Shown piece after piece: positions 1 through 64,000 of a stretch of DNA of 64,000 bases. The translations under genes and the position numbers were made by a program. Positions within the stretch are counted from its first letter, which is position 1. The number at the start of each line of letters is the position of its first letter. The stretch comes from Escherichia phage vB_EcoM-E33, in sequence record OL780484.1, one strand, 5' to 3'. Under the pieces are notes generated by a model. The model searched no databases, was not told where the DNA came from, and was given only the letters and a program-made list of their open reading frames with translations.

Positions 1-33
1 TTTACCCTGAAGACATCTGATTTAACAGGCGAA

Positions 34-510
34 ATGAAGGTCAAGATTAAGGATACCGTATTGTATTCCTTAAGCCAAGACCCGTCCCAAGATAAGAAAG
101 AAGTATTGACTCGGTGTGTCATTGCAACGTATGCCGAGTACATGGTTGCTGATTGGTTGAAAGGATATGTTAACAGTGGTCTGGAAGACCATGACGACCC
201 TTATACCTATGCATGGGATGTTTTAGCTCATCCTATGTATTGTGGACTACGTGTAGAGGTCAAGACCCATCAGTCGGATTCTAAGTGGATTTCCTGCACT
301 ACAGGATACTCCGGTGACTTCCCTTATGGAACAGGGATTAACCTGGGCCCGCTCTTGAATCATAAAGTTGCAGATTGTATAATTATATTCGACACTTCGG
401 TAAATGAGGCAGGCGATGTCCTGTTCACTCCTAAGTTCTCTGGTGACAGAGAAGCCATCACAAAGCTAGTCCGTAAGAGCAATTACAACGGCTGGTATCT
501 CGCCTTATAA
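34..510 (+). CDS. hypothetical protein, 158 aa, in the denB/ndd.x slot upstream of ndd
   Basis: ORF track; position only; no motif recognised. Confidence 0.5.
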   Translation: MKVKIKDTVLYSLSQDPSQDKKEVLTRCVIATYAEYMVADWLKGYVNSGLEDHDDPYTYAWDVLAHPMYCGLRVEVKTHQSDSKWISCTTGYSGDFPYGTGINLGPLLNHKVADCIIIFDTSVNEAGDVLFTPKFSGDREAITKLVRKSNYNGWYLAL

Positions 511-525
511 ATTTTTTAAATAAGT

Positions 526-555
526 GTTTACATACACCAAGGATGGTGTTACTAT
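526..555 (+). promoter_or_regulatory. T4-type early promoter (GTTTACA -35, 17 nt spacer, TACTAT -10), spacer has inverted repeat acacca/tggtgt
   Basis: motif read directly from sequence. Confidence 0.5.
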
Positions 556-583
556 CTTCCTATCAACTTGAGAGGAAAACAAA

Positions 584-841
584 ATGAAATTCTATTACGC
601 CAAACATAAAATTACCCGTGAGTTTGTATCGTTTTCAACCTTTTCAGATGAAGAAGACTTTTGCATCACTGGTCTGGATTTATCTAAATATGAAACCGAC
701 CAGCCTTATTTGACCACTCATGACGAGATTCAACGTTTGGTGAACGGTGAGCTAAATAATTCTTACTGCACTCAAATTTACCCTGCTTTGAAAAAAGCTA
801 TCAATGCTAATCAGATTGAAATCATTGAGGTGGAATTGTGA
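584..841 (+). CDS. hypothetical small protein, 85 aa; paralog of the next ORF
   Basis: ORF track; shares YYAKHK-T N-terminus and IEI-EV C-terminus with ORF 838..1104. Confidence 0.55.
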   Translation: MKFYYAKHKITREFVSFSTFSDEEDFCITGLDLSKYETDQPYLTTHDEIQRLVNGELNNSYCTQIYPALKKAINANQIEIIEVEL

Positions 842-1104
842 ATATCAAATTATATTACGCTAAACACAAAGTTACGGGTACGGTTGTTGCCGCCATGTAT
901 GACGCGTCAGGTGAAGGTGATGATGTTACTACAGAGTTATCTCTTTCTGATTGTAAATTTCTCCGTCCCTTAATCGCATCAAAGGAAGATTTAGAAAAGC
1001 TTATTGATGGAAAACTGGATAATGTTGACGGCATAGATATTCTTTATGACCTCCGCACGGCATTGTACAGGGGATTGATTGAGATAAAAGAGGTGGTGTT
1101 TTGA
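838..1104 (+). CDS. hypothetical small protein, 88 aa; paralog of the previous ORF
   Basis: ORF track; ATGA start/stop overlap with upstream ORF. Confidence 0.55.
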   Translation: MNIKLYYAKHKVTGTVVAAMYDASGEGDDVTTELSLSDCKFLRPLIASKEDLEKLIDGKLDNVDGIDILYDLRTALYRGLIEIKEVVF

Positions 1105-1194
1105 GTAGCAAAACGTGGTGCCTTATTTGGATGGCCTGTATCCCAGTGATTTGCGTGTGTTTTAGTTTATTGTTGTGGAAATTGGCATAAATCA

Positions 1195-1223
1195 GTATAC
1201 ATCTCCATTAATCATGATATTAT
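1195..1223 (+). promoter_or_regulatory. T4-type early promoter (GTATACA -35, TATTAT -10) followed by conserved TATAGACCTATCAACTAATGGAG initial transcribed region
   Basis: motif read from sequence. Confidence 0.45.
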
Positions 1224-1249
1224 AGACCTATCAACTAATGGAGATGATT

Positions 1250-1360
1250 ATGAAAAACTTACTTAAAGCAATTTGGAACATGTTTGTGTTGTTAATGGTA
1301 TTGAGCATTTTCCCAATCGTTTTTATGATTGACCATGTACGTGTATTCTTTAACTTCTGA
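1250..1360 (+). CDS. hydrophobic micro-protein, 36 aa
   Basis: ATG 9 nt after GGAG; sequence MKNLLKAIWNMFVLLMVLSIFPIVFMIDHVRVFFNF; below the ORF-track size cutoff. Confidence 0.3.
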   Translation: MKNLLKAIWNMFVLLMVLSIFPIVFMIDHVRVFFNF

Positions 1361-1370
1361 GGAAAATATT

Positions 1371-1583
1371 ATGAAACTTTTTAAAGATGTGGTAGTCGGC
1401 GAGAGCTTTGTATTGCATAATGGCCAACAACTGATTCGCATTTCTCCTTTGCAAGTTGGGACCGAATTACAACCTGTTAATGCTACAGACCTTTATGATT
1501 CAACTAAGCGTTTTTGTGTAGGCCCTAGTGTGCAATGCCTTACTGTTGATGAGTTGATGGCTATTTCTGTTGACGCTGAATAA
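1371..1583 (+). CDS. hypothetical protein, 70 aa
   Basis: ORF track, start moved to ATG preceded by GAGGAAAATATT RBS. Confidence 0.5.
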   Translation: MKLFKDVVVGESFVLHNGQQLIRISPLQVGTELQPVNATDLYDSTKRFCVGPSVQCLTVDELMAISVDAE

Positions 1584-1593
1584 GGAAAATATT

Positions 1594-1938
1594 ATGTCTA
1601 AATTATTTTTTGGTAATCGCAACATTATGTTCTTTGAGCAACTCAGTCTTAAAGAGGCATTGAAGGCCTTCAATCAAGAACTGGTTACTGGGCTAGATTC
1701 AAAAACTATGGCAAGTGCGGATTTCGTTTTCGTTCAAGACCCGGATACAGGTTTTTATCGATTCATCAAATTCCGTATGAGCATGGACCCTGACTATCGT
1801 AGTGCTTACTACGTGAGTTATGAAAACGTTATCAAAGAATTACGTGATACCTATGGACGCGCTTTGAACCCACTGAACAAGGTTTATAATGCTTCTTTTT
1901 ATACGAGCGGATTTATTTTAGAACAGCTACAAAAATAG
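1594..1938 (+). CDS. hypothetical protein, 114 aa
   Basis: ORF track, start moved to ATG preceded by AAGGAAAATATT RBS. Confidence 0.5.
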   Translation: MSKLFFGNRNIMFFEQLSLKEALKAFNQELVTGLDSKTMASADFVFVQDPDTGFYRFIKFRMSMDPDYRSAYYVSYENVIKELRDTYGRALNPLNKVYNASFYTSGFILEQLQK

Positions 1939-1966
1939 TTTACAACCTCGAGAATCATGTTATAAT
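1938..1966 (+). promoter_or_regulatory. T4-type early promoter upstream of ndd (GTTTACA, 16 nt spacer, TATAAT)
   Basis: motif read from sequence. Confidence 0.55.
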
Positions 1967-2015
1967 GGTTCTCGTTGACTGGATAACAAAACATTAATCT
2001 ACTGAGGAAATTGAT

Positions 2016-2465
2016 ATGAATACTTATATGACTCGCCGTAACGTTCTGTCTGCTGGTGCTACTACTGTTGCTTATGTTAAGAACGGTGAATACCAAAATG
2101 GCAAACCTTCTAAAGAAATCTCTGCTCAGCCAGGCTTCTACTTCTTTGTTAAAGGTGAAGCGGATTCTCGTGTCGTAGCTGCACGCTTTTATGTCGGTAA
2201 TCAACGTTCGGCTCAAGGTCTCGATGGTATCGTGGCTAACATTCGTAAGAAACGTTCTCAATCAGCCCGCACTATGGCAGTGAACGGTGTTGTGTATGAA
2301 GTTCTTTATGTACCAGCTTCTAAGATGAAACCTCTGACTACAGGTTTTGGTAAGGGTCAAATTGCAATGGCTTTCACTCGTAATCATAGTTCCGACCTCC
2401 AGACACTGGAAGAAATGAACCGTATGTTGGCTGATAACTTTAAATTCATCCTGCAGGCTTACTAA
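2016..2465 (+). CDS. ndd: Ndd nucleoid disruption protein
   Basis: 149 aa; strong remembered similarity to T4 Ndd, including the C-terminal [17 protein letters not shown] and [17 protein letters not shown]. Confidence 0.85.
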
Positions 2466-2542
2466 TGAGTAATTTCCATAACGAGCATGTGATGCAGTTC
2501 TATCGTAACAATCTTAAAACTAAAGGCGTCTTCGGACGCTAA
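2465..2542 (+). CDS. stp: Stp peptide (25 aa), activator of the host PrrC anticodon nuclease in T4
   Basis: translation [25 protein letters not shown] matches remembered T4 Stp; start overlaps ndd stop (TAATG). Confidence 0.8.
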
Positions 2543-2552
2543 TGAGGAAAAT

Positions 2553-2714
2553 ATGGTTATCCTAGTTTTTATTGAACTTATTATGGCTATAGTCTGTTCA
2601 GTTTGCTTCTTTTTAGGAGTGTGGGCCCCTGGTCCGATATTCTTAAGTTTTCTGCTTATTGGTTGGGTTCTTTCTACTTTTGTCGGTTTACTTAAGACGA
2701 TTAAAAATGATTAA
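2553..2714 (+). CDS. ac: small membrane protein, 53 aa, in the position of T4 ac
   Basis: hydrophobic 53-aa ORF after GAGGAAAATATGG; synteny stp-ac-52.1-52. Confidence 0.45.
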   Translation: MVILVFIELIMAIVCSVCFFLGVWAPGPIFLSFLLIGWVLSTFVGLLKTIKND

Positions 2715-2847
2715 TAAAATCCTGGGCTACTCGTTAGCCCTTGCTGCTTTATTAGTAGCGCTGTATTACGGAGTAATGTTCGGACTTATCCAAGTTGTGC
2801 TTTTTATTTCCGATGTTATTATGGCTATTCATTCACTAGTATGGTAA
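2707..2847 (+). CDS. small hydrophobic protein, 46 aa, in the position of T4 52.1
   Basis: internal ATG of ORF 2659..2847; size and position match T4 52.1. Confidence 0.4.
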   Translation: MINKILGYSLALAALLVALYYGVMFGLIQVVLFISDVIMAIHSLVW

Positions 2848-2851
2848 AATT

Positions 2852-4231
2852 ATGGCTGATGTAATTGATACCCTTTTTAAACAGGCTTTAGATGTTTACG
2901 ATGATTCTTTCACTCGTCGTGACTTAAAAAGTATTATCGACAACGAAGCATTGGCTTATGCAATGTATACTGTCGAAAACCGAGCCATTCCAAATATGAT
3001 TGATGGCTTTAAACCTGTACAACGTTTTGTAGTGGCTCGTTGTCTTGATATGGCTCGTGGTAATAAAGAAAAATTCCACAAACTGGCTTCTATCGCTGGT
3101 GGTGTAGCCGACCTCGGATATCACCACGGTGAAGGTTCTGCTCAGGAAGCAGGGGCTTTGATGGCTAACACATGGAACAACAACTATCCATTGTTAGACG
3201 GTCAAGGTAACTTCGGTTCTCGATTGGTTCAAAAGGCTGCAGCCTCTCGTTATATTTTTGCTCGTATCGGAAGTAACTTTGCAAAAGTTTATAAGGACAC
3301 AGAATATGCTCCGGTTCATGCGGATGTCGAACATAAGCCACCGGCTTTTTATCTGCCTATTATTCCTACTGTTCTTCTTAATGGCGTTTCCGGTATTGCA
3401 ACTGGTTATGCAACTAATATTCTTCCTCATAGTTTTGATTCTGTTAAGAAAGCTGTACTGCAAGTTCTTCAGGAAAAACGAGTAACCAAACCCAAAGTGG
3501 CTTATCCTGAATTCCGTGGTGAAGTTGTTGAGATTGAACCTGGTAGTTATGAGATTCGTGGAACGTATAAGTTCACATCTCGAACCCAAATGCATATCAC
3601 GGAAATCCCATACAAATACGACCGTGAAACATATGTGGCTAAGGTATTAGACCCTCTGGAAGACAAAGGGTATATCACATATGATGATGACTGTGACGAG
3701 AACGGTTTTGGCTTCAAGGTTAAGATTCGTAAAGAATACGAATTGCCTACTGATGAAAACAAGAAGCATGAAAAAATCATGAAGGACTTCGGGTTAATCG
3801 AACGTCGTTCACAAAACCTGACTGTCATTAATGAAAAAGGTAAACTTAAGGTTTACGAAGATGCAGTTGAACTGATTCGTGATTTCGTTGAGGTCCGTAA
3901 GACCTTTGTACAGAAACGTATTGATGGTAAAATCATCGAAACTGAAGAAGCTTTCAAACTGGCATTGGCTAAAGCCACATTTATCAAAGATGTTATTGAT
4001 GGTGTAGTGGTTATCCAAGGTAAGACCCGTAAGGTTTTAACCGAAGAATTGACCGGTAATAAAGTCTATGGCGAATATGCCGATAAACTAGTGGCCATGA
4101 ACATTTTCCATATCACTTCTGACGAAGCCAAGAAACTGGCCCTCGAAGCCAAGGCTAAGAAAGAAGAGCATCAATATTGGAAAACCACTGATGTTGTAAC
4201 TGAGTATGTTAAAGATTTGGAGGCTCTATGA
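2852..4231 (+). CDS. 52: DNA topoisomerase II medium subunit gp52
   Basis: 459 aa; long collinear similarity to remembered T4 gp52 (RDLKSIIDNEALAYAMYTVENRAIPNMIDGFKPVQRF). Confidence 0.9.
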   Translation: MADVIDTLFKQALDVYDDSFTRRDLKSIIDNEALAYAMYTVENRAIPNMIDGFKPVQRFVVARCLDMARGNKEKFHKLASIAGGVADLGYHHGEGSAQEAGALMANTWNNNYPLLDGQGNFGSRLVQKAAASRYIFARIGSNFAKVYKDTEYAPVHADVEHKPPAFYLPIIPTVLLNGVSGIATGYATNILPHSFDSVKKAVLQVLQEKRVTKPKVAYPEFRGEVVEIEPGSYEIRGTYKFTSRTQMHITEIPYKYDRETYVAKVLDPLEDKGYITYDDDCDENGFGFKVKIRKEYELPTDENKKHEKIMKDFGLIERRSQNLTVINEKGKLKVYEDAVELIRDFVEVRKTFVQKRIDGKIIETEEAFKLALAKATFIKDVIDGVVVIQGKTRKVLTEELTGNKVYGEYADKLVAMNIFHITSDEAKKLALEAKAKKEEHQYWKTTDVVTEYVKDLEAL

Positions 4232-4332
4232 GCCTTGGAGTCGAGTTCTTGTTACTCTGTATCTTTGCTGTTATCCTAGGCCTGGCGACAGGCTTAGCTA
4301 TAGGTTTAATAGCAGCCCACTTTAAAAAGTAA
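4228..4332 (+). CDS. hydrophobic micro-protein, 34 aa, overlapping the gp52 stop (ATGA)
   Basis: translation MSLGVEFLLLCIFAVILGLATGLAIGLIAAHFKK; directly followed by a terminator. Confidence 0.3.
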   Translation: MSLGVEFLLLCIFAVILGLATGLAIGLIAAHFKK

Positions 4333-4356
4333 GGAACCTTCGGGTTCCTTTTTTGG
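4332..4356 (+). terminator. intrinsic terminator, stem aggaacc/ggttcct with UUCG loop and T-run
   Basis: hairpin plus TTTTTT read from sequence. Confidence 0.6.
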
Positions 4357-4373
4357 GTTTAGTGCAAAAAAGT

Positions 4374-4403
4374 GTTTACATCTGCTTTAAACATGATACT
4401 ATA
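4374..4403 (+). promoter_or_regulatory. T4-type early promoter upstream of motA
   Basis: GTTTACA, spacer, GATACTATAG. Confidence 0.55.
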
Positions 4404-4440
4404 GACCTATCAAATAAATGAACTGAAACGGAGATACAAA

Positions 4441-5073
4441 ATGTCTAAAATTACTTATATCATCAAAGCTTCTGAAGACGTCCTGAATGAAAAAACTGCT
4501 TCGATCTTAGTACATATCATCAAGCATAACTTCATCACTTCAGGCGAAGTCCGTGAAGCCCTGAGTGAGCATTTTAGTGCTGCGGTAGTTAACTCTAACA
4601 TCGGTGTATTGATTAAGAAAGGATTCATCGAAAAATCTGGTGACGGTTTAGTGGCTACAGGTGAAGCAATGGACCTAGTTCAAAAAGCCGCCGACCTGTT
4701 CGCTTCTGAAAATGCTCCAGAGATGTTGGAAAAACGTAAAACACGTAGCTCACGTGGTGTTACTCCTGAAATGGTAACCATGGCCGATGAAGTTAAAGCT
4801 TTATTAGAAGATCGTATCGAGATTCGTGAAATTGCTGAAAACCGTAGCAACCTTGAAGTTCGATTCGCCAAACGTACCAATGGTATTCGTCAAATTGAAG
4901 TCCGTCGTGACGGAATGATGCGTATCTTCGGTTATAATATGACTGATAAAGAAAAACAAGTGTTTACTTCCTTGAATCTTGATGTTAAGATTAAGACTGG
5001 TGGTAAGAATACTTATATCGACTTCCAAAATGTATCATCTGAAGTTATCAAAACCGTAACCAACGCAATTTAA
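4441..5073 (+). CDS. motA: MotA middle-transcription activator
   Basis: 210 aa; N-terminus MSKITYIIKASEDVLNEKTASILVHI and NSNIGVLIKKGFIEKSGDGL match remembered T4 MotA. Confidence 0.9.
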   Translation: MSKITYIIKASEDVLNEKTASILVHIIKHNFITSGEVREALSEHFSAAVVNSNIGVLIKKGFIEKSGDGLVATGEAMDLVQKAADLFASENAPEMLEKRKTRSSRGVTPEMVTMADEVKALLEDRIEIREIAENRSNLEVRFAKRTNGIRQIEVRRDGMMRIFGYNMTDKEKQVFTSLNLDVKIKTGGKNTYIDFQNVSSEVIKTVTNAI

Positions 5074-5091
5074 CTGACTGAGGAAATTATT

Positions 5092-5421
5092 ATGAACAAG
5101 CTTAATATTGTTAATGAACTTCGTCGTTGTGCAGAACCTACTCAAGAAGGTTGGGACATTTGGTACCACGGTGCTTATCTCGGCACTATTGTTAAGATTA
5201 AAGCAGGTAAATACTTAATCATCCGTGGTGGTTCTGAAGCTTCTATGGGAATTCGCAAAAACTTTATGGCAGCAATCAGCACCTTTGTTCCGGCGGCCTA
5301 CGAAGTTTATAAAGCGGACTACAAAGAATACCAGGAATCACAGCCGGTTATTCGTTCAATTGGTGTTAATAAAGCTCAACAGAAAACTTTATGGCAACGT
5401 GTTAAAGGATGGTTCAAATGA
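5092..5421 (+). CDS. hypothetical protein, 109 aa
   Basis: ORF track; RBS GAGGAAATTATT. Confidence 0.5.
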   Translation: MNKLNIVNELRRCAEPTQEGWDIWYHGAYLGTIVKIKAGKYLIIRGGSEASMGIRKNFMAAISTFVPAAYEVYKADYKEYQESQPVIRSIGVNKAQQKTLWQRVKGWFK

Positions 5422-5756
5422 TTCCGATGGAACTTGACTGGGACGGCGAAGGCCATTCCCTTAAATTAATCGAAGAGCAGCGTAATGATTGGGACGAGCG
5501 TGTAGCTCTGGTAAACGGTATTAAGAAAATTTATCAACTCAATCTCCAGATTGATAACGTTCATCTTGAATTTGGTATGCAGTTATTACGATTTCTTGAG
5601 ATTATTTTTATTGAAAAGGTAAATATAACTTCGTATGGCGAGGGCCAAACAGTTGATATTAAATTATCATCCTATTATAAAGGTGATTTAATTGAAACTG
5701 CCACCAAAATTCAAGAATTTGCTAAAGATAATGGCCATAAGGTGATTTTCAAATGA
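5409..5756 (+). CDS. hypothetical protein, 115 aa
   Basis: ORF track; overlaps neighbours. Confidence 0.5.
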
Positions 5757-6241
5757 ACCCATTAAAAGGTAAAGAATTATCCTTTAAAGACCGTATGGCC
5801 TTGTTGGATAAAGCTCTTTCTCGCGAGACTCCTGAAAGTCTAGCAGCTAAATTACAGGCCTATGGTGATTACACCGAATATACAGAAGAGGATGTTTTAG
5901 AAGAGGTTCCTGAAATCTGTTGGCAAGTGGCCCATTGGTGTGAAGACCAAAAATTCCAGCGTCGAATTGTGTGTGCTGCAAACCGTTTTAAGTTAAAAGA
6001 TGGTGGAACTCTGGTTATTCCTGCGACACGTCATTACTCTAAAGATATGGGTGCGGTTATCAAGGCAGTTGAAGATAAATTGGTAACACGATTTGTCTGT
6101 GATGATGACCAAGGCTTTGTCGACCAATATGGTAATTATTGGACTCGTGAAGAAGCAATGATAATTGCAACATATGCTAATCAGGTTCGTATTGAACGTG
6201 GTGGTAGTGAAAAAGAACTTTACTCTGAGGACCTTTACTAA
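5753..6241 (+). CDS. hypothetical protein, 162 aa
   Basis: ORF track. Confidence 0.5.
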
Positions 6242-6522
6242 TGAATCTTAAACAACTTCAAATCGATGCAATCGAAACCCATATTAATCATGTTAAACGA
6301 CTGAATGTCATGCTGGAAGACAACTGGGGAACTTATGTCAACCAACCGGCTTGGGATGCTTTAGACCACGAATATATAAAGAATATTAGTTCTAAGACAA
6401 TCCACGGGAATATGGAAGGTTTGAAGCCGTTCCTACGTGATATGTATATTGCAACTAATAAAGAAATTATCAGCTCTCTTGAATATCAATTAAGGAAATT
6501 ACGTGAACAATCTGGTAGCTAA
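6241..6522 (+). CDS. hypothetical protein, 93 aa, in the arn/arn.x cluster position
   Basis: ORF track; size and position near asiA; Arn identity not verifiable from memory. Confidence 0.45.
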   Translation: MNLKQLQIDAIETHINHVKRLNVMLEDNWGTYVNQPAWDALDHEYIKNISSKTIHGNMEGLKPFLRDMYIATNKEIISSLEYQLRKLREQSGS

Positions 6523-6611
6523 GCACGATTTCAATAAGGCTTCTGTCCATAAGGACAAGAAGAAAAATCTTAAAGAGTCTAAACGTAAACAGAAACATAA
6601 GGGTAAAGGCT

Positions 6612-6770
6612 ATGAGTCATAACTTAGAGAATACCGTAACAGGCATGCGTACGCGTGAGCAGGAGTGCTTTGAGGAATTCCTGGGAGCTGATTTTAAGTT
6701 CCAGGAACCAATAGAAGAGATGTATCAGGAATATGTTAAAAAGAACGAAGAACATGTTTACAATCCCTAA
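6612..6770 (+). CDS. small acidic protein, 52 aa
   Basis: ATG after AAGGCT; below the ORF-track cutoff. Confidence 0.3.
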   Translation: MSHNLENTVTGMRTREQECFEEFLGADFKFQEPIEEMYQEYVKKNEEHVYNP

Positions 6771-6784
6771 GGATATGTTAGTAT
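6756..6784 (+). promoter_or_regulatory. T4-type early promoter upstream of asiA
   Basis: GTTTACA, 16 nt spacer, TAGTAT. Confidence 0.45.
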
Positions 6785-6825
6785 AGCCCTATCAGATAAT
6801 GACGTACTGAATTGAAGAGAATATT

Positions 6826-7101
6826 ATGACTAAAATTGAAATTGTTTCCGAAATTGCTACTATTGTTTCCATTTTGATTAAAACGGATTGTGAAGACATC
6901 ATGCAACGTCGTGATGAGTTTATTGCCTTTTTGAATGAGTTGGGTATTCGTAATGAACATGGAAAGGAACTTAATGGTTTGTCTTATAACAAATTATTTA
7001 AGTCATTAACTGAAGATGAACGTGACACTCTTATTGAGCAATTTAATGAAGGGTATGAAGATATACACCGTTACTTAATGATGTATACCTCCAATTTCTA
7101 A
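6826..7101 (+). CDS. asiA: AsiA anti-sigma70 factor
   Basis: 91 aa; similarity to remembered T4 AsiA (ASILIK, FIAFLNE-G, LI-EFNEG-E, YRYL-MYT). Confidence 0.85.
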   Translation: MTKIEIVSEIATIVSILIKTDCEDIMQRRDEFIAFLNELGIRNEHGKELNGLSYNKLFKSLTEDERDTLIEQFNEGYEDIHRYLMMYTSNF

Positions 7102-7751
7102 CGTGTTCGACCTAATGTCCTCCCAGCCTGACCGCACATAGACGAAAGTCTAGGAAATCCTAAATCCGGTTTGATATCATACCAGTACAACGATATCGAG
7201 CCGGCGTAGACGTTATCCAAATTAAAAAACGGGCACGAAAACATATACGTGAATTGTGTTTTCTTCTTTGTAGGAAGGAACACAGTTTCGGTACTTGATT
7301 CAAAATAGTTCCCGTTAACTCCCGCCATATATTCTACTGACGTTTTGTCAATTGGAAACCCTCCCGTGTTTTTTGCGTCTACCGTTTCCGGTAATTTACC
7401 CTCGTAAGCCACCATATCCACAAAATAATTCATGTTGGTCGGTCTAAAAGAATATATTGCTGTGAAGTCTGCGCCTGAAGAAGAATGCACTATTCGGAGC
7501 TGCTCGATAGCCGCAATTTTAAATCTATTGTCCTGGTCTTGTCTAATCATTTCAGTATAAGAGGCATAAGTAGTCTCTTTATAAAAGTTTAGAATATACT
7601 CGCCTTTATACCAAACCAATGCCATAAAGAACAATAATATTACGACTAGGACCCGGGAAAAAACTACTTTCCCGGAAGAAGTATCTTTAAAAATTCTATC
7701 AAGAAGTCCAAAAAGTAGGTCTGATAATGATATTCCTACTTTTGGTTCCAT
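7098..7751 (-). CDS. t: holin T
   Basis: 217 aa; collinear similarity to remembered T4 holin t (DLLFG-LDR-FKD, VVILLF-MA-VWY, YSFRP-N-NYFVD-AYEGKLP). Confidence 0.9.
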   Translation of the reverse strand: MEPKVGISLSDLLFGLLDRIFKDTSSGKVVFSRVLVVILLFFMALVWYKGEYILNFYKETTYASYTEMIRQDQDNRFKIAAIEQLRIVHSSSGADFTAIYSFRPTNMNYFVDMVAYEGKLPETVDAKNTGGFPIDKTSVEYMAGVNGNYFESSTETVFLPTKKKTQFTYMFSCPFFNLDNVYAGSISLYWYDIKPDLGFPRLSSMCGQAGRTLGRTR

Positions 7752-7769
7752 ACTTTTCTCCTTTAAAGA

Positions 7770-7777
7770 TATTTATA
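7770..7777 (-). promoter_or_regulatory. T4 late promoter TATAAATA for gene t
   Basis: plus-strand TATTTATA about 19 nt upstream of the t start codon. Confidence 0.6.
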
Positions 7778-7788
7778 GAGCTTATGCA

Positions 7789-8583
7789 CTATAGCCAGGA
7801 ACCGTAGATAACACCTGTATTATGCCAAGTAGGAGAACTTCCAGCAACAGCAGCTCCTGCGCCGCCGCCAGCGCCGACTTTTAGAACTTTACCACCATCA
7901 TTCCATGCGTTCTGGCCTGCGGCGCCAGCATCACCGCCATGACCTGAGTGGGCGTTACCATAATTGTATCCACCGCCAGGGCTTTCATAAGAAGCACCAC
8001 CGCCAGAGTATCCACCGCCGCCACCAGGGCCAAATGGACGTCCACCACCACCACCGATATCTTGCCAGTTAGCACCTGAGTGAGGACGATACGCAATGCC
8101 GCCACCGCCGCCGCCACCGCCACAGATAACCCCACCATTATTAATTCTTAAACGACCACCAATATCATTTACAATACAAGTTCCACCCCATTGGCCGTTG
8201 CCATCGCCACCCGAGTGGGTCCAACCACCTTGACCACCTCGGCCCCATATATGAACCCCACCACCAATATTCAATTGAACATATTCGTTTGGAGTATCCC
8301 CATACATAAAGAACAATGGAACATCACGGGTATAAGATACTAATGTACCTGTAAGATTAAACACAATAGGCGCACTACCAGCTTCAAAGCAACGGTCGCG
8401 GAACCACTGCCCATTAAAGTTATGGTCCCCACCTAAAGTATGAATAACTTCAACAGACCGGCCGTTCATATTACTCATCCAAAATGGGACACCCATTCTT
8501 AATCTTACAGCGGCTCCTGCCATCCAAGGGTCTCCTGTCTGCGCCCTTGCAGAAGTTCCTATCCACGGTCCTGCTACTGCCAT
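7789..8583 (-). CDS. 38: gp38 receptor-binding adhesin, T2-type with glycine-rich motifs
   Basis: 264 aa from the internal ATG preceded by GGAGG; poly-Gly blocks ([22 protein letters not shown]) separated by variable segments. Confidence 0.8.
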
Positions 8584-8614
8584 ATAAACCTCCAAGGGGC
8601 CGAAGCCCCTCTTA

Positions 8615-11600
8615 TTATTTTAACAATGATTTAATTAATGCTTTAAGTTCTTCAATCTCTGATTTCAATTCTGCTATTTCTGCAGTGTGCTCATTGATTG
8701 CAGCTGTATTTAAACCAATTACACCGTTATAGTTCAAACGAAGTAAAGCTTCACCATCAGGGTCACCTTCAACTAATTCTGGTAAAATAGCTTGAACTTC
8801 TTGAGCTATCAAACCGGCGTTAGGTTCCCATTTCTGATTGCCTTCTTCATCTAGGCCTCGCTTCTGCATATAAGTGTAACCATTAATTTTAGAAAGTGTT
8901 TGTGAAGCATTTTCAAATTTAACGAGGTCTTTTTTAACGCGAATATCAGAACGGACATAAACATCACGGACAAACGTTGAATAGGCATCACCCTGTTGGA
9001 CTAAATGACCATGAGAAACAATTGCTTTACCGACTTCTGTCCAAAAAGCACCGGATGAATCCCATAACCCCTCATGTGCCAGACGTTGAGATCCCCATGA
9101 CGCAATATGAACACTATCGGCAAACATGTTAATACGGCCGTCACCGCCCCAGACTAAACCAGTATCATTATCACCAATAACAAGACACGGCCCGGGCCAT
9201 GCAGGGTCTCCACCACCAGCTGATAATCTTGCTCCAGTTTTAACCATATTAGGAACATACAGAACTCCATTGTGATGGAATTCATAGATAGCTTGTGGGT
9301 CTTGACCATTTTCCTGGTTACCTACACGAATAATACCTTGCGCCCAAGTATTAGTAATGCGTCGCATACCAAAATCTACACCCGATATGTATCCTTCGTT
9401 AGTAATACCAGATTTTCCTTTGATAATCGGGTAATAACTATCATTACCAACATTACCAAAATCTACAAACACCGGAGCTTCTTGTCGCCATTGATTACCC
9501 CAATCGCCAGCTTGGTGTGCAGCCCATTGTGAACCCTTTATATAAAGACGGTCCCTATTAAAATAAAAAGTATCCGCCCCTTGAGGAGCTAAACCAACTT
9601 CTCCACTATTATGAATATTAACGCCTGAATTAGTTTGGAAACTATAAAACGATAAGTTGTTATCAGCGCCGCCATTACCAACATACCAGTTATTAACGCC
9701 TGCTTTTTGTCCTTTCACATAACCAGATTCGGTTGCAGCACTGTTAATAACAATAGCATCCGAGTTTGCATTGATAGTTAAGCGGCCGGTCATCGTGTCG
9801 CCTTCTTTAGCCACACGGGAGGCAATAGCATCATGAATGTTAGTTATATCACCAGCAGAGGTAAATACGTTCCAAATGTTGGAGAAGATATTACCATTTC
9901 GAGCAATAGTAGCTTCACCGCCGCCAACCTGTACGTTATCCGGGAAATTAACTGTACCATCAGCATTAAATCTTGATGTATGACCTTGGGTCCCGTCTTC
10001 TTTGTAATGATGCAAAACAAAAGTCCCGGAATTAATTTCAGTACCTAAAGACCAAACAGCTTTTCCTTGTAAGAATTTCTGCTTAACAATAGGATAATAT
10101 TTACTTACCGCGTCATCATCAATTTCTTGGAAAACAGGAGCTGCTTGTGCATATTGAATATCGTAACCGCCTGCACCTGCACCATGTCCACCGAATTTAA
10201 TATAACCGTTTGCTGCAAAAAAAGCATAACTCAAATCTAGGTCAGGAATAACAACCTTACCGGTATCCAATGCCAAACTAAATGGACGAAGTGGTCCGAT
10301 ATCACCATTTTTACCTTCACCGTAAGCAGTTGGAATAATATGAAGACTTCCTTCTGAACGTCTAAAAATGGCACCGTAATCATTGTTCCAAATACGAAGA
10401 CCATTTACAGCATTTGTCGCGATTTCACCGGCTGCGCTGATTGTACCGTCAAATGTAGCATTTTTTACTACAGTCAAGTTTTCATTAACAATCTGGGTGC
10501 CATTTAGAACCGATTCGACTTTACCAGCAGTTGTTCGTTGAATATATTGCATCCAGCTAGTAGCATCAGATATTTCCATTACGTTTTTACGGTCGCCATC
10601 AACATTAGTAAAGGTATTACCCCAAACGCTGATAGTCATATTATCAACTGAACTACTTCCTGTAGTATTTCCTCTGAACATTAGTGTAGAAGCATTGTTG
10701 TGGCCATCAATATTAACCGAACCACCAACAACATCAATATTACCAGGAGTAACTAACAAACCACCAGCGGTGTTAACGTTTGTAGTACCCTTACCACGGA
10801 AATAGTGGTGATAATTGCCACCTTGATAATAACCTAAAAGAGTTTGACCGTCGCCATACGCGTTATTATCATGATAAGTGACAACCGTCGCCAAAGCATA
10901 GTTTTCCGACGGAGGAGTGGTTAAATCGGTACCGTTTACAGAATAACCCATAACCATTTTTCTAAGACTGGTGGTTTCTGCAGGGCCGTACAGGAAAGTT
11001 CTCGTGCCGTTATTAACGCTGAAATAATATCCATCCTGATGCCATTTTAACCCGGTGTCATTATCGCCAAGAGCAATTGAAGCCGTTCCTAATTCAGAAT
11101 ATCCTTTAGAGTTACCTGGGGTGCCTACAGAAATAGAATGGCCTGCTTTCAATCCACCGGACCAGGTAAATGACCAAAGATAAGCTTCTAAGCCGTCGCC
11201 GGCATACCAGGTTATTCCGTCATTATCTTTAACTTCATGGAAAATGCTCGAACTAACGGCATTTCGCATAACACGAAGGTGGTTAATAGCTGTTTCACTT
11301 TCTGCCAATGGGGTATTATCGGCCATTGAATAGATATCATAATCACCTTTAACCTTTTTATTAGTAATAACTTTATTGGTATAAATTACCGGAGTTGATA
11401 CAGATTTCCATCCAAAAACTTCAGGGGAAGAAAACACACCATTGCCTGAAAACGCGTAGGTGCTTTCGCCACTTGTCGCATAATCTTGTACGCGAATATT
11501 AACTACCTGAGTGGTCGCTCCAGCATTATTTGGCGAAAAGATAATGCCACGTTCGCGGGATGCGCCGTCAAAAAATCTCAAATGGGACGTCGATGCACTC

Positions 11601-11941
11601 TTAGAAATAAGCTCGCCACCTTCGGTCATTATCTGGCCAGCGGCAATAATGTCACGAGTTACACGAGCAATACCGGTTAAATTAAAATCACCTGTTTGGG
11701 TAAAGGTACCATTTAGGGTGTAATCGCCAGTCTGGTTGTAGTTACCGGTATGAATAACATTGCCGTCAATATTACCACCTTTAGCAAAGCCAAGGTCGAT
11801 AATCGCTCCAGTATCGTCTTTAGTAAAAAGTAAACGGTCCTTTAAGTTAATAGCCAGTTCGCCTTCAGCCAACTGGGCCGGTGCTGGACGTACACCGGCT
11901 ACTTTACTTCTTTTAAATTGGATTTGCTTTAAAGTAGCCAT
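8615..11941 (-). CDS. 37: gp37 long tail fiber distal subunit with C-terminal intramolecular chaperone-like domain
   Basis: 1108 aa; N-terminus [18 protein letters not shown]; C-terminus [15 protein letters not shown] followed by a coiled-coil tail. Confidence 0.9.
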
Positions 11942-11949
11942 AATGCCTC

Positions 11950-12597
11950 TTAATAATAACCAAAATCTTGAATAGAATCTTTAATAACAATCTGGTCAAA
12001 ACGAGGAACGTGTCCTGCGTCAGAGGCCGGATTCAGCGAAATAAAGTTAGGAGCAGCAAGTACCCCGGTCATTGTTTGCATGTTAGTATTATTTATTTGG
12101 ACTTGTTTTGCGTTATCTACTAACGATAATCCTACTTGAGCTTTAGTAGGGGTGTTGCCTGGGCTGAATACACGACCTGATTCGTCATAAACTTGACGGG
12201 ATAATGAATCACCCATTACTGTGAGGCGTTTAGCACCCACTACTGTACTTGGGTCAAATATAACGAACGGTGTACCGTCTTCCGTTTCATATCCAAAAGC
12301 ACCTTTAATACGGAAAGAAGCCGTGAACGGGGCCCCGCCAGTTCTTGCTCCTAATTTAATACCATATCCATTGGTATCATTAAAGGTCAGGCCTTTTTCA
12401 AAATACACGTTATTCTTATAATTACCACCATTTGCTTTTGAAACAAAGTCGTTATCAGCGGCTTGTGGTTTATTATATTCGGTGTAAACTTTATACGTTT
12501 TGTAAAGAAGGTCATTTGATACAGGCGTTAAGGGGAAATTACCTTGGTGCCATAATACTGAACCTCCTGCTGTAGAACCTAATTTTAAATCTGCCAT
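11950..12597 (-). CDS. 36: gp36 long tail fiber hinge (knee) protein
   Basis: 215 aa; synteny 34-35-36-37-38. Confidence 0.8.
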   Translation of the reverse strand: MADLKLGSTAGGSVLWHQGNFPLTPVSNDLLYKTYKVYTEYNKPQAADNDFVSKANGGNYKNNVYFEKGLTFNDTNGYGIKLGARTGGAPFTASFRIKGAFGYETEDGTPFVIFDPSTVVGAKRLTVMGDSLSRQVYDESGRVFSPGNTPTKAQVGLSLVDNAKQVQINNTNMQTMTGVLAAPNFISLNPASDAGHVPRFDQIVIKDSIQDFGYY

Positions 12598-12630
12598 TTG
12601 AGTTTCCTTTGGGAGTTATAGCCTTTTATA

Positions 12631-12638
12631 TATTTATG
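12631..12638 (-). promoter_or_regulatory. possible late promoter for gene 36 (CATAAATA, one mismatch to TATAAATA)
   Basis: near-consensus motif about 35 nt upstream of the gene 36 start. Confidence 0.3.
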
Positions 12639-12640
12639 GC

Positions 12641-12672
12641 CGTAGAAAACGAAAAAGGAACCCGAAGGTTCC
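12641..12672 (-). terminator. intrinsic terminator after gene 35 (ggaacc-CGAA-ggttcc stem plus U-run on the minus strand)
   Basis: hairpin immediately 3-prime of the gp35 stop, followed by TTTTTCGTTTTC on the minus strand. Confidence 0.5.
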
Positions 12673-13794
12673 TTAATATTTTTCTCTAAATTCAGCGACC
12701 CAAACCTGACCAGGTTTAGTGCCTGTTTTATCATATAGCTGGGCTATGGTAGTACCCATATTTTTAGTTTCTGTACCAAAGTTCATACGAATACCGTTAA
12801 CACCAAATTCAGCGGGTTTTGGCTGAGGTTCTGATTCAGATATCTCACCGAACATAACATTTCGAACTCCACCTTGTCCGGCCGAAGCTGTTTTTCTGGC
12901 ATAAAGGGTAAAGTCTGTAGTACCTTCAGGAACCATTACTACCCGTTCAAATGTCATCCATGCACCAGCAGGAACGTTGGAAGGAACGTCCATATTAACT
13001 GTCCCGGTTAAAGCACCTGAGGCATTAAAAAATCTAACAGACATCTGAGAGGTCCCGACGTCTTTTAAAGCTTGGTCGCGCATTAATTGAAACTTAAGGT
13101 AAAAGAATTCACCTGGTTTCATATTATAATCTGTTAATGGGGTTGTAGGAGATTCGGTAGGAAATCGCTTAATTTCATCTCCATCATTGCTTAGATAAGT
13201 GCTTTCGTCTTCAACAATTCTGACAGGATATCCTGTACCACCAACGTCGCTGATATCATCAAATACCACTTCTAATGGGGTAGAAACATCTTCGACCAAT
13301 ACCCCATCATTATAAAGCACATGTTCCATTACTATAGCATTCCTTCCTGAAACATAAAATGCCGAATAAGACGGCTCGAAGCGGTCTATTAGCCATTTAG
13401 ATGGAAATGCGGTACTTCCTGCTGCACGGAACCAATCGATAAGTTTTTGTGAAGCATTTAATCTACCAGAAGATACTAAACAAACTATTCTATTAGCCGG
13501 TATAGAATTTATATACGTTATAAAAGCTTCAGAAATAACATCAAAATCTTTTGTAAAACTATAAGTTTTGTTAGCCACTATTTTGGGTTCAGCACTAACA
13601 TCGATTTCTATAAGGTTTAATCCATTTTGAAAATTCTGGGAACCGAAGTTCCCATCTTGAAATTTAACATATGCTTTTGTGGTAGACTTAGTACAACTAC
13701 CAGCTATACTAAGTTTATACCTCACAGCATTGTTTTCAGATAATGTAGGAACCTGGACATATCCTTGTCCAAATTCTGCCATAAATCTTTCCAT
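12673..13794 (-). CDS. 35: gp35 long tail fiber hinge protein
   Basis: 373 aa; synteny and size. Confidence 0.8.
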   Translation of the reverse strand: MERFMAEFGQGYVQVPTLSENNAVRYKLSIAGSCTKSTTKAYVKFQDGNFGSQNFQNGLNLIEIDVSAEPKIVANKTYSFTKDFDVISEAFITYINSIPANRIVCLVSSGRLNASQKLIDWFRAAGSTAFPSKWLIDRFEPSYSAFYVSGRNAIVMEHVLYNDGVLVEDVSTPLEVVFDDISDVGGTGYPVRIVEDESTYLSNDGDEIKRFPTESPTTPLTDYNMKPGEFFYLKFQLMRDQALKDVGTSQMSVRFFNASGALTGTVNMDVPSNVPAGAWMTFERVVMVPEGTTDFTLYARKTASAGQGGVRNVMFGEISESEPQPKPAEFGVNGIRMNFGTETKNMGTTIAQLYDKTGTKPGQVWVAEFREKY

Positions 13795-13802
13795 AATACC
13801 TC

Positions 13803-16800
13803 TTATTCAATCCACTCAAACTTAACGGATTTAGTGACCGGGTCAGGAATAATACGAACGTTACCAATACGTAACCAATCAAGGATTGTAATGTTACCCA
13901 TTGTAGCGTTATCAGCAGGCAATGCACCAACCTCTTCAGCAGAAGGAGGGTTATCTGCCGTATAGACCATAGAGAACGTAGTCCATGCGTTTTTATTTTT
14001 CTGCCAGGTACGTGTATAACGAATAGTACCACCATTCAGTCCTGTAGGATAGCACACCCAATCCTGATAACATGAATCCAATGTATTACCAAACTGAGTT
14101 AACGTACCAGGATATTTAACTTCCTTATCACGAACAGAATAATCAAACCAAGTACCACGTAATTTCTGACCTGATGTACCGAGAACCTCGTCACCAAAAC
14201 TACCGTCTTCGTTACGATAACGAATAGCCGGAGAACTAAATGCACCTGTTTCTGTTAACCAACCAGAAGCATTCCATATCTCGTCAGAAACACCGGCAGG
14301 TTTAGTTTGGACCGTATCAATATTAACCTGACGTTTAGTTTTCATCGTCCAATAACCAGGGAACAGGTTAAATGTAGCCGAATCATCGATATCGACAGAC
14401 CAGAAGCCAACGGTTTCTGCAGTAGGGGCCTGGGATGCTAATGTAGGTTTAACACCAACAGAACGGACGTATTTTTGAGCAACCAAACCATTATTTGCCG
14501 ATACCTGCCCGGTGGAAACGATAGTACCTGAAGTAGTTACGTTTTGCAACGAAGACAGAGCAGAAGCATTTAGTGTGGTTGTAGAAACACCGTTAGAAGT
14601 GGTTATACCTGTGATATTAGCATTCTTAGAAATACTAATGGAACCACTATTAACAGCAAAGTCACCAGTCGTATTAAAGGTCCAGTAGAAAGATTCTAAA
14701 GAACCCGGCGATGGAAGATAATGTATTTTAAAATCACGAGTTCCGTCGTTTACAGTGCCTAAAGAGAATGTACCTTGCCCTAAACGTTGTTTAACAATAG
14801 GATGGAACTTGGCATCCGGGGTCGAATTTATCTCGGCAAAAATCGGAGCTAAAGTATCACCTTGAGAGTTCCAAGTACCTGCACCAGATTGGGGTCCTAC
14901 AAATTTAATAGATTTACCTGAGCTAACAGATACATCATTTTTAAAAGTAGAATTTCCAGTTACTTCTAGAGAACCTAAAATAGTGTTGCCGGTAATATTA
15001 GCCGTACTAGAAGACACCAGAGGAGCGGCCAGGTTCAATTGTTTTGTCAACGTTAAAGAACCATTAACCGTTTGGTCAACGTCTCTACGAATGAACTGGA
15101 GTGAATCTAGGCCATCCAATTTCTCGGAGTTCACAGCCGTAGCATTTATAGGTAAAAAGTTCTGTAAAGTTTTATTCATCTCGTAAGATGAAACAGCATA
15201 ACCTGTTTTAGGGTAGTTAGCTGCGTTCAGAACAGTATCGTCATTCTCATAAAGGCCTGTACCTGAGTTAAATTTAACACCAGAACCAGTAACTTTATTT
15301 CCTGAATAGGTTAAAGCACCTTCGGTTAGTTTAACAAATCCACGACGAAGTGCAGTAGCTTCCCAAGTGGTTTCAGTTTGTACTACATATTTTAAACCAG
15401 AAGGGCTTACAGCCAGAACTTTAGAAGTTCCTGCGGTTGTTTCGGTATTCGTTGCAACACGAATAATACCTTCAGAACTTTCAGTAGATTTTTTATAATG
15501 CAATTTCAAAGGAGTGATGATAGTTTTATCATCGGTACCAACGTTGACTTCGGTCTGGGTCGCCAGGCGAGCAGTACCACGTTGTGTCTCATTTGCTTCT
15601 CTAATATCTAGTGTATAATGGTTCCATAAGGTTCCTGATTCAATCAAACCACTGGCTGCTGAGACAGAAGTTCTAGCAGTATCATTAAATCTTGTTTTAA
15701 CTTTCAACGGAGTTGAAATAACATTATCTAACGTACCAGCATCAAATTCTACCTGTGTTGCAATTCTAGCAATACCAGTCAATCCTTCCGTAGCTTTCCT
15801 ATCATTTAACGTCTTAGGCGTTACCGCACGAGTATAATCTGTTCCAGTATCAGTTTCCTGTTGCGTAGCAATTTCAATTAACCCTGTACGAGTATCAAGG
15901 GCCACACGAGCATGTAATGTTTCCGGAGAAACAGCACTGTTGGCAAATCCACTTGCAGTTTGACCTGCGTTAACTTCAGATTGGTTAGAAAGATATACTG
16001 TACCCTGTTGAACTTGGGTAGCTTTATACTGGTCGAGAGCTTTAGGAGAAATAACCAAATTGCCTACGTTCTTATTATAAACGTTAGTACCTACAGTGTC
16101 TCTAGCAGTCGCAGGAGTGGTTCCTACAGTAGAGGTATATGTTACAATACCTGAAAGACTTTCCGAACCCTGGCGTGCTTGTAGCTTCTTAGGAGTGATG
16201 ATTGTAGTATCATCTGTACCCGTGTTAGTTTCAACTTGCGTAGCAATTTCAGCAACACCACGGCGAGTTTCGGTTGCAGTACGTTCGTTTAATTTCTTAG
16301 GAGAAATAATCAAATCGTCCTGGAATGCGAAGGTTGTGTCCTGGTTCACCTGAGCAGTAGTAGCAATACGAGCAATACCACGACGAGATTCAGTCGCTAC
16401 ACGATTAGCTAAAGTCTGTGGAGTAATTGCAAGTTCTTTCTCAGGGTTATTTTCATGGTCAACGTTTGCCTGAGTCTGCGACGCAAGGGCAATAACACCT
16501 AAACGAGCACGAGTTAAATCATCTTTAGAATCTACACGTTCTATAGTAGGAACGTTCTGAGCAACAACCCAATATTTGCCACCTGTAGTGGTGTCTTCGA
16601 TATAACTCAGTTCAATAACCGGAGTATAACTTATATTGCCATTAAAGGTCAGTACGTCATTCAATACCCATTCGGTTTCTGGTGGATATTCTGAACGTTT
16701 AGGGAATTGAAGCAACTGGACGGATGAAGCAATCTTATCTCCTACGGCAGCCTTAATATTTACTGTCTGAGCTTTACGGAGATAGTTCAGAGCAATCTTA

Positions 16801-17852
16801 ACGACATCACCCTGGGCCACACCGGTAGGTAATGTGATATTAATTGTCTGGGGTGTCGTGTTATTAGGACCAAAAACAATAACACTTTCGTTAGCCAAGA
16901 GTTCAACATCGTCACGAATTACACGTAAACGAGTTTGTCGGTCGCCGTCCCAAACATACCATAATTTTTCGGTAGAGTTATAAACAAAGAATCCATCACC
17001 TGAAGTACGGAATTCCATGCTATGCTGGCCAGGCTTACCTAATGAAGATGACGCATCAAATGTTTCAACGATTAAGTGGAATTTACTTCCTAAACCATCG
17101 ATATCAACGGTTTTAATAATATCACCTTGGTTCGCATACTTAGGAAGAGTAAACTTAATTACTGCACCTGAAGTATAACGACGTAAAACGTTATCACCCG
17201 CTTGTGATTGGAACTGGGCGGTGTTCGGTTCTACACGAATACCACGTTCTTCATTAGCTGCTTCCCAGAAATGCCATAAACGGTTGGCAAAGATAATCAT
17301 ATTATAGGAAAAAGGCTTCGTAATTAAGGTCTCAGTGAACTGGTTACCGAAACGGACAATTTTCTGATTACCACCACCTGGAGCAGAACTAGACTGGAGC
17401 TTAATTTCATTATAACCTACACGGCCACCAATATCCTTGATTACGATGGTATCACCATCAGTAGGGTTAGGAGGCAGGGTAAACGTAGTAAAGCTAGCAG
17501 CAGAATCCACAGCAATATATTCACCGGAAGCCAGCTGGCGTGTAGGAGATGCTACGGTAATCCATTTAGGGTCAGTACGGGTAGCAGTCCAATAACCTGG
17601 TACAAAGGCTCCTGCCGGAGCATCGATATCACGTTGAGCAACCCAGATACGTTGGTCATGGATTACGGCAAACCCTTTCTTATATCCGCGCGTCTCGTCG
17701 TACGCCTGGATGGTGTTCTCATCTATAAAGAATTCAACGTTGACGCCGTCGTCTAATACATTGTAATCGGCTTTGGCAACATTGATAACTTTCTCGCCTG
17801 CAGCATCGAGTCCGGATGTAGCACGGAAGGCAGGTTTTAAAATATCGGCCAT
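13803..17852 (-). CDS. 34: gp34 long tail fiber proximal subunit
   Basis: 1349 aa; extensive collinear similarity to remembered T4 gp34 (ARLGVIALA, TATETRRG-ARIAT repeats, C-terminal GNVRI-PDPV-K-VKFEW-E). Confidence 0.9.
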   Translation of the reverse strand: MADILKPAFRATSGLDAAGEKVINVAKADYNVLDDGVNVEFFIDENTIQAYDETRGYKKGFAVIHDQRIWVAQRDIDAPAGAFVPGYWTATRTDPKWITVASPTRQLASGEYIAVDSAASFTTFTLPPNPTDGDTIVIKDIGGRVGYNEIKLQSSSAPGGGNQKIVRFGNQFTETLITKPFSYNMIIFANRLWHFWEAANEERGIRVEPNTAQFQSQAGDNVLRRYTSGAVIKFTLPKYANQGDIIKTVDIDGLGSKFHLIVETFDASSSLGKPGQHSMEFRTSGDGFFVYNSTEKLWYVWDGDRQTRLRVIRDDVELLANESVIVFGPNNTTPQTINITLPTGVAQGDVVKIALNYLRKAQTVNIKAAVGDKIASSVQLLQFPKRSEYPPETEWVLNDVLTFNGNISYTPVIELSYIEDTTTGGKYWVVAQNVPTIERVDSKDDLTRARLGVIALASQTQANVDHENNPEKELAITPQTLANRVATESRRGIARIATTAQVNQDTTFAFQDDLIISPKKLNERTATETRRGVAEIATQVETNTGTDDTTIITPKKLQARQGSESLSGIVTYTSTVGTTPATARDTVGTNVYNKNVGNLVISPKALDQYKATQVQQGTVYLSNQSEVNAGQTASGFANSAVSPETLHARVALDTRTGLIEIATQQETDTGTDYTRAVTPKTLNDRKATEGLTGIARIATQVEFDAGTLDNVISTPLKVKTRFNDTARTSVSAASGLIESGTLWNHYTLDIREANETQRGTARLATQTEVNVGTDDKTIITPLKLHYKKSTESSEGIIRVATNTETTAGTSKVLAVSPSGLKYVVQTETTWEATALRRGFVKLTEGALTYSGNKVTGSGVKFNSGTGLYENDDTVLNAANYPKTGYAVSSYEMNKTLQNFLPINATAVNSEKLDGLDSLQFIRRDVDQTVNGSLTLTKQLNLAAPLVSSSTANITGNTILGSLEVTGNSTFKNDVSVSSGKSIKFVGPQSGAGTWNSQGDTLAPIFAEINSTPDAKFHPIVKQRLGQGTFSLGTVNDGTRDFKIHYLPSPGSLESFYWTFNTTGDFAVNSGSISISKNANITGITTSNGVSTTTLNASALSSLQNVTTSGTIVSTGQVSANNGLVAQKYVRSVGVKPTLASQAPTAETVGFWSVDIDDSATFNLFPGYWTMKTKRQVNIDTVQTKPAGVSDEIWNASGWLTETGAFSSPAIRYRNEDGSFGDEVLGTSGQKLRGTWFDYSVRDKEVKYPGTLTQFGNTLDSCYQDWVCYPTGLNGGTIRYTRTWQKNKNAWTTFSMVYTADNPPSAEEVGALPADNATMGNITILDWLRIGNVRIIPDPVTKSVKFEWIE

Positions 17853-17884
17853 TTTATTTCCTTTTCGTTTTCAGGGTATAGAAC

Positions 17885-17892
17885 TATTTATA
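17885..17892 (-). promoter_or_regulatory. T4 late promoter TATAAATA for gene 34
   Basis: plus-strand TATTTATA about 33 nt upstream of the gp34 ATG. Confidence 0.6.
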
Positions 17893-17899
17893 GCAAAGT

Positions 17900-17928
17900 G
17901 TTTACTTCTTCTAGGGTCGTGATATAAT
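17900..17928 (+). promoter_or_regulatory. T4-type early promoter upstream of rnh, divergent from the gene 34 late promoter
   Basis: GTTTACT, spacer, TATAAT; downstream hairpin gaacctct/agaggttc covers the rnh SD. Confidence 0.5.
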
Positions 17929-17959
17929 GAACCTCTACACTAATTGGACAGAGGTTCAT

Positions 17960-18907
17960 ATGAACGATTTAGATTTTTTACTTCCTGAAGAAGACCAACA
18001 AAAAGATGGATTTTTACTCCTAGATTTCAGCCAAATCATTATGGCTGCAGCTTTCCAAGAGTTTGGTGAGAATGCTGGATTTCCTAAAGTAACTACAGCA
18101 ATGCTTCGACACCTCGTGTTGAATTCAATTAAGAAAAATATTAAAGACTTTAAAAAACAGGGGTACAACCAACTGGTTATTTGTGTTGATAACTCTAAAT
18201 CAGGTTATTGGCGTCGTCGCTATTCACCTTATTATAAGAAAAACCGTGCTAAGGCACGTGACGAATCACCATTTGATTGGGAAGGTTTATTCACAGCAAT
18301 GCATATTATTGTTGATGAACTGGAACAAAACATGCCTTATATTGTTATGAATATCGATACAATCGAAGCTGATGACCATATTGCTGTTTTAACCCGAATC
18401 CTCACGGCTTTAGGCCATCCAGTTATGATTGGTTCTTCGGATGGCGACTTTACTCAACTCCATAAATTCCCTGGGGTAAAACAATGGTCTCCAATGCAGA
18501 AAAAATTCGTCAAAACAAAATCTGGCGATTCATTATTAGATTGTGTAACTAAGGTTGTTAAAGGCGACCGCAAGGATAACGTCGCGAGTATTAAAGTTCG
18601 TGGTGATTACTGGTTGACGATGGTTGAAGGCGAACGTACTCCTAGCACTCGTGCCAAGGAACTTGAAGCAATTGCTCTGAATTATTACGACCATGATATA
18701 ATTAAAACACTTCTTACTGAAGAACAATATGAACGTTTCTGTGAAAACCAAATCTTAATTGATATGGACTTTATTCCAGATGATATTGTTGCTTTAATTA
18801 CTGAAAGATATAATACGTATAACAAACCTTCGAAATCTAAAGTTTATCCTTATTTCGTTAAATCTGGTTTGTCTAAACTAACTGCTACAGTAGCTGATTT
18901 TTATTAA
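17960..18907 (+). CDS. rnh: RNase H (5-prime to 3-prime exonuclease, FEN family)
   Basis: 315 aa from the second ATG; similarity to remembered T4 RNase H (DFSQI, GYWRR, YKKNR-KAR-ES-DWEG, EADDHIAVL, SSDGDFTQLHK-P-VKQWSPM). Confidence 0.85.
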   Translation: MNDLDFLLPEEDQQKDGFLLLDFSQIIMAAAFQEFGENAGFPKVTTAMLRHLVLNSIKKNIKDFKKQGYNQLVICVDNSKSGYWRRRYSPYYKKNRAKARDESPFDWEGLFTAMHIIVDELEQNMPYIVMNIDTIEADDHIAVLTRILTALGHPVMIGSSDGDFTQLHKFPGVKQWSPMQKKFVKTKSGDSLLDCVTKVVKGDRKDNVASIKVRGDYWLTMVEGERTPSTRAKELEAIALNYYDHDIIKTLLTEEQYERFCENQILIDMDFIPDDIVALITERYNTYNKPSKSKVYPYFVKSGLSKLTATVADFY

Positions 18908-18917
18908 GGTGAATATA

Positions 18918-19187
18918 ATGGCTAAAGAAAAAGTGAAAGTTGAATTCAATCAAGAAGAACATGGTAACACATTGGCACAACTGATTAAGTCTGCTTCCGA
19001 TACTAAATTAAAAATGGAAGCTTACGGTGACGAAATTAAAGATATCAAAGACCGTGCTAAGACTGAACTTGGTGTAGACGGTAAAATGTTTAACCAACTG
19101 TTCTCTCTGTACCATAAAGGCACCCGTGAACGTTTCGAAGACGAAAAAACTGAAGTGGTAGAACTGTATGACACAATCTTTGAATGA
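18918..19187 (+). CDS. dsbA: DsbA double-stranded DNA-binding protein (late transcription)
   Basis: about 89 aa from the ATG; similarity to remembered T4 DsbA (ELGVDGKMFN, VVELYDT-F). Confidence 0.75.
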   Translation: MAKEKVKVEFNQEEHGNTLAQLIKSASDTKLKMEAYGDEIKDIKDRAKTELGVDGKMFNQLFSLYHKGTRERFEDEKTEVVELYDTIFE

Positions 19188-19470
19188 TTTTGATGGAGCG
19201 GTTAATACCGCTTCCGAACCTGTCCATGTGCTCGTAAACAAACAACAGAATGGCCTTGATATTGAGGCCTTTGTTGAAGCTGAAGGTTGTAGTTACCTCG
19301 AAGCGGCTACCGCATGGTTGGAAGAGAACAGCATCCCTGAAGGTAACTTTGCTCGTTATTTGCCTGCAGGAATTATTGATAAAATTATGAACGAAGCCAT
19401 TGATGATAACTTGCTTCGACCTTCAATGGCTCGAACGCAAAAAACTAATACTCTGGATTTCTTGTTATGA
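19168..19470 (+). CDS. 33: gp33 late transcription co-activator
   Basis: 100 aa; synteny dsbA-33-59; size. Confidence 0.6.
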   Translation: MTQSLNDFDGAVNTASEPVHVLVNKQQNGLDIEAFVEAEGCSYLEAATAWLEENSIPEGNFARYLPAGIIDKIMNEAIDDNLLRPSMARTQKTNTLDFLL

Positions 19471-20120
19471 TTAAGATTCGCATGCCACCAAACAATAACC
19501 GTATGGTGAATGGTAAGAGCGTATATTCACTATACTTAATGCTCAAACATCACTTCAATGCCAAATACGACGTTATAAAATATAACTGGGTCATGCGAAT
19601 CTCTGATACGGCTTATCAAAAACGTCGTGACAAATATTTCTTTGAGAAATTGAGTGATAAATACACTTTGAAAGAGCTTGCTCTTATCTTCATGAGTAAC
19701 TTGGTGGCTAACCAAGACGCATGGATTGGCGACATCAGTGATGCTGACGCCTTAGTCTTTTACCGAGAATATATCGGTAGACTTAAAAGAATAAAACAAG
19801 TTTTTGAGGATGATATCAAAAACATTTATTATTTTAGTAAGAAAGTGGAAGTTCAAGCGCTTTCTGAAATTTTTGATTATAATAAAAAAGTTAACTCGAG
19901 CTATATTTTTAAGCTCCTTCAATCGAATGTGATTTCATTCGAAACGTTTATTTTGCTTGATTCATTTATGGATATAATAAATAAACATGATGAACAGACC
20001 AACGATTTAGTATGGTCTAAGTATTCGACTAAATTAAATGCTTATAAGAAAATTCTTATAATCGATAATTTAGAAGCTCGTAAATGGTTCATTGAAACTA
20101 TCAAATCTTGTAAGTTTTAA
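19467..20120 (+). CDS. 59: gp59 helicase loader
   Basis: 217 aa; high collinear similarity to remembered T4 gp59 (KYDVIKYNW, AYQKRRDKYFF-KLS-KY-LKELALIF-SNLVANQDAWIGDISDADALVFYREYIGRLK). Confidence 0.9.
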   Translation: MIKIRMPPNNNRMVNGKSVYSLYLMLKHHFNAKYDVIKYNWVMRISDTAYQKRRDKYFFEKLSDKYTLKELALIFMSNLVANQDAWIGDISDADALVFYREYIGRLKRIKQVFEDDIKNIYYFSKKVEVQALSEIFDYNKKVNSSYIFKLLQSNVISFETFILLDSFMDIINKHDEQTNDLVWSKYSTKLNAYKKILIIDNLEARKWFIETIKSCKF

Positions 20121-20148
20121 TGCTTCAAACCAACTGTGTTAATATACT
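20119..20148 (+). promoter_or_regulatory. MotA-dependent middle promoter of gene 32 (MotA box TGCTTCA, about 12 nt spacer, TAATAT)
   Basis: motif and spacing read from sequence. Confidence 0.5.
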
Positions 20149-20209
20149 AACTCAATCTGTTAAAAACTGTTAATAAAATATAACTGCTAAATCTGCTAAG
20201 GTAAATAAT

Positions 20210-21115
20210 ATGTTTAAACGTAAAGACCCTTCCCAACTGGCTGCTCAACTGTCTGCAATGAAAGGTGGTTCTTCTTTCTCTTCCGATGATAAAGCTGAAT
20301 GGAAATTGAAAGATGACAATGGCGTTGGTACTGCGGTAATTCGTTTCCTACCTTCGAAAAACGAAGAAAATCCATCTCCATTCATTAAGCTCGTTAACCA
20401 CGGCTTTAAGAAAAATGGTCAATGGTACATTGAAAACTGTACGTCTACACACGGTGATTTCGATTCATGTCCTGTATGTAAATACATGAACCAGAATGAT
20501 ACCTTTAATACTAATAATGCCGAATACAAACTGATGAAACGTAAAACTTCCTTCTGGGCTAACATCCTTGTTATTAAGGATAGTGCAGTGCCTGCTAACG
20601 AAGGTAAAGTGTTTAAATTCCGTTTCGGTCAGAAAATTATGGATAAAATCAACCAGATGGTTGAAGTTGATACCGATATTGGTGAAGTGCCGGTTGACGT
20701 AACATGTCCGTTTGATGGTGCGAACTTCGTACTGAAATCTAAGAAAGTTGGCGACTTCAAGAACTATGACGATTCCAAATTCATGGGTCAGTCTGAAATT
20801 CCTAACATCAATGATGAAGCTTACCAAGCTAAATTGATGGAAGAAATGCACGACCTTTCTAAACTGCTCGATTTCAAATCATTCGAAACTAACGAAGCCA
20901 AGTTTAAGAAAGTTGTTGGTACAGCTGCTCTTGGTGGTGCTGCCGCTAAAGCTTCTGCAGCCGCTGATAAGATTGGTGATGACCTGGACGCATTCAGTGC
21001 AGACCTTGATGCATATGATTCTAAACCATCTACACCGACTCGTTCCACTACTCCTGAGCCGTCAGTAAGTCCTTCTGATGACGATGGTCTGGACGACCTG
21101 TTAGCTGGTCTATAA
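20210..21115 (+). CDS. 32: gp32 single-stranded DNA-binding protein
   Basis: 301 aa; strong similarity to remembered T4 gp32 ([51 protein letters not shown], acidic Ala/Asp-rich C-tail). Confidence 0.95.
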
Positions 21116-21131
21116 GTTATTGATTTATAAT

Positions 21132-21157
21132 GGGAAGACTTCGGTCTTCCCTTTTTG
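21132..21157 (+). terminator. intrinsic terminator after gene 32 (gggaagac-UUCG-gtcttccc plus T-run)
   Basis: hairpin plus TTTTT. Confidence 0.65.
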
Positions 21158-21167
21158 GCATTTAATG

Positions 21168-21196
21168 GTTTACAACGCCTTTAAACGTGATACTAT
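21168..21196 (+). promoter_or_regulatory. T4-type early promoter
   Basis: GTTTACA, spacer, GATACTATAG. Confidence 0.55.
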
Positions 21197-21224
21197 AGAC
21201 CTATCAACTACATGAGGAAATAAA

Positions 21225-21614
21225 ATGGAAATCGGTAAAACTTATGAACTTCGTCCTGAATGCATTAAAGACTTTATTGAAATGGACGAATATGAAAATA
21301 ATAAAAGCATGGTCGACCTTATCCAAGACAACGGAGGTTGGTTTGAAGTAAAGGATATGTTGACTATGGATGGCGACAAATTTGTGACTGAAATCGAATG
21401 TGCAAATGGCGAGATTTATAATGCATTTGGGTTGGTGCCAAATTATTTTGAGTTGCATGAAGATGAGTTCTATTGCTTCTGTGAATATGTTGTGGAAGAT
21501 AAAGAAATCGATGAGCCTATTGCTAAGGCCGGTGTGACTCAAATCCATTGCATTGTCACCGAACAGAACGTTGACCAAATCATTGAACTTTTGCAAAAAA
21601 CTTTTAAGGCCTAA
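21225..21614 (+). CDS. hypothetical protein, 129 aa (32-frd accessory cluster)
   Basis: ORF track; RBS GAGGAAATAAA. Confidence 0.55.
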   Translation: MEIGKTYELRPECIKDFIEMDEYENNKSMVDLIQDNGGWFEVKDMLTMDGDKFVTEIECANGEIYNAFGLVPNYFELHEDEFYCFCEYVVEDKEIDEPIAKAGVTQIHCIVTEQNVDQIIELLQKTFKA

Positions 21615-21615
21615 T

Positions 21616-21876
21616 ATGACTAAAGATGATTTCCTGGATGCAGTAGAAAAAGCCAGTGAGAAATTTGAAGTGATGGGTGTACGAGTTCATAAAGACCGAA
21701 ATTACGGGCTCGATATCCAAACTTATTCATTATGGCTTGTAGGTGAACATAGTCTTGTAACCACCTTAGTTATGGGTGTTGATGCCCAACCTTTACTGGT
21801 TAAATTTAGAAGTATGGAAAAAGCTACCAAAGAAATGATTAAGCTTGGTAAATGGCTTGATAAAATTCAAAAATAA
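21616..21876 (+). CDS. hypothetical protein, 86 aa
   Basis: internal ATG immediately after the upstream stop. Confidence 0.45.
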   Translation: MTKDDFLDAVEKASEKFEVMGVRVHKDRNYGLDIQTYSLWLVGEHSLVTTLVMGVDAQPLLVKFRSMEKATKEMIKLGKWLDKIQK

Positions 21877-21877
21877 G

Positions 21878-21907
21878 TGTTTACAATGCCTTTAAACATG
21901 ATACTAT
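21878..21907 (+). promoter_or_regulatory. T4-type early promoter
   Basis: GTTTACA, spacer, GATACTATAG. Confidence 0.55.
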
Positions 21908-21939
21908 AGACCTATCAACTAATGAGTGAGGAAAATAAA

Positions 21940-22167
21940 ATGGCTAAGGTTAATATTGATATCGTTGATTTTGAATACACTTACGAAGTTATCCGTAATC
22001 GTTATCCTTCTTTAGTTATGACCCATATTAAAGATACCCAATTCTGTAGTATGCAAATTGAAGTCCAAGGTCCTCTTGAAGACCTTACCCGCTTTATGGC
22101 TGACGAGTATTGTGACGGTATGCACCTGGAAGACGCTAAATTTTATATGGGCCTAATTCAAAAATAA
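21940..22167 (+). CDS. hypothetical protein, 75 aa
   Basis: ATG preceded by GAGTGAGGAAAATAAA. Confidence 0.5.
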
Positions 22168-22197
22168 GTTTACACCAGGCTATGGTAGTGATACTAT
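22168..22197 (+). promoter_or_regulatory. T4-type early promoter with spacer inverted repeat (ggctat/atagcc)
   Basis: GTTTACA, spacer, GATACTATAG. Confidence 0.5.
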
Positions 22198-22222
22198 AGC
22201 CTTATCAACTAAGGAGAATAAA

Positions 22223-23905
<1,683 letters not shown>

Positions 23906-23966
23906 AAATTCAAATAATCTGTACTCTGTTTTTGGTTATTATGGTTGGGCTGAATTTGGTGCTATA

Positions 23967-24260
23967 ATGAGAGTTTGCAGAGTTGTTAACAAGTATAAAG
24001 AAGACTTTGATGTCAATATCCAACGTGGAACTATGTGGGGTAATCCATTTAAAGATGGAACCCGCGAGGAAAACATCAAGAACTTTAAAGAATACTTTAT
24101 TGCTAAAATAAAATCGGGCGAAATTAAAAGAGAACATCTTGAAACCCTTAGAGGTATGCGTATAGCGTGTACCTGTAAACCTAAGGACTGTCATGGGGAT
24201 GTGATAGCCCTGGTTGTTAACAAACTTTTCAAAGACACGTTCTCATTAGAAGACCTATAA
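23967..24260 (+). CDS. hypothetical protein, 97 aa, with a C-x-C-x5-C-x-G motif
   Basis: ORF track. Confidence 0.5.
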   Translation: MRVCRVVNKYKEDFDVNIQRGTMWGNPFKDGTREENIKNFKEYFIAKIKSGEIKREHLETLRGMRIACTCKPKDCHGDVIALVVNKLFKDTFSLEDL

Positions 24261-24269
24261 ATATCAGTC

Positions 24270-24296
24270 CATGCTTAACAGGTTCTATGATAGAAT
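24270..24296 (+). promoter_or_regulatory. possible MotA-type middle promoter upstream of nrdA (TGCTTAA then TAGAAT); a TATAAATA late-type motif also lies at 24256..24263
   Basis: motifs read from sequence. Confidence 0.35.
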
Positions 24297-24326
24297 AATT
24301 ATAGAACCTAACATATTGAGGAAATT

Positions 24327-26582
24327 ATGCAAGTACAAAAAAGTAGTGGTGTATCCCAAGATTTTGACGCACAAAAAATTATTAAAGTTCTGACTTGGGG
24401 CTGTGAAGGAACCCAAATCGACCCCTATGAATTATACGAAGAAATCAAATCCCATCTTCGTGACGGTATGACTACCAAAGATATCCAAAATCTGACTGTT
24501 AAGGTAGCAGCCAACCTTATCTCGGTTGAAGAGCCTGATTACCAATATGTTGCTGCAAAAGAATTGATGTTTGCACTGCGTAAAGAAGTTTATGGGCAGT
24601 TCGAACCACGTAGCTTTATCGACCATATTTCCTATTGTGTTAACGAAGGTAAATATGACCCTGAATTGTTGTCTCGATATTCTGCAGAAGAAATTACTTT
24701 CTTAGAATCTCATATAAAGCATGAACGCGATTTCGAATTGACTTATGCTGGTGCGATGCAGCTTAAAGAGAAATATCTGGTTAAAGATAAAACAACCGGT
24801 AAAATCTACGAAACCCCTCAGTTCGCTATCATGTGTATTGGTATGGCCTTACACCAAGACGAGCCGGGTAATCGTTTAGCACATATTATTCGTTTTTATG
24901 ATGCTGTAAGTACCCGTCAGGTTTCATTACCAACTCCTATTATGGCTGGAGCACGTACACCAACCCGTCAATTTAGTTCTTGTGTGGTTATTGAAGCAGG
25001 CGACTCACTGAAATCTATTAACAAAACTGCTAACTCAATAATTGAATACATTTCTAAACGTGCCGGTATTGGTATCAACGTTGGTATGATTCGTGCTGAA
25101 GGTTCTCGTATTGGCATGGGCGAAGTCAAGCATACCGGTGTTATTCCATTCTGGAAACATTTCCAGACTGCTGTTAAATCATGTTCACAAGGTGGAATCC
25201 GTGGCGGCGCTGCTACTGCTTATTATCCTATTTGGCATTTGGAAGTTGAAAATCTGCTCGTTCTGAAAAACAACAAGGGTGTCGATGAGAACCGTATTCG
25301 TCATATGGACTATGGAATCCAGTTGAACGACCTGATGATGGAACGTTTCGGTAAGAATGATTACATTACTCTGTTTAGTCCTCATGAAATGGGTGGTGAG
25401 CTTTACTATTCTTATTTCGAAGACCAAGACCGTTTCCGTGAATTGTATGAAGCCGCAGAAAAAGACCCTAGTATTCGTAAGAAACGTATTAAGGCACGTG
25501 ACCTCTTTGAATTGTTCATGACTGAACGTTCAGGCACTGCACGAATTTATCCTCAATTCGTTGATAACACTAACAACTTCACACCATTTATTCGTGAGAA
25601 AGCTCCTATTCGCCAGAGCAACTTGTGTTGTGAAATTGCTATCCCGACTACTGACGTGAATAGTCCTGACGCTGAAATTGGTTTGTGTACGTTGTCTGCA
25701 TTCGTATTGGATAACTTCGATTGGCAGGACCAAGACAAAATCAACGAGCTGGCTGAAGTACAAGTACGTGCACTTGATAACCTGTTGGACTATCAAGATT
25801 ATCCTGTTCCTGAAGCTCTGAAGGCTAAGAAACGTCGTAACCTGGGTGTTGGTGTTACGAACTACGCCGCTTGGTTAGCAAGCAACTTTGCTTCTTATGA
25901 AGACGCTAACGATTTAACTCATGAATTGTTTGAGAGATTACAATATGGACTTATCCGAGCATCCATCAAGCTGGCCGAAGAAAAAGGACATTGCGAGTAT
26001 TATTCAGACACTAAATGGTCTCGAGGCGAATTACCTATCGACTGGTACAATAAAAAGATTGACCAAATCGCAGCCCCTAACTATGTTTGTGACTGGACGT
26101 CGTTGCGGGAAGACTTGGCTAAACATGGCATCCGTAATAGCACATTATCAGCACTTATGCCGTGTGAATCAAGCAGCCAGGTTTCCAACTCTACAAACGG
26201 TATCGAACCTCCACGTGGTCCGGTAAGTATTAAAGAATCTAAAGAAGGTAACTTCCGTCAGGTAGTTCCTAATGTAGAACATAACCAAGGACTCTACGAT
26301 TACGCTTGGACCCTTGCTAAGAAAGGTAATAAACCTTATCTTACCCAAGTGGCAATAGCGTTGAAATGGGTGTGTCAATCAGCATCAGCGAATACATATT
26401 ACGACCCACAGATTTTCCCAAAAGGAAAAGTTCCGATGTCGGTAATGCTTGATGACCTGCTGTATTTCTGGTACTACGGCGGTAAGAACCTTTACTATCA
26501 TAACACCCGTGATGGCTCTGGTACTGATGACTACGAAATCGAAACTCCTAAAGCCGACGATTGTGCAGCTTGTAAGCTTTAA
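24327..26582 (+). CDS. nrdA: ribonucleotide reductase large subunit
   Basis: 751 aa; very high collinear similarity to remembered T4 NrdA. Confidence 0.95.
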   Translation: MQVQKSSGVSQDFDAQKIIKVLTWGCEGTQIDPYELYEEIKSHLRDGMTTKDIQNLTVKVAANLISVEEPDYQYVAAKELMFALRKEVYGQFEPRSFIDHISYCVNEGKYDPELLSRYSAEEITFLESHIKHERDFELTYAGAMQLKEKYLVKDKTTGKIYETPQFAIMCIGMALHQDEPGNRLAHIIRFYDAVSTRQVSLPTPIMAGARTPTRQFSSCVVIEAGDSLKSINKTANSIIEYISKRAGIGINVGMIRAEGSRIGMGEVKHTGVIPFWKHFQTAVKSCSQGGIRGGAATAYYPIWHLEVENLLVLKNNKGVDENRIRHMDYGIQLNDLMMERFGKNDYITLFSPHEMGGELYYSYFEDQDRFRELYEAAEKDPSIRKKRIKARDLFELFMTERSGTARIYPQFVDNTNNFTPFIREKAPIRQSNLCCEIAIPTTDVNSPDAEIGLCTLSAFVLDNFDWQDQDKINELAEVQVRALDNLLDYQDYPVPEALKAKKRRNLGVGVTNYAAWLASNFASYEDANDLTHELFERLQYGLIRASIKLAEEKGHCEYYSDTKWSRGELPIDWYNKKIDQIAAPNYVCDWTSLREDLAKHGIRNSTLSALMPCESSSQVSNSTNGIEPPRGPVSIKESKEGNFRQVVPNVEHNQGLYDYAWTLAKKGNKPYLTQVAIALKWVCQSASANTYYDPQIFPKGKVPMSVMLDDLLYFWYYGGKNLYYHNTRDGSGTDDYEIETPKADDCAACKL

Positions 26583-26635
26583 TAAAATCTGATTATAATT
26601 GACTCATGGATGAGTCACTAACAAATGAGAATAAC

Positions 26636-27814
26636 ATGTCTACAGTTTTTAATACCACCCCAGTTGATGTTTTAGTCGAACCGATGTTCTTTGGTTCAGG
26701 ATTGGGTATTGCTCGTTATGATATCCAACGCCATAAAGTATTCGAAGAGCTTTGTGAGAAGCAGTTGAGTTTTTTCTGGCGTCCAGAGGAAGTTAACTTG
26801 ATGATGGATGCTGCCCAGTTTAATAAGCTTCCACAATTCCAGCAAAATATTTTTACCAATAATCTGAAGTATCAATCACTTCTGGATAGTATCCAAGGAC
26901 GTGCTCCTTCTGCTGCACTTCAAGCCTTGATTTCAGACCCTAGCCTTGATACATGGGTGGCTACATGGACCTTTAGTGAGACTATTCACTCTCGTTCATA
27001 TACCCATATCATGCGTAACCTCTATACAGACCCGTCAAAGGTATTTGATGAAATTCTGTTAGATGACGCTATTATGAAACGTGCTGAATCTATTGGTCGT
27101 TATTACGACGACGTTATTGAGAAAACTCGCTATTGGCAGAATGCTAAAGCTGATATCGAATACCAAAAAGAAATTAATGCAGACGAAGACGATATTGAAG
27201 ATGCTATTGAGCATGAGATGTATTGGAAGCGTGAGCTAATGAAATCCCTTTACCTTTGCCTTCATGTAATCAACGCATTGGAAGCTATTCGTTTTTATGT
27301 ATCTTTCGCATGCACCTTTAACTTCCATAAAAACATGGAAATCATGGAAGGTAATGCTAAGATTATGAAGTTCATTGCACGTGATGAACAGCTTCACCTT
27401 AAAGGTACTCAGTACATTATTCGTCAACTCCAACTTGGTACTGACGGTGACGAATGGGTTAAAATTGCTCAAGAGTGTGAACAAGAAGCAGTTGATATTT
27501 TCATGGAAGTTAACCGTCAAGAAAAAGAATGGGCTGCTCACCTGTTCAAAGATGGTACTTGCCCTGGATTAAATACTCAGAACATGGGTGCTTTTGTCGA
27601 TTACCTGACAGTTTCTCGTATGAAGCAATGTGGCTTACCGTGTCCTATTACTGATGCTCCTGCCCGCCATCCTTATCCTTGGATTCGCGAATACCTGAAC
27701 TCTGATGCTGTACAGGCTGCTCCTCAGGAAGTGGAAATAAGTTCTTACCTTGTAGCACAAATTGATAACGATGTCGATGAAAAAGTAATGGCATCGTACA
27801 AGAAATATTTTTAA
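26636..27814 (+). CDS. nrdB: ribonucleotide reductase small subunit, uninterrupted
   Basis: 392 aa from MSTVFNT; matches the remembered T4 NrdB N-terminus; no intron. Confidence 0.9.
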   Translation: MSTVFNTTPVDVLVEPMFFGSGLGIARYDIQRHKVFEELCEKQLSFFWRPEEVNLMMDAAQFNKLPQFQQNIFTNNLKYQSLLDSIQGRAPSAALQALISDPSLDTWVATWTFSETIHSRSYTHIMRNLYTDPSKVFDEILLDDAIMKRAESIGRYYDDVIEKTRYWQNAKADIEYQKEINADEDDIEDAIEHEMYWKRELMKSLYLCLHVINALEAIRFYVSFACTFNFHKNMEIMEGNAKIMKFIARDEQLHLKGTQYIIRQLQLGTDGDEWVKIAQECEQEAVDIFMEVNRQEKEWAAHLFKDGTCPGLNTQNMGAFVDYLTVSRMKQCGLPCPITDAPARHPYPWIREYLNSDAVQAAPQEVEISSYLVAQIDNDVDEKVMASYKKYF

Positions 27815-27841
27815 GGAATGGGGCTTCGGCCCCTTATTGCT

Positions 27842-28255
27842 ATGAAAGAAATCGCAGACGAATTTAGCTTTATCAAGTACGTCACCCTAGAACTCCAAGA
27901 TGACGCCACCATAGCTCCACTCACAGTACCAAATAAACAAAATGTCATATATGCTATAGCGGTTGATGATATACTAGTCTACGTCGGGAAGACTAAAAAT
28001 CTTCGTAAGCGCATCAACTACTACCGAACCGCTATTAATCGTAAGGACCAAACGTCGGATTCGACTAAGTCCATTCTGATTCATGAAGCATTAATGGCAG
28101 GTAAAAAGGTGGAGTTCTATGCACGGCAGTGCTTTAATCTGTCGATGACTAACGAACTTGGAACTATGTCAGTTGAGACCATGTCTCTTGAAGAGCCAAT
28201 GTTCATAAAGAAATTTAATCCACCTTGGAATACCCAACATAGGATAAAGCAATGA
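27842..28255 (+). CDS. denA: endonuclease II
   Basis: 137 aa from MKEIADEF; near-identical blocks to remembered T4 DenA (VYVGKTKNLRKRINYYRTAINRKD-TSDSTKS, FYARQCFNLSMTNELGTM). Confidence 0.9.
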   Translation: MKEIADEFSFIKYVTLELQDDATIAPLTVPNKQNVIYAIAVDDILVYVGKTKNLRKRINYYRTAINRKDQTSDSTKSILIHEALMAGKKVEFYARQCFNLSMTNELGTMSVETMSLEEPMFIKKFNPPWNTQHRIKQ

Positions 28256-29400
28256 TTGAATTATATGATAACTTGATGGCCCTGGTTAAAAACTCGACTA
28301 AATCTAAGTTCTTCTTTAAAGACTTTCAGAGTGCTCTAGGAGTCAACTATCGCATCTTTAGTTATAACTACGCATCATACAGTGATTGGTTGGAAGACGG
28401 CGCACTAGAGTGCCGAGGCATTATGTTTGAAATGGACGAGAAAGGTCCTGTACGTATTGCCGCTCGTCCTATGCAAAAGTTCTTTAACCTCGACGAAAAC
28501 CCTATGACTATCGGTCTGGATTTGTCGCCAGAAAATATCGACCTCGTAATGGCTAAGGAAGATGGTTCTCTGATTTCTACATTCATGGACCGACAGTATC
28601 TTTCTGTTAAATCTAAAGGCTCTATCCATTCATCAATGGTGCATGATTCTTTACGGTTCCTTCGTCTCCCTGAGAACGAGGCTTTTGCCGCACGTCTAGA
28701 AGAAATCACCAAAGCTGGGTATACCTGCAACCTTGAATATGTTGCACCTACCAACCGTATCGTGCTGGCTTACCAAGAAACAAATCTCATCCTGTTGAAC
28801 GTTCGTAATAATGAAACCGGTGAATATATTCCATATGCGGAATTGTTTAAGGACGGCGCACTGCGTAAGCATTTGGTTGAAAGCTATGAGCTCGCTGAGG
28901 GCGATTTCGTAGAAAACATCCGTAAGCAGGAAGGCATTGAAGGTTTCATCTTTGTACTGAAAGATGGTACGTTCTTTAAACTCAAAACCGCCTGGTACAG
29001 TGCACTGCATCATACCAAAGATTCCATTAACAACAACGAACGTTTGTTTGAAGTTGTAGTGGCTGGTGGAACTGATGACCTTCGTGGTCTGTTCAGTACA
29101 GATTCCTTTGCTATCGAGAAAATCGATGCCTTTGAACGCATCCATTTAGATTACCTAGAACAATCATTAGCCTTGTTAGAAGCAGCTTACTCTCAACTCA
29201 AAGGTCGCGACCGTAAAGACTATGCCGTTACTGGACAGCTAATCCTTAAGGACTTCCCAGGGTTGTTCTCTATTCTTATGCAGGCGTACGTAGGCGGTAT
29301 TAATTATGATACGGTCATGGACCAGATTAACTCTGTGTTCTTGAAAAATCATAAGGCCCAAATCCCTGAAAAATATTTGAAAGAAATTGTGGTAGAGTAG
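28252..29400 (+). CDS. rnlA: RNA ligase 1
   Basis: 382 aa; similarity to remembered T4 Rnl1 (YRIFSYNYASYSDW, ALECRGIMFEMD, APTNRIVLAYQE, LLNVR-NETGEYI). Confidence 0.85.
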   Translation: MIELYDNLMALVKNSTKSKFFFKDFQSALGVNYRIFSYNYASYSDWLEDGALECRGIMFEMDEKGPVRIAARPMQKFFNLDENPMTIGLDLSPENIDLVMAKEDGSLISTFMDRQYLSVKSKGSIHSSMVHDSLRFLRLPENEAFAARLEEITKAGYTCNLEYVAPTNRIVLAYQETNLILLNVRNNETGEYIPYAELFKDGALRKHLVESYELAEGDFVENIRKQEGIEGFIFVLKDGTFFKLKTAWYSALHHTKDSINNNERLFEVVVAGGTDDLRGLFSTDSFAIEKIDAFERIHLDYLEQSLALLEAAYSQLKGRDRKDYAVTGQLILKDFPGLFSILMQAYVGGINYDTVMDQINSVFLKNHKAQIPEKYLKEIVVE

Positions 29401-29429
29401 TTTACATCTCCTCATGACGTGTTAGTATA
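29400..29429 (+). promoter_or_regulatory. T4-type early promoter embedded in a stem-loop (tctcctcat ... atgaggaga) whose 3-prime arm is the SD of the alc-position gene
   Basis: GTTTACA, spacer, TAGTAT; inverted repeat read from sequence. Confidence 0.5.
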
Positions 29430-29458
29430 GACTTACCAACTAATGAGGAGAAAACAAA

Positions 29459-29959
29459 ATGAATATGCAAATGATTACTAACGAAATGGTTGTTAAGGCT
29501 TTTGGTGACTCTACTGACGGCATCCAAGTTTTTAAAGGTTCTCGTGCAGTAGGTTACCTGACCGATCTTCGTGTCACTTTAGCTAAAAATGCTAAAAAGA
29601 AAATCAAGCAAAAAGAATACTCTACCCGTTATGCAGAAGAAAAGCGTGAAGCAATGCCTCAAGCTGTTAACTCTATGGTCGAGTTTCTCCAAAACAACCT
29701 TTCCAAATACGATGCCGAGGTGTTTATTAATATTAGCCAACCTAATGTTAAAATCTCAGGCATCACGTTCTATTTGATTTGCGACCCATTAAGCGACAAG
29801 TTTAATCGCCTTGGCATTTCAAGTCCTTACCATACCGCTGAAGAATTGTGTTTTATGTTCGAAACGTACAAAATTCAGTGTGAAAATCCTAAAACAGTTC
29901 TTATTAATTCCCTGTCACGTGATGACATCATCGAGATTATTACCAAATGTCTAAATTAA
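29459..29959 (+). CDS. alc: Alc-like protein (inhibitor of host transcription), by position and size
   Basis: 166 aa; synteny rnlA-alc-pseT.x-pseT; sequence identity not verifiable from memory. Confidence 0.55.
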   Translation: MNMQMITNEMVVKAFGDSTDGIQVFKGSRAVGYLTDLRVTLAKNAKKKIKQKEYSTRYAEEKREAMPQAVNSMVEFLQNNLSKYDAEVFINISQPNVKISGITFYLICDPLSDKFNRLGISSPYHTAEELCFMFETYKIQCENPKTVLINSLSRDDIIEIITKCLN

Positions 29960-30300
29960 GTATTTACCTTTTAGCTGGAGCCATTGCAGTAGGTGCTTAC
30001 GGTTTTATTTCGTATCAATCAAGTCGTATTGATACCCTTACTGAAGAACTGAAAACTACCCAGCAAACGGCCAAACAGAATGCCGAAGCCGTAGAGGACC
30101 TACGTGGCCAATACTCGGATATTGAATTCCGTACTACTGAAATGAATGCCCGAATGGATAAAATTAAGGTAGAAAATGAAAAGCTCCGTAAAGATTCGAA
30201 GAAGGCGCACGTGGTGGCAAGTAAGCCAGGATTGGTCGAAAAACAAATCAACAAGTCCTTCGATTCCTTTACAGAAGACTTCAGGAGCATTACAGAATGA
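29947..30300 (+). CDS. i-spanin (inner membrane spanin; T4 pseT.3 position)
   Basis: 117 aa; N-terminal TMD LLAGAIAVGAYGFI then charged coiled-coil region. Confidence 0.7.
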   Translation: MSKLSIYLLAGAIAVGAYGFISYQSSRIDTLTEELKTTQQTAKQNAEAVEDLRGQYSDIEFRTTEMNARMDKIKVENEKLRKDSKKAHVVASKPGLVEKQINKSFDSFTEDFRSITE

Positions 30301-30587
30301 TTAAATTATCTGTGGTAGTATTATCTATTGGCTTGTTAGTTGGATGTGCCCAGGACATCCCTGTAGTGCCTAAGCAACAACTACATCCTTCATGGCCACA
30401 ACCTATTGCCAAACATAATGTTAAATGGCAGGTTAAGGTAATCGATGGTAAAGCTTGGGTTGGAATGCCATTTGAAGATTCCCAAGAACATCGTATTTGG
30501 TTGAATGACGTAAAAAGATATGTACAAGACCAGAAATCTATGTTATGTTATTATCGTTCTGGACTAAAAGAGGGGAAGTGCAAATGA
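30297..30587 (+). CDS. o-spanin (outer membrane lipoprotein spanin; T4 pseT.2 position)
   Basis: 96 aa; signal peptide with lipobox LLVGC; ATGA overlap with the i-spanin gene. Confidence 0.7.
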   Translation: MIKLSVVVLSIGLLVGCAQDIPVVPKQQLHPSWPQPIAKHNVKWQVKVIDGKAWVGMPFEDSQEHRIWLNDVKRYVQDQKSMLCYYRSGLKEGKCK

Positions 30588-30690
30588 TTGAGACATGCGT
30601 TTGCGGTTGGGATGCCGTTAGATTTGGCGCTGCATTCTTTTGTTTTGGGATTGTGTTCAGCATGTGTATGCATGGTCTTTTCGGAAAGTA

Positions 30691-30720
30691 GTTTACAAAC
30701 TCTTGGGAGCAGAGTATAAT
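30691..30720 (+). promoter_or_regulatory. T4-type early promoter (GTTTACA, 17 nt spacer, TATAAT), spacer inverted repeat ggagca/tgctcc
   Basis: motif read from sequence. Confidence 0.55.
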
Positions 30721-30754
30721 GCTCCTACGGATTATAAAAATTGAGGAAATTATT

Positions 30755-31958
<1,204 letters not shown>

Positions 31959-31959
<1 letters not shown>

Positions 31960-32156
31960 TGAATAATATCGAAAAGATTTTTCGTACAATCGAAGAAATT
32001 GAAAAACGTAAATGCTTTTTCTTCGGCGTATGGCCTTTAACTGATGGACGTATTGGCCTGGATGTTATGGACTATAAAGATGAAGACAAGGTCGATGGTG
32101 GTATTTTTAAATCCGCTCCTGAACTCCTTGCCTTCTTGGAAGAACATTATGTATAA
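31959..32156 (+). CDS. hypothetical protein, 65 aa (cd.x cluster)
   Basis: ATG overlapping the pnk stop (TAATG). Confidence 0.4.
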
Positions 32157-32364
32157 CAAACACCACGAAGTTGAAGAAGAAGCTTATAAAGAGCTTCAGA
32201 AACTGGTAGGTCAGAATATGTCTCCTACCCTCATTAACTCACTAGCAGCCCTTCGTAATGACCTCAATGAACGTTACAAAGGCGAGTACTATGTTGAGTT
32301 CGTTCCTCTGACTGAAGTCGTTGACCGGTTTATTGTTAACGTGAAGGTCCATACAGTACACTGA
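32149..32364 (+). CDS. hypothetical protein, 71 aa
   Basis: internal ATG of ORF 32044..32364. Confidence 0.4.
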   Translation: MYNKHHEVEEEAYKELQKLVGQNMSPTLINSLAALRNDLNERYKGEYYVEFVPLTEVVDRFIVNVKVHTVH

Positions 32365-32371
32365 GGTAATT

Positions 32372-32650
32372 ATGTTCCCTACTTATTCTGAAATTGTTAA
32401 AGTAGTTTTTAGTCAGATTGTATCTGATTACCTATACGAACCCGTCGACACGTCGACTGAACTAAAGGTGCATGGTCGTTTGTCTGCTATTCTGGAAATC
32501 ATGTTCCCGGATGCAGTTGATGCAATCACTGTTCAACTCACGCCTGGTGCAGCAATTGCAATTGTCCCATTTAAAATTGATAACCACATTTTGGCTATTT
32601 CATGCAAAATGGACTTCCAGAAACAAACGGTAGTTGTCGAAGCAATTTAA
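32372..32650 (+). CDS. hypothetical protein, 92 aa
   Basis: ORF track. Confidence 0.5.
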   Translation: MFPTYSEIVKVVFSQIVSDYLYEPVDTSTELKVHGRLSAILEIMFPDAVDAITVQLTPGAAIAIVPFKIDNHILAISCKMDFQKQTVVVEAI

Positions 32651-32652
32651 GT

Positions 32653-32682
32653 GTTTACACTATGGTAGGACTGTGGTATAGT
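32653..32682 (+). promoter_or_regulatory. T4-type early promoter with a stem-loop in the spacer (ggtaggact/agtcctacc)
   Basis: GTTTACA, 17 nt, TATAGT; inverted repeat read from sequence. Confidence 0.5.
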
Positions 32683-32712
32683 AGTCCTACCGAAACAAAT
32701 GAGGAAATCGAA

Positions 32713-33267
32713 ATGAGCCAGTTCTTTGAAGAGCGTAAGTTTTATAAGTTCGTTGGTGAATACACTAAAAACAAATTCACTAATAACGGTGCTTATGGCC
32801 TCAATACAGCTTTTGCTAAGTATGTGGGTATGAATCCGTTTGAAGTTGAAATTGATTACCATAACGGGAAGCCACGTGTAAGCCGAATTCGTGTATATGA
32901 CGAGATGATGTTTGTCGACCCGAGCAAAATGACAGGTGATCCTAATGATGCAAATAGTGTTCTTTTTAATTCATCAGGCTTTTTTAGCCATGAATTCGAA
33001 TACTTTATCGAAGTGGTAGACCCTAAAGAACTGCAGTTAGTTTTCCAGAACCCTGAAATCAAACCTATTAAAACTCCGGCCGATTGGAAAGTGCTTATTG
33101 TTAAAAATGGTAAGATTGAAGTTCATTCTCGCCATAACACAAAGGAACAAGCCGATCGTCAGGCTGAAGAGCTTTTGACTAAGTCGTTCCAACAAGTGTG
33201 TTATATTGTTAAAGGCGACGTTACCCAAGCTACCACTACCAAACAACTTAAGTTGGAGACCATCTAA
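32713..33267 (+). CDS. hypothetical protein, 184 aa
   Basis: ATG after GAGGAAATCGAA. Confidence 0.5.
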   Translation: MSQFFEERKFYKFVGEYTKNKFTNNGAYGLNTAFAKYVGMNPFEVEIDYHNGKPRVSRIRVYDEMMFVDPSKMTGDPNDANSVLFNSSGFFSHEFEYFIEVVDPKELQLVFQNPEIKPIKTPADWKVLIVKNGKIEVHSRHNTKEQADRQAEELLTKSFQQVCYIVKGDVTQATTTKQLKLETI

Positions 33268-33500
33268 TGCTGAGCGAACAACCTATTACTGTAGAGCAGT
33301 TCCAAGTTAAAGTTAAAGAATTTGCTCAGGCCCTGATTAATAAGGTTTCTGTACGTTTTCCTGACGCAACTCTGCGAGTAATTCAGGAATCACCACGTGC
33401 GGTATTGGTTATCGTTAATCCTAAAAATGGCGGCCAGATTACCCAGTTGAAACTTGGTTCTGATGGTCTGGTCGAAGCGCAGCGAGTGTTCATAGAATGA
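33267..33500 (+). CDS. hypothetical protein, 77 aa
   Basis: ORF track; start overlaps upstream stop. Confidence 0.5.
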   Translation: MLSEQPITVEQFQVKVKEFAQALINKVSVRFPDATLRVIQESPRAVLVIVNPKNGGQITQLKLGSDGLVEAQRVFIE

Positions 33501-34042
33501 AAGCAAGCACATACCTTCAGATTGCATATCTGATTTCTCAAGAATCAAAATGTTGTTCATGGAAAGTGGGTGCGGTTATCGAAAAGAATGGTCGCATTAT
33601 CTCTACAGGCTATAACGGTTCACCGTCCGGCGGTGTTAACTGTTGTGACCACGCTGTGGAACAAGACTGGACCCGTGTTGTGTATGACCCAGCGCGGATG
33701 TCGCATAAATCTGTTCTTCTTAAAGAACACCGCATGGCTCACGCTGCATGGTCATCTAAAAATGAAATCCATGCTGAACTGAATGCTATTTTGTTTGCAG
33801 CTCGTACCGGAAGTTCTATTGATGGCGCTACGATGTACGTGACATTATCTCCGTGCGCCGATTGTGCTAAGTCTATTGCGCAGTCTGGAATTAAAACATT
33901 GGTTTATGCTGAGCTCTATGACCGAAATCCTGAAGGGTGGGACGATATCCTCCGTGAATCAGGCATCGAAGTTATCCAGTATAATCGTACAGGTCTCCGT
34001 TCTTTGAACTGGGAATCAATTCAAAACTATTGTGGTGAATAA
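33497..34042 (+). CDS. cd: dCMP deaminase
   Basis: 181 aa; similarity to remembered T4 Cd (MKASTYLQIAYL-SQESKCCSWKVGAVIEKNGRIISTGYNGSP, HAELNAILFAAR, YVTLSPC-DCAK-IAQSGIK). Confidence 0.9.
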   Translation: MKASTYLQIAYLISQESKCCSWKVGAVIEKNGRIISTGYNGSPSGGVNCCDHAVEQDWTRVVYDPARMSHKSVLLKEHRMAHAAWSSKNEIHAELNAILFAARTGSSIDGATMYVTLSPCADCAKSIAQSGIKTLVYAELYDRNPEGWDDILRESGIEVIQYNRTGLRSLNWESIQNYCGE

Positions 34043-34275
34043 TGAAATTTCGTCTAGTTAAATTTTCAGGTCTGAACTCAAAAGGTGAAAACCTGATAGC
34101 CTATTCAGTAGAATATAAAAAGTACTTTTTCTCTCGTTGGAAATCGTACTATAAATCCGAGTGGGTTCGCGCTGAAATGAAATATAAAACGGTGCCTATT
34201 CTTGATAATTGCCATAGCCTATTAAGAGCTCTAAAAGAGCGTAATGCAACCACTATCAAAACTATTCTGGAATAA
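34042..34275 (+). CDS. hypothetical protein, 77 aa
   Basis: ORF track. Confidence 0.5.
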   Translation: MKFRLVKFSGLNSKGENLIAYSVEYKKYFFSRWKSYYKSEWVRAEMKYKTVPILDNCHSLLRALKERNATTIKTILE

Positions 34276-34277
34276 TT

Positions 34278-34577
34278 ATGATTTTAACCGAACAAGAAAC
34301 TATTCGTCTCCGTGAAAAAGTCAAGACTATTTTGTCTGTTGGTTTTCACGAAGTCCTGTTTGAAAAAGCCGATGGTAGCGCCCGTCGTATGACTTGTACT
34401 CGCGACTTAGACCTGCTGCCATATAAAGAAGTCCAGGCCCCTGGACCAGAAGCCAATAAAGAACCTGTTAATTATATCAGAGTATTTGATACTAAGGTTA
34501 ATGATTGGCGCTCATTCCGTTTCGATAAGCTGATTTCTATTAACGGCCTTCAGACTGAAACTCTGCTTGTCCTGTAA
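34278..34577 (+). CDS. hypothetical protein, 99 aa
   Basis: ORF track. Confidence 0.5.
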   Translation: MILTEQETIRLREKVKTILSVGFHEVLFEKADGSARRMTCTRDLDLLPYKEVQAPGPEANKEPVNYIRVFDTKVNDWRSFRFDKLISINGLQTETLLVL

Positions 34578-34635
34578 TATGCTTTAAGAATAGCGTGTTA
34601 TTATTAATCTATCAACAAAACAATATGGATTAAAT

Positions 34636-34959
34636 ATGGAACTTCCTATTAAAGCGGTCGGAGAATATGTTATTCTCGTTTCCGAACCAAAACAAGCTGG
34701 TGATGAAGAAACTACTGCATCTGGTATCGTTATTGGCAAACTTCATCAAGGTGAAATCCCTGAACTTTGTGAAATTTATTCTGTAGGACCTGATGTCCCT
34801 GAAGATTTTTGTGAAGTAGGTGATTTGACTCCACTTCCTGTTGGTAAGATTGCTAACGTGCCTCATCCTTTGGTTGCATTGGGTATTAAACAACCTAAAG
34901 AAATTAAACAAAAATTCGTTACCTGTCACTATAAAGCTATTCCTTGCCTTTATAAGTGA
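34636..34959 (+). CDS. 31: gp31 co-chaperonin (GroES analogue for capsid protein folding)
   Basis: 107 aa; very high similarity to remembered T4 gp31 ([32 protein letters not shown]). Confidence 0.9.
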
Positions 34960-34967
34960 TATAAATA
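34960..34967 (+). promoter_or_regulatory. T4 late promoter TATAAATA immediately after the gene 31 stop; about 140 nt leader before rIII
   Basis: exact TATAAATA. Confidence 0.5.
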
Positions 34968-35105
34968 ATAATATGGATTGGCTGCCGGACTAGTTAGTTA
35001 ACCGGAGAATCCTAAGCGGTGGACTACAACTGAGAGACTTGCCGAAAGGAAGTGAAATTCAGAAGAACGTGTCCACCAATCTTTATCTCGAATTGAGAAA
35101 CTAAA

Positions 35106-35354
35106 ATGAACAAACAATTGAATCACGCTCTTGAACTGCAACGCAACGCTTGGAACAACGGTCACGAAAACTACGGCGCATCTATTGATGTTGAAGCCGA
35201 AGCACTGGAAATCCTGCGTTATTTCAAACATCTGAATCCTGCTCAGGCTACTCTGGCTGCTGAACTGGAAGCTAAAGATGAACTGAAATTTGCTAAGCCT
35301 TTGGCTTCAGCAGCTCGTAAAGCAGTACGTCATTTTATTATTACCCTGAAGTAA
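35106..35354 (+). CDS. rIII: rIII lysis inhibition accessory protein
   Basis: 82 aa; synteny 31-rIII-30.x; size identical to T4 rIII. Confidence 0.7.
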   Translation: MNKQLNHALELQRNAWNNGHENYGASIDVEAEALEILRYFKHLNPAQATLAAELEAKDELKFAKPLASAARKAVRHFIITLK

Positions 35355-35616
35355 GTTAAATCGAGGAGCCGTCGAACTGTTTGATTAATGATTTGCGAAT
35401 CATTATAGTTTTAAGACCCCAACAGTTTTACGGTGTACCTCTTGAATGTATTTTGTACTATCACGCGTCAGAAAAAGGTTATCTGTCTAAGTCGTGGTTG
35501 GTATGATGACGAGGTTTATGGTTATCCTGTCGTTAAATATCCGAAACCTATGTTCCCCTTGAGGGCTTGCGCAGGCAACGCCAATAAGTCCTGCATCCTA
35601 ATTTAAGAGATTTAAA

Positions 35617-35778
35617 ATGGCTAAGAAAGAAGTTAAAGTAGTTGACGGTACCTCTAAACGCGCTGGTTACAAGCGTGCGTCCAACAAGCGTATCAATCAG
35701 GTAGTTGATAAGCTTCAAGCTCGTGCTCGTGCAGTATTGCGTGCAGATGCTGCTTGCTTTGGTAAGCCTCAGGCATAA
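35617..35778 (+). CDS. small basic protein, 53 aa
   Basis: ATG with good context; codon usage like highly expressed genes; followed by a terminator; below the ORF-track cutoff. Confidence 0.4.
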   Translation: MAKKEVKVVDGTSKRAGYKRASNKRINQVVDKLQARARAVLRADAACFGKPQA

Positions 35779-35783
35779 GTTAT

Positions 35784-35808
35784 GGGACTCTTCGGAGTCC
35801 CATTTTTG
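35784..35808 (+). terminator. intrinsic terminator (gggactc-UUCG-gagtccc plus T-run)
   Basis: hairpin plus TTTTT. Confidence 0.65.
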
Positions 35809-35830
35809 TTTCTAAATCTTTAAAAAAAGG

Positions 35831-35860
35831 GTGTACATCTCCGGTAGGCATGATACTATA
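35831..35860 (+). promoter_or_regulatory. T4-type early promoter heading leader-repeat copy 1
   Basis: GTGTACA, spacer, GATACTATAG; ctccggt/accggag inverted repeat pairs the spacer with the downstream SD. Confidence 0.5.
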
Positions 35861-35900
35861 GACATGTACCAAATAATACTAAAACAAACCGGAGAATAAA

Positions 35901-36233
35901 ATGAAAACTGTAAATCTGAATGCATCTGTTAAAGCTAAATGTTTCAACGGTGAATATCAAGAAACCATGTGGGTCCTGACTGCAGTTGAAGGTGATATCA
36001 TCGAAGTTGAAACAACTGAAGGTATGGGTACTGATTTTACATTCACCATCGAGCTTCACAACTTCTTTACAGGTTGGATTTATGAACTGAAAACTGTAAT
36101 TACTGGTCGTATTGAAGAAAACAAAAATGGTGAATTCTATTATGTTAATGCCCGTACACGTGCTGAACGTCTGATTGCTCAGATGAAAAAAGTTGGTAAA
36201 CTTGATATGAAAAATTGGAATGTTGTGAAATAA
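35901..36233 (+). CDS. hypothetical protein, 110 aa
   Basis: ORF track; RBS GGAGAATAAA. Confidence 0.55.
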   Translation: MKTVNLNASVKAKCFNGEYQETMWVLTAVEGDIIEVETTEGMGTDFTFTIELHNFFTGWIYELKTVITGRIEENKNGEFYYVNARTRAERLIAQMKKVGKLDMKNWNVVK

Positions 36234-36235
36234 AT

Positions 36236-36265
36236 GTTTTACTTTGGTACAGGTTGTGTTATTAT
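36236..36265 (+). promoter_or_regulatory. T4-type early promoter heading leader-repeat copy 2
   Basis: GTTTTAC, spacer, TATTAT; ggtacagg/cctgtacc inverted repeat. Confidence 0.45.
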
Positions 36266-36306
36266 AGACCTGTACCAAATAATACGAAAACAAACTGGAG
36301 AATAAA

Positions 36307-36672
36307 ATGAACTACATCAACTTCGAACGTAAATATGTTTCTAACGGTATCGCTGGTTCTTCTGAAGTTATTTGCCTGTGGAAACACAACAACGGCGCGG
36401 TGTGCGAAATCGAACAGTGCATGACTCCTAACTACGTTTATATGCGCTTTGAAAATGGTATTACGGTTTCAATCACAATGGAAGGTTCTACTTTTAAAAT
36501 CGCTTTAGATGATGATTTCCGTCAACGTGATTTAGGTACCCATCCTTGCTGGAACGGTGTTAATCGTAAGCTTCTGGTTAAAACTTGGATTCGACACATC
36601 CTGAGCAACCGAGCTAAACCTGAACACCTGGAAGCAATCTTTGATGTAGTTCTGAACGAATTCGACATCTAA
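36307..36672 (+). CDS. hypothetical protein, 121 aa
   Basis: ORF track; RBS GGAGAATAAA. Confidence 0.55.
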   Translation: MNYINFERKYVSNGIAGSSEVICLWKHNNGAVCEIEQCMTPNYVYMRFENGITVSITMEGSTFKIALDDDFRQRDLGTHPCWNGVNRKLLVKTWIRHILSNRAKPEHLEAIFDVVLNEFDI

Positions 36673-36713
36673 TCTTAAAAATGGAGGCTTCGGCCTCCTT
36701 TGAGGAAAATATT

Positions 36714-37001
36714 ATGTTTATGACCACTTATTTCGATACTCGTAAAAATTTCTGTGAAGTTGTTTTCTCTAAAGCAGGTAAAGACGTTCCTGCCGACAAA
36801 CAACCTACTCGTGAATCTATTAAGGCCTATGCTGATGTTGTATGTCCAGTAGAATTCCGTACTGTTAATGGTCGTGATACCTTAGCAATCACTAAGCTCA
36901 ACCGTGATATCAATATCGACCCTAGTGCCGCCCGTGAAGTCAACACCTCTGACATCTACGGCGGTAATGTTAAATCACACGGCTTTCAGATGAGGTTCTA
37001 A
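36714..37001 (+). CDS. hypothetical protein, 95 aa
   Basis: ATG after GAGGAAAATATT; upstream hairpin ggaggc-UUCG-gcctcc. Confidence 0.5.
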   Translation: MFMTTYFDTRKNFCEVVFSKAGKDVPADKQPTRESIKAYADVVCPVEFRTVNGRDTLAITKLNRDINIDPSAAREVNTSDIYGGNVKSHGFQMRF

Positions 37002-37195
37002 TGCAACTATTTTTATCGCAAACAGTCCAGTTAAAAGGTGTAGGTATTCCTGGAATGATTTCAAAGGTTCTACCTGCTTTTAAATTAGGTAATGTTACTA
37101 TTAAAGAAGCCTACACCGTCCTATGGGTCGATGGAACTGAAGATGTTCGCATGGGTGGTGAACTGTCTGTAATCAAATGTTTAAAGCGAGGATAA
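37001..37195 (+). CDS. hypothetical protein, 64 aa
   Basis: ORF track. Confidence 0.45.
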   Translation: MQLFLSQTVQLKGVGIPGMISKVLPAFKLGNVTIKEAYTVLWVDGTEDVRMGGELSVIKCLKRG

Positions 37196-37196
37196 T

Positions 37197-37409
37197 ATGG
37201 TTAAGAAATTGATTCAGAAATTATTAGGTACGGAAATGGTCGAAGTGACTTATCGTGTGACTGATTTATCTCCTGTGCATCCGCAAGATGAACCATATAC
37301 TAAAACAATTAAAATGCTGAAATCTGATGGCGGATTATCTATTGAAGACCGTCTACCTGGTTATGGTCATTGGGCTGATGTCGAAATTATAAGTGTCAAA
37401 GATGTCTGA
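37197..37409 (+). CDS. hypothetical protein, 70 aa
   Basis: ORF track. Confidence 0.45.
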   Translation: MVKKLIQKLLGTEMVEVTYRVTDLSPVHPQDEPYTKTIKMLKSDGGLSIEDRLPGYGHWADVEIISVKDV

Positions 37410-37860
37410 GTTAGAAATAAGAAGCAATTTTCCATGGCCATCGTGTGCATTAAGTAACTTTGCTAAATGGCCTTTCGTTATGGATGGTATCCAATTTGGA
37501 GGGCTCGAAGGATTCCTCCAAGGGTGTAAGGTGAGAAATCATGAACAACAAAAACGTATATTTGGGATGTCCGGTCTGGCCGCACAACAAACTGGAAGAG
37601 CTTATGCAAGAGCTGCGGACCGTGGGACGCTTTTCTGGCTTGGAATTCCCTTTTCAAGATACTCTACATCATGGAAAGAGTTGTATACAAATGCATATTT
37701 TGAAGCAGCGCTCCAAAACAAAGGATTCCGCGACGCATTACAAGCTACAAAGGGCAAAGTTTTAAAGCATTCGATGGCGAGCCACCTTACAGAATGTGAT
37801 ACAATACTAACTGAAAAAGAGTTTATCGACATCCTAAACAAATTGAGAGATTTATTATGA
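37393..37860 (+). CDS. NADAR-like (YbiA/DUF1768-like) protein, 155 aa
   Basis: SNFAKWPF ... DGIQFGGLEGFLQGCK resembles the NADAR N-terminal core motif; the C-terminal part is divergent. Confidence 0.45.
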   Translation: MSKMSELEIRSNFPWPSCALSNFAKWPFVMDGIQFGGLEGFLQGCKVRNHEQQKRIFGMSGLAAQQTGRAYARAADRGTLFWLGIPFSRYSTSWKELYTNAYFEAALQNKGFRDALQATKGKVLKHSMASHLTECDTILTEKEFIDILNKLRDLL

Positions 37861-38495
37861 AACCAGTTATCTTAACAGATATCGATGGAGTATGTTTAAG
37901 TTGGCAGTCCGGCTTGCCTTATTTCGCACAGAAATATAATTTGCCTTTAGAACATATTTTGAATATGATTCAGGACGAACGTTTCTTATCTCCTGGTGAG
38001 CTGTTTAATTGTGATAATGAATTAGGCGCTCGTTTAATCGAGAAGTACAATCAGTCAGATTTTATTCGTTATCTGTCTCCTTACATGGACGCATTAAAAC
38101 ATATCAACAAGCTCAAAAAAGACTTCGATTTTGTAGCCGTGACTGCGCTAGGCGACTCAATTGATGCACTGCTGAATAGACAATTCAATTTGAATGCTTT
38201 GTTCCCTGGCGCATTCAAGGAGATTCTGATGTGTGGTCATTCAGAATCAAAAGAAGACCTCTTCATAAGAGCTAAAAATACGTACGGTAAACGTATTAAG
38301 TTTTATGTTGATGATTTGGCTCACCACTGTGATGCCGCATCTAATGTTCTCATGGATATCCAAGTTTATTGGTTGGCTCGTGGTGAACGTGACTTTAAAC
38401 CTAATTTGGCCGTAAAGGTTAATTCATGGGACGATATCGCAGCAATCGAATCCCTTCGTAATAATGCCGCAGTTGAATGGATTGCTCGAGGTTAA
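37857..38495 (+). CDS. HAD-superfamily phosphatase, possibly a 5-prime(3-prime)-deoxyribonucleotidase
   Basis: 212 aa; N-terminal motif I LTDIDGV. Confidence 0.5.
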   Translation: MKPVILTDIDGVCLSWQSGLPYFAQKYNLPLEHILNMIQDERFLSPGELFNCDNELGARLIEKYNQSDFIRYLSPYMDALKHINKLKKDFDFVAVTALGDSIDALLNRQFNLNALFPGAFKEILMCGHSESKEDLFIRAKNTYGKRIKFYVDDLAHHCDAASNVLMDIQVYWLARGERDFKPNLAVKVNSWDDIAAIESLRNNAAVEWIARG

Positions 38496-38496
38496 T

Positions 38497-38646
38497 ATGT
38501 TTGTAGTTCATACAATTTCAGACTATGGTCCTACCACTACAATGGATTATGGTCATGTAAACCAGTTTATTCGTCATGTGAATCATGATTACTCATTTGA
38601 TGTAAATCCGGCTAAAGACCATCCTGTTTGGCGCGAATGCGTCTAA
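38497..38646 (+). CDS. hypothetical protein, 49 aa
   Basis: ATG after GAGG, overlapping the HAD stop. Confidence 0.35.
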   Translation: MFVVHTISDYGPTTTMDYGHVNQFIRHVNHDYSFDVNPAKDHPVWRECV

Positions 38647-38732
38647 CAGGGATTCATTTATGTCCACTTTATGTCCAAGTTCAAATCTGATGGGCGAATG
38701 AGATTTGTGTTCTCTTATCATAAGCGATTAGA

Positions 38733-38760
38733 CTTGCTTTTGGCTGATGTGGCTTATAAT
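38733..38760 (+). promoter_or_regulatory. middle/sigma70-type promoter upstream of DNA ligase (TTGCTTTT, 13 nt, TATAAT)
   Basis: motifs read from sequence. Confidence 0.45.
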
Positions 38761-38785
38761 AGAATCCATGACTAATGAGGTGATT

Positions 38786-40312
38786 ATGATTTTAGATATT
38801 TTAAACGAAATTGCTGCTATTGATTCTACTAAAGCTAAAGAAGCCATTATTGCTCGTGAAAAGGACAATGAGCTTCTGAAACGTGTTTATCGTATGGCTT
38901 ATACCCGTCGTCTGAACTACGGTATTAAAAAGTGGCCAGAACCTGGATTTACATCTCAATCCTTTGGTATGATTACTCTTGAAGACCTTCTTGATTTCGC
39001 TGAATTCACATTAGCCACACGTAAGATTACGGGTAATGCGGCTATTGAAGAACTGGCTCAAATCATTGCTGATGCCAAGGCCCCGGATGCCGAGGTATTA
39101 CGTCGTGTAATGATGCGCGACCTTGAATGTGGTGCATCGATTTCTATTGCTAACAAGGTTTGGAAAGGTTTAATCCCTGAACAACCGCAGATGTTGGCGA
39201 GTTCTTATGATGAAGCTTTGATTAAGAAAAATATTAAATGGCCAGCGTTTGCTCAATTAAAAGCTGATGGTGCTCGTTGTTTTGCCGAAGTTCGTAACGA
39301 TGGTGTGACATTCCTTACTCGTGGTGGTAACGAATATCAAGGGCTTAATCTTTTGGCGGCTGAATTAATGGCCATGACCGAAGAAGCTCGACAACGCCAT
39401 CCTAATGGCGTTATGATTGATGGCGAATTAGTTTACCATACTCCTAAGGTAGAACCTAAAGCATCTAATGATTTGTTTAGTATGTTTGACGAGGAACTTC
39501 CTGAATTAAGTAAGGCTAAGGAATTCCAAACTGCCGCCGATCGTTCTACGTCAAATGGATTGGCTAATAAGGCTCTTCAAGGAACTATTTCGGCTACTGA
39601 AGCCGCTGGTATGGTATTACAGGCATGGGATTATGTCCCACTGGATGTCGTGTATTCTGAAGGCAAAATTAAAGGCGATAAGTATGATGTACGCTTTACA
39701 GCCTTAGAACTTATGGTGGCTCATAATGTCGTATTGCATGGTACAACGCGGGTTGAAGCTATCGAAAACCAGTGGGTTAATAATCTTGAAGAAGCTAAAG
39801 TCGTTTATAAGAAATATGTCGACCAGGGCCTGGAAGGTATTATCCTTAAGAACATGGACTCCTACTGGGAAAACCGCCGTTCTAAGAATCTTATCAAGTT
39901 CAAAGAAGTAATCGATATTGCTTTAGAAGTGGTGGGTTATTATGAACACTCGAAGGACCCTAACAAGCTAGGTGGTGTCGAGTTGGTATCACGTTGTCGT
40001 CGAATTACAAGCGACTGTGGTTCAGGCTTTAAAGATACCACCCATAAGAAAGATAAATCAGGTAAAAAAGTATTGATTCCATTGGAAGACCGTCCTGATT
40101 TAGACCGTGAACTTCTTATGAAACAAGCTCGTGAAGGTAAATTGATTGGCCGTATTGCCGACTGTGAATGTAATGGTTGGGTTCATTCTAAAGGACGTAC
40201 CGATACTGTAGGTATTTTCCTTCCAATTATTAAAGGTTGGCGTTTCGATAAAACAGAAGCTGATACATTTGAAGATGTATTCGGGTCGTGGGACCAAACA
40301 GGACTTAATTAA
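38786..40312 (+). CDS. 30: ATP-dependent DNA ligase gp30
   Basis: 508 aa from MILDILNEIAAI; similarity to remembered T4 ligase (KDNELLKRVYR, FAQLKADGARCFAEVR, IDGELVYH). Confidence 0.9.
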   Translation: MILDILNEIAAIDSTKAKEAIIAREKDNELLKRVYRMAYTRRLNYGIKKWPEPGFTSQSFGMITLEDLLDFAEFTLATRKITGNAAIEELAQIIADAKAPDAEVLRRVMMRDLECGASISIANKVWKGLIPEQPQMLASSYDEALIKKNIKWPAFAQLKADGARCFAEVRNDGVTFLTRGGNEYQGLNLLAAELMAMTEEARQRHPNGVMIDGELVYHTPKVEPKASNDLFSMFDEELPELSKAKEFQTAADRSTSNGLANKALQGTISATEAAGMVLQAWDYVPLDVVYSEGKIKGDKYDVRFTALELMVAHNVVLHGTTRVEAIENQWVNNLEEAKVVYKKYVDQGLEGIILKNMDSYWENRRSKNLIKFKEVIDIALEVVGYYEHSKDPNKLGGVELVSRCRRITSDCGSGFKDTTHKKDKSGKKVLIPLEDRPDLDRELLMKQAREGKLIGRIADCECNGWVHSKGRTDTVGIFLPIIKGWRFDKTEADTFEDVFGSWDQTGLN

Positions 40313-40482
40313 TGAAAGTTTATTTAGAAACAATTGTTATATCAAATACAAATATTACGGCAGTCTCTCAAATCATCCTTGATTTTGAGGACGAAATAGC
40401 TTTTGCTGATTTTAAAGATACCTTCGATGGCTATGAAAAAGGCCCTACATTCGAAGTATATCGTACACTGTTACCACTTTAA
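40312..40482 (+). CDS. hypothetical acidic protein, 56 aa
   Basis: ATG overlapping the ligase stop (TAATG); stop lies within the terminator stem. Confidence 0.35.
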   Translation: MKVYLETIVISNTNITAVSQIILDFEDEIAFADFKDTFDGYEKGPTFEVYRTLLPL

Positions 40483-40499
40483 GGCCTTCGGGCCTTTTC
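40482..40499 (+). terminator. intrinsic terminator (aggcc-UUCG-ggcct plus TTTT)
   Basis: hairpin plus T-run. Confidence 0.5.
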
Positions 40500-40532
40500 T
40501 GGCATAAATAAGGTTATTAAAGAGGAATTATT

Positions 40533-42428
40533 ATGTCCGAACAATTGAATGAGGTATTTGATGGTGATATAAATTTATCTGCTGTCAATTTAAACCCTAA
40601 ACTTAAAGTCCCACAGATTTGGAATATAAAGGCTGAAGGTAACGAGAACCTTGTTGCCCGCATGGTTTCATATACTTCCGAAGGCGATGTAATTCGTCAG
40701 GTTAAGCCTGGTGACAAGTATGTTCATGTCGTTTTAATGAGCCTATCGGCTAAAGGTTCTCCTGCCGAACTCAAAGGTGGATTAGGTACCAATCCTATTT
40801 CCGCTATTCGTTCTATATTTGATATCGTCTATGAACAGGTCAAGGCCCTTCGTATGGACGCTGTTATGTTCCGTTTTCCTACCAAGAAAATGAAAGGGCA
40901 GGAAAAAGCTATACAGAGGGTATTGGCTAAATTAATAGCCTCTAGAGCAGGCGGACAGTTTAAAGTTCTTGATGCCTTGTATCAATTCACCGGTAAGCAT
41001 TCGTATGTTTTTATCTATCGTAAAAATAAAAATATAGAATCTATAAATGGTATTCCTAATATTAATTTAGAATTGTATACTAAAGTCGAATCTGAAGTCG
41101 GTGACGTGTATGTTTCAAAGAAAACAGGCGAAGATGTTACCAAACTAGAAGCTATAGCTAAGTCCATAGACGAAATAGAAAAATCACGTTCTGATAAAAC
41201 TGTTATAACCAAAACAAAGGTTTCTAAACGTGCTGCTATCAATGCTTTATATCCTACAGCAGAGCCTACAGGATTGAGTAAATTTTCGGCAGAGCACAAA
41301 AAAGCTTATGCAGATTATTCTGCTACTAGTTCCGTTCATTCTTCTGAAGATTCTAAAGAAAGCCAAATAGCTTTAGCCAGTAATAAAATATTAAAAGACA
41401 CCTCTAAAGAAATGGCAGAATATTTGGATTATATTTTTAACGGTGTTAATCCATCATTTGAAGTAGACGAGCGCAAACTTAAACTAATTGCTGATATAAA
41501 GTTTGCTTTAGAGGCATCAGATTCTTTAGATAAATCTAATAGTGTCATAGAGGCTTTAAAATCAGGTAAATCTCATGTAGACATTCTTAGACTAGTCGCT
41601 GCGGCCCTTTTAGATGATTCAGTTAAAGGTACTTGGGCTAGAGAATCTAAAATCAAGGAAGTAATAAAATCCTTAGTAGCAGTTTATACAAAATCTATCC
41701 AACCATTGTTTAAGATATCTGATAATCCTAATTTATCCAAACCTCAAGAAGAGGCAGTCAAAAAGTATACTCGTGGCGGCTACAACCATATAAACAACTT
41801 TTTGCTAGGTAAAACAGATACCACCGATGAAATGATAAAAATGATGGGTGAGTTGGATTCTACATTTGAAAATGGTACAAAACTTCCTAAAGGAACCATA
41901 GTGTATCGTTCTCAGATAATGCCTACCGAAATGGCTTTGAATTCTATAAAACATAAGGTGATGTATCTTCCTATTTTTGCATCAACTTCATTGGCTCCTA
42001 ATATTTTCGGTGAAATGGGTCATGCTCAATCCAACTTAGACCCTGAAGCTCTTTCTAGCGATATAGATAGTAATCTTGAAGACACCATTAAAAGTGCGAC
42101 CGGAAGTGCTAGAGATACCATTAAGCTAGGGTTAATTATTAAAGGTGCTGATAAAATTAAGGTTATTGTGCCCGGTGACTTGGCTAATTGGTCTACAGAA
42201 ACCGAAGTAATTCTTCCTCGTGGGGTTATGCTTAAGATTAATAAAGTATACGGTGCTTCCAAGGGACCTATGGGTTCAATTGGTAAATATGTTTTAGTGG
42301 AATGTGAAGTTGTAGCTACCGAGCAAATCACAGAGGAAAATTCATATAGCACCGGATTCTCGTTTGGAAATTATGATAGAATTATGTATGAAGATTCTAT
42401 GGAAAAATTAGCAAATTTATTTAAATAG
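40533..42428 (+). CDS. Alt-like ADP-ribosyltransferase paralog 1 (631 aa)
   Basis: about 230 aa N-terminus shared with the two downstream ORFs; C-terminal YRSQ ... ASTSL ... ETEVILPRG (R / S-x-S / E-x-E ART triad). Confidence 0.7.
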   Translation: MSEQLNEVFDGDINLSAVNLNPKLKVPQIWNIKAEGNENLVARMVSYTSEGDVIRQVKPGDKYVHVVLMSLSAKGSPAELKGGLGTNPISAIRSIFDIVYEQVKALRMDAVMFRFPTKKMKGQEKAIQRVLAKLIASRAGGQFKVLDALYQFTGKHSYVFIYRKNKNIESINGIPNINLELYTKVESEVGDVYVSKKTGEDVTKLEAIAKSIDEIEKSRSDKTVITKTKVSKRAAINALYPTAEPTGLSKFSAEHKKAYADYSATSSVHSSEDSKESQIALASNKILKDTSKEMAEYLDYIFNGVNPSFEVDERKLKLIADIKFALEASDSLDKSNSVIEALKSGKSHVDILRLVAAALLDDSVKGTWARESKIKEVIKSLVAVYTKSIQPLFKISDNPNLSKPQEEAVKKYTRGGYNHINNFLLGKTDTTDEMIKMMGELDSTFENGTKLPKGTIVYRSQIMPTEMALNSIKHKVMYLPIFASTSLAPNIFGEMGHAQSNLDPEALSSDIDSNLEDTIKSATGSARDTIKLGLIIKGADKIKVIVPGDLANWSTETEVILPRGVMLKINKVYGASKGPMGSIGKYVLVECEVVATEQITEENSYSTGFSFGNYDRIMYEDSMEKLANLFK

Positions 42429-42436
42429 GATAGATT

Positions 42437-44518
42437 ATGACCCAATTAAATGAAGTGTTCGAGTCCGAAGGTACACTGCCTGTTGTGAACTTGAACCCAA
42501 AACTTAAAGTACCTCAGATTTGGAAGATTGGAGACGCGGAGTCTCAGTTAGTAGCACGTATGGTATCCTATGCTTCTGAAGGCGATGCTATTAAACAGGT
42601 TAAGATGGGTGATAAATATGCCCACGTTATCCTTATGAGCCTTTCAGCTAAAGGTACTCCAGCAGAACTTAAAGGTGGCTTAGGCCCTACTCCTATTGAT
42701 GCTATTAATACCATTTTCGACGTAGTATTCGAACAGGTTAAAAAGCTTCGTATGGATGCCGTGATGTTCCGTTTCCCTACTAAGAAAATGAAAGGTCAAG
42801 GCCCTATCGTTCAACGGATTATCCAACGTTTGGTAGCACAGAAAACAGGTGGACGTTTTAAAGTAGTTCCGGCTATGTACCAATTTACCGGTAAACATAC
42901 TTACATCCTGGTAGTTCGTAAACAAGCTGATATAGAAGATATCAAAGGTATGCCTGGAATTAATGCTGAATTGTATACTAAGGTAGATTCTGATGTCGGT
43001 GAAGTTTATATTTCTAAAAAAGAAGGCGTGCAGGTTACTAAAGAAACTGCTATCGCCGGTAGTATTGCTAAGGTTGAAGAACGTCGCACTGATAAAATGG
43101 TTATAACCAAGACTAAGATTTCTCGACGTGCTATTGCAGCAAGTCAATCGTTAGAATCTTATCGTAATGAAAGTGAGCTGTTTAAGAAATATGAAGCTAC
43201 TGCAGTAGATTTTAATAAACCGGCAACAGTTCCATTAATCCCTGAGGCTCAGGAAATGGTTACTAATAACAATTCTCCTGCGGCTAAAAATAAGGTTGCT
43301 AATATAGTGGCTGAAGGCACTGCTGAAGAATTGCATTACGATTATAAAATGTTCCCACTTCACGGTATTGGCGAAATCCAAGAGAAAATTAAAGAGAAAA
43401 TTCTTACAGCAATAAAAAACGAACCTTTGACATCTGTTAAAGCTCTAGAAAAATATGCCTCTGCTATTAATACCATTTTCGAAGAATATAAAGGCGAGTG
43501 GCTGGCTATCCATAACAGAACTCGTAAAGGCCAACCTGATGACCTTTGGAACGAATTGACAGAGGCCAAGTGGAAAGCAGCCAAGACTAAGTTCATTAAA
43601 AAACGCGTGTATAGTTTTGCTGGTGTGGGTGGTGGTATTATGGTTGATATTACTATTGCTCGTGAAGGTTCTAAATATACTCCATCACAAAAGCGTGGTA
43701 TCAGAGAATATTGTGGTTCAGGATATACAGACATAAATAATCTTCTTTTAGGACGTTATAATCCTCAGAACTATGAGGTTATGAGCGAAAAAGATATCGA
43801 ATCCGCTGTAAATAATTTAGATTCAGCTTTTGAAAATGGTGACCGTATACCGGAAGGCATTACAGTTTATCGTGCCCAGAGTATGACTGCTCCTATATAC
43901 GAAGCACTAGTTAAAAATAAAGTGTTTTATTTTAGAAATTTTGTATCTACTTCTTTAACTCCTATAATTTTCGGACGTTTTGGTGTTACGCACGCTGGTA
44001 TTGGTCTTTTAGAACCGGAAGTTCGCAACGAATTGACAGTTGATAAAAATGAAGAAGGAATAACTATTAATCCTAATGAAATAAGAGCATATAAAGAAAA
44101 TCCTGATTATGTTAAAGTTCAAATAGGATGGGCTATTGATGGGGCCCATAAAGTTAATGTCGTATATCCAGGAAATCTCGGAATAGCAACTGAAGCCGAA
44201 GTTATTCTACCGCGTGGATTAATGGTCAAAGTTAATAAAATAACAGATGCTTCTAATAATGATGGAACAACATCTAGTAATACAAAACTCATTCAAGCTG
44301 AAGTTATGACAACAGATGAGCTTCAAGAATCTGTGGTATATGATGGTGATGTACTAATGGAAACCGGCGAGTTGGTCGTATATCAAGATGACTTCGATAC
44401 TTCCGAAAGCCCCTTATCTTTTGATTCATTTGTTAAATCTACACGGTTTGATGTACTGCCTCTTTTGGCTTCATGCATAGACCTCTATGACATCCCAGAA
44501 AAATTCATCCAAGGGTAA
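42437..44518 (+). CDS. alt: Alt ADP-ribosyltransferase (693 aa), likely the T4 alt ortholog
   Basis: C-terminal GITVYRAQSMTAPIYEALVKNKVFYFRNFVSTSL and EAEVILPRGLMVKVNKITDAS match my recollection of T4 Alt. Confidence 0.7.
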   Translation: MTQLNEVFESEGTLPVVNLNPKLKVPQIWKIGDAESQLVARMVSYASEGDAIKQVKMGDKYAHVILMSLSAKGTPAELKGGLGPTPIDAINTIFDVVFEQVKKLRMDAVMFRFPTKKMKGQGPIVQRIIQRLVAQKTGGRFKVVPAMYQFTGKHTYILVVRKQADIEDIKGMPGINAELYTKVDSDVGEVYISKKEGVQVTKETAIAGSIAKVEERRTDKMVITKTKISRRAIAASQSLESYRNESELFKKYEATAVDFNKPATVPLIPEAQEMVTNNNSPAAKNKVANIVAEGTAEELHYDYKMFPLHGIGEIQEKIKEKILTAIKNEPLTSVKALEKYASAINTIFEEYKGEWLAIHNRTRKGQPDDLWNELTEAKWKAAKTKFIKKRVYSFAGVGGGIMVDITIAREGSKYTPSQKRGIREYCGSGYTDINNLLLGRYNPQNYEVMSEKDIESAVNNLDSAFENGDRIPEGITVYRAQSMTAPIYEALVKNKVFYFRNFVSTSLTPIIFGRFGVTHAGIGLLEPEVRNELTVDKNEEGITINPNEIRAYKENPDYVKVQIGWAIDGAHKVNVVYPGNLGIATEAEVILPRGLMVKVNKITDASNNDGTTSSNTKLIQAEVMTTDELQESVVYDGDVLMETGELVVYQDDFDTSESPLSFDSFVKSTRFDVLPLLASCIDLYDIPEKFIQG

Positions 44519-44521
44519 ATA

Positions 44522-46645
44522 ATGGAAAATTTAAACGAAGTTTTTGATAGTGATTCCGCTAAAAACTATCCAGTAACAAATCTTAAACCGGGTTCCGGTA
44601 TTCCACAGATTTTCTCTATCCAAGCGCCAGGTAACGATAACCTGGTTGCTCGTATGGTATCTTATGCGTCTGAAGGCGATGCTATTAAAATGGTTAAGCC
44701 AGGCGATAAGTACGTCCATGTCATCCTAATGAGTTTATCTGCTAAAGGCGCCCCGGCAGAACTCAAGGGTGGTTTGGGTACCGATCCACTCGGTACACTG
44801 AACACCATTTTCGATACCATATATGAACAAATAAACAAACTTAAAATGGACGCGGTTTTGTTCCGTTTCCCTACTAAGAAAATGAAAGGTAAAGGTCCTA
44901 CCGTTCAGCGCGTATTAGCTCGCTTGGCTATGGCTCGTACCGGTGGTAAGTTTAAAGTTGTTGACGACATGTTCCAATTCAGCGGAAAACATACCTACGT
45001 TCTTTTAGTACGTCGTGGTGCTAATATTGAAGATATCAAGGGTATGCCTGAAATTAATGCCGATCTTTATACTAAAGTTGAGTCTAAAGTTGGCGAAGTG
45101 TATGTTTCTAAGAAAACCGGCCAGGCTGTAAGTAAGGTCGAAGCCGTAGCGGCATCTATTGCACAAGTTGAAGAGAAACGTACTGATAAGGCTGTCATTA
45201 CTCGTACTAAGATTTCGCGTCGTATGGCAGCGGCGGCGCAGTATTCTACTGCTGAGCCTGAAACTTTGTCCCCTAAAGAATTGCAGGTTTATAACGAGTT
45301 TGAAGCTTCTGTACCGGTTCACACGGCTGAAGGCCCTGAGAATGAAGGTATTGAACAGATTAGTCAGAACTTTAAAAAAGGTGCTATTACCAAAATGCGC
45401 CAGGCTTCTCAGTTTAAATCTAAGAGCGAGGACCTTGCCAACTTTAGATACACTATTGCTCTCACACACGCTTTAATGACTGATAGTAAATTTAAACTAA
45501 ATTATGCTAATAGAGATAAACAAGGGTTTGAAATTTACTCTAATAATATGGCATTTTTTAATACAGAAGTCGATAGACTTTTAAGTGGCCTTTCGCAAAT
45601 CAATACAACCAATAGTCTGGATATTATTAAGAAAATTGTTAATAACCTGAGTACCCGTTTTAAGGGTTCCCCTTCAGAGAAAGCATCTAGAATTGCTTTC
45701 GCTATGGAAGCCGTTTATAAACTGGTTAACGATTCTATTAGTGATGCATATGCTTATTCAGGCGAGCTCATTAAACCTAAGGACCTAACCAAAGACGAAA
45801 GCAATGCTATTATTGAATATTGCGCGGCTGAATATGCTCCTATGAACTTATTCCTTTTAGGTAAACCTGAATCCGAAAACAATACAACGGCTATTAAATT
45901 GATTAAGGATTTAGACTCGGCATTTACTAAGGGTATTAAACTTCCTAAGGGTACTATTTTGTATCGTGGTCAGGATTTGCCATACAAAATTCTGCGCCAT
46001 AATATCGATAACAAAACATTTTACTTTAAGAACTTTGTGTCAGCCTCACTAAAACCTAACATCTTTGGTGAATTTGGTAAAAATTATATGGCCCTCGACA
46101 ACCAAGCCGTTTTTGTTGGCGGTGAAGGTTCTTTGTCCTCAGCTGATGAGTTGTTTAAATTGGCTAGTGGTAGTTCATCTGATGTGGGTGAAGTCGATGA
46201 CGAAGAGGTAGAATGGGAAGAAGACGAGTTCGGTAATCCAATTGCACCTGAAGGTCCTGCGGATAGAATTGCTGAAATTGGTATGGTTATTCGAGGTGCT
46301 GAAGCAGTTAAAGTTATCGCTCCTGGTGACCTTACAGAATATGCCGAAGAAGCAGAAATTATCCTTCCGCGTGGATTATTGTTGAAGGTTGATAAAGTAG
46401 CGGCTTTTGCCATGAATGATAGAGTATCTCACAAATACCTTATGGAAGCTACCGTAACGCCTCCTTCAGAGCTCAGCGAATCTGTTTACGATGGCGACCA
46501 TTTGATGGAAACTGGTGAAGTTCGCCTGATGGATGGATTCAGTCAATTCTTGGTTAATGAATCCGTTTCTGAAAGCAACGAAGCTATGGAAATCCTTGCC
46601 GCGTCTTTGGATATCTCTTCTTTATCAAATAAATTCAAAATGTAG
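44522..46645 (+). CDS. Alt-like ADP-ribosyltransferase paralog 3 (707 aa) with an acidic insertion
   Basis: shared N-terminal module; YRGQ ... SASL ... EAEIILPRG; acidic segment DVGEVDDEEVEWEEDEFGN. Confidence 0.7.
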   Translation: MENLNEVFDSDSAKNYPVTNLKPGSGIPQIFSIQAPGNDNLVARMVSYASEGDAIKMVKPGDKYVHVILMSLSAKGAPAELKGGLGTDPLGTLNTIFDTIYEQINKLKMDAVLFRFPTKKMKGKGPTVQRVLARLAMARTGGKFKVVDDMFQFSGKHTYVLLVRRGANIEDIKGMPEINADLYTKVESKVGEVYVSKKTGQAVSKVEAVAASIAQVEEKRTDKAVITRTKISRRMAAAAQYSTAEPETLSPKELQVYNEFEASVPVHTAEGPENEGIEQISQNFKKGAITKMRQASQFKSKSEDLANFRYTIALTHALMTDSKFKLNYANRDKQGFEIYSNNMAFFNTEVDRLLSGLSQINTTNSLDIIKKIVNNLSTRFKGSPSEKASRIAFAMEAVYKLVNDSISDAYAYSGELIKPKDLTKDESNAIIEYCAAEYAPMNLFLLGKPESENNTTAIKLIKDLDSAFTKGIKLPKGTILYRGQDLPYKILRHNIDNKTFYFKNFVSASLKPNIFGEFGKNYMALDNQAVFVGGEGSLSSADELFKLASGSSSDVGEVDDEEVEWEEDEFGNPIAPEGPADRIAEIGMVIRGAEAVKVIAPGDLTEYAEEAEIILPRGLLLKVDKVAAFAMNDRVSHKYLMEATVTPPSELSESVYDGDHLMETGEVRLMDGFSQFLVNESVSESNEAMEILAASLDISSLSNKFKM

Positions 46646-46674
46646 TTTACAACACCACAAGGATGTGGTACTAT
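46645..46674 (+). promoter_or_regulatory. T4-type early promoter (GTTTACA, 17 nt, TACTAT), spacer inverted repeat ccaca/tgtgg
   Basis: motif read from sequence. Confidence 0.5.
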
Positions 46675-46702
46675 TACCTTACACAAACATGAGGAGAACA
46701 TT

Positions 46703-46993
46703 ATGAAATCTGCATTCCGTTTTAATGGTCAAGAACTGGTAGTTGAAAACGTTATCCCTGCTTCTGAAGAGTTTGACAGTGCAGTGGGTAATGAATTACG
46801 TCGAGTTTTCGGTGAAGACAAACAGTTTGATATCCGACCTGTTGAGAATTTTTCTTATCCAGAACAAACCGAAAACATTTTTAACGGTGTAGTGACAGGA
46901 CAACTCGAATCCGAAGCTCCTATTTCGGTTACGGTGTTTGTTAAAAAGCAACCACTAATGACCACAGCAGGTTTCATTTCGTTCCGTAAATAA
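46703..46993 (+). CDS. hypothetical protein, 96 aa, in its own promoter-to-terminator unit
   Basis: ORF track; RBS GAGGAGAACATT. Confidence 0.55.
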   Translation: MKSAFRFNGQELVVENVIPASEEFDSAVGNELRRVFGEDKQFDIRPVENFSYPEQTENIFNGVVTGQLESEAPISVTVFVKKQPLMTTAGFISFRK

Positions 46994-47002
46994 ACCCCTA
47001 AA

Positions 47003-47026
47003 GGAGAGCATATGCTCTCCTTTTTT
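47003..47026 (+). terminator. intrinsic terminator (palindrome ggagagcatatgctctcc plus TTTTTT) between convergent units
   Basis: perfect 18-nt palindrome plus T-run. Confidence 0.65.
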
Positions 47027-47027
47027 G

Positions 47028-47957
47028 TTATAACAACCTCGATATTCCACTATTAACCAATCCTGTTAATCCACTAGAAGCTCCTGAAAGTCGGCTTAAT
47101 TTAGCTACTGAAGAACTCAGGGAATTGCTCTCACTTATACCCGCCACGCCTTTAAGGACTTTATCTTCCAACCATTCATAAGCAGCTTGTTTGCCAACTG
47201 CACCAGTCTGTACACTTCTATAAGCAAATGTAACATCAAATGAAGCAATTTGGTTATCACCGTCGTAAGATAATTCCGGGGAAGATACGCTCATTGGAAC
47301 GCAACCATTAAGCATTACTACCGTATGTGGTAATCCATTACGGGAATGAAGGTTGACTTGAATGTCAGCTTCAACATCCTCCGGTAATGCTCTTAATTGT
47401 GTAATAGGGTCTTGAACACTATTGACCCAATCATTAAAAGCACGGTAGTTAGCAGCTTCAGAATCCATACGGAAGCTTAATACTAATGGAGAATATTCTC
47501 TTCCGGTAATTTTGATGTTAGGTGAGTTGTGGTTCAAATCCATTTCATAGTTCAAAGTATTATCCGGGATTTTAACGGCGTGGACTAAAAGACCTGCCGT
47601 AGGATAGGCCATATTGAAAAAATCCATCAGATATGTACCTACTTCAAACTCTCCTAGTAAGCTCTGCACAACCCTGGATGACATAGCTCCAATCAAATAT
47701 TTACTTATGCCTGACTTACGAATCAACTTCTGAGTGCCCGCTGTCACTAATGTCGTAACACCTTGGGTCAACTCTCCTTGTGTAATACCAAACAAATCGC
47801 TATTCAATGGGATATTGTTAAATAAAGCTCCACCGAACTGGTCGAGGAGCGTCTGAGATTTAGAAGAAGGAACTGTGGCAAATACCACACTAAACAGGTT
47901 ATTCCTTTGTAGGTCAATATTAATTGCCTGATTCTGAAATTCTTGTAAAGTATACAT
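47028..47957 (-). CDS. 54: gp54 baseplate tail tube initiator
   Basis: 309 aa; collinear similarity to remembered T4 gp54 (FQRNN-FS-VFAT, LIRKSG-SKYLIGAMS, DVEADIQVNLHSRNGLPHT). Confidence 0.9.
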   Translation of the reverse strand: MYTLQEFQNQAINIDLQRNNLFSVVFATVPSSKSQTLLDQFGGALFNNIPLNSDLFGITQGELTQGVTTLVTAGTQKLIRKSGISKYLIGAMSSRVVQSLLGEFEVGTYLMDFFNMAYPTAGLLVHAVKIPDNTLNYEMDLNHNSPNIKITGREYSPLVLSFRMDSEAANYRAFNDWVNSVQDPITQLRALPEDVEADIQVNLHSRNGLPHTVVMLNGCVPMSVSSPELSYDGDNQIASFDVTFAYRSVQTGAVGKQAAYEWLEDKVLKGVAGISESNSLSSSVAKLSRLSGASSGLTGLVNSGISRLL

Positions 47958-49045
47958 TAGAATCCTTCCGTATAAAGTGAGCCACGGTTCAGAGTAATAA
48001 TTTCACGGAAAGTAACTTCTAAACTAAACGTAGATGGTAAGTTAGGAGCAATAGCCAATCCGTTAAAATGGCCGTCCGGAGTTTTATCAAAACGGATACT
48101 CTGGATTTGGCATGGGCCAAAAATATCTTCACGACCATCATATGAACTGCTATCACCAAAGTTTCGGATATACCAAATGGTTGGGTTACTTACCACAATA
48201 ACATTAGAAAGGAAGCTTGTAATACTTTCCCCTAATAGCTTACCATCAAACTTGTCAATAGCTTCTTTTTTAAATGTAGAACGATACCAAGTATCAATCT
48301 TCTCTTTTAATTCACCTGCGAAAGCCGAATTACCCGTTTCGCCGTAAGAATAATAGTTGAAGATTTCGTATATTTTAATAATCTGGATAAGGTCTTGGGC
48401 ATTTCGTGGAGTCATTTCCCAAGTGAATACCTTAGTACGGTTATCCGGACCGGCGTACATACTACGAGCTGTAGTGTATATCTGTTCGCCTGAATCAGCC
48501 ATTACGCCGTTAGTCACAGATTCTAATGCACCAAATACCGCGGTACTAGCAACGTTACTTAAAATACCTGTAGCAGTACCACCGCCTTTAGTAATTAAGG
48601 ACTCACCAACATCATTAAATTTGTGTGATACGGAATCCACATCAGATTTAGAACGAGGTAAAAGGATATTAGCTAAGGCTTGGCTATCAAATTTAACGCC
48701 CTTAGTATTTCCACCAAATAAGTTTTTAACAGCACTATATGTTCCACTATTGCCTGTTAATTTGCTGGCTGCACTTGAGAACTTTTTAGTCATTTGACTC
48801 GAACGGTCGTTACGCAAATCCGGAGATACACGAGAACTAAAATTATATGCGGTAAAAAGCAATCCATTTTTATAGAGGTCGTTTAATACCATATCGGTTG
48901 AGGTATCATTACCTGAAGCCCGCTCAGCTGGATACTGAGCGGTTACCGTGGTTTTTATTGGTGGTGTTTTAGATTGACCTGCGGAGGTCTTTGAACCTCC
49001 TTTAAACAAGGAGGCTACATCAAAGTCAAGTTCTTTTACTTTCAT
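47957..49045 (-). CDS. 48: gp48 baseplate tail tube cap
   Basis: 362 aa; synteny 29-48-54. Confidence 0.8.
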   Translation of the reverse strand: MKVKELDFDVASLFKGGSKTSAGQSKTPPIKTTVTAQYPAERASGNDTSTDMVLNDLYKNGLLFTAYNFSSRVSPDLRNDRSSQMTKKFSSAASKLTGNSGTYSAVKNLFGGNTKGVKFDSQALANILLPRSKSDVDSVSHKFNDVGESLITKGGGTATGILSNVASTAVFGALESVTNGVMADSGEQIYTTARSMYAGPDNRTKVFTWEMTPRNAQDLIQIIKIYEIFNYYSYGETGNSAFAGELKEKIDTWYRSTFKKEAIDKFDGKLLGESITSFLSNVIVVSNPTIWYIRNFGDSSSYDGREDIFGPCQIQSIRFDKTPDGHFNGLAIAPNLPSTFSLEVTFREIITLNRGSLYTEGF

Positions 49046-49053
49046 TATTAATC

Positions 49054-50790
49054 CTAATTAACTTTAGTAGCTTGACGCATACCAGGAGCAGGAGTAGAGG
49101 ACTGTGGAGGCATATTATAGCTTGTCTTACTCGTTTTCTTGATATTCGTTTGCTGATTTATTTGAGTTGGAGCTTGCTGACTATATTTAGCATTTTCCTT
49201 TGCTCTCATTTGCTCATCAACCTTTTTAACCTGGGTATTTTCAGGAGATTCCGCTACAGAAGCAGGTTTAGGCTTTTCAGCTTCATTAAATTTCTCTAAA
49301 GATTTATTCATCTTATCAAGTAATTGCTGGATATTAAGGTCTTTCGGTGCCCCACCTTTAGCCATAATAGGGTCGGCCAATTGTTTCTCGATATCAGCTT
49401 TAAATGCTTTAGCATTTTCGATATCTTTAGAATCTGGCTTCATTATATTATCAGCGGTTTGTGTCAAACGAATAATATCAGCCTGAGCTTTATCACGTTT
49501 CTTGAAATACTCTAAACGTTCTTCTTCAGGGAGGTCACGGAAGCTTGTGTCAATTCCACCTGCGCGTAATTGGTCGGCTTGTTCTTTAGTAAGATTACCG
49601 TATTTCTCTGCCTGGTTTATAAGCTCAGGTTTATCCTTATACTTCTTATTCATTTTCTCGGCTGTTTCTAAAGCCTCGGCAGAACGTCTATCATGGTACT
49701 TGGCCACTTTAGTTTGGTCTTCATCGTCTAAAGTGGCTCCGGTATTTTGCTGATATGACATTAAAGCAGAAGCCTCTACGTTTTCAGCTAAATCACCCAT
49801 ACCAGGTATTTTACTTAAAATAGCAGAAATCAACTTAGAAATACCAAGCATTAAAAGTTGTGCCATATTTTTGGTAAGATTAACCATACCACGAATAATA
49901 GCTTCAGCCAGACCTAACCAGTTTCCTTCACTAAACATGGCTTCAGCATTCTTGGCCCATGTCATTAGCCCTTCAAGTAATGGTCCCCACTCTTTAAACT
50001 TATCGTTAAATTCTTTCCACCCTGACTCAAATTGGTCCATGAAATATTGGAAGTATACGCGAATGGCATCTATACCAAATATTAAAAGGACTAAACCTGC
50101 TGCGAGTTTAGCAGCTTCAGCGGCAGCGGTAATGGTATACTTAAAAAGCATGCCTGAAATTCTATCAGCGACGCCTATAGAAGCTTTAAATCCCTTTTCA
50201 GTTATTTTAGTAAGGGCTTCGATTTTCTCGGAAAGAGAAGTCTTATCACCTTCTTTACCTTCATCTGAATTTTTAGGAGGCTCAGGCATAAATTCGGCGT
50301 CAGGTTTATTATCTTCAGGTGGAAGAATATCTTCAACAACAGCAGGAACTTTAGGAGTTTCGGCCTTAGGTTCTTCTGGAATAGAGTCTTCAATAACCTT
50401 TAATGAGCTCCCTTCCGGTGGAATAGAAATACCAGAAAATTTAGCCTCCAACATATTAGAAAGCTTATTAATCTTTTCGTTTAATGCATCCGAAAGAGCT
50501 TTAGACTGTTGGGTTTGTTCTGATATGGCTTCGGCCGTTAATTCTGTTCCAGCGACAACATCTTGGACGCTTTTGTCTACTCGGTCTACAGAATTAATAA
50601 TCTGGTTAGACTTTGTCTCAACAACTTCAGAGAGCAATTCAGACGCCGCCTGGGAATCGGATAAAACATCTGATATATTTCCTAATTCGTCGTTCTGAGT
50701 TTGGGCTAGCGCCTCAGCACGACGCTGAGGAGCCATTTCTTCAATCAGTTTATTGCGACGAAAACTATTCTGATTAGATTCGTTCTTCAT
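49054..50790 (-). CDS. 29: gp29 tail tube length determinant (tape measure) / baseplate hub
   Basis: 578 aa; synteny 51-27-28-29-48-54. Confidence 0.8.
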   Translation of the reverse strand: MKNESNQNSFRRNKLIEEMAPQRRAEALAQTQNDELGNISDVLSDSQAASELLSEVVETKSNQIINSVDRVDKSVQDVVAGTELTAEAISEQTQQSKALSDALNEKINKLSNMLEAKFSGISIPPEGSSLKVIEDSIPEEPKAETPKVPAVVEDILPPEDNKPDAEFMPEPPKNSDEGKEGDKTSLSEKIEALTKITEKGFKASIGVADRISGMLFKYTITAAAEAAKLAAGLVLLIFGIDAIRVYFQYFMDQFESGWKEFNDKFKEWGPLLEGLMTWAKNAEAMFSEGNWLGLAEAIIRGMVNLTKNMAQLLMLGISKLISAILSKIPGMGDLAENVEASALMSYQQNTGATLDDEDQTKVAKYHDRRSAEALETAEKMNKKYKDKPELINQAEKYGNLTKEQADQLRAGGIDTSFRDLPEEERLEYFKKRDKAQADIIRLTQTADNIMKPDSKDIENAKAFKADIEKQLADPIMAKGGAPKDLNIQQLLDKMNKSLEKFNEAEKPKPASVAESPENTQVKKVDEQMRAKENAKYSQQAPTQINQQTNIKKTSKTSYNMPPQSSTPAPGMRQATKVN

Positions 50791-51301
50791 TTAAGATATC
50801 CATGATTTTAAGCAATCCTTTGATAGGACCATTAGGACCAGGGATAGCTACAGTAGAAGTTATATCGTCGGCCCATGTAGCAACAAAGGCAGGCATATCC
50901 AGAAAATCTGGTACATCATCACCAAGATAAAGAGATTGTAGTACACTATCAACAGGACCAAATGTTTGAAATGGTTCGTGTGATTTAAATTTAAATGTCT
51001 TACCTTGGAACTGGAATTCAAGTCGTTGGCAAATATAAAGGTCATTTAAATTATATGTGAATCCATCTTTAGTTACTTTTTCTTTTAATCGTCCGTTGAA
51101 TTCTAAAAGGTGTAAAGCAGCAAAATCTGTTTCTGCTGCAGACAGTCCTTTACAAATGGATTCCATTGTCATATAGAGGGCCTTGTAAGGGTCCTTTTCA
51201 TCTTTAACCAATTTCTGGTGTTTAAGACCCAATTTAGGAATGGAAATCTCTTTGTCACCCAGCGTTATTTTCTTGATCGGGAGTATCAGTTTTAAGTTCA
51301 T
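50774..51301 (-). CDS. 28: gp28 baseplate hub distal subunit
   Basis: about 175 aa from the internal ATG ([17 protein letters not shown]); synteny. Confidence 0.7.
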
Positions 51302-52424
51302 TTTTAACCTTCGGCGGTTCTTCAATCTTAATAGGCTTACCATTAGTAAACATATAAAGGTTTGTAATTGATGTATTGTTACTCACTTCATGAATAACTT
51401 CGTCTACATAAAAATCGTACTGGAATTGGTTTTTAGGGTCATAGAAATTAATCTTATCGCCTGGAGTTAGTTCAAAGTTACCATATACCTTACAATGAGC
51501 GTATCCATCGTATTGGGCCATAGTAACTAATCTATCGGCTTCTTCAAAACCGTTTCGGTAGGTATAATCAGAATATCCACCGGAGCGAGAAACCAATATA
51601 CTGTTTTGCCCGTCACCAAAAGTAATTCGTGTGGCGTTTTTGTCTAAGAAAGAGTGGGCGTATACAGTAGCGTTTTCATATGGTTTTCTGGAATGTTGGT
51701 TGGCTTTAGTTAACCATTCAAAATCAAATGCGATAGGTGTATCCATATCTTGAACGTATTGACCTATTAATCGCGGCTCACCCACTACAAAATTAATAGG
51801 CTCTTGGTTAACCATAAATTCGTAGTCCATGATAGAAATACCATCTATATCTTCCCAGACAAATACAAATTTATCAGATTCAACGGCCATACCTACTTCT
51901 CGTACAAATTCCATATAACGGTCCATTGAATCACACCAAGGAACATTAGGAACGTAAACGTTTATCCCGTTCAAAGGAGGAGCAAGAAGCGGACGGTCTT
52001 GATAAATAACACCAATCATTTCAGTTAATGTTTCTTGAACACTCGGGAAGAACATACGACTAAATTTAAGATTCTCTAAAAAGTGGATTGGGGCGAGTTG
52101 TATTGTTATGATATTGTCGCCCTTCGAATCCACTCCTACAGCAAAGTGTTTACTTCCATAAATTCTTGATTGGGTACGTTCAGAGTTAGCATTCTTAACA
52201 GAAATTTGAATAATCTGCTCACCGTCCATTTTAGTATGAAGGTTCTTTGCATCATAAAACTGAAGCAACCCTTCATTACTACCGTAAAGCCCATCTCGCA
52301 TTGTTAGAGTAGTAAATGTCGCGCCTAGTTCAACAAAACGATGCTCTAACCAGGCGTCATAATCTTCGTAAAGGCGTATACTAATATTAGGAAAGCCTTC
52401 ACGTTGCATAGTTTTTGAACTCAT
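51255..52424 (-). CDS. 27: gp27 baseplate hub subunit
   Basis: 389 aa; size and synteny match T4 gp27. Confidence 0.8.
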
Positions 52425-53173
52425 TTCTTAAGGTCCTTTTCAACCAAAGACAAAGCAATACCGCGTTCGATTGGAATCATCTGCATAATGCTTTCTAATG
52501 AATAATTGTTCTTTACCAATAAATGGTTTATTTGGTAAAATAAAAATATCTCATCCGGATTGACTATAAGCTTAAACACCTCTAAAATATCGGTATACGT
52601 AATTGTTCTACGATTACAGCACCCATATTTGAGTTCGAAATGAATAGGGCTAGTTTGTTTAACTATATCCTCTAAAGTGGATAAGTCTATAGCATCTATT
52701 ACGGCTAATTGGTCTTCTTCAGAAAGGTCAGTCCAATTATATTTCCCGTTTTCATCTTCCACGGTTTGGAGGGTGTTCAGAATCAATTCGGATTTGTCTT
52801 GATATTCTATTTCTGGAAATTTGAATGTTAGCTTCAAGCCGGCCACTTCAATTGTGGGATTATCTAACTTGGTCTGTTTCAAATTGAATAAAACTTGTCT
52901 ATCCTTTTCACACTTACTACAAGTGTATCGGATAGGAATTTTGGTCTTGCCGAGTGATGACGTATAAAGTTCAATGAACATATATGGGCGCCATGACATA
53001 GGATATTCACCGAAGTATTCTTCCAGTAACTCATCTAAAATTTGTTTTTGCTCTTCAGGCGATTTATTATTCATGTCATTTCGAATCAAAATAAAATCAC
53101 GATAATCAGCTACTGTAAAAGGTTTAAATCGGTGGACTCCATCAGGCATTTCACAACGTACTATATTAGCCAT
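52421..53173 (-). CDS. 51: gp51 baseplate hub assembly catalyst
   Basis: 250 aa from the internal ATG preceded by GAGGA (MANIVRCEM); synteny. Confidence 0.7.
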
Positions 53174-53193
53174 AGGGTGTCCTCTTATTGATG

Positions 53194-53201
53194 TATTTAT
53201 A
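53194..53201 (-). promoter_or_regulatory. late promoter TATAAATA (minus strand) for the gp51-27-28-29-48-54 operon
   Basis: part of the palindrome TATTTATAAATA. Confidence 0.55.
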
Positions 53202-53205
53202 AATA
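53198..53205 (+). promoter_or_regulatory. late promoter TATAAATA (plus strand) for gp26-gp25
   Basis: exact TATAAATA 19 nt upstream of the gp26 ATG. Confidence 0.6.
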
Positions 53206-53223
53206 AGCTTAAAGGAGAAGACA

Positions 53224-53847
53224 ATGAATTATACTTTTGACGTAAAAATTAAAAACAAAACCATAAAATGCAGAGCATTTACCCTCAGAGAGTATAAGGA
53301 CTTGCTCCAAGCTAAATTAGAAGGCAGAATAGAGTCCTTTATCAATGAACTCATTTCGAATTGCACAGATGCTCGTGATTTAAACAAGCAAGAATCTGAG
53401 CTCCTGGTGATAAACCTGTGGGCCCATTCATTAGCTGAAGTGAATATAGAACGTGAGTGGAGTTGTAGTTGTGGCCGCTCACAGGTTGTCCCTATGACAC
53501 TAACTCGAGCAACATTGGGTAAAGAGCCGGATGTTATTAAAGACTTTGGCAACTTTAAAATTGTTTTCAGATATCCTAAACTCTTTGAAGATAAAAATAG
53601 AGCTATGATGGTCGCAGGGTGTATCGATTATATTTTAACTTCTGCAGGCGAAAAGCTTCTTCTTTCCGATTTAAGCGATGCGGAACTTGATGACCTTTAT
53701 TCTGTGATAACAGAAAAAGATATAAAAGAAGTTTATGATGCACTAGTCGCCCCTAAGCCTATTTTGGCTATACCTATTTCTTGTGAATGTGGTGAACACA
53801 CCGTCCACGTTATTGAGGGACTTAAAGAGTTCTTTAAGGTGATGTAA
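53224..53847 (+). CDS. 26: gp26 baseplate hub subunit
   Basis: 207 aa; synteny 51 / 26-25. Confidence 0.75.
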   Translation: MNYTFDVKIKNKTIKCRAFTLREYKDLLQAKLEGRIESFINELISNCTDARDLNKQESELLVINLWAHSLAEVNIEREWSCSCGRSQVVPMTLTRATLGKEPDVIKDFGNFKIVFRYPKLFEDKNRAMMVAGCIDYILTSAGEKLLLSDLSDAELDDLYSVITEKDIKEVYDALVAPKPILAIPISCECGEHTVHVIEGLKEFFKVM

Positions 53848-54236
53848 TGAATATCAATAAAATGTATTCAGATTTAGACCCTGAAATGAGGACGTCTTGG
53901 AATAGAGACGTCGCTAAAGCTACAGGTGCTCGCGCAGTAAAAAATAGTTTGTTAGGCATTATTACTACTCGCAAGGGTTCGCGCCCTTTTATGCCTGAAT
54001 TCGGTTGTGACATCAGCAACCAATTGTTTGAGAATATTACTCCATTAATCACAGACACCATTAAGCGTAATATAGTTTCCGCAGTGCGGAACTTCGAACC
54101 TAGAATTTCTGCTCTAGCTGTAGGTGTGACACCTGTGTACGATGATAACTCGATTATCGTGACCGTTCAGTTTAGTATCGTTGATGACCCAGATACATTA
54201 GAGCAAATTAGAATCCAGCTCTCGCAGAGTGGTTAA
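53847..54236 (+). CDS. 25: gp25 baseplate wedge protein
   Basis: 129 aa; similarity to remembered T4 gp25 (INK-YSD-DPEM, SLLGIITTRKGSRPF-PEFGCD-S-QLFEN-TPL, AVRN-EPRI). Confidence 0.9.
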   Translation: MNINKMYSDLDPEMRTSWNRDVAKATGARAVKNSLLGIITTRKGSRPFMPEFGCDISNQLFENITPLITDTIKRNIVSAVRNFEPRISALAVGVTPVYDDNSIIVTVQFSIVDDPDTLEQIRIQLSQSG

Positions 54237-54263
54237 TTGCTGTTCAAATGAATAGTGTATAAT
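54236..54263 (+). promoter_or_regulatory. middle-type promoter upstream of uvsY (TTGCTGTTCA, about 12 nt, TATAAT)
   Basis: motifs read from sequence. Confidence 0.45.
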
Positions 54264-54294
54264 GGTCCTATGGTTATTACACAGGAAACATGCG

Positions 54295-54729
54295 ATGAGT
54301 AAAGAGATTGAGTACAAGTTGGAGTCGTTTCAAGATGCTTTGGATGAAGATTTAAAGATTGATGGAACTCGTTTACAATATGAAGTACAGAACAACGTTT
54401 TGCTGCACAGCAAATGGCTAAGGCTGTATACGAATTGTAAGAAAGAAATAATGAGATTAGAAATCCAGAAAAAGACCTCACTTAAGAAGCGATTAGATTT
54501 CTACACGGGACGTGGAGAGCCTGGTGATGAGGTTTGTATGGACCAATATGAGAAATCTGAATTAAAGACCGTTATGGCTGCGGATTCTAGTGTAATTAAA
54601 ATCGACACATCAATTCAGTATTGGGCTTTATTACAAGACTTTTGTAGTTCAGCACTTGATGCTATTAAGGCGCGTGGTTTTAACCTTAAGACCATGCATG
54701 AGATGAGACAATTTGAGGCGGGCAAATGA
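54295..54729 (+). CDS. uvsY: UvsY recombination mediator
   Basis: 144 aa from MSKEIEY; similarity to remembered T4 UvsY (T-LQYE, MD-YEKSE-KTV, DTS-QYW-L-DFCS-ALDAIK-RGF, FEAGK). Confidence 0.85.
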   Translation: MSKEIEYKLESFQDALDEDLKIDGTRLQYEVQNNVLLHSKWLRLYTNCKKEIMRLEIQKKTSLKKRLDFYTGRGEPGDEVCMDQYEKSELKTVMAADSSVIKIDTSIQYWALLQDFCSSALDAIKARGFNLKTMHEMRQFEAGK

Positions 54730-54830
54730 GTTATCGTAAACCAGTCATCAATAAATGCCCTAAACCATCTAAAGAGCGGATGGACGAACTCCAAAAATTC
54801 ATTAATGCTGCTTTAGCAAGTAATAAATAG
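54726..54830 (+). CDS. small basic ORF, 34 aa (uvsY.-1 position)
   Basis: ATGA overlap with the uvsY stop. Confidence 0.25.
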   Translation: MSYRKPVINKCPKPSKERMDELQKFINAALASNK

Positions 54831-54858
54831 GTATGTAAGTTAAACTAAGGAGACAATC

Positions 54859-55026
54859 ATGTCAGATAAGATTTGCGTTGTCTGTAAAACTCCAATCGAT
54901 GCTGCATTGGTTGTTGAAACAGAAAAAGGTCCGGTTCATCCGGGCTCATGCTATAATTACGTTCAAAGCCTGCCTGTTACGGAAAACACTGAAGAACAGC
55001 TGAACGAAACCCAATTACTACTTTAG
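54859..55026 (+). CDS. small protein, 55 aa, with CxxC and GSC motifs (uvsY.-2 position)
   Basis: ATG after AAGGAGAC; followed by a terminator. Confidence 0.4.
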   Translation: MSDKICVVCKTPIDAALVVETEKGPVHPGSCYNYVQSLPVTENTEEQLNETQLLL

Positions 55027-55055
55027 TCTAGTGTGTATAGCCATTTATGGTTATT

Positions 55056-55084
55056 GGCCCTTCCGAAAGGTTGGGCCTTTTTTG
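55056..55084 (+). terminator. intrinsic terminator (ggccc ... gggcc stem plus TTTTTT)
   Basis: hairpin plus T-run. Confidence 0.55.
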
Positions 55085-55085
55085 T

Positions 55086-55313
55086 TTAGAAATCTTCCTC
55101 TTCCTCGTCGTCCATCGACTCCAATTCAGCTCTCTTACCAGCCAATGCATCACGCACGCTAATATCGTCCGAATCACGAAGTTCAGCTTCCTTACTACGA
55201 GTTTTGTAATACTTCTCTAGTTCCTTCAGACCGTCCATAGTCTGACAAGAACCAATTTTAGCCATGAAGCTTTCAATAGATGCTTCTTGAATAACTTCTT
55301 TAAAGGTTTTCAT
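55086..55313 (-). CDS. uvsW.1: UvsW.1
   Basis: 75 aa acidic ORF overlapping the uvsW stop by ATGA. Confidence 0.7.
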   Translation of the reverse strand: MKTFKEVIQEASIESFMAKIGSCQTMDGLKELEKYYKTRSKEAELRDSDDISVRDALAGKRAELESMDDEEEEDF

Positions 55314-56806
55314 AAATCCACCTGTTTCATTACGTAATTAAATTTCTCATCAGCATAACGTTGAATACGTTCTAAAGCGTGTTTGAGGGCGTAGTTCAAA
55401 TGAACATATTTCTTTTTAGCCGTAGCTGATTTAGGCTTAACACCCATGTCGTCGATGATATCCCACACCTGTGCTGTTGATTTAGAGGCATGTTTACGGA
55501 GTACACGACCAATTGTCTGGAGTACAATGATTTTAGATTTTACTGGATGGGCAAATACAACGTGGTGAAGGTTCTTAACGGAAATACCAGTAGAGAACAC
55601 ACCATAACTTGCCACAACAATAATACCCTTACCATTTTCCGCCATTACTTTCAGAGCATTACGCGTTTCGGTATTAACTTCACCTGATACGTAATAAACT
55701 TCTTTATGTTGCTCTTTAACCATTTCAAAAAGAGTTTTACCGTGTTCGATGTTTTTAAACATCAGGAATACGTTCTCTTCTTTCTTAGCGAGTTTAACAG
55801 CTAAATTAGCAACCCATTTATTACGACGAGTAGCCTTAGTAATGACCTTGATTTCTGATTGGTAATCTTTACCTTTCATTTTAACCGTGAATTCGTCTGG
55901 GTATCGAAGGAAAATACTGTTGATTTTAAGGTCAGTAACCTGTCCTTCTTCCATTAACTGGGAGGTGGATACTGGCTTAAACACATCACCAAACAAACCC
56001 ATATATTGCATTAAATTAGCTTTACCATCTTTTAAAGAACCAGACAAACCGAATTTAAACATACAGTTGGTTAGGCCTTCGATGATAGTAGAAATAGATT
56101 TACCTGTAGCCAAATGGCATTCGTCGTTCATAAACATACCGAACTGAGCAAACCATTCTTTAGGTTGCTTGATAGCGGTTTGATAAGTTGAAACATAAAT
56201 CATTGCATCGGAATCACGAGCAGTACCTGAACGAATACCAAGCATTGCGGCTTTAGGGAACAGACGATAATCGATGAAGTCGTTAATCATCTGGTCGACA
56301 AGTGCAGTAGTAGGAACTAAGATGAGGATTTTACCTTCATAGTTCTCAACGTAATATCGACTCAGGAGCGCCTGGATTAATGATTTACCTGCGGATGTAG
56401 GTAAATTCAGAATTGCACGACGTTTTGTCAGGCCGTTGTATACGGCTTCATTCTGATACCAATGAGGCTCAATCTTGGTAGACCCTGAATAAATTTCTTG
56501 AGAAGCTACCCATGAATCAAAATCTTCACGAGAAATATCTTCCTGTTCAAGAATACGTGGGTCAATCCACAGAGAGTATTCAAATTGTTCAGCGAACTTT
56601 TTAATTTGAGGGACCAATCCATAAGGAAGTTTACGGTTGTAATCCAGAAGGCGAATACGTCCGTCCCATTGGCCATAACGAAATTTAGGGTTGAATTTAT
56701 ATCCATCAGCTTCAAAGCTAAAATAGTCTCTGAGTTCGTAGAATGTAGATTCATCGCATTCAATACGGACATGACTAAAATTATCAAAATGTACTTGAAT
56801 TTGCAT
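55310..56806 (-). CDS. uvsW: UvsW SF2 DNA helicase
   Basis: 498 aa; Walker A-like LNLPTSAGKS; helicase motifs; synteny. Confidence 0.85.
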   Translation of the reverse strand: MQIQVHFDNFSHVRIECDESTFYELRDYFSFEADGYKFNPKFRYGQWDGRIRLLDYNRKLPYGLVPQIKKFAEQFEYSLWIDPRILEQEDISREDFDSWVASQEIYSGSTKIEPHWYQNEAVYNGLTKRRAILNLPTSAGKSLIQALLSRYYVENYEGKILILVPTTALVDQMINDFIDYRLFPKAAMLGIRSGTARDSDAMIYVSTYQTAIKQPKEWFAQFGMFMNDECHLATGKSISTIIEGLTNCMFKFGLSGSLKDGKANLMQYMGLFGDVFKPVSTSQLMEEGQVTDLKINSIFLRYPDEFTVKMKGKDYQSEIKVITKATRRNKWVANLAVKLAKKEENVFLMFKNIEHGKTLFEMVKEQHKEVYYVSGEVNTETRNALKVMAENGKGIIVVASYGVFSTGISVKNLHHVVFAHPVKSKIIVLQTIGRVLRKHASKSTAQVWDIIDDMGVKPKSATAKKKYVHLNYALKHALERIQRYADEKFNYVMKQVDL

Positions 56807-56819
56807 AAGTAATTCTCAG

Positions 56820-56827
56820 TTATAAAT
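56820..56827 (+). promoter_or_regulatory. late promoter TATAAATA for inh-hoc
   Basis: exact motif about 34 nt upstream of the inh ATG. Confidence 0.55.
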
Positions 56828-56833
56828 ATAGTT

Positions 56834-56841
56834 ATATTTAT
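56834..56841 (-). promoter_or_regulatory. late promoter TATAAATA (minus strand) for uvsW, divergent from the inh promoter
   Basis: plus-strand TATTTATA about 27 nt upstream of the uvsW ATG. Confidence 0.5.
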
Positions 56842-56861
56842 ACACCAACAAGAGACTAATT

Positions 56862-57533
56862 ATGGATACTCAATATATTGAAGAGCTTCGTGCACTCGAA
56901 GATAAAAAAGAAGCTAAAGCTAAGTTAATCGAATACGGCGAACAGTTTGGTTTAAAACTTAAGAAAACCCGTTCGTTTGATAATTTGATTATCGATATCT
57001 CTGAAGGCCTTAAAGCCTTGGCTGACGAACCACTTCCGGAAACCGAAGGGTTGTCCATTTCTGATTTGATTGATGCTGCTGATGAACTCACTGGTGATAA
57101 AGATTTTATCGAAGGTGTAGAACCAGCTAAAGAAGAAGCAACCCTGTTGTTCGATGCCCCTGAGGCTGCAGTAGAAGTCGTTGAGGTAGCCGAACTTCCT
57201 AAGGTAGAGATTATCGAAGAGGATGTTCCATTTGACGAAGAGAAATTCAAAGGGGCTATAGCCAAGGTTGTTGAATCTGAAAAACCTGTATTCTCTTTAC
57301 CTGAAAACTTCAGTCCTAATCTTTTGCTTATCGGTAAGAACCCAGGTTATTGCACCGTTCCTTGGTGGATTTACCAATGGATTTCTGAGACTCCGGATTG
57401 GAAAGAACGTCCAACTGCTTTCCAACATCCTTCTGCCCACCAAACATTATTTAGTCTGATTTATTACATTAATCGTAATGGTTCAGTATTAGTACGTGAA
57501 ACTCGTAACTCATCTTTTGTCACTTTAAAATAA
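56862..57533 (+). CDS. inh: Inh-like protein (inhibitor of prohead protease), by position and size
   Basis: 223 aa; synteny uvsW-inh-hoc. Confidence 0.5.
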   Translation: MDTQYIEELRALEDKKEAKAKLIEYGEQFGLKLKKTRSFDNLIIDISEGLKALADEPLPETEGLSISDLIDAADELTGDKDFIEGVEPAKEEATLLFDAPEAAVEVVEVAELPKVEIIEEDVPFDEEKFKGAIAKVVESEKPVFSLPENFSPNLLLIGKNPGYCTVPWWIYQWISETPDWKERPTAFQHPSAHQTLFSLIYYINRNGSVLVRETRNSSFVTLK

Positions 57534-57542
57534 GGGTTTATT

Positions 57543-58391
57543 ATGGCTTATACCGTAGATATGGCTCCTTTGGCGGCTACGGCCGTTATTGGAGCAACAA
57601 CCAATTTCACTGCGACCGGTTCCGGTGCTGCAGCTGAAGGTACCGAATCATTTGTCTGGACCGTTGATGGCGTTCCTCAATCTTCTGTGACTGCTGCAAT
57701 GGATTATGTTGCTGTTGGCCCGGCAGGCAGCAAGACTATTAAAGTTGTTGCAACAACTACACCGGCGGACGGCGAACCAGAAACAGCTGAAGCCGAAACA
57801 ACTTTAACTATCCAGAATAAAACCATTTCCGGTGTTTCTGTGACATTAACCCCAGCTTCGATTAATGTTCCGGAAGGCACTCCAGCTTCTTTTAAAGCGG
57901 ATGTGGTCGGCGCTCCTGCCGGCGCTACTTTTGCCTATTCTTGGAAGAAAGACGGTTCTCCTGCAGTTGGCACCACGGATACTCTAGCAATCGACACAAG
58001 CACTGAAGGTTCACAGGTTATTGAAGTTTCTGTTGTGGTTTCGGCGACTGATTATGACCCTGCGACTGTCACAAAAACCGGTAATGTAACAGTCACGGCT
58101 GAAGTCGCACCAGTTCCGGATGGTGAACTACCTTACGTTCATCCGCTGCCGGTACGTAATTCGGCTTATATTTGGTGCGGTTGGTGGGTTATGGACGAAA
58201 TTCAGAAAATGACTCTTGCTGGTCAAGACTGGAAAACAGATAACCCAGATAGCCCGTATTATTTGCACCGATACACACTTCAAAAAATGATTACCGACTA
58301 TCCAGAGGTTGATGTACAAGAATCTCGTAATGGTCGAATTATTCATCGCACCGCTTTAGAAGCTGGTATTATATACGATTACGTTTACTAA
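57543..58391 (+). CDS. hoc: Hoc outer capsid decoration protein, short form
   Basis: 282 aa; C-terminus LPYVHPLP, AYIWCGWWVMDEIQKMT, DWKTD-PDS-YYLHRYTLQKM, YPEVDVQESRNG matches the remembered T4 Hoc capsid-binding domain. Confidence 0.85.
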   Translation: MAYTVDMAPLAATAVIGATTNFTATGSGAAAEGTESFVWTVDGVPQSSVTAAMDYVAVGPAGSKTIKVVATTTPADGEPETAEAETTLTIQNKTISGVSVTLTPASINVPEGTPASFKADVVGAPAGATFAYSWKKDGSPAVGTTDTLAIDTSTEGSQVIEVSVVVSATDYDPATVTKTGNVTVTAEVAPVPDGELPYVHPLPVRNSAYIWCGWWVMDEIQKMTLAGQDWKTDNPDSPYYLHRYTLQKMITDYPEVDVQESRNGRIIHRTALEAGIIYDYVY

Positions 58392-58395
58392 TTAT

Positions 58396-58415
58396 GGGCC
58401 GCAAGGCCCATTTTG
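58396..58415 (+). terminator. intrinsic terminator after hoc (gggcc-GCAA-ggccc plus ATTTTG)
   Basis: hairpin plus short T-run. Confidence 0.5.
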
Positions 58416-58435
58416 CATTAAAGTACAAAATTCCT

Positions 58436-58465
58436 GTTTACAAGTTAAAAATTCTATGTTAAGAT
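58436..58465 (+). promoter_or_regulatory. T4-type early promoter (GTTTACA, 17 nt, TAAGAT)
   Basis: motif read from sequence. Confidence 0.4.
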
Positions 58466-58494
58466 GGGTTTACCAACTCAACGAGAGAATTGAT

Positions 58495-58704
58495 ATGGAT
58501 AAGGTTAAAGTACATTTTTTACACGAATCTGGGTTGAATTTTATAGAAATTGCTAAAAAAATGGGCGGGACCGCTAAGGATATGGCCAAAGCATGGGTTG
58601 ATGTAGAACAAGCCAAGGCCAAATTTAAAGCGAAAGAAAAGGTTGTTTATCGTAAAAGATTGAACAACAAGGTTCGGCGCAAAGCGCGTTCTGGTTCAAA
58701 GTAA
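58495..58704 (+). CDS. small protein, about 69 aa, with a possible HTH and a basic C-tail
   Basis: internal ATG of ORF 58456..58704; ESGLNFIEIAKKMGGTAKDMAKAW then RKRLNNKVRRKARSGSK. Confidence 0.45.
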   Translation: MDKVKVHFLHESGLNFIEIAKKMGGTAKDMAKAWVDVEQAKAKFKAKEKVVYRKRLNNKVRRKARSGSK

Positions 58705-58732
58705 TATGCTTTAAATTTAGGTGTGATATAAT
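58705..58732 (+). promoter_or_regulatory. MotA-type middle promoter upstream of rnlB (TGCTTTA, 13 nt, TATAAT)
   Basis: motifs read from sequence. Confidence 0.45.
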
Positions 58733-58818
58733 GGGTCTAGGTCCTTCCGTTAAACCATTTGGCTTGGTGACAGAAGACTACTAGCTCTTCTATTTAATTA
58801 TATTTATTATGGTGATTT

Positions 58819-59826
58819 ATGTTCAAGAAATATAGCAGTCTCGAAAACCACTACAACAGTAAGTTTATCGAAAAACTCCGTACTAACGGTTTGACTGGTG
58901 GTGAATGGGTAGCACGTGAGAAGATTCATGGAACCAACTTTAGTTTAATCATAGAACGTGACGCAGTCACATGCGCCAAGCGCACTGGCCCTATCCTCCC
59001 TGCTGAAGATTTCTATGGTTATGAAATTGTACTTAAGAACTATGCTGATTCTATTAAATCTGTTCAACATCTAATCGAATCGATTAATTACCAGTCATAT
59101 CAGATTTACGGCGAATTCGCTGGGACAGGTATCCAGAAGAATGTGGACTACGGCGATAAAGACTTTTATGTGTTCGATATCCGAGTTACTAAAGAAGATG
59201 GCTCAGAATCTGTTCTAACCGATACATTGATGGAAGCCTTCTGTATTATCCATAAGTTTAAGGTAGCTCCATGTCTGGCCACTGGTAGCTTTGAAGACCT
59301 TATTAAACTTCCTAATGATTTTGATTCAGTTGTTCCTGATTATAATTTTGCAGTGGATAACGCAGGCTTAACTATTGCAAACTCAACCGATTTTATTCCT
59401 AAGGTAGAAGGTAAGGTATTCACGGCTGAAGGCTTTGTATTGAAACCTGATGTTCCTACCTGGCTTCCAAACGGAAATCGTGTGGCGATTAAATGTAAGA
59501 ACTCTAAATTCAGCGAGAAGAAAAAGTCTGATAAGCCTATTAAAGTTGCAGTGGTATTGTCCCAAGACGATATGGATTTGATGTGGCAATTCACCGATTA
59601 TGTGACTGTTAACCGCATTAACAATGTCATCAGTAAGATTGGCGAAGTATCGCCGAAGGATTTCGGAAAGGTGATGGGCTTGACAGTCCAGGATATCCTT
59701 GAAGAAGCCGCCCGTGAAGAATTGGAATTAACTGATGCGGAAAATCCCGTTGAAGTTAAAAAGCAGCTCGTTGAGTGCGTAAAAGAAACATTAAGACATG
59801 TATGGATTGAACTAGTATCCAAATAA
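58819..59826 (+). CDS. rnlB: RNA ligase 2
   Basis: 335 aa; very high similarity to remembered T4 Rnl2 ([58 protein letters not shown]). Confidence 0.95.
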
Positions 59827-59834
59827 ACGATAAA

Positions 59835-59860
59835 GGGACCTTACGGTCCCTTTTATTTTT
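59835..59860. terminator. bidirectional terminator between convergent rnlB and gene 24 copy A (gggacc-UUAC-ggtccc, T-runs on both sides)
   Basis: hairpin with flanking T/A runs. Confidence 0.55.
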
Positions 59861-61133
59861 CTAAAGGCGGTAATTTTACGCCGAGATAAGAACTCAATTG
59901 ACTTTGATTAGCCATTTTGTCCATATCAGAACCATCAATAATGCGGGCTTCTTTATCGTCCTTAGCGACGGTATAAGGGTTTGCAGTCAATGCATAACGA
60001 GCAAGCAATGCTACTGTAGGTTGTAAGCTTTCCGGGTCAACAATAACCTTAAATTCACCAACTGAAGTATCACCTTCTTCGTCAACCACATTCAAACCTT
60101 CCGTATAAGGCGCATAATATAAAGATGCGACCGTCTGTCCTTCACCCATCTGGGCATTTACACCAACAATAACATAATCACATGGACTATTCATATCAGC
60201 ATAAAGTGGTAGGCCATTCTTTAATATACCATAAGCCAATTCGTCCTGGTCTTCCTTTTTCTCAACCCAACCAGAGGCGGCGAGAATAGCAGCACAACGA
60301 GAACTAGCTACTGCATAAGTCCCGGCAAAAGAAGTCTGTCGTTGGACGGCAGAGTTCATCTCACACATATAATAATATAATGTGCGAGCACGGTCCTGGG
60401 CATTATCGTAGCGAGGGTTGGTAAGGTCTAATACACCCTTTTCAGAAACACCCCGGACTTTAAAACGAGAGCTCACGGTAATTAATGACTGTAATACATC
60501 CTTATTAATTTCTTCTGCCATTTGAATGCCTAGCAGATTTTCAACGAAATTAGGAGCATTAAACCCGTTAGATTCTAGGTCTTGGGCTAATTCGACTGTC
60601 AATGAAGTTTTCAGTTTACGTGATTTAACTTCAGATTGCCATTTGTCGATACGGAATCCGGTTTCAGCAATTTCAGGATGGCCTTGTTCAAATTTAGAAG
60701 TAATAGCAGCATCCGACACCATACGGATATGGCCGGCTGCCACTGCTTCAGAAATAACTTCGCTGAGGTTGGTTTCTGTGGTTCCGGCGAAAGGAGATGC
60801 TTCTAGAACTTTAAACACTACGCTTTCAAACTGGAACATATCACCGACCGCATAAGCTGTAGATGAATCAGTAAATTCTGGAATATTTTCACGTTCCGTC
60901 ATACCAATCTGGCCCGCAAATGTTGCTCCACCAAGATAAGTCATTTTGTCGTCAGGATTCAGTACACGTACCCCATACAGAGCAGCAACCGGTTGATTTG
61001 TTTTTTGTTCAGCAACTAGGGCTTTAAAGATTCGTTTATTAGTTGCTTGGGTGTATGAAAGAAGAGCAGGACGGCCAACCGAGCTGGCAGCCGTCAATGT
61101 GGATTCTTTAATTAGGTCTACAATCTTAGACAT
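59853..61133 (-). CDS. gp24-like head vertex protein, paralog A (426 aa)
   Basis: about 55-60 percent identical by eye to the adjacent gp24; shared blocks RKLKT-LTVELAQD-ESNGF-AP-F, EINKDVLQSLITVS, ANPYTVAKDDKEAR. Confidence 0.75.
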   Translation of the reverse strand: MSKIVDLIKESTLTAASSVGRPALLSYTQATNKRIFKALVAEQKTNQPVAALYGVRVLNPDDKMTYLGGATFAGQIGMTERENIPEFTDSSTAYAVGDMFQFESVVFKVLEASPFAGTTETNLSEVISEAVAAGHIRMVSDAAITSKFEQGHPEIAETGFRIDKWQSEVKSRKLKTSLTVELAQDLESNGFNAPNFVENLLGIQMAEEINKDVLQSLITVSSRFKVRGVSEKGVLDLTNPRYDNAQDRARTLYYYMCEMNSAVQRQTSFAGTYAVASSRCAAILAASGWVEKKEDQDELAYGILKNGLPLYADMNSPCDYVIVGVNAQMGEGQTVASLYYAPYTEGLNVVDEEGDTSVGEFKVIVDPESLQPTVALLARYALTANPYTVAKDDKEARIIDGSDMDKMANQSQLSSYLGVKLPPLEK

Positions 61134-62416
61134 TAATCAGCCTCGTAAATAATTGCCGGAAGTTTAACGCCAACCAGATAAGACATATTGCTCTGTCCAG
61201 CCATTAAATCCATATTGGTTGCATCGATAACACGAGCTTCTTTATCGTCTTTAGCCACGGTGTACGGGTTAGCTGATAGTGCATAACGAACCATCAGAGA
61301 AATAGAAGGTTGTAATGAATCCGGGTCAACAATAACCTTATAAGCACCGACGTGTTCTTGGTCATCTAAATCTAAGCCTTCGGTATAGGGAGCGTAGAAA
61401 ATAGAACCGACAACTTCATTACCGCCGTAATTCTCTTTAACACCAACGGTAACATAATCTAATGGACTGTTAACGTCACAAAACAGAGGCAGACCATTCA
61501 ACAAATATCCGTATGCAGTTTCCGGAAGCCAATTATTATCTTCGGGTTTATGTTTTAACCAGCCAGAACCTGCAAGCATTGCAGCCACACGACTTGAAGC
61601 CACAACAAACGTGCCAGAATAAGAAGTAGTTTTCTGGATTTCAGAATTCATCTCACAAACGAGTTCATAAAGTTTACGTGCAGATTCAGGAGCACTGTCA
61701 TAAGACAAATCGATGATGCCGTTATCAGATACACCAGTAACTTTATAACGTTTGGATACGGTTATTAGAGATTGCAGAACGTCTTTATTAATTTCATCTG
61801 CCATTACTGTAGCCAAGAGGTCTTCTAAGAACGCCGGCGCGTCAAAGCCATTTGATTCCATATCCTGCGCTAATTCTACAGTCAAAGCCGTCTTCAATTT
61901 ACGGGTCTTAACCGGAGCATTCCATTTATTAACCTGGAATACAGCATCAGAGATTTCTACATCACTCGCTTCAAATTTAGTGGTATGGGCAGCATCAGGA
62001 ACCAGACGACATGTTAATGACACTAAACCTTCTTGAAGAGCATCAGCCAATTCTGTGGCGCTAGTGGACGCGAGTGGGCTTGCTTTAAGAGCCTTATAAA
62101 CCACATTCTGGTACTTGAAATATTCACCCTGAGCAATCGCCTGGGCCTTATCTGTGAGTTCTGGGATAGTTTCACGGTCTTTAGAACCAACTTCACCACC
62201 ATAAGAGGCACCTGTCTGGAAACTAAATTCATTATCAGGGGTAAGATATTTGACACCATACAGTGCAGCAATAGGCTGGCTAGTACGTTGTTCGGCGATA
62301 ATATCACGGTAAATCAATTTGGTTGTAGCACGGGTCAAAGCAACAAGATTAGGGCGACCCAATGAGTTGCTGGAAGTAGTTGTTGACTCGCGCAGTAATT
62401 CGTTAATCTTTGCCAT
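61133..62416 (-). CDS. 24: gp24 head vertex protein (427 aa), closest to T4 gp24
   Basis: N-terminus MAKINELLRESTTT-SNS-GRPNLVALTRATTKLIY and long collinear similarity to remembered T4 gp24. Confidence 0.9.
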   Translation of the reverse strand: MAKINELLRESTTTSSNSLGRPNLVALTRATTKLIYRDIIAEQRTSQPIAALYGVKYLTPDNEFSFQTGASYGGEVGSKDRETIPELTDKAQAIAQGEYFKYQNVVYKALKASPLASTSATELADALQEGLVSLTCRLVPDAAHTTKFEASDVEISDAVFQVNKWNAPVKTRKLKTALTVELAQDMESNGFDAPAFLEDLLATVMADEINKDVLQSLITVSKRYKVTGVSDNGIIDLSYDSAPESARKLYELVCEMNSEIQKTTSYSGTFVVASSRVAAMLAGSGWLKHKPEDNNWLPETAYGYLLNGLPLFCDVNSPLDYVTVGVKENYGGNEVVGSIFYAPYTEGLDLDDQEHVGAYKVIVDPDSLQPSISLMVRYALSANPYTVAKDDKEARVIDATNMDLMAGQSNMSYLVGVKLPAIIYEAD

Positions 62417-62444
62417 TGCGCTTTCCTTATTGAGGGTATATGTT

Positions 62445-62452
62445 TATTTATA
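62445..62452 (-). promoter_or_regulatory. late promoter TATAAATA for gene 24
   Basis: plus-strand TATTTATA about 28 nt upstream of the gp24 ATG. Confidence 0.55.
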
Positions 62453-62458
62453 AAAGTT

Positions 62459-62488
62459 GTTTACAGCAAGATTCTCACATGTTACTAT
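62459..62488 (+). promoter_or_regulatory. T4-type early promoter on the opposite strand, abutting the gene 24 late promoter
   Basis: GTTTACA, 17 nt, TACTAT, then TATAGACATATCAAAACATGAGGAG. Confidence 0.5.
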
Positions 62489-62517
62489 AGACATATCAAA
62501 ACATGAGGAGATTAAAA

Positions 62518-62784
62518 ATGAACAAGTTAAACTTTATTCGTACTACTCTTTCCGCTCTTGATAAAGACATCAAAGCTCTGGTAGAAAAATTCGGTAACAA
62601 TCCTAATGGTAATGCAGTGAATGCCTTAGTTAAGAAATACGAAGCCATGGCTTATGCTACCGACTTCTGGTGGAACGGTGAATACTCTACCCATACCAAA
62701 GACAAATCTGGTAACTGGCTGAAAATCCAAGAAAATCGTATTGACTTCCGTGATATCATCAACCGCCGAGTTAAGATTGCATAA
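62518..62784 (+). CDS. hypothetical protein, 88 aa, between genes 24 and 23 where T4 has segD
   Basis: ATG after GAGGAGATTAAAA. Confidence 0.5.
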   Translation: MNKLNFIRTTLSALDKDIKALVEKFGNNPNGNAVNALVKKYEAMAYATDFWWNGEYSTHTKDKSGNWLKIQENRIDFRDIINRRVKIA

Positions 62785-62799
62785 TACAGAAACAAGAAT

Positions 62800-62817
62800 G
62801 GGAGACCGAAGTCTCCC
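62800..62817 (-). terminator. terminator hairpin downstream of gene 23 on the minus strand (gggagac-UUCG-gtctccc)
   Basis: hairpin 17 nt after the gp23 stop, followed on the minus strand by a U-rich tract. Confidence 0.5.
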
Positions 62818-62833
62818 ATAATAAGGTTATATC

Positions 62834-64000
62834 TTAGATACCTTTAACATATACGCGACGGAAGTAACCATTCAGACCAAGGCTGTTAACGATGTCAGGC
62901 ATACCATTCTGGATACGTTTGGTAGGAGCCTGAGCAGCAGGGTCAGCGAACGGGTTGATACCGATACCGTAACGAGTTTTGAAGCCCATTACCGGTTGGA
63001 AGTTCTTCGGATCGGAACCACGCAGCGGGGTCAGTGCAACGTACGGAGCATAGTAGATACCTGCGTCCATTTCGTTAGCGCCTTTATAACCGATGGTGAA
63101 GTAATCGGAACGTGCATACTGGTCGATGTAAACGCGATATTTACCACCAAGAACACCGGCAAATACTGCTTTGGTTGTGTCAACGTTGAAACCTTGACCC
63201 AGACCTTGAGCTGCATAACTTACAGAAGTATCAACTGCAGCCAGTACGTTAACTACGTTACGGGAAGCGATGATGAAGTTACCAGCACCACGACCGGTCT
63301 GACGAGCGATTTCGGCTGCTTCTTTATCAATCTGGAACAGAAGGGCTTTAAAGCTCTCACCGGCCCAACGAGCACCACGGATATCAATCGGGTCCTGGAA
63401 GTCAAACACACCAGCTTTAGCGCCAACGGTGTTGGTCATACCAGATTTACCAACCTGTGCAGAGTAGTTAATCCAATCGATAACTTCACGGTTGATTTCG
63501 AGCATAATTTCGGTAGCAAGGATACCGGACAGTTCAGCATCTGCATCCATACCGTGTACTGCACGAAGGTCCTGTGCCAGTTCGATAGAGTAGCTTGCTT
63601 TCAGCTGACGGGATTTAGCTTCGATAACTTGTTTGTCGATGCGGAAGCCCATTTCGTTCCACGGGTTATCGGTAGAACCGTTAAAGCCTTCCTGAAGTTC
63701 GGCGATAGAAGTAGCCATACCTTCAGCCAATTCAGCCAACTTACCAGCTTCAATCAAAGCGGTAACAGCAGCATCCAGTTTAGCGGCATCAGTAGCAGCA
63801 GCATCAACGGTTACGGCTTCAACAGCCTGGAAGTGTGCAGCACCGGTAGCTTCGAAGAAGTGAGAATAAATTTTACCAACTTCCAGAACTTTGCTTGCCG
63901 CCAGTGCTTCGAAAGTTTCAGCAGCACCCTGACCAGAGAACATAGCGTCTGGAGAATACATCGGATGGAAAGCTTCTTTAGCGCCAGAAGCGATAGGGTC
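62834..64000 (-). CDS. 23: gp23 major capsid protein, C-terminal part (5-prime end of the gene lies beyond the window)
   Basis: ORF open to the window edge; codon usage of a highly expressed gene; C-terminus GYFRRVYVKGI. Confidence 0.85.
   Translation of the reverse strand, partial: DPIASGAKEAFHPMYSPDAMFSGQGAAETFEALAASKVLEVGKIYSHFFEATGAAHFQAVEAVTVDAAATDAAKLDAAVTALIEAGKLAELAEGMATSIAELQEGFNGSTDNPWNEMGFRIDKQVIEAKSRQLKASYSIELAQDLRAVHGMDADAELSGILATEIMLEINREVIDWINYSAQVGKSGMTNTVGAKAGVFDFQDPIDIRGARWAGESFKALLFQIDKEAAEIARQTGRGAGNFIIASRNVVNVLAAVDTSVSYAAQGLGQGFNVDTTKAVFAGVLGGKYRVYIDQYARSDYFTIGYKGANEMDAGIYYAPYVALTPLRGSDPKNFQPVMGFKTRYGIGINPFADPAAQAPTKRIQNGMPDIVNSLGLNGYFRRVYVKGI

Follow-up and report, generated by a model that had tools for sequence, protein, structure and literature searches.

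The 64,000-nt stretch of record OL780484.1 analysed here (the window) belongs to a Dhakavirus, a JS98/WG01-like T4-type phage with 99.3% identity to Escherichia phage WG01, and positions 21132-22214 are part of the gene 32-frd variable region of this JS98-like phage. An intrinsic terminator after gene 32 is followed by three promoter cassettes (Table 1), the last of which precedes an ORF resembling frd.1; the gene names frd.1-frd.3 are found in the relatives JS98 and IME08. The preliminary description of this DNA had counted three early promoters within the 1-kb segment, and their -35 heptamers are indeed found at 21168, 21879, and 22168. Cassettes 1 and 2 form a direct repeat with approximately 88% identity across approximately 60 nt, 711 bp apart. 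The -35 element of cassette 2 starts 2 nt past the upstream stop codon, and that of cassette 3 immediately adjoins an upstream TAA stop. Apart from the gene 32 terminator, the segment has a single strong stem, which encloses the -10 element of cassette 3 and leaves the Shine-Dalgarno (SD) sequence free. One cassette carries an internal stem, one lies behind the terminator, and one has neither.

The preliminary description had also proposed that stem-loops sequester the SD in this segment, which we found for none of the three cassettes. Pairing between SD and promoter was absent from all three by folding and by SD opening energy compared with 150 shuffles: the opening energies in the read-through RNA are 1.5, 1.3, and 0.9 kcal/mol for cassettes 1, 2, and 3, lower than in the average shuffle, and the SD is occluded equally or more in 144, 142, and 106 of the 150 shuffles, respectively. 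The z-scores of the whole cassettes are +0.5, +1.4, and -3.0 (with longer flanks, +0.6, +1.1, and -1.7). Scans of the 64-kb window for tRNAs and for Rfam families (at gathering thresholds) gave no matches. Taken alone, the segment is ordinary, with promoter cassettes and a terminator of known kinds.

Early-promoter cassettes in the window

Across the window, all 18 curated early-promoter cassettes lie on the + strand and share the layout of an A-tract, GTTTACA, a 16-17 nt spacer, TGnTACTAT, a short leader, an SD, and an ATG, with the consensus AAAAAagtGTTTACAtC ... CgTGtTACTATaGaCCT. The -35 element is exactly GTTTACA in 13 cassettes and GTTTACT, GTATACA, GTGTACA, or TTTTACT in the others. All 18 have a promoter, an SD, and an ATG, and the downstream ORFs encode 36-315 aa; the earlier count was at least 17 such sites, mostly preceding small ORFs. 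An untrained pattern (GT[TG]TAC, 17-19 nt, TANNNT) had 18 matches on the + strand and a single one on the - strand, compared to a total of 4.3 over both strands in dinucleotide shuffles; a generic sigma-70 promoter scan showed no enrichment (41 matches vs. 46.8 in shuffles), and it is only the phage-specific pattern that is enriched. With their A/T-rich UP-like tract, -35 element, spacer of 16-17 nt, and TGn-extended -10 element, the sites have the features of early (sigma-70) promoters and agree both with the consensus TTTACW-N17-TAYWAT of the PeSL promoters of T4 and PST (PMC4122927) and with the UP/-35/TGn/-10 architecture of T4 early promoters (PMC2988021). The RefSeq record of T4 annotates no promoter features. 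Transcription starts were assigned by rule, 7 nt past the -10 element, and all +1 positions are therefore predicted.

Table 1. Promoter cassettes and the gene 32 terminator in the window, with predicted +1 positions and the arms of stems and hairpins
Feature	Position	Strand	Promoter and start	SD, start codon, and ORF	Stem or hairpin	Remarks
Cassette	526-586	+			Small intra-spacer hairpin ACACCA/TGGTGT	SD occlusion no more than chance
Cassette	1195-1252	+		ATG 1250; 36 aa hydrophobic ORF, phrog_3098	SD-occluding hairpin, spacer arm CATCTCCATTA 1200-1210 / TAATGGAGATG 1236-1246, 11 bp
Cassette	1938-2018	+			6-bp class I stem CGAGAA 1949-1954 / TTCTCG 1969-1974
motA cassette	4374-4443	+			None	Terminator upstream at 4331-4354
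Weaker promoter-like site	4962-5094	+		Next ATG after 94 nt	None	Within motA 3' end
Cassette	6756-6828	+			No significant stem
rnh cassette	17900-17962	+			ATGAACCTCT 17927-17936 / AGAGGTTCAT 17950-17959	5' arm directly past -10, straddling predicted +1; 3' arm is SD and pre-ATG bases
Intrinsic terminator after gene 32	21132-21156	+			GGGAAGAC-TTCG-GTCTTCCC, then TTTTT	Hairpin 21132-21151 plus T run
Cassette 1	21168-21227	+	-35 21168-21174; -10 TACTAT 21191-21196; +1 ~21203	SD GAGGAAA 21214-21220; ATG 21225; 129 aa, phrog_622	None
Cassette 2	21879-21942	+	-35 21879-21885; -10 21902-21907; +1 ~21914	ATG 21940; 75 aa	None
Cassette 3	22168-22225	+	-35 22168-22174; -10 22192-22197; +1 ~22204	ATG 22223; 79 aa, frd.1-like	Class I stem around -10, AGGCTATGGTA 22177-22187 / TACTATAGCCT 22192-22202
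alc cassette	29400-29461	+	+1 ~29435	ATG 29459; Alc, phrog_1253	SD-occluding hairpin TCTCCTCAT 29407-29415 / ATGAGGAGA 29443-29451, 9 bp	TAG stop of rnlA, ending at 29400, overlaps -35
Cassette	30691-30757	+			6-bp class I stem GGGAGC 30705-30710 / GCTCCT 30721-30726, one G.U
Cassette	32653-32715	+			Class I stem enclosing -10, GGTAGGACT 32664-32672 / AGTCCTACC 32683-32691, 9 bp	-35 begins 2 nt past upstream stop
Cassette	35831-35903	+			Weak SD-occluding helix TCTCCGGT 35838-35845 / ACCGGAGA 35888-35895, 8 bp, 42-nt loop	Competing alternative fold; terminator upstream at 35782-35807
Cassette	36237-36309	+			Class I stem TTGGTACAGG 36244-36253 / CCTGTACCAA 36269-36278, 10 bp
Cassette	46645-46705	+			Small intra-spacer hairpin CCACA/TGTGG	Directly 3' of third Alt-like gene
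Cassette	58436-58497	+			Spacer:SD match of only 6 bp	Terminator-like hairpin upstream, 58394-58413
Cassette	62459-62520	+			Interrupted spacer:SD helix TCTCACATGT 62473-62482 / ACATGAGGAGA 62501-62511	Upstream gene divergently oriented

Compared with random windows, the cassettes show more structure (mean z -1.26 vs. -0.24, Mann-Whitney p = 0.006), with a significant stem in approximately 10 of the 18, and in 50 of the 119 cassettes of a wider sample that combines 117 unique cassettes from related phages with two window sites; about half are stemless. The hairpins after gene 32 and upstream of the cassettes at 4374, 35831, and 58436 have the G+C-rich stem, short loop, and T run of intrinsic terminators, whereas the stems within the cassettes lack a T run.

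In layout, consensus, and the SD and ATG at the 3' end, the cassettes match the PeSL modules of T4-type phages, to which the preliminary description had likened them. Both are repeated intergenic modules with an AT-rich tract and a sigma-70-type early promoter, and both can carry stems between the -35 and -10 elements or overlapping the -10 element and lie in hyperplastic regions before small accessory ORFs (PMC2839356, PMC4122927). Comparison of cassette boundaries across relatives, as advocated earlier, also points to such a location: in the gene 32-frd region, a JS98-type genome (L024) carries a 358-bp insertion at 21222-21239, L022 has approximately 510 bp in place of 22160-22212, L026 has the ORF at 21245-21611 replaced, and L030 has the order of two ORFs swapped at 21880-21898, so that the insertions, replacements, and order changes all break at cassette edges. 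The cassette at 1195 and its ORF are likewise present only in the closest relatives. Still, the definition of PeSLs includes a stem that terminates or attenuates upstream transcription, as well as mini-circles formed by recombination between cassettes, whereas about half of the cassettes described here, including two of the three in the gene 32-frd segment, are stemless and the function of the stems is predicted.

Stems around the -10 element and pairing between spacer and SD

Two kinds of pairing are frequent in the wider sample. The first (class I) joins the spacer to the flank of the -10 element, with helices of at least 7 bp in 30 of the 119 cassettes compared to 1.0 expected. These stems leave the SD free and coincide with the lack of a separate terminator, and 28 of the 29 that enclose the -10 element lie in cassettes adjoining an upstream stop codon. 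The stem at 36237 is preserved, with one G.U change, in relatives at 78% protein identity. A single fixed structure is not supported, as RNAalifold on 21 cassettes gave no coherent consensus because the register of the helix slides between cassettes; class I is thus a hairpin somewhere between the spacer and the -10 flank rather than one fixed structure. In the read-through RNA, this hairpin likely replaces a separate terminator or a 3' stabiliser.

In the second kind, the spacer begins with 8-13 nt that are reverse-complementary to the SD region. The three inverted repeats cited in the preliminary description are present where it placed them, at 1195, 29400, and 35831 (11, 9, and 8 bp), only the 3' end of the third being different. 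It had suggested that read-through transcripts occlude the SD and transcripts from the embedded promoter do not, and folding agrees at 1195 and 29400, where the predicted SD opening energy is 12.6 and 10.5 kcal/mol in the read-through RNA vs. 1.6 and 0.4 kcal/mol in the own-promoter RNA, and weakly at 35831 (4.3 vs. 0.8 kcal/mol, equalled by 20 of 150 shuffles). Similar differences are predicted for the cassettes at 17900 (13.8 vs. 2.7 kcal/mol) and 62459 (7.4 vs. 0.6 kcal/mol). At 1195, 17900, 29400, and 62459, the SD occlusion is matched by at most one of 150 shuffles each, and the opening energies hold whether 100 or 200 nt of upstream context is included; in a control set of 30 crudely called genes, the median is 3.3 and the 90th percentile 5.3. 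Repeat folding reproduces the hairpins and gives 0 to -0.9 kcal/mol for the RNAs started at the promoter. Opening energy was preferred to the mean probability of pairing between the SD and the upstream segment, an uninformative measure because shuffled short RNAs also pair the purine-rich SD.

Window-wide, SD occlusion is not significant (Wilcoxon test against shuffle means, p = 0.34); it is a property of a subset of the cassettes and not of the whole class in the window. The earlier observation of SD-sequestering promoters is confirmed in part, and its interpretation is partly supported. The cassette at 1195 is uninformative for comparison because it is present only in three near-identical relatives. 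Those at 17900 and 62459, two of the four strongest cases in the window, have arms that are not conserved: the 5' arm at 17900 is variable among close, near-identical relatives and missing from distant ones, and that at 62459 is broken without compensation in three of seven relatives. Read-through into these two cassettes may also be rare, as opposite-strand genes lie upstream.

The proposed occlusion by read-through gains further support from the comparison across phages. Of the 117 unique cassettes, 17 have a perfect spacer:SD helix of at least 8 bp, compared to 0.18 with shuffled spacers (approximately 90-fold enrichment) and 1.35 with cross-paired SDs (approximately 12-fold), and 13 have one of at least 9 bp (0.03 and 0.63, respectively), although cassettes of related phages are non-independent samples. 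With a threshold of at least 7 bp, the count is 20 of the 119 cassettes vs. 1.0 expected. Clustering into independent units over-merged the cassettes, because whole-cassette identity joins nearly all of them and single-linkage clustering on spacers chains; in the resulting 27 clusters, -10-flank stems are found in five and spacer:SD helices in three, with 0.23 expected each. Overall, approximately 15% of the cassettes in the wider sample carry a spacer:SD hairpin, including those before alc and motB.2 of T4. Mismatches within the helices are more often G.T (n = 17) than A.C (n = 8), and in helices with at least nine Watson-Crick pairs a hand count gave approximately 11 vs. 2, which favours pairing in the sense RNA.

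The junction of rnlA and alc was compared across 13 sampled lineages. In six of them (Dhakavirus, Kanagawavirus, Winklervirus, T4, Karamvirus (plus SonariX), and a Klebsiella phage), the SD opening energy is at least 10 kcal/mol, each with its own arm sequence, and one position of the arms is T-A, C-G, or G-C in three genera. A MAFFT alignment of all alc leaders placed the arms out of register and was replaced by an in-register set and a covariance model. Among four in-register leaders, 98% of the cells are paired vs. 33%-56% with slid partners, and three pairs are altered on both sides. In the covariance-model alignment of 26 distinct sequences, which is fitted to the structure and contains three minus-strand mirror hits, 92% are paired vs. 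38%-49% when slid, and 10 of the 13 pairs are compensatory, a number reached by none of 500 shuffles. The remaining seven lineages lack the hairpin or have a different stem type at alc, among them a GGGG/CCCC stem with a T run around the -35 element, indicating that the hairpin is dispensable.

A possible dependence of translation on the promoter used

We favour, with a probability of about two in three, the reading that these are cassettes of the PeSL kind, unmasked in the gene 32-frd segment, of which a minority carry spacer:SD hairpins that make translation dependent on the cassette's own promoter, with the -10 stems as terminator substitutes. Each cassette in the segment (approximately 60 nt, with a leader of approximately 20 nt) would drive one small accessory ORF and supply it with its own immediate-early promoter, and the mutual similarity of the cassettes may provide recombination points for the gain, loss, and reordering of ORFs. 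Since the 5' arm of a spacer:SD hairpin lies upstream of the predicted transcription start, both arms would be present only in RNA from an upstream promoter. In this read-through RNA, the SD would be held in a helix of 9-13 bp that is predicted to cost 10-16 kcal/mol to open, and in the own-promoter RNA it would be free (predicted 0.4-3 kcal/mol). We infer a translational effect and a biological purpose of the masking from these folding predictions: the masked genes are probably translated mainly from the transcript of their own early promoter. Expression restricted in this way would be independent of the upstream context and would end with the shut-off of the early promoters.

A broader reading, put forward tentatively because we hold it at somewhat less than even odds, is that in approximately 15% of the early cassettes of the Straboviridae, including T4, the spacer doubles as an anti-SD arm, creating a self-insulating 60-nt module; the -10 stems would be a complementary solution, replacing a terminator in cassettes that adjoin an upstream gene. 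The translation of, among others, alc, small membrane peptides, and T4 motB.2 would then depend on the promoter used, the output of such a module would be independent of its insertion site, and potentially harmful products would be limited to the immediate-early pulse.

Alternatively, the cassettes may act exactly as published for PeSLs, where the stems are described as terminators or attenuators and as sites of homologous recombination, in one of the papers without any mention of translation, and where terminator activity was found for one RB49/phi1 stem (PMC2839356, PMC4122927). The complementarity to the SD would then be incidental. The published positions of the stems, the indels at cassette edges, the -10 stems that track the absence of a separate terminator, and the varied stem types at alc, including the one with a T run, all fit this account. 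Yet we consider it unlikely, given the enrichment of spacer:SD helices over both controls and the compensatory changes; moreover, spacer:SD hairpins have loops of 27-47 nt and an A-rich 3' flank with no T run and are thus not intrinsic terminators. Both the spacer:SD class and a translational role lie outside the PeSL description.

Where a stop codon abuts the -35 element, a ribosome that terminates there may open part of the helix, which would cause coupling instead of silencing. Hairpin-mediated translational coupling in polycistronic RNAs is known from RNA coliphages and ribosomal protein operons, and coupling by unmasking of a hairpin is established in bacterial operons and RNA phages. As in those systems, a downstream SD would be masked here by sequence near the preceding stop codon, and a ribosome ending there could melt the anti-SD bases, so that the gene is translated in step with its upstream neighbour. 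The rnlA stop lies 0-5 nt ahead of the alc -35 element in the sampled genera, the spacer-arm bases that pair with the SD core are the 5'-most ones, nearest to the stop, and approximately half of the spacer:SD cassettes adjoin a stop codon. For coupling, however, the ribosome must reach the masking arm, and in the other half a gap of 45-90 nt or an intervening terminator separates the two, so coupling cannot be general; the cassettes also have promoters of their own. Even at 29400, the estimated reach of the ribosome would open only the outer approximately 3 bp of a 9-13 bp helix, and a comparison of cassettes gave no link between SD masking and stop-codon distance, stop-abutting cassettes being no commoner among spacer:SD cassettes than among the others. 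As a replacement for silencing, coupling thus appears quite improbable. A role of the repeats in DNA, as a cruciform, a fork hairpin, or a nuclease target, or their origin by templated quasi-palindrome mutation without selection on the RNA, seems very unlikely indeed. In T4, quasi-palindromes are known to undergo templated correction, and the cassettes clearly recombine. The authors of the PeSL studies speculated on a DNA-binding recombination factor (PMC2839356, PMC4122927). Nevertheless, loops of 27-47 nt are unfavourable for cruciform extrusion, the excess of G.T over A.C is as expected of sense RNA, and a DNA-level role leaves unexplained that one arm is always the SD.

Relation to the late hairpins of T4

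The predicted masking of the SD by the spacer of an early promoter is a variation of known T4 mechanisms. In the T4 genes e, soc, 49, and I-TevI, long transcripts sequester the SD and/or AUG, and RNA from an internal late promoter is translated (PMC3014915). Similarly, pairing of the SD in upstream-started RNA is predicted for the cassettes at 1195, 29400, 17900, and 62459, and weakly for 35831, and with the starts assigned here the 5' arm is located within the spacer or astride the +1 position and the 3' arm is the SD, so that an internal start between the arms would yield RNA without the 5' arm. In the T4 genes, the internal promoter is late (TATAAATA) and expression is delayed until late in infection, whereas the promoters in the window are early sigma-70 promoters, the -35/-10 spacer itself serves as the 5' arm, and expression is predicted to be confined to the immediate-early burst. 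Thus, the element would work like those of the e, soc, 49, and I-TevI family without being a member of the described set.

Should the predicted masking hold, some early genes of T4-type phages would be controlled by transcript isoform, with one coding sequence translated from the RNA of one promoter and silent on read-through, which would explain how packed and often-shuffled accessory genes keep defined expression levels. It would also represent an early-phase counterpart of the late hairpins of e, soc, and 49, assign a function to part of the PeSL stems, and offer a compact natural blueprint for context-independent expression cassettes. As the conserved and compensated rnlA-alc hairpin is present in T4 itself, the question is directly accessible in the best-studied phage, in which the form with the arm after the -10 element, as seen at rnh (17900), also precedes modB.

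Early promoters and the stretch between gene 32 and frd

The span 21132-22214, singled out in a preliminary description made without database searches, lies in a region (20900-22500) with 99.3% identity to Escherichia phage WG01 and 90-96% identity to JS98, JS10, and IME08 (Dhakavirus). Their records name the ORFs covered by the match 32, frd.3, frd.2, frd.1, and frd, and translation of the ORFs gives the order gp32 (20210-21115), four small ORFs, frd, and td; the span is thus the variable segment that separates gene 32 from frd in a T4-type phage, on the early-transcription strand.

An untrained promoter pattern (GT[TG]TAC, 17-19 nt, TANNNT) matches 18 times on the + strand and once on the - strand of the window, compared to 4.3 matches in dinucleotide shuffles with both strands summed, and the + strand sites returned by a relaxed search are uniform. 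With a matrix derived from the sites, 18 positions on the + strand exceed 22 bits, a test that is circular for this strand, with the - strand (best site 12) serving as control. The consensus, AAAAAagtGTTTACAtC ... CgTGtTACTATaGaCCT, comprises a UP-like tract, a -35, a TGn, and a -10, which is the layout of T4 early promoters (PMC2988021). In sequence terms, the sites form a real class that agrees with this description and with the T4/PST consensus TTTACW-N17-TAYWAT (PMC4122927) of promoter-early stem-loop (PeSL) cassettes. The SD and ATG of an ORF of 36-315 aa follow each site at 19-43 nt, except at the weak site 4962, where the distance is 94 nt; these ORFs include motA, rnh, and alc (phrog_1253). 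At least 17 promoters with GTTTACA had been proposed, three of them between gene 32 and frd; the total and the three hold, with the exact heptamer present in 13 of the 18 sites. A MotA-box-like middle promoter (ATATGCTT, then TGn and TATAAT at the right distance) lies at 58704-58740 (+), directly 3' of the stop of a 69-aa ORF driven by the 58436 cassette.

SD accessibility was expressed as opening energy, the free-energy cost of unpairing ATG-13 to ATG-5, in read-through RNA (modelled from 30 nt upstream of the -35) and own-promoter RNA (from the predicted +1), with 150 shuffles. The preliminary description had the SD occluded on read-through and free on own-promoter RNA. In the three cassettes between gene 32 and frd, the read-through energies are below most shuffles, and the only stem, at 22168, surrounds the -10 and leaves the SD free; therefore, this mechanism is not applicable here. 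The span is ordinary in content: a terminator followed by three early cassettes of the PeSL type, none of which masks its SD. Within it, at 21612-21618 (TAATATG), the stop of a 129-aa ORF is followed one base on by the start of an 86-aa ORF; the two ORFs, which have the 21168 promoter in common, are probably translationally coupled.

Cassettes, stems, and SD opening energies (kcal/mol); window cassettes are named by the start of the -35
Feature	Position	Strand	Stem or context	Read-through	Own promoter	Shuffles reaching
Canonical terminator 3' of gene 32	21132-21156	+				
Cassette, downstream of gene 32 terminator	21168	+	no stem; z +0.5 to +0.6	1.5		
Cassette, 2 nt past upstream stop	21879	+	no stem; z +1.1 to +1.4	1.3		
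Cassette, directly adjoining upstream TAA stop	22168	+	class I; 11 bp with one G.U, 22177-22187 / 22192-22202	0.9		
Cassette	1938	+	class I			
Cassette	30691	+	class I			
Cassette	32653	+	class I			
Cassette	36237	+	class I			
Cassette	1195	+	class III	12.6	1.6	0/150
Cassette	29400	+	class III	10.5	0.4	0/150
Cassette	35831	+	class III	4.3	0.8	20/150
Cassette	58436	+	class III, 6-bp match			
Cassette (rnh)	17900	+		13.8	2.7	0/150
Cassette	62459	+		7.4	0.6	1/150
alc leader, Dhakavirus				10.5		
alc leader, Kanagawavirus				14.3		
alc leader, Winklervirus				13.5		
alc leader, T4				12.4		
alc leader, Karamvirus				14.3 (related SonariX 16.4)		
alc leader, Klebsiella phage				10.5		

Pairing of the promoter spacer with the SD

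SD masking is real as a folding prediction for a minority of such cassettes, in which it is enriched and shows compensatory changes, most convincingly at alc; the transcription starts and the effect on translation are inferred. The three inverted repeats cited previously (cassettes 1195, 29400, and 35831) are all present, and read-through occlusion is recovered at 1195 and 29400 and weakly at 35831, but at none of the three cassettes between gene 32 and frd (0.9-1.5 kcal/mol). Occlusion beyond that of shuffles extends to 1195, 17900, 29400, and 62459 (at most 1/150 shuffles reach; 4/18 sites vs. ~0.1 expected), but not to the class as a whole (p = 0.34), because at the 13 sites other than these and 35831 the opening energies do not exceed the shuffle mean. 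The energies were stable when 100 or 200 nt of upstream sequence was included, and in 30 crudely called control genes the median was 3.3 and the 90th percentile 5.3. A second folding run gave the same hairpins at 29400 and 1195, with unstructured own-promoter leaders, and at 35831 a rival fold competing with the spacer:SD helix.

Perfect helices between the spacer and the 20 nt upstream of the ATG were counted in 117 unique cassettes. Helices of at least 8 bp occur in 17 (0.18 with shuffled spacers, 1.35 with cross-paired SDs of other cassettes) and of at least 9 bp in 13 (0.03 and 0.63, respectively), where cross-pairing takes out the effect of the TCTCC and GGAGA motifs common to cassettes. 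Outside this core, the arms vary between cassettes (TCTCCATTTGG/CCAAATGGAGA, TCTCCGGTGGT/ACCACTGGAGA, TCCTCATTTCGTT/AACGAAATGAGGA, TCCTCATCAG/CTGATGAGGA, ATCTCCTTT/AAAGGAGAT, TCCTTTGT/ACAAAGGA). Mismatches within helices, found by a search blind to their type, are more often G.T than A.C (17 vs. 8; by hand, in helices with at least nine Watson-Crick pairs, ~11 vs. 2), as expected for pairing in the sense RNA.

Stems with the 5' arm in the spacer fall mainly, as judged by eye and by count, into class I, pairing with the -10 flank, and class III, pairing with the SD. Helices of at least 7 bp were found in 30 (class I) and 20 (class III) of 119 unique cassettes from the window and its relatives, compared to 1.0 each with shuffled spacers, and none of the 119 combines both. 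At 17900, the bases immediately 3' of the -10 pair with the SD. Class I is tied to gene context: in 28/29, at most 5 nt separate the -35 from the stop codon of a co-directional ORF, and one is behind a separate terminator (Fisher p = 5e-11, uncorrected for relatedness), and all five window representatives adjoin a stop. Behind terminators, the window cassettes 4374, 21168, and 58436 have no stem and 35831 has a weak helix alone. Contexts of class III are spread (eight abut a stop, six are behind a terminator, and six have a gap). Class III hairpins were ruled out as intrinsic terminators or good cruciforms because their loops span 27-47 nt and their 3' flanks are A-rich.

Ortholog comparisons of the arm sequences give a mixed picture. 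Close relatives retain the 29400 hairpin, as does a chimeric cassette (L006); in more distant phages, other stem types take its place. At 35831, one pair is G.U in close relatives, and at 78% protein identity the arms are wholly different with SD pairing still kept. The 5' arm of 62459 is lost uncompensated in 3/7 relatives, and that of 17900 is variable among near-identical phages and absent in other genera, its 3' arm (the SD) being fixed. Upstream of 62459 lies a divergently oriented gene; at 17900, the nearest + strand ORF is 143 nt away and an opposite-strand late region probably adjoins. Read-through is least important at these two sites, which are the two non-conserved cases. The 1195 cassette was found in near-identical relatives only.

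Several further features accompany these loci. The rnh start region (17943-17959, also in the related sequences L027-L035) contains a local hairpin, TGAAC-AGAG-GTTCA (with TGGAC in the window), whose loop and 3' arm take up part of the SD, and ACAGAGGTTCATATG upstream of rnh is kept across genera at 57-80% RNase H identity. The 36-aa hydrophobic ORF (phrog_3098) and its cassette at 1195-1360 are confined to three near-identical relatives, and more distant ones lack both at this position; spacer:SD hairpins also precede the orthologous 59-aa membrane peptides of other phages (L055:176, L057:945, L058:458).

The alc leader across genera

In every genus sampled, rnlA is followed by a ~60-nt intergenic cassette and alc. 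Opening the SD in read-through RNA costs at least 10 kcal/mol in six lineages (see table) and 2.7-6.9 in seven others; of these seven, one has a class I stem in its place. Arm sequences are specific to the lineage, with compensation: ATTT[T/C/G]GTT faces AAC[A/G/C]AAAT across three genera, and TCTCC, TCCTC, and TCCC face GGAGA, GAGGA, and GGGGA. In four in-register leaders, 98% of cells pair, compared to 33-56% with slid partners, and three pairs have changed in both arms. These four leaders gave a covariance model that matches 31 times in 597 kb; window 29400, T4 alc, and T4 motB.2 are among the matches. In the resulting alignment of 26 distinct rows, which is shaped by the model itself and includes three minus-strand mirror hits, 92% of cells pair (38-49% slid), 10/13 pairs have compensatory changes, both sides change in 53 cells (3-12 slid), and 0/500 shuffles are as good. 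A scan of T4 1-50 kb found like occlusion ahead of modB and motB.2 (0/60 shuffles).

In T4 (L064, 100-163), the alc leader forms a nearly continuous ~23-bp hairpin across spacer, -10, and SD, long enough to raise the question of a double-strand RNase substrate. In VR25/VR20-type phages (L008, L010, L012), an AAGGGG...CCCCTT hairpin 60 nt 5' of alc holds the -35 (GTGTACA) in its loop and has a T-rich run on its 3' side; this stem is of the GGGG/CCCC type of RB49/phi1 PeSLs and occupies the same position as the spacer:SD hairpin of the window.

Known systems and cassette shuffling

PeSL stems have been described as terminators or attenuators and recombination sites (PMC2839356, PMC4122927), and the 2010 PeSL paper has no word starting with "translat" (PMC2839356). 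A T4 review of the same year lists SD-masking hairpins with an internal late promoter in e, soc, 49, I-TevI, and homing-endonuclease genes, none of those listed having an early promoter (PMC3014915). The predicted masking would work like the T4 e/soc/49 hairpins, which use a late promoter, whereas here an early promoter provides its spacer as the masking arm. No description of an early-promoter spacer as anti-SD arm was found in the literature searched; older T4 work, outside this scope, may mention such arms.

The proposed likeness to PeSLs is borne out between gene 32 and frd, where relatives differ from the window by a 358-bp insertion at 21222-21239 (L024), ~510 bp replacing 22160-22212 (L022), a replaced ORF at 21245-21611 (L026), and two ORFs in swapped order at 21880-21898 (L030). 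Cassettes also precede unrelated genes, and the Karamvirus alc arms nearly equal those of the L055 cassette before the 59-aa membrane peptide. Both the shuffling and the cassettes at unrelated genes fit the PeSL model (PMC2839356, PMC4122927).

The leaders of two adjacent cassettes (35851-35905 and 36257-36311), 406 bp apart, share 91% identity over 55 nt. In close relatives, the ACTGGAGA SD of the second is present in the first, a pattern suggestive of gene conversion or of a mini-circle substrate. Larger repeats include two families of 266 and 211 nt, spaced ~1.9-2.1 kb, which are explained by three tandem Alt-like paralogs (40533-46645; 631, 693, and 707 aa), each with an ADP-ribosyltransferase exoenzyme domain, just 3' of the DNA ligase gene (gene 30, 38747-40312). 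Finally, a degenerate CCACCGCCGCCACC-type repeat at 8012-8260, spaced ~90-120 nt, probably corresponds to Gly-rich repeats of a late gene (tail fibre region) on the opposite strand.

Follow-up and report, generated by a model that had tools for sequence, protein, structure and literature searches.

The spacer between gene 31 and rIII in Escherichia phage vB_EcoM-E33 specifies a conserved, strand-specific RNA of three hairpins (H1, H2 and H3)—an arrangement in which the late-promoter box stands in a fixed register with H1, the Shine-Dalgarno sequence of rIII is masked by H3, and H2 houses an independent RNA motif. The analysis covered a 64,000-nt stretch of the phage DNA (record OL780484.1; hereafter the window), and we conclude that the spacer RNA is real and probably regulatory. 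Its central hairpin is an instance of an RNA motif that is found widely among viruses and has no curated family. rIII is a classic r gene and T4 is the best-studied phage, yet no account of the spacer as a conserved structured RNA seems to have been published. A full-text literature search, with the original T4 papers on the region lying outside its reach, returned nothing on either the leader structure or the motif, and a search with sequence strings matched a cloning primer only. Elements of this kind (structured leaders, masked ribosome-binding sites, terminator-like hairpins) are already known; the architecture and the motif appear to be undescribed.

The gene 31–rIII spacer and its predicted fold

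Across 801 bases around the spacer, the window is 99.9% identical to Escherichia phages WG01, IME281 and Bp7, and it therefore derives from a Dhakavirus (a JS98/WG01-like T-even phage). The features of the locus are as follows.

34636–34959, plus strand: gene 31 (GroES-like co-chaperonin), from the list of open reading frames and the gene 31 annotation in the 99.9%-identical phages
34957–34959, plus strand: TGA stop of gene 31, the gene upstream of the spacer
34960–34967, plus strand: TATAAATA late-promoter box of the T4 (gp55-dependent) type, a perfect box read from the sequence
34973, plus strand: predicted late transcript start (A), from the T4 late-box rule
34975–35012, plus strand: hairpin H1, from minimum-free-energy folds (−9.4 kcal/mol alone)
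35013–35017, plus strand: linker UAAGC, 5 nt, from alignments (4–6 nt in relatives, consensus YUAWRY)
35018–35077, plus strand: H2, a copy of an unnamed RNA motif, from the fold (−18.9 kcal/mol) and covariation
35018–35024 with 35071–35077, plus strand: helix P1 of H2 (ggtggac/gtccacc), from the fold
35025–35029 (UACAA) and 35063–35070 (AAGAACGU), plus strand: first internal-loop pair of H2, from the fold
35030–35034 (CUGAG) with 35058–35062 (UUCAG), plus strand: helix P2 of H2, from the fold
35035–35036 (AG) and 35054–35057 (GAAA), plus strand: second internal-loop pair of H2, from the fold
35037–35043 with 35048–35053, plus strand: helix P3 of H2, with a bulged G at 35041, from the fold
35044–35047, plus strand: GAAA tetraloop of H2, from the fold
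35078–35085, plus strand: AU-rich single-stranded spacer AAUCUUUA, from the alignment and the composition across leaders
35086–35098, plus strand: hairpin H3 (UCUC-GAAUU-GAGA), from folds (−2.2 kcal/mol)
35106–35354, plus strand: rIII (82 aa, lysis-inhibition accessory protein), from the list of open reading frames and protein alignment A1

A preliminary description of this DNA had placed a late promoter over the gene 31 stop codon, with rIII starting about 140 nt further on. The promoter is there, although its box abuts the TGA and does not overlap it, and the rIII ATG at 35106 indeed lies 138 nt past the box. The T4 late box occupies positions −13 to −6, a rule that would put the start of the late transcript at 34973, i.e., 133 nt before the ATG; the spacer as a whole measures 146 nt. 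Such a leader had been called unusually long, and within the window this is so: seven of the eight other TATAAATA boxes lie 13–28 nt from an ATG and the eighth lies 58 nt away. No second TATAAATA and no sigma-70-like site was found inside the leader. Reviews assign early, middle and late promoters to rIII (PMC9409239, PMC2962797).

Other promoter-like sequences in the window include the sole other late box with a longish leader (24256–24316, the 58-nt case), where one strong hairpin (GGTTCTATGATAG...TTATAGAACC) is followed by GAGG and the ATG. At 53194–53205 and 56821–56842, opposite-strand TATAAATA boxes overlap or stand back to back (TATTTATAAATA) and look like divergent late promoters with leaders of 14–28 nt. 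Upstream of gene 31, at 34579–34610, ATGCTTTAAG precedes TATTAT, an arrangement kept in T4, ST0 and KP179; judged by eye, this segment looks like a MotA-dependent middle promoter of gene 31. The motif AATATGGATT, previously noted both in the leader (34970) and upstream of gene 31 (34622), does occur at these two places, and once more on the minus strand of the 64-kb window. A link between the two copies, however, does not stand: the repeat is a matter of chance, since the window contains repeats of about 25 other 10–11-mers from the leader, and in T4 the sequence ahead of gene 31 has no such motif.

Minimum-free-energy folding of the plus-strand spacer RNA yielded the three hairpins, with a total of −34 kcal/mol for the leader (z = −2.2 against dinucleotide shuffles). 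H1 begins 2 nt from the predicted late 5′ end and consists of an outer stem (GGAUU/AAUCC), an inner stem (CCGG/CCGG, the ccgg inverted repeat at 34985–34988 and 35002–35005) and a loop containing AGUUAGUUAA. The inverted repeats of the preliminary description are thus present, except that ggtggac...gtccacc spans 60 nt and not about 50, and they far exceed chance, since they lie within helices that relatives preserve by compensatory substitutions. The 3′ arm of H3 is the Shine-Dalgarno sequence of rIII. With its 60 nt and its internal loops of 5×8 and 2×4 nt, H2 lacks the compact form of a terminator (a GC-rich stem with a loop of 3–8 nt), which relative L036 does have, and neither of two scans called an intrinsic terminator in the spacer of the window or of T4. 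A U run does follow the stem (GUCCACC-AAUCUUUAU), displaced and interrupted: it stands 3–4 nt from H2 in both the window and T4, outside the 0–2 nt position.

Searches with the Rfam 15 covariance models at E-values up to 10 gave no match in this region of the window, in 20 relatives or in the copies of the motif outside T4-like phages, and ARAGORN found no tRNA at the locus. A hammerhead core, a K-turn (Kt-7 GAAGAAC), a hairpin ribozyme and a tRNA-like fold were also considered and rejected, none fitting by eye and Rfam and ARAGORN being negative. Docking of the H2 tetraloop into a receptor in H1 found no clear support in co-conservation: the window has UAUGG/CCUAAG at the base of H1 and GAAA on H2, the T4 counterpart is UAUGA/UCUAUG, and genera that lack a GNRA loop on H2 share this H1 base.

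Conservation and covariation of the leader

To the known phages we added 48 further loci taken from IMG/VR. T4 shows the same arrangement with a 147-nt spacer, and the box, the long spacer and the hairpins are kept, with covariation, from T4 to phages of Klebsiella, Salmonella, Proteus and Providencia. Spacer lengths vary considerably, from 160 nt in Marfavirus through 125 nt in Karamvirus, 124 nt in Mosigvirus, 115 nt in Jiaodavirus, 101 nt in Gelderlandvirus and 98 nt in Winklervirus to 72–76 nt in Gualtar- and Bragavirus. A perfect TATAAATA precedes rIII in all loci compared save L048 and the Aeromonas locus L012, and it lies at the gene 31 stop in all non-Acinetobacter loci. The architecture was found in 44 distinct leaders from more than 10 T4-like genera, each of which was folded independently by minimum free energy. 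All 44 present the same order—box, about 5 nt, H1, 4–6 nt, H2, 8–10 AU-rich nt (e.g., UUUUAUU or AAAUUUU), H3, about 8–10 nt and AUG. Moreover, the first paired base of H1 is position 1–4 of the predicted late transcript in every one of them, and H3 is present throughout as UCUC/GAGA or CCUC/GAGG, with the GAGG or GAGA always 7–11 nt ahead of the rIII AUG.

Stability alone is a modest signal: z reached −2.2 or lower in 14 of the 15 leaders tested, the exception being T4, whose leader as a whole is about as stable as its shuffles (z = −0.6). The leader is 78% identical between the window and T4, compared with 78% for gene 31, 67% for third codon positions of rIII and 56% for the next spacer. 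In a MAFFT alignment of 12 close relatives, RNAalifold recovered 23 pairs, 10 of which show compensatory double changes and almost none of which is broken. The outer stem of H1 covaries among GGAUU/AAUCC, GAAUU/AAUUC and GAAGAG/CUCUUC. When the 44 leaders were aligned on sequence alone (E-INS-i), 96.7% of the cells in the basal H2 helix were canonical, versus 29–46% with the partner strand slid, with up to four pair types per position; H3 contributes one covarying pair (C-G in CCUC/GAGG versus U-A in UCUC/GAGA). Across the leaders, G·U and A·C cells stand at 16:0, and the fold therefore belongs to the plus-strand RNA. A 77-aa open reading frame on the minus strand (34998–35231), which overlaps rIII, was rejected on the ground that the structure resides on the plus strand (the same 16:0 ratio).

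The preliminary description would have been refuted by an unconserved stretch of 140 nt together with transcription of rIII from another promoter near its ATG; this is not what T-even-type phages display. Among T4-type phages the long leader is old and has been retained.

Within this frame the hairpin interiors are modular: basal helices are kept, and a few unrelated interior types swap between H1 and H2 from genus to genus. At least four unrelated modules occupy the H2 slot. H2 in the simplest relatives amounts to a bare 7-bp hairpin, and UUAUUUU comes next; in L036 the scan scored the slot as a canonical intrinsic terminator, and a U run 0–2 nt after the stem is present in L004, L005, L007 and L036. 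Neither the H1 module nor the H2 module designated b recurs elsewhere in the compared loci. More distant phages have the box and one hairpin only. In the Acinetobacter phages AM101 (L010, 654–694) and Abraxas (L011, 664–703), a GC-rich terminator hairpin lies upstream of rIII; beyond it, TATAAATA is enclosed in a long hairpin, the 3′ arm of which extends to the ribosome-binding site. These are the only relatives with the box inside the masking hairpin, as in T4 genes e, soc and 49 (PMC3014915), and by analogy their rIII would be under temporal control of the gene e/soc type.

The H2 motif within and beyond T4-like phages

The interior of H2 constitutes a free-standing RNA motif: some 30 of its loop bases are invariant, its stems covary and it usually ends in a GNRA cap. 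When the invariant loops (UACAA...AG...GAAA...AAGAACGU) were used as a DNA search pattern, matches came from T-even contigs and from other viral contigs. Matches in bacterial genomes (L084–L090) and several in metagenomes were set aside as chance because the helices are absent, and a metagenome pattern with a longer gap had no match. A covariance model built from 11 copies (R1) detected exactly one copy in the 64-kb window (35016–35079, 91 bits). In an alignment of 17 copies from four contexts (A4), 93% of cells are paired, as against 31–43% with the partners slid; double changes affect 13 of the 17 pairs, and the covariation score was reached by none of 500 shuffles. The loop bases are invariant or nearly so, and most copies are capped by GAAA or GUAA.

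Each T4-like genome that has the motif carries it once, either before rIII or before gene 30.9, and all 829 cultured-phage records with the match have a single matching place. With R1, the motif was found as the last hairpin before gene 30.9 where the gene 31–rIII leader bears another module, and there too it is followed by an AU-rich spacer and a hairpin masking the Shine-Dalgarno sequence. No locus was seen with both positions filled, and many genera have neither. Comparison of PG7-like loci with (L034) and without (L035) the motif revealed no clean insertion footprint, the segments being replaced mosaically. In a few Klebsiella phage records (L007, phage P545, 1145–1288; H236; H238–H240), coding sequences labeled "hypothetical protein" lie over the H2-type motif upstream of 30.9 and may be spurious annotations.

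The spacer downstream of rIII is also long. In the window, 262 nt separate the rIII stop from the ATG of the 30.9 homolog (intergenic region 35355–35616; gene 35617–35778), with pieces conserved across genera: GGTTATCC...GTTAAATATCCGAAACC at 35520–35548, CCCCTTGAGGGCTT at 35555–35568 and a hairpin slot at 35569–35596. Jiaoda-, Marfa- and some Karamvirus phages have the H2 motif at the corresponding position, and in KP179 the whole rIII–30.9 spacer (370 nt) is highly conserved. This spacer looks like a second structured leader, for gene 30.9.

Outside T4-like phages, the motif lies near or between tRNA genes or in regions without open reading frames, and no homolog of rIII, 30.9 or gp31 was found beside it in the stretches examined. 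It stands between tRNA-Glu and tRNA-Thr in L131, 240 nt past tRNA-Pro in L128, and between tRNA-Leu and tRNA-Gly in the tRNA arrays of three AT-rich metagenome contigs (L094, 8728–8791; L095, 1602–1665; L099, 2520–2583). One of these contigs is 785 kb long and full of ORFans; most of its open reading frames have no Pfam match, and it is therefore probably a very large virus. The 45-nt interior in L095 is identical to that of Mosigvirus ST0, and the near-identity of the tRNA-array copies with those of RB69-type coliphages suggests, on sequence grounds, a recent transfer. In L072, L073 and L125, the motif resides in a region of about 1 kb free of open reading frames, between tRNA genes and terminase genes of an unrelated tailed phage. 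The ggtggac...gtccacc hairpin reported in the preliminary description is accordingly real without being specific to this leader, given its occurrence before 30.9 and in the tRNA arrays of unrelated viruses.

The region in L072 (1938–3016), L073 (about 5462–6290, minus strand) and L125 spans roughly 0.8–1.1 kb, is conserved among these three uncultured contigs and has no Rfam match; it may encode a large unannotated non-coding RNA. In L072, a group I intron (5076–5291; Rfam, 57 bits) interrupts the large terminase gene.

Short, single-copy, strongly covarying and carried by a genetically tractable phage, the H2 motif lends itself well to testing as a candidate new functional RNA; it is shared with uncultured viruses, in which it lies among tRNA genes. 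More speculatively, the hairpin might represent a new class of structured RNAs carried by viruses, of which it would be the first to be noticed. Members would be about 60 nt long, with a GNRA cap and two internal loops that are purine-rich and invariant, and would have moved among T4-like phages, huge AT-rich viral genomes (within the tRNA arrays) and unrelated tailed phages. Such an RNA might bind a conserved factor of the cell or the virus, for example as a decoy, an aptamer or a modifier of RNA polymerase or the ribosome, and in T4-like phages expression of the lysis-timing genes rIII and 30.9 would be coupled to it; we hold this idea tentatively.

Possible functions of the spacer RNA

Our preferred reading, to which we give roughly even chances of being correct, is that the spacer is a composite post-transcriptional control region—combining end protection, a leaky stop and Shine-Dalgarno masking—joined to an H2 motif that binds a partner. 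From the structure, conservation, strand and motif distribution observed here, we infer its functional steps as follows. The spacer RNA would have two roles, as the 3′ untranslated end of gene 31 messages from upstream promoters and as the 133-nt 5′ leader of the late rIII message from the TATAAATA box; the long structured late leader proposed in the preliminary description holds good but is incomplete, the same RNA also being the gene 31 3′ UTR on read-through transcripts.

At the late 5′ end, H1 would probably act as a shield from 5′-end-dependent attack by RNase E/G, like other 5′-terminal stem-loops. Stabilizers of this type are known from the E. coli ompA leader and the T4 gene 32 leader, with which the spacer shares a hairpin within a few nucleotides of the (predicted) 5′ end and a long leader; H1 differs from them in having lineage-specific conserved loop sequences, for which a pure end-cap would have no need.

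Since the U run is degenerate in this phage, H2 would probably be a leaky stop or a 3′-end protector for gene 31 RNA, and its interior an independent motif that is probably the binding site for a partner. Intrinsic terminators and attenuators offer a partial parallel. In L036, KaAlpha, Melville and P545, the slot in the promoter-to-gene interval holds a GC-rich stem directly followed by UUUUAUU or UUAUUUU, whereas the H2 of the window and T4 has 60 nt, large internal loops, a displaced U run and no competing antiterminator fold. The put RNAs of HK022 form a promoter-proximal, two-hairpin antiterminator. The leader resembles them in its two adjacent stem-loops with conserved internal loops just past a promoter, heading a long transcription unit, but one of its hairpins is itself a terminator-like element, and we know of no sequence similarity between the two.

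Pairing of H3 with the Shine-Dalgarno sequence would keep translation of the antiholin RIII low and make it dependent on the AU-rich standby stretch immediately upstream. Hairpins that mask Shine-Dalgarno sequences are known for T4 genes e, soc, 49 and I-TevI (PMC3014915). As in those cases, a hairpin pairs with the ribosome-binding site of a gene that is reached by upstream early or middle transcripts and also has a TATAAATA promoter. The rIII leader departs from gene e in that the late promoter lies 130 nt upstream, in the window and in all T-even-type genera, with two more hairpins preceding H3 (119 nt separate it from the box in the window); consequently, the late transcript retains both arms of H3. 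If the leader does control the supply of RIII, it would offer a handle on how lysis inhibition is sustained.

Several observations weigh against a control region. H3 is weak (−2.2 kcal/mol), and no terminator was called in the window or in T4. If expression of rIII were all that mattered, placing a late promoter ahead of a terminator-like hairpin would be an odd arrangement. In addition, a generic role in stability or termination leaves unexplained the invariant loops of H2 and its copies in tRNA arrays without a downstream gene.

In the main rival explanation, which we regard as possible but doubtful, H2 would be the functional unit and the rest packaging. Freed from the leader, or in other viruses from pre-tRNA transcripts, by cleavage in the AU-rich stretches on either side, it would act as a small stable RNA or as a decoy or aptamer for a conserved host or viral factor, and its link to rIII would be one of location only. 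Consistent with such a unit are the approximately 30 invariant unpaired bases, the covarying helices and the GAAA/GUAA cap across four contexts; the restriction to one copy per T4-like genome where present, before rIII or before 30.9 and never both; the copies between tRNA genes (L131, L094, L095, L099), near tRNAs (L128) and in regions free of open reading frames (L072, L073, L125); and the 45-nt interior shared without change by Mosigvirus and the AT-rich 785-kb contig. However, the same spacer and Shine-Dalgarno hairpin follow the motif at both T4-like positions, which suggests a role in cis, and many T4-like genera have other modules or a bare hairpin in the slot. The location of the non-T4 copies among phage tRNA genes recalls the T4 stable RNAs C and D (species 1 and 2), but kinship was rejected for want of any sequence or structural match, R1 finding nothing in the T4 rnaC/rnaD/tRNA locus (L118).

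A further comparison concerns the "promoter-early stem-loop" (PeSL) cassettes of T4-type phages, reportedly described by Arbiol et al. in 2010 as mobile, multi-copy and linked to early promoters. The H2 motif is like them an intergenic stem-loop module shuffled between positions and between T4-type genomes. Unlike them, it is single-copy per genome, is associated with a late promoter or with no nearby promoter and has invariant loop nucleotides; the single copy in the 64-kb window departs from the multi-copy character of PeSL- or REP-like cassettes.

The order of promoter, structured domain, terminator-like hairpin, Shine-Dalgarno hairpin and gene is also that of a regulated attenuator or riboswitch, and the loops are invariant as in aptamers. 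On this hypothesis, a ligand or protein bound to H1 or H2 would set passage of the H2 U-stretch or the opening of H3, thus tuning rIII to the state of the infected cell, e.g., in lysis inhibition. We think it unlikely: no alternative pairing of the antiterminator or anti-sequestor kind emerged from prediction or from conservation, each genus has one dominant fold, the slot accommodates at least four unrelated modules, no Rfam riboswitch matches, and the motif is present also where there is no gene to control.

Equally improbable, in our estimate, is that the hairpins serve gene 31 alone, as terminator and 3′ stabilizer of its early and middle messages, with the late promoter overlap and the position of H1 being incidental. 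The hairpins do begin 15 nt past the gene 31 stop, and the H2 slot is terminator-like in several genera; nevertheless, the register of H1 to TATAAATA is fixed (1–4 nt from +1 in the 44 leaders) despite wide variation in sequence and size, and H3 and the AU-rich spacer are tied to the start of rIII, not to gene 31.

Finally, a conserved leaderless micro-ORF (ATG at 34973, MDWLPD then stop) can be dismissed almost outright, for although the window, T4, Mosigvirus and Jiaodavirus all have an ATG coinciding with the predicted +1, the peptide varies in sequence and in length (2 to 18 codons), the ATG is replaced in Karam-, Gelderland- and Winklervirus by GTA, which is no start codon, and the substitutions are compensated in the H1 stem. 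One further variant of this 5′ end comes from a T2 "escape mutant" (L062, PV648364.1, 316–330), in which the gap between box and H1 is three bases shorter than in T4 (TATAAATAATATG); the shortening would shift the late start into the H1 stem.

Follow-up and report, generated by a model that had tools for sequence, protein, structure and literature searches.

A chain of RNA modules predicted in the conserved rIII-30.9 spacer of T-even phages, with one pseudoknot common to all spacers compared

Comparison with related phages indicates that the 262-nt gap between genes rIII and 30.9 in the 64-kb window (the whole stretch of DNA analysed here) is a chain of sense-strand RNA modules, designated B, C, D, P and E. 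D, a predicted H-type pseudoknot, is the sole module common to all 48 spacers examined; the content and order of the others vary. The gap holds no conserved ORF and no terminator, is conserved above its flanks, and shows sense-strand covariation in B and D and a hairpin at the position of E. The best reading, which we hold tentatively and would put at somewhat short of an even chance, is that of a cis-acting structured leader controlling the stability and translation of the 30.9 mRNA. Conservation and covariation show that the RNA-structure signal exceeds chance, and the support for a structured RNA goes far beyond the single hairpin remarked on in an earlier note on this DNA, whose observation was confirmed in part and whose interpretation was supported in part.

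The window represents a JS98/Bp7-like T-even phage, a Dhakavirus, and the region is 99-100% identical to the Dhakavirus phages QL01, IME281, Bp7 and WG01 (JS98 group). On the plus strand the order is cd, 31.2, 31.1, gene 31 (34636-34959), rIII, the 262-nt gap, 30.9, a terminator and 30.8 (Table 1); the assignment of rIII comes also from the annotation of relatives that are 99.7% identical. The earlier note had described about 260 nt after rIII, followed by a 53-aa basic ORF with its own terminator, and all of this was borne out: rIII ends at 35354 and 30.9 starts at 35617, the ORF is gp30.9, and the terminator hairpin proper (35782-35803, with a T-run after it) stands 3' of 30.9. The same terminator carries a terminator annotation in PhAPEC2, and it ends the rIII-30.9 unit. 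A terminator scan found no terminator-like site between rIII and 30.9, and the 262 nt are probably a transcribed spacer of a unit in which the two genes would be co-transcribed. At a threshold of 60 aa, 35355-35855 is the longest ORF-free stretch in the window. The gap had also been described as higher in GC than its surroundings, which does not hold: its 0.401 equals the average over the window (0.399) and is exceeded in both rIII (0.434) and 30.9 (0.469), and its only GC-rich part is P-E (35552-35597, 0.587). The codon bias noted for 30.9 can be seen (CGY in 6 of 6 arginine, GGT in 3 of 3 glycine and GCT or GCA in 9 of 10 alanine codons), but it is suggestive only, since the gene has just 53 codons and the background already favours the same ones.

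Table 1. Positions of the features of the rIII-30.9 region in the window
Feature	Position	Strand	Basis
Late-promoter motif TATAAATA, adjoining gene 31 stop codon	34961..34968	+	read from sequence
rIII CDS, 82 aa, upstream cistron	35106..35354	+	ORF list; phrog_1457, E 5.5e-43
rIII-30.9 gap, 262 nt	35355-35616	+	between rIII and 30.9 ORFs
Module B, predicted 88-nt irregular hairpin	35363..35441	+	RNAalifold, folding z, identity
Module C, predicted hairpin	35457..35502	+	by-eye compensatory changes; identity
Module D, predicted H-type pseudoknot	35500..35555	+	covariation; 48/48 spacers
Module P, predicted 3-4 bp mini-hairpin with conserved flanks; GUWCCCYUNGAGGRCUUG	35552..35569	+	regex
Module E, predicted RBS-proximal hairpin	35571..35594	+	positional conservation
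Weak Shine-Dalgarno-like AAGAGA, 6 nt 5' of 30.9 start	35605..35610	+	read from sequence
Gene 30.9, 53 aa, very basic, downstream cistron	35617..35778	+	ORF; phrog_1427
Intrinsic terminator: 9-bp stem, UUCG loop, then U-run	35782..35813	+	terminator scan

The 48 distinct rIII-30.9 spacers were taken from GenBank phages and IMG/VR and span about 13 genera: Tequatrovirus (T4, T2), Mosigvirus, Dhakavirus, Gelderlandvirus, Mosugukvirus, Karamvirus, Kanagawavirus, Kagamiyamavirus, Winklervirus, Klebsiella Marfavirus-type phages and others. An exact-pattern scan of IMG/VR yielded few additional ones. In every spacer rIII and 30.9 are separated by a gap, of 120-416 nt, and the genes never abut. When the window was compared with PhAPEC2 (Mosigvirus), nucleotide identity was 97.8% in B, 100% in C and 91.5% in D-E, against 90% in rIII, 79% in gp31 and 74.7% in 30.9. 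With T4 it was 96.8% in B and 89.3% in D-E, against 84.5% in rIII and 72.3% in 30.9, and T2 showed the same pattern, the spacer lying above the flanking genes. This indicates purifying selection on the nucleotides of the spacer, stronger than that on the adjacent proteins, and D is better conserved than these proteins across about 13 genera. Modules are patchy among close relatives and near-identical between genera. Their order is B-C-D-P-E in the window and PhAPEC2, A-B-D-P-E in T4, D-P-E in CE1, B-X-D-P-E in JS98, F-D-A-X-P-G in Klebsiella phages, P-D-A-(E) in Kc304 and P-X-D-(E) in EcS1. Used as a query, the 262-nt gap matches 775 phage records, the great majority unannotated under the match, and the only features annotated in the spacer are automated 'hypothetical protein' ORFs.

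These ORFs bear on whether the gap could be a decayed or frameshifted protein-coding gene, an option raised in the earlier note. Its statement that no ORF exceeds about 20 codons stands for ATG starts, which open at most 19 codons within the gap, but not for TTG and GTG starts, with which mechanical ORFs of 41 and 57 aa (plus strand) and 56 aa (minus strand) extend over it. The gap is therefore free of conserved ORFs, not of ORFs. The 41- and 57-aa ORFs, and the small ORFs that automated annotation places in the spacer of T2, CLB_P2 and Roth21, are what a decayed gene could rest on. However, an intact coding gene, which that note had envisaged in related phages, was looked for and no intact ORF was shared among the 48 distinct spacers. 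Close relatives differ by single-base indels (GACGAGG versus GACGGG, CCTGTC versus CCTGGTC, CCGAAACC versus CCAAAAACC), and within D alone three single-base indels separate T4 from the window; such indels exclude a conserved reading frame. Entire spacer blocks are missing or substituted in relatives, so that between indels and module swaps every frame is broken, and the positions most conserved are the paired and loop positions, not codon positions. Judged on these comparisons, a decayed gene has practically no chance of being the explanation and we reject it. Of the three options offered in the note, it is a structured RNA that gains from the covariation of B and D and the positionally conserved E.

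Module B is predicted to be built from helices at 35363-66/35438-41, 35368-72/35430-34 and 35374-81/35421-28, topped by an apical stem of 8 bp (35386-35393 with 35398-35405). This stem is the hairpin aatgatt-tgcg-aatcatt of the earlier note; it is real, but lies at 35387-35404, about 5 nt away from the 35391-35410 given there. In one relative (L056) a U-A pair becomes C-G by changes on both sides and the pair next to it is turned into a U-G wobble; the two base changes are predicted to keep the apical hairpin. RNAalifold on 12 variants of B gave 25 pairs, 5 compensatory. Three G-U pairs are invariant, and since they would be A-C on the opposite strand, they point to a fold on the plus strand. 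B is 95-98% identical to its counterparts in T4, T2 and PhAPEC2 and is absent from many relatives. Its single-sequence folding energy z is -3.49, as against -1.1 for the whole gap and values between -0.06 and -0.6 for C, D and P-E. As the energies of C, D and P-E are no better than those of shuffles, the evidence for them is comparative and not thermodynamic. In C, the inner stem CAGA/TCTG (35469-72 with 35482-85) carries the loop AAAAGGUUA and a 3' internal loop UCUAAGU. By eye, compensatory double changes preserve the stem in LF82-8, which has CAGC/GCTG there, and CATG/CATG replaces CACG/CGTG. C is thermodynamically unremarkable (z -0.6) and is the weakest of the module calls; in JS98 and VR5 a 140-nt element, X, stands in its place. 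A K-turn was considered for the UAAGU internal loop in C and E, and by eye its consensus was not matched.

In module D, the predicted stem S1 pairs 35508-10 and 35512-14 with 35526-31 (GAC(G)AGG/CCUGUC, with G35511 bulged), and S2 pairs GGUU (35520-23), inside the S1 loop, with AACC (35545-48), which follows the A-rich loop 3. S2 has 7 bp in other genera; in the T-even type, the window included, only its inner 4 bp can form, the outer three positions being U-U, A-A and U-U. The conserved loops are UU at 35515-16 and GUUAAAUAUCCGA at 35532-44. We aligned 38 distinct versions of D, anchored on the invariant GUU, the CG and the end of the A-run and not on pairing. In this alignment 80.5% of the cells pair; sliding the partners by 1-3 columns lowers the figure to 31-54%. 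The covariation score of 0.352 (at most 0.141 in the slid controls) was reached by 0 of 500 shuffles. Changes on both sides were observed in 8 of the 13 pairs, four per helix. A covariance model of D (R1) has a single match in the 64-kb window, at 59.6 bits. D always lies upstream of 30.9, at 65 nt from the start codon in the window and at about 290 nt in the Klebsiella phages, where other modules lie between. Short-motif regexes for extra module copies in the 64-kb window gave only chance matches. The GACGAGG of D recalls the guanidine-III riboswitch motif; we dismissed this likeness because in other genera this strand of the stem is not conserved.

Module P is present in most spacers, 5' or 3' of D, and its regex has one copy in the window. 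The stem of E would be formed by GCAGG (35571-75) and CCUGC (35590-94), enclosing a GGC-AAC-GCC mini-stem and a AAUAAGUCC loop motif. E ends 22 nt before the 30.9 start in the window, and 19-33 nt before the start codon across the spacers. Every spacer has a stable hairpin at this position, with at least 10 unrelated stem sequences, among them GGGAGC/GCTCCC, GAACTGG/CCAGTTC, GAGAGGT/ACCTCTC and GAAAGGT/ACCTTTC; in Klebsiella and Karamvirus phages it is a three-tier hairpin, module G. The minimum-energy fold of the window favours a hairpin GGCUUGC/GCAACGCC that competes with E. The counterpart of the Shine-Dalgarno-like sequence in other genera, GGAAGA, pairs with an upstream CUCC, a pairing that is weak in the window. 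No conserved helix joining the rIII stop to the 30.9 start was found (RNAduplex against shuffles over 48 spacers, mean z about 0), and translational coupling via a closing helix of the spacer ends was rejected on this result.

The covariance-model scan and tRNA search suggested in the earlier note were both run and neither gave a known RNA. No Rfam 15 family matched at the gathering threshold in the whole 64-kb window; at E <= 10, the region 34900-35950 gave only a chance mcrA match (11.7 bits against a cut-off of 57.6 bits); no Rfam family was found at the spacer in the loci of 15 relatives; and ARAGORN found no tRNA or tmRNA in the window. A match to Atu_C8 in relatives proved to be merely the 30.9 terminator. 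Structured non-coding RNAs are familiar from the leaders of phage mRNAs; as a family, the universal pseudoknot D with its companion modules is new and absent from Rfam 15. A description of the spacer was not found in the searchable literature, Driukas and Nivinskas 2003 (Biologija; in vivo rIII and 30.9 expression) being outside our reach.

Several known systems share features with the spacer. In the T4 gene 32 leader the pseudoknot lies at the 5' end, the tract from there to the RBS is A/U-rich and unstructured, and gp32 binds the pseudoknot. That leader belongs to the same phage group, holds an H-type pseudoknot conserved among T-even relatives, and precedes a gene for a small nucleic-acid-binding product, the corresponding role of gp30.9 as recogniser of D being putative. 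Unlike it, D stands at a variable 65-290 nt from the RBS, with structured modules in between, and to our knowledge the two pseudoknot sequences are unrelated. An operator of the gene 32 type would have a conserved structure in the leader of the regulated gene, which D provides in 48 of 48 spacers, and a fixed distance to the RBS, which here ranges from about 65 to about 290 nt; this variable distance and the permuted module order make a poor fit to a steric operator. The preQ1-I/II and SAM-II/V aptamers resemble D in their size (~50 nt), two short stems, U-rich loop 1 and a loop 3 that is A-rich and contains invariant nucleotides, which together point to a compact triplex-like core; they differ in that D has no Rfam match at E <= 10, no adjacent expression platform and no metabolic gene downstream. 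Short non-coding modules shuffled among T4-type genomes are also seen in PeSLs, which are promoter-plus-terminator units flanking ORFs in hyperplastic regions. PeSLs, a term reportedly from Arbiol et al. 2010, are said to be mobile cassettes of an early promoter and a stem-loop in T4-type phages; the modules of the spacer, in contrast, have no conserved promoter or terminator and show covariation at the RNA level.

As a structured leader, the spacer RNA would fold into the independent modules B, C, D, P and E, followed by a weak RBS. Hairpin E and the variable pairing close to the Shine-Dalgarno sequence would set ribosome loading, and E may protect the 5' end of the 30.9 message after endonucleolytic processing. 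D, in which the single-stranded loops are invariant, would be recognised specifically, most likely by a protein. The candidate partner is gp30.9, which is small, basic, helical and encoded just downstream, and D might then be an autoregulatory operator of the gene 32 kind. B and C would be accessory hairpins with a part in stabilisation or processing, which recombination adds and removes. We infer both the cis action and any protein partner of the spacer. The gp30.9 sequence has 20 invariant columns over 12 genera-spanning homologues, and AlphaFold2 predicts one long alpha-helix (residues 12-47, pLDDT 77). Searches with it gave no Pfam match, no PDB relative and no homology to known RNA-binding proteins; the ToxN inhibitor TifA (gp61.4) was considered as a relative and showed no relationship.

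In favour of the leader, no terminator-like site precedes 30.9 and a strong one follows it, with the late-promoter motif at 34961 upstream; the gap is found in 48 of 48 spacers and is conserved above rIII, 30.9 and gp31; D is covarying, single-copy in 64 kb and always upstream of 30.9; B combines covariation with strand-specific G-U pairs; a hairpin at the E position is found everywhere; the adjacent 31-rIII leader has the same design and contains module G, which Klebsiella and Karamvirus phages have in their 30.9 leaders; and gp30.9 is conserved, basic and helical. Against it, module A of relatives is a copy of an antitoxin RNA and no cis regulator, sequestration of the Shine-Dalgarno sequence is weak in the window, shuffled sequences fold as well as single sequences of C, D and P-E, and the rIII stop and 30.9 start are joined by no conserved helix.

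Module A occurs in 25 of the 48 spacers, T4 included, and is cleanly absent from the window, where 32 nt are missing between GTT and AAATCG. In VR25-type Dhakaviruses it reads AGGUGAUUCGCUACCUUAAGUGCGGCUAGAAAAUCG, the T4 version being more diverged. It matches units of 36/37 nt, repeated 4-13 times in tandem immediately 5' of genes that carry the annotation 'type III toxin-antitoxin system ToxN/AbiQ family toxin', with matches at 216 places among 75 plasmid records; the ToxI arrays examined were those of the E. coli plasmid pU90-1 and the Pectobacterium atrosepticum plasmid pPA21A. Since module A is near-identical to the ToxI tandem units upstream of ToxN, it is a phage copy of the antitoxin RNA ToxI, and as such hints at a role of these spacers against host defence. 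No mention of it was found in the ToxIN/T4 papers PMC9391042, PMC10853763 and PMC5449768.

The spacer could accordingly be read as a counter-defence RNA island, a set of decoy RNAs that act in trans and are made from the rIII promoters all through infection, with the ToxI-like A as its first identified member and B, C and D binding and neutralising other RNA-binding defence effectors of the host, such as further type III toxins, possibly together with gp30.9. We consider this rather unlikely. It would explain why the modules are patchy and independent of order and RBS distance, as accessory arms-race loci are. D, a pseudoknot of ~50 nt with A-rich tails in a phage non-coding region, as pseudo-ToxI is, also has the general shape of type III antitoxin units, which are small pseudoknots with A-rich single-stranded tails (PMC5449768). 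Pseudo-ToxI is moreover a proven escape route, PhiTE evading ToxIN once its pseudo-ToxI copy number is expanded (PMC3475682, PMC3594212). However, a single pseudo-ToxI unit gave PhiTE no protection (PMC3594212), and carrying module A does not free wild-type T4 from restriction by toxIN (PMC9391042). The window has no module A, and its gap cannot be taken for ToxI or pseudo-ToxI, having no similarity to the 36-nt unit and no 34-45-nt tandem repeats; in 34900-35900 TRF found no array and only one 13-nt two-copy direct repeat. Nor do its modules appear to be copies of plasmid or chromosomal RNAs: against 72,556 plasmids the gap gave one chance match and no ToxI array, and against 5,426 complete E. 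coli genomes no match, and when a complete Klebsiella-phage spacer was used, A alone matched. The D model found nothing significant in 57 ToxN loci, which are mostly from Firmicutes with thin enterobacterial sampling, and D, being universal and single-copy, looks core and not accessory. The broader proposal that T-even spacers are a recombining decoy-RNA array (A, X, D, B, C, F, G) made throughout infection and, perhaps with gp30.9, sequestering RNA-guided or RNA-binding immune effectors of the host is unlikely as well; if true, the modules of the window would be mimics of RNAs from unrecognised defence systems.

It is improbable, too, that the modules are no more than intercistronic processing or stability signals (substrates of, or barriers to, RNase III, RNase E/G or RegB), by which rIII and 30.9 would decay and be translated independently of each other without a specific regulator, as with the RNase III sites of the T7 early genes. 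B, a long irregular hairpin, has the size of an RNase III substrate and holds the RegB motif GGAG at 35365-68. Hairpins directly 3' of rIII and 5' of the 30.9 RBS resemble 3'-exonuclease barriers and 5' protectors, and the T7 early RNase III and 5' stabiliser hairpins are likewise irregular, lie between cistrons of polycistronic phage mRNA and include a hairpin before the RBS. Processing is documented for downstream 30.x genes of T4, as Truncaite et al. 2006 are cited in PMC9409239. The T7 hairpins, however, are simple and lack conserved loops and pseudoknots, and a generic barrier needs neither invariant loops nor a pseudoknot kept across about 13 genera; B is missing in many relatives and its GGAG is not conserved outside the T-even type. 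A DNA-level element (a promoter, a protein-binding site or a recombination hotspot) is far less probable still. Its case lies in a weak sigma-70-like TTGATT-17-TATAGT inside B (35381-35409, TATAGT at 35404-35409), in the very high nucleotide conservation, loops included, and in the mosaic gain and loss of modules, which implies recombination at the spacer. But the paired columns show covariation, and several of the pairs are G-U, for which the opposite strand or a DNA duplex would have A-C; the -35 reads CTGATT in T4 and B is wholly missing in many phages; and the region has 8 promoter-like matches, no excess over shuffled sequence (5.6 +/- 2.1). This site, unconserved in T4, and the lack of a terminator-like site before the end of 30.9 are also the features that bear on a separate small-RNA gene.

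No lytic phages have been studied better than T4 and its relatives, which are also the principal coliphages in therapeutic use, and despite this the spacer is unannotated in the great majority of roughly 775 records. The spacers of relatives also hold a complex 140-nt RNA domain (X) and the copy of ToxI, an antitoxin RNA of bacteria. Should the modules regulate 30.9, they would open a way into a conserved gene of unknown function beside the lysis-inhibition gene rIII. If they are decoys, large lytic phages would carry RNA counter-defence islands as counterparts of the protein-based anti-TA island around dmd-tifA, and the modules would point to host defence RNAs yet to be found.

The gap between gene 31 and rIII is itself a structured leader of the same design as that of 30.9, with two hairpins followed by an SD-sequestering hairpin, which covaries (UCUC/GAGA in the window, CCUC/GAGG elsewhere). 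Module G, which lies before the 30.9 RBS in Klebsiella and Karamvirus phages, is located in this gap in the window (35019-35078). The motif TATAAATA forms the first 8 nt of the gap in the window and in the majority of 37 distinct 31-rIII gaps; in the remaining ones it is missing or lies a few nt further in. We take its role as a T4 late promoter to be established knowledge, and the site is likely to be the start of a late transcript running through rIII, the spacer and 30.9.

Judged by its sequence, module A, an RNA module of the rIII-30.9 spacers of T4-like phages, is a single ToxI unit, ToxI being a type III antitoxin RNA. On plasmids of E. coli and Pectobacterium, tandem repeats of 36/37 nt lie 5' of ToxN/AbiQ toxin genes, and module A is nearly identical to these repeats. 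The module was observed in 25 of the 48 distinct spacers collected, those of T4 and T2 among them. The window itself lacks module A, whose place would fall between 35357 and 35358. No mention of the module was found in the ToxIN/T4 papers searched.

Element X is an RNA domain of about 140 nt, present as a single copy in each of 407 phage records, in which annotation at this position is almost always lacking. The element is 100% identical among some members of Dhakavirus and Tequatrovirus. Folding with RNAalifold gave a multi-helix junction with a GAAA-capped hairpin, comprising 41 pairs, 18 of which show compensatory changes, and a pseudoknot between a loop and the downstream sequence was also identified by eye. 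A comparison of element X with Rfam gave no match.

Positions of RNA modules, elements and motifs in the window and at comparison loci (L-numbers)
Feature	Position	Source or context
ToxI tandem repeats	L118:1203-1346	plasmid locus, upstream of ToxN/AbiQ toxin gene
ToxI tandem repeats	L117:1197-1672	plasmid locus, upstream of ToxN/AbiQ toxin gene
Module A	L016, spacer nt 5-40	VR25-type Dhakavirus
Module A	L007:771-806	VR5
Module A	L004:775-806	T4
Module A	L070:700-735	Klebsiella phage Roth21
Element X	L002:2063-2205	JS98, at site occupied by module C in window
Element X, further loci	L007, L070-L073, L076	
Late-promoter motif TATAAATA	34961-68	gene 31-rIII gap
CCGG hairpin	~34985-35006	gene 31-rIII gap
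Hairpin G, three-tier, GAAA-capped	35019-35078	gene 31-rIII gap
SD-sequestering hairpin UCUC-GAAUU-GAGA	35087-35099	gene 31-rIII gap
Stretch with (U/A)(C/A)UAAG(U/A)C motif	35469-35490	module C
Stretch with (U/A)(C/A)UAAG(U/A)C motif	35576-35591	module E

In phages of the T-even type, the sequence just upstream of the 30.9 RBS (35552-35594 in the window) can adopt two mutually exclusive folds: the cross-genus stem of hairpin E (GCAGG/CCUGC) and the hairpin GGCUUGC-GCAG-GCAA(C)GCC, which is favoured by ViennaRNA. This competition may represent an alternative-structure switch, or it may be accidental. Hairpins C and E share an internal-loop motif, located on the 3' side after a small inner hairpin and also carried by the hairpins that occupy the E position in EcS1, Kc304 and locus L100. 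Its CUAAG is complementary to CUUAG in the loop of the ToxI-like module A.

The gap between gene 31 and rIII (34960-35105) is a structured leader as well. Its SD-sequestering hairpin covaries, with UCUC/GAGA in the window versus CCUC/GAGG in other genera, and in phages of Klebsiella and in Karamvirus phages module G is found again, immediately 5' of the 30.9 RBS.

The remaining long segments of the window that lack an ORF of at least 60 aa lie at 54730-55085, 6523-6777, 1105-1328 and 4232-4440, the last two being free also of ORFs of at least 40 aa in all six frames. Upstream of 30.8, at 35815-35880, an A-tract is followed by a T4-early-like promoter (GTGTACA-N16-TACTAT). A similar block precedes the gene after 30.8 (36234-36300), and both blocks contain leaders of the 'CAAATAATAC(T/G)AAAACAAACCGGAGAATAAAATG' type.

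Follow-up and report, generated by a model that had tools for sequence, protein, structure and literature searches.

Near-identical leaders of the adjacent genes 30.8 and 30.7 in a Dhakavirus-like phage, probable products of gene conversion between PeSL-type early modules

Promoter-leader elements of T4-type phages and the 30.8/30.7 locus

PeSL ("promoter-early stem-loop") cassettes of T4-type phages have been described in RB49/phi1 (Arbiol et al. 2010, PMC2839356) and in PST/T4 and nt-1/KVP40 (Comeau et al. 2014, PMC4122927), and the definitions used here come from these two studies. The T4/PST-type PeSL promoter has the consensus TTTACW-N17-TAYWAT (PMC4122927), and the stem-loop subclasses are told apart by position, which is 5' of the -35 box, between the two boxes, or over one of them, -35 or -10 (PMC2839356). 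The early promoters of T4 have an UP/-35/TGn/-10 architecture (Hinton 2010, PMC2988021), and RegB/S1-sensitive early leaders are also known (PMC2988021; PMC1702504; Uzan and Miller 2010, PMC3014915). The RegB/S1 target is the single-stranded 11-nt consensus GGAGAAUAAAA (GGAGRAYARAA) at an intergenic Shine-Dalgarno (SD) sequence (Durand 2006, PMC1702504). In addition, TIR-sequestering hairpins with an internal promoter are found at the T4 genes e, soc, 49 and I-TevI (PMC3014915), and shuffling elements have been described at the internal-protein (IP) locus of T-even phages (Repoila et al. 1994, discussed in PMC2839356 and PMC4122927).

In this study, we analyzed a stretch of 64,000 nucleotides of Escherichia phage vB_EcoM-E33 (OL780484.1), called the window below. 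It belongs to a Dhakavirus-like T4-type phage, with identities of 99.7% and about 96% to phage vB_EcoM_FB and the Dhakavirus IME08, respectively, and roughly 770 genomes had a match to this region. The gene order rIII-30.9-30.8-30.7-30.6 is the same as that of T4, and the two ORFs behind the repeats studied here are 30.8 and 30.7, accessory genes conserved with T4, in their ancestral order (Table 1). The gp30.8 of the window is 78% identical to T4 gp30.8 and 43% identical to the IME08 allele. Profile searches of gp30.8 and gp30.7 against solved structures gave nothing meaningful, and a literature search on the two proteins turned up nothing relevant. A GC-rich hairpin behind 30.7, which has an equivalent in T4, closes the two-gene unit. 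For relatives, scans of IMG/VR gave 27 and 14 loci, and the GenBank phages were more informative.

Table 1. Features of the 30.8/30.7 locus (positions in the window)
Feature	Position	Strand	Evidence
Gene 30.9, 53 aa, upstream neighbour	35617..35778	+	ORF list; annotated 30.9 in IME08; phrog_1427
Intrinsic-terminator-like hairpin (9-bp stem, TTCG loop, 35782-35803), then T-run	35782..35813	+	Terminator scan
AT-rich UP-like tract AAATCTTTAAAAAAAGG, 5' of the P30.8 -35 box	35814..35830 (AT-rich from 35804)	+	Sequence
Predicted early promoter P30.8: -35 GTGTAC (35831-35836), 17-nt spacer, TGa, -10 TACTAT (35854-35859)	35831..35859	+	Pattern scan
Anti-SD arm TCTCCGGT in the P30.8 spacer, complementary to ACCGGAGA at 35888-35895	35838..35845	+	8-bp perfect inverted repeat
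Repeat copy 1: last 3 nt of -10, discriminator, ~35-nt A-rich 5'-UTR, SD, 30.8 ATG	35857..35903	+	Exact search
GGAGAATAAAA: SD and exact 11-nt RegB/S1 target consensus, 30.8 leader	35891..35901	+	Motif count
Gene 30.8, 110 aa, T4-type allele, unit between the repeats	35901..36233	+	PF06019, E=6e-48
Predicted early promoter P30.7: -35 TTTTAC (36237-36242), 17-nt spacer, TGt, -10 TATTAT (36260-36265)	36237..36265	+	Pattern scan
12-bp perfect inverted repeat TTTGGTACAGGT / ACCTGTACCAAA around the P30.7 -10 box (arms 36243-36254 and 36268-36279)	36243..36279	+	0/500 shuffles
Repeat copy 2: -10 end, discriminator, 5'-UTR, SD, 30.7 ATG	36263..36309	+	Exact search
Second GGAGAATAAAA: SD and RegB/S1 consensus, 30.7 leader	36297..36307	+	Motif count
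Gene 30.7, 121 aa	36307..36672	+	PF06919, E=1.5e-51; 93% identical to T4 gp30.7
GC-rich hairpin GGAGGCTTCGGCCTCC, 3' of 30.7, just ahead of the 30.6 SD	36683..36698	+	Sequence; palindrome scan

Anatomy of the repeat and of the two modules

The first-pass annotation of this DNA reported a near-identical 47-nt leader, with 3 differences, in front of two adjacent small genes. An exact search bore this out: 44 of the 47 positions are identical, and the copies differ at leader positions 8 (35864 A / 36270 C), 24 (35880 T / 36286 G) and 34 (35890 C / 36296 T). Copy 2 had been placed correctly, whereas copy 1, given as beginning at 35856, was one base off. Both copies lie on the + strand, 406 bp apart, and the ungapped similarity extends to 55 nt (35851-35905 versus 36257-36311, 91%). 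With at most 3 mismatches, the 47-mer had no further match in the whole window and none in 100 dinucleotide-preserving shuffles. Among the leaders of 15 early promoters in the window, compared over the 47 nt whose 3' end is the ATG, the 30.8/30.7 pair is an outlier: its identity is 0.94, whereas the 104 remaining pairs have a mean of 0.68 (sd 0.07, maximum 0.87). For the halves that lie 5' of the -10 box, the identity is only 0.63, the same as the family average of 0.62. The annotation had spoken of a shared promoter-leader; the shared block spans only the -10 box to the ATG, whereas the -35 boxes and spacers differ.

About 18 GTTTAC-17/18-TGnTAnnAT elements were found in the window by the promoter pattern scan, all on the + strand, and about 8 of the window promoters contain TATAGACC.... 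Like PeSLs, the elements of 30.8 and 30.7 belong to a set of many copies among small non-essential early ORFs, and both are composites of a stem-loop, a sigma-70-type -35/N17/-10 promoter, an SD and an ATG. Both fit the published PeSL cassettes. The promoters read GTGTAC(A)-17-TACTAT with TGa at P30.8 and TTTTAC(T)-17-TATTAT with TGt at P30.7, and judged by sequence both have the UP / -35 / TGn / -10 architecture of T4-type early promoters (Pe). Their activity, which in such promoters begins immediately after infection and needs no phage protein synthesis, is predicted from the consensus, with transcription expected to start at about 35865-35867 and 36271-36273, respectively. P30.7 begins 4 nt past the stop codon of 30.8, an arrangement found in T4 too. 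The AT-rich tract 5' of the -35 box is clear at P30.8; the sequence upstream of P30.7 is the end of the 30.8 coding sequence and its stop codon (GTGAAATAAATG), and therefore P30.7 has no separate AT-rich tract.

The stem-loops of the two modules correspond to two described subclasses, upstream of the -35 box and overlapping the -10 box. At 30.8, the 9-bp hairpin with its T-run can be assigned as the stem-loop part of the PeSL; at the same position, T4, Mosigvirus and other lineages have different complementary stems. At 30.7, this part is the palindrome whose 12-bp arms enclose the -10 box, which is kept in T4, Mosigvirus and Gaprivervirus. Its RNA is predicted to fold with -20.2 kcal/mol and to leave the SD free. 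A sub-threshold Rfam match to mir-12 (E=0.68, 19.9 bits versus a gathering score of 55) arises because of the palindrome and was taken as chance.

The GGAG of each copy (35891-35894 and 36297-36300) precedes the start codon by 6 nt, and both leaders match GGAGAAUAAAA at 11 of 11 positions. GGAGAATAAAA occurs 3 times in the window, versus 0.09 expected. RNA starting at the own promoters has an A-rich leader that is predicted to be completely unstructured (MFE 0 to -0.1 kcal/mol). Like the T4 RegB/S1 leaders, the two elements combine UP/-35/TGn/-10 with an SD inside the exact GGAGAAUAAAA in a leader predicted to be single-stranded. RegB cleavage would be expected at both, and GGAGAATAAAATG appears to unite the Shine-Dalgarno sequence, a perfect RegB/S1 site and the start codon. 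Each module would accordingly join four parts: an early promoter for the host sigma-70 with its -35 box, 17-nt spacer, TGn and -10 box; a stem-loop, which is the upstream terminator at 30.8 and the 12-bp palindrome around -10 at 30.7; an unstructured A-rich 5'-UTR; and GGAGAATAAAATG.

Homogenised leaders and recombinant junctions in relatives

The proteins of 110 and 121 aa had been described as unrelated, and our comparisons agree with this (BLASTP E=25; PF06019 versus PF06919; PHROGs 1507 versus 1582). Homology between them, named in the annotation as the mark of a simple tandem gene duplication, was looked for and was absent, with an hhalign profile-profile probability of 1.95%. In a tandem duplication, leader and gene would have been copied together, after which the coding sequences diverged past recognition and the leaders stayed similar; two adjacent small ORFs of similar size with similar leaders would suit this. 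However, neither sequences nor profiles are similar, and in T4 the leaders of the same two genes are only 62% alike. Therefore, the leader similarity is recent and the genes are old, which is the opposite of duplication followed by divergence. These sequence comparisons effectively refute the duplication, and we give it next to no credence.

The identity of the two leaders within a genome was 0.62-0.70 in T4-type phages, 0.85 in the Mosigvirus-like contig L023 and 0.87-1.00 in Dhakaviruses, reaching 47/47 in IME341. The homogenisation is kept across about 45 Dhakavirus records, and the three sites that differ in the window are polymorphic in copy 1 among Dhakavirus strains. The 20-nt core of the leader (AAATAATACKAAAACAAACY) is not conserved at the orthologous positions of T4, Mosigviruses or Gapriverviruses and is absent from all other promoters in the window; the Dhakavirus core is similar both to the leader of 30.8 in Mosigvirus (0.80/0.70) and to that of 30.7 in Gaprivervirus (0.65/0.75), as conversion in either direction would allow. 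Since the near-identity is lineage-specific, it is best read as local gene conversion that took place in situ in the Dhakavirus lineage, not as imported cargo. Ancestrally, the modules would have been alike at their ends only, with a common TATAGACNTGTACC start region on one side and a common GGAGAATAAAATG block on the other. Gene conversion between the copies, 406 bp apart, would then have homogenised the variable core enclosed by these ends in the Dhakavirus lineage, and this core conversion would have given rise to the near-identical 47-55-nt direct repeat.

Two other readings of the similarity invoke selection. If both genes need the same regulatory signals, selection alone, without recombination, might keep their leaders alike. 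The leader ends are indeed conserved across genera and in other promoters (TATAGACC..., GGAGAATAAAATG), and GGAGAATAAAATG, which precedes 30.8 in most lineages, is a defined functional site. Pure functional constraint is nevertheless very improbable, given the behavior of the core, the recombinant junctions observed directly inside the leaders of relatives, and a leader that is 47/47 identical in a Mosigvirus, where it is a short imported patch. Alternatively, the core might be a selected cis-acting RNA element (a translational enhancer or protein site), with the conversion fixed for an advantageous co-regulation of 30.8 and 30.7. Unstructured, A-rich leaders are what S1-dependent initiation leads one to expect, and the maintenance of the homogenisation over the Dhakavirus records points in the same direction. 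On the other hand, an Rfam search gave no family match, the core varies freely in other genera with the same genes, the SD region of leader 2 differs in VR5, and a binding factor is without direct evidence. We consider such an element rather unlikely, and gene conversion remains our preferred reading.

The annotation also suggested asking in related phages whether the ORFs occur independently behind the same leader, and the answer was positive. The Mosigvirus 30.8 leader stands ahead of 30.8 in O157tp3, CCU7 and L023 and ahead of 30.7 in PTE-Eco05 and AV109; in phage T2, the 30.8 leader of T4 is placed ahead of 30.7. On one Dhakavirus backbone, two 30.8 alleles, of 110 and 122 aa, that are 43% identical are found; the swap begins where leader 1 reaches the ATG and ends at the -35 box of promoter 2. 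Between the window and IME08, the identities of 30.9, leader 1, the 30.8 coding sequence, leader 2 and 30.7 were 99%, 96%, 50%, 100% and 98%, respectively. In C6, ORF219 with its own terminator is inserted between the 30.9 terminator hairpin and the AT-rich tract/-35 box.

Precise loss of 30.8, in T2 and several Mosigviruses, involved crossovers in three different shared blocks. The crossover lies within GGAGAATAAAATGAA in PTE-Eco05 and AV109 and within TGTACCA in AV118 and SQ17. In all T2 records, it lies inside the 10-nt GGAGAATAAA box (the RegB/SD box), and relatives of T2 that are 99.2-99.4% identical in the flanks keep the extra 400 bp. The Mosigvirus JM10, which also lacks 30.8, carries a Dhakavirus-type patch of ~170 bp from the -10 box onward, with a leader 47/47 identical to repeat copy 2 of the window; by its sequence, JM10 clearly derives from a PTE-Eco05-like genome. 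Some of the 30.8-less junction classes could be secondary patch conversions from one another and not independent deletions. A search with an artificial deletion junction found no 30.8-less phage among the sequenced Dhakaviruses, although these have the longest repeat, and therefore no destabilising effect of the repeat is visible in them. In Dhakaviruses, either 30.8 is kept by selection or its deletion is rare. In this study, we propose that the shared blocks are substrates for the homologous recombination system of the phage. In relatives, they have been the crossover points at which 30.8 was precisely lost or replaced by a divergent allele, an extra ORF was inserted, and a leader patch passed from one genus to another.

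Literal cassette import, in which one gene with its leader was inserted via a resident leader and the repeat is the insertion scar, should also be weighed here. Integration of PeSL cassettes in the form of mini-circles is possible in principle (PMC2839356), 30.8 is missing in T2 and several Mosigviruses, and in many lineages the gene that follows 30.8 is not 30.7. However, the order 30.9-30.8-30.7, each gene with a promoter ahead, is common to T4, Dhakaviruses, Gapriverviruses and Mosigviruses, and the 30.8 of the window has diverged from that of T4 to the same degree as its flanks (77% in a single unbroken alignment). Furthermore, the genomes without 30.8 have hybrid elements and close 30.8-positive relatives, and therefore their state fits deletion. 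We regard import as improbable, and the repeat is best read as both a substrate and a by-product of recombination. Cassette shuffling between regulatory sequences, as the annotation had put it, is essentially borne out by the recombinant junctions of relatives, but the 30.8 and 30.7 of the window are not shuffled-in cargo. In our view, the repeats are probably the downstream halves (-10 to ATG) of adjacent PeSL-type early modules that drive 30.8 and 30.7, homogenised by gene conversion and used as recombination substrates in relatives.

Read-through RNA, known systems and significance

The spacer of P30.8 contains an arm complementary to the SD region of 30.8 (shuffle p=0.006 for the TCTCCGGT/ACCGGAGA inverted repeat). 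In RNA fold predictions, the unpaired probability of the 30.8 SD was 0.00 in read-through RNA and 0.49 in RNA from its own start, and the corresponding values for T4 were 0.04 and 0.75. This suggests that read-through RNA would hide the 30.8 SD, so that 30.8 would be translated only from its own promoter. For the SD of 30.7, no sequestration was predicted (unpaired probability 0.79). The effect significantly exceeded that of shuffled promoters in 7 of 14 lineages. Sequestration was not predicted in C6, L012, L014, L022, L025 and L026, and therefore it is not a universal feature. The arm occupies the 3' part of the spacer in T4 and the 5' part in Dhakavirus; because the arms are not positionally homologous, a formal alignment-based covariation test is not feasible across genera. 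A G-C / G.U / A-U series (window / IME08 / C6) was considered as covariation and rejected, the unpaired probability of the C6 SD being 0.61.

Like the hairpins of T4 e, soc, 49 and I-TevI, the predicted 30.8 structure has its 5' arm upstream of the proximal start and its 3' arm over the SD, and therefore long transcripts are predicted to be untranslatable and proximal ones translatable. Those hairpins have a late internal promoter, whereas that of 30.8 is an early sigma-70 promoter whose spacer contains the 5' arm. The 30.8 element may work like this TIR-sequestering family without belonging to the cases described for it. It is possible, although we hold this only tentatively, that in T4-type phages many early promoters are built into hairpins whose 5' arm is in the -35/-10 spacer and whose 3' arm is the SD/RegB box or start region; at such a gene, read-through RNA would be folded, could not be translated and would resist RegB, which would leave only own-promoter RNA in use. 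If this is true, early-gene cassettes would be insulated at the RNA level besides the terminator. Insulation of this kind is known from a few cases with late promoters, but it has not been described as a feature that early promoters or PeSLs have in general. The palindromes may also be the structures that make these elements prone to recombination.

Integron gene cassettes are likewise small single-gene units exchanged at repeated boundary sequences, and in this they resemble the 30.8 units. Exchange in integrons depends on attC sites and on a site-specific integrase of their own, and integron cassettes usually lack a promoter. In contrast, the 30.8-type unit has its own promoter, and its exchange appears to proceed via general homologous recombination at short homology. 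The IP locus elements, judged by their published description, are similar in that repeated regulatory elements based on T4 early promoters flank small swappable genes, but the locus and the genes are different.

PeSL-mediated modular shuffling has already been published (PMC2839356, PMC4122927), and this locus is a clear new example. As in the published cases, indels and replacements among close relatives have their junctions within the element (here the allele swap, the C6 insertion, the 30.8 deletions of Mosigviruses and T2, and the JM10 patch), and the crossovers fall between the -10 box and the SD/ATG. Unlike in published PeSLs, homogenisation of the two neighbours covers everything from the -10 box to the ATG (up to 47/47), including the non-consensus core; the cargo of 30.8 and 30.7 consists of conserved T4 genes and not ORFans; and there is a natural series of crossovers in two genera, the classic phage T2 included. 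For RB49, the mini-circles that recombination between neighbouring PeSLs excises during infection have been studied by inverse PCR or deep sequencing of infected cells or virions (PMC2839356).

The locus is an unusually clean natural record of short regulatory repeats driving gene loss, allele replacement and leader exchange, in which crossovers used three distinct homology blocks, one of just 10 nt. Conversion can homogenise neighbouring promoter-leaders and so create a longer recombination substrate. For phage engineering and annotation, 30.8 is a dispensable, dimorphic accessory gene between ready-made recombination sites.

Two near-identical leaders before unrelated genes

The exact search confirmed the near-identical leader pair of the first-pass annotation: a 47-mer before gene 30.8 (copy 1, which begins one base later than first given) recurs before gene 30.7 (copy 2) with three mismatches. 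No further copy was found elsewhere in the window or in 100 shuffles, and the ungapped similarity reaches 55 nt at 91%. The 47-mer opens with the final three bases of the -10 box and continues through the discriminator and a 5'-UTR of ~35 nt to the ATG; both leaders end in GGAGAATAAAATG. P30.8 and P30.7 are two of ~18 T4-type early promoter elements of the window, every one of which lies on the plus strand, and P30.7 starts 4 nt past the 30.8 stop codon. The pair is an outlier among the window leaders, with an identity of 0.94 compared with 0.68 +/- 0.07, whereas their halves 5' of the -10 box are no more alike than usual (0.63 compared with 0.62). The 11-nt sequence GGAGAAUAAAA is exactly the one that T4 early mRNAs reportedly need if RegB/S1 is to cut them efficiently (PMC1702504); it occurs three times in the window, where 0.09 occurrences would be expected.

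Coordinates of the features in the window
Feature	Position	Strand	Detail
Gene 30.8	35901-36233	+	110 aa; PF06019, 6e-48
Gene 30.7	36307-36672	+	121 aa; PF06919, 1.5e-51
Leader copies 1 / 2	35857-35903 / 36263-36309	+	47 nt
Extended similarity	35851-35905 / 36257-36311
P30.8	-35 GTGTAC 35831-35836; -10 TACTAT 35854-35859	+	spacer 17 nt, TGa
P30.7	-35 TTTTAC 36237-36242; -10 TATTAT 36260-36265	+	spacer 17 nt, TGt
Terminator-like hairpin and T-run	35782-35813	+	5' of P30.8, then AT-rich tract
Predicted arms TCTCCGGT / ACCGGAGA	35838-35845 / 35888-35895
Perfect 12-bp inverted repeat	36243-36254 / 36268-36279	+	encloses P30.7 -10 box
Promoter inverted repeat, 11 bp	1200-1210 / 1236-1246		spacer pairs with SD
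Promoter inverted repeat, 9 bp	29407-29415 / 29443-29451		spacer pairs with SD
Promoter inverted repeat, 9 bp	32664-32672 / 32683-32691		spacer pairs with transcription-start region
Promoter inverted repeat, 7 bp	22177-22183 / 22196-22202		spacer pairs with transcription-start region
Third exact RegB/S1 consensus GGAGAATAAAA	22213-22223	+	downstream of early promoter 22168-22197
Three tandem paralogous ORFs	40533-46645	+	631 / 693 / 707 aa; directly past DNA ligase
Imperfect proline-codon-rich repeats (CCACCGCCGCCACC...), family D14	8012-8260		spacing 90 and 123 nt
Paralogous segments, families D6, D15, D18	59868-61499; 63749-63776		about 1.28 kb apart; 70-79% identical

The two proteins are unrelated, as had been claimed: the BLASTP E value was 25, the Pfam families and PHROGs are separate, and profile-profile homology was absent (hhalign probability 1.95%, profiles of 13 and 8 sequences). 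Neither a solved relative nor a known function of gp30.8 or gp30.7 was found in PHROGs, profile and literature searches. Judged from its sequence, the window comes from a Dhakavirus-group myovirus of the T4 type, with an identity of 99.7% to vB_EcoM_FB and about 96% to IME08. The gene order is as in T4 (cd-31.2-31.1-31-rIII-30.9-30.8-30.7-30.6...30), and 30.8 and 30.7 occupy ancestral places.

Other repeats lie elsewhere in the window. Repeat families D1, D2, D8 and D9 arise because the three tandem ORFs, which look Alt-like and each carry the ADP-ribosyltransferase domain PF03496, are paralogues. The D6, D15 and D18 segments suggest tandem paralogous genes near the right end.

Natural recombinants and the likeness of the leaders

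The 110-aa T4-type 30.8 allele is found in the window, QL01, JS98 and VR5, and a 122-aa allele, just 43% identical, in IME08, IME341 and others; the rest of the backbone is 96-100% identical between carriers. The identities between the window and IME08 in 30.9, leader 1, the 30.8 CDS, leader 2 and 30.7 were 99%, 96%, 50%, 100% and 98%, respectively, and the breaks lie directly past ATGAAAA and at the P30.7 -35 box. Both alleles are common in Dhakaviruses, as judged from record spans. Dhakavirus C6 carries an insertion, ORF219 with its own terminator, placed precisely after the 30.9 terminator and ahead of the P30.8 -35 box. QL01, WG01, 04086 and ABTNLS3, otherwise 98-99% identical, have spans 220-306 nt longer than the window over 35000-37500 but are colinear with it across 35560-36760, so a further indel lies nearby, in 35000-35560 or 36760-37500, perhaps between rIII and 30.9, where the gap measures 260 nt.

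When a constructed leader-to-leader deletion junction was used as query, no 30.8-less phage was found among the sequenced Dhakaviruses, and eight Mosigvirus records matched it in a single piece. In PTE-Eco05 and AV109, the whole Mosigvirus 30.8 promoter and leader is joined at the ATG to 30.7, and the same leader precedes 30.8 in O157tp3, CCU7 and the Mosigvirus-like contig L023. In AV118 and SQ17, the change from 30.8-type to 30.7-type sequence falls inside the TGTACCA block. JM10 is 99-100% identical to PTE-Eco05 outside one patch of ~170 bp that begins at the -10 box, reaches ~+115 of 30.7 and is 96% identical to the window, and its leader equals the window's leader 2 (47/47). Every T2 record, the wild type included, has T4's 30.8 promoter and leader before 30.7, joined in the 10-nt GGAGAATAAA box, and wV7, ESh25 and SH7, whose flanks are 99.2-99.4% identical to T2, keep the extra 400 bp. 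Each of the three shared blocks has therefore served as a crossover site at this locus. The comparison with related phages thus bore out that one leader type stands before either 30.8 or 30.7 (Mosigviruses; T4 compared with T2).

In T4, both promoters lie at equivalent sites, yet the two leaders are only 62% alike. The within-genome identity was 64-70% in other T4-type contigs, 85% in L023 and 87-100% in Dhakaviruses, and the two leaders of IME341 are identical (47/47). The leader ends are widely shared, TATAGACNTGTACC being similar to the family-wide start region and GGAGAATAAAATG being the RegB/SD block, and a 20-nt core is common to Dhakaviruses only. At the three differing positions, copy 1 varies from one Dhakavirus strain to another, and some strains have the copy-2 state there. 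We read this pattern as concerted evolution by gene conversion between elements 406 bp apart, which the shared ends would have seeded. In phage vb_EcoM-VR5, the 30.7 leader ends in ...CAAACCAAAGGATAATAAAATG, with GGAT replacing GGAG and a 3-nt insertion; the change hits the SD/RegB box of one copy only, and the within-genome leader identity falls to 0.87.

Predicted RNA folding

Transcription by host RNA polymerase would begin near 35866 and near 36272. Folding predicts no structure in the own-start leaders (MFE about 0) and an exposed SD, which should suit them well to ribosomes at first and to RegB later on. In read-through RNA crossing the 30.9 terminator, the P30.8 spacer arm TCTCCGGT is predicted to pair with ACCGGAGA, and the 30.8 SD then had a predicted probability of 0.00 of being unpaired, compared with 0.49 in own-start RNA. 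The T4 equivalent, which uses other sequences (TTCCTTTGT / ACAAAGGAG), gave 0.04 and 0.75, respectively. This hiding of the SD was strong, above shuffled promoters, in 7 of 14 lineages or strains, absent in 6 including C6, and marginal in the contig L011; therefore, it is recurrent, not universal. The 30.7 palindrome is predicted to form a -20 kcal/mol hairpin in read-through RNA with the SD still accessible (0.79), which would allow translation of 30.7 from the 30.8 transcript as well as its own.

In 5 of the 18 window promoters, the -10 box is flanked by a perfect inverted repeat of 8 bp or more, compared with a null mean of 0.26 and maximum of 2 (300 trials), and the SD is also predicted to be hidden in read-through folds of the promoters at 1195 and 29400. 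According to the consulted parts of T4 reviews (PMC3014915), genes e, soc, 49 and I-TevI have SD-sequestering hairpins that contain a late promoter, and no description of such hairpins with early promoters was found in those parts. Promoter-embedded anti-SD pairing, as a folding prediction, would be the least expected part of the locus.

Likeness to PeSL elements

The published promoter-early stem-loop (PeSL) cassette consists of a stem-loop, AT-rich tract, -35/N17/-10, SD and ATG, and we consider both elements, whose layout largely matches it, to be of the PeSL type; the AT-rich tract is clear at P30.8, and at P30.7 the corresponding place is taken by the end of the 30.8 coding region with its stop codon. 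Subclasses with the stem-loop upstream of the -35 box or overlapping the -10 box have been described (PMC2839356). Studies have shown that recombination of adjacent PeSLs can delete or circularise the ORF between them; the crossovers were mapped to the stretch from the -10 box to the SD/ATG (PMC2839356, PMC4122927). In Klebsiella phage Metamorpho (Jiaodavirus), positions 1221-1353 hold a similar terminator, promoter and TATAGACCTGTACC...GGAGAATAAAATG leader, resembling the 30.8 leader of the phage contig L012, before an unrelated 71-aa gene adjoining an NrdC.10 homologue; therefore, the leader type is also found with different cargo, at a separate locus and in a different genus.

The pair had first been taken as a sign of cassette shuffling by recombination between regulatory sequences. 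Such shuffling is supported by the natural recombinants at the 30.8/30.7 locus, as read from their sequences, but the window's own 30.8 and 30.7 are in ancestral places, and the near-identity of its leaders appears to have arisen through in-situ conversion. The locus is a well-documented new instance of an already known mechanism.
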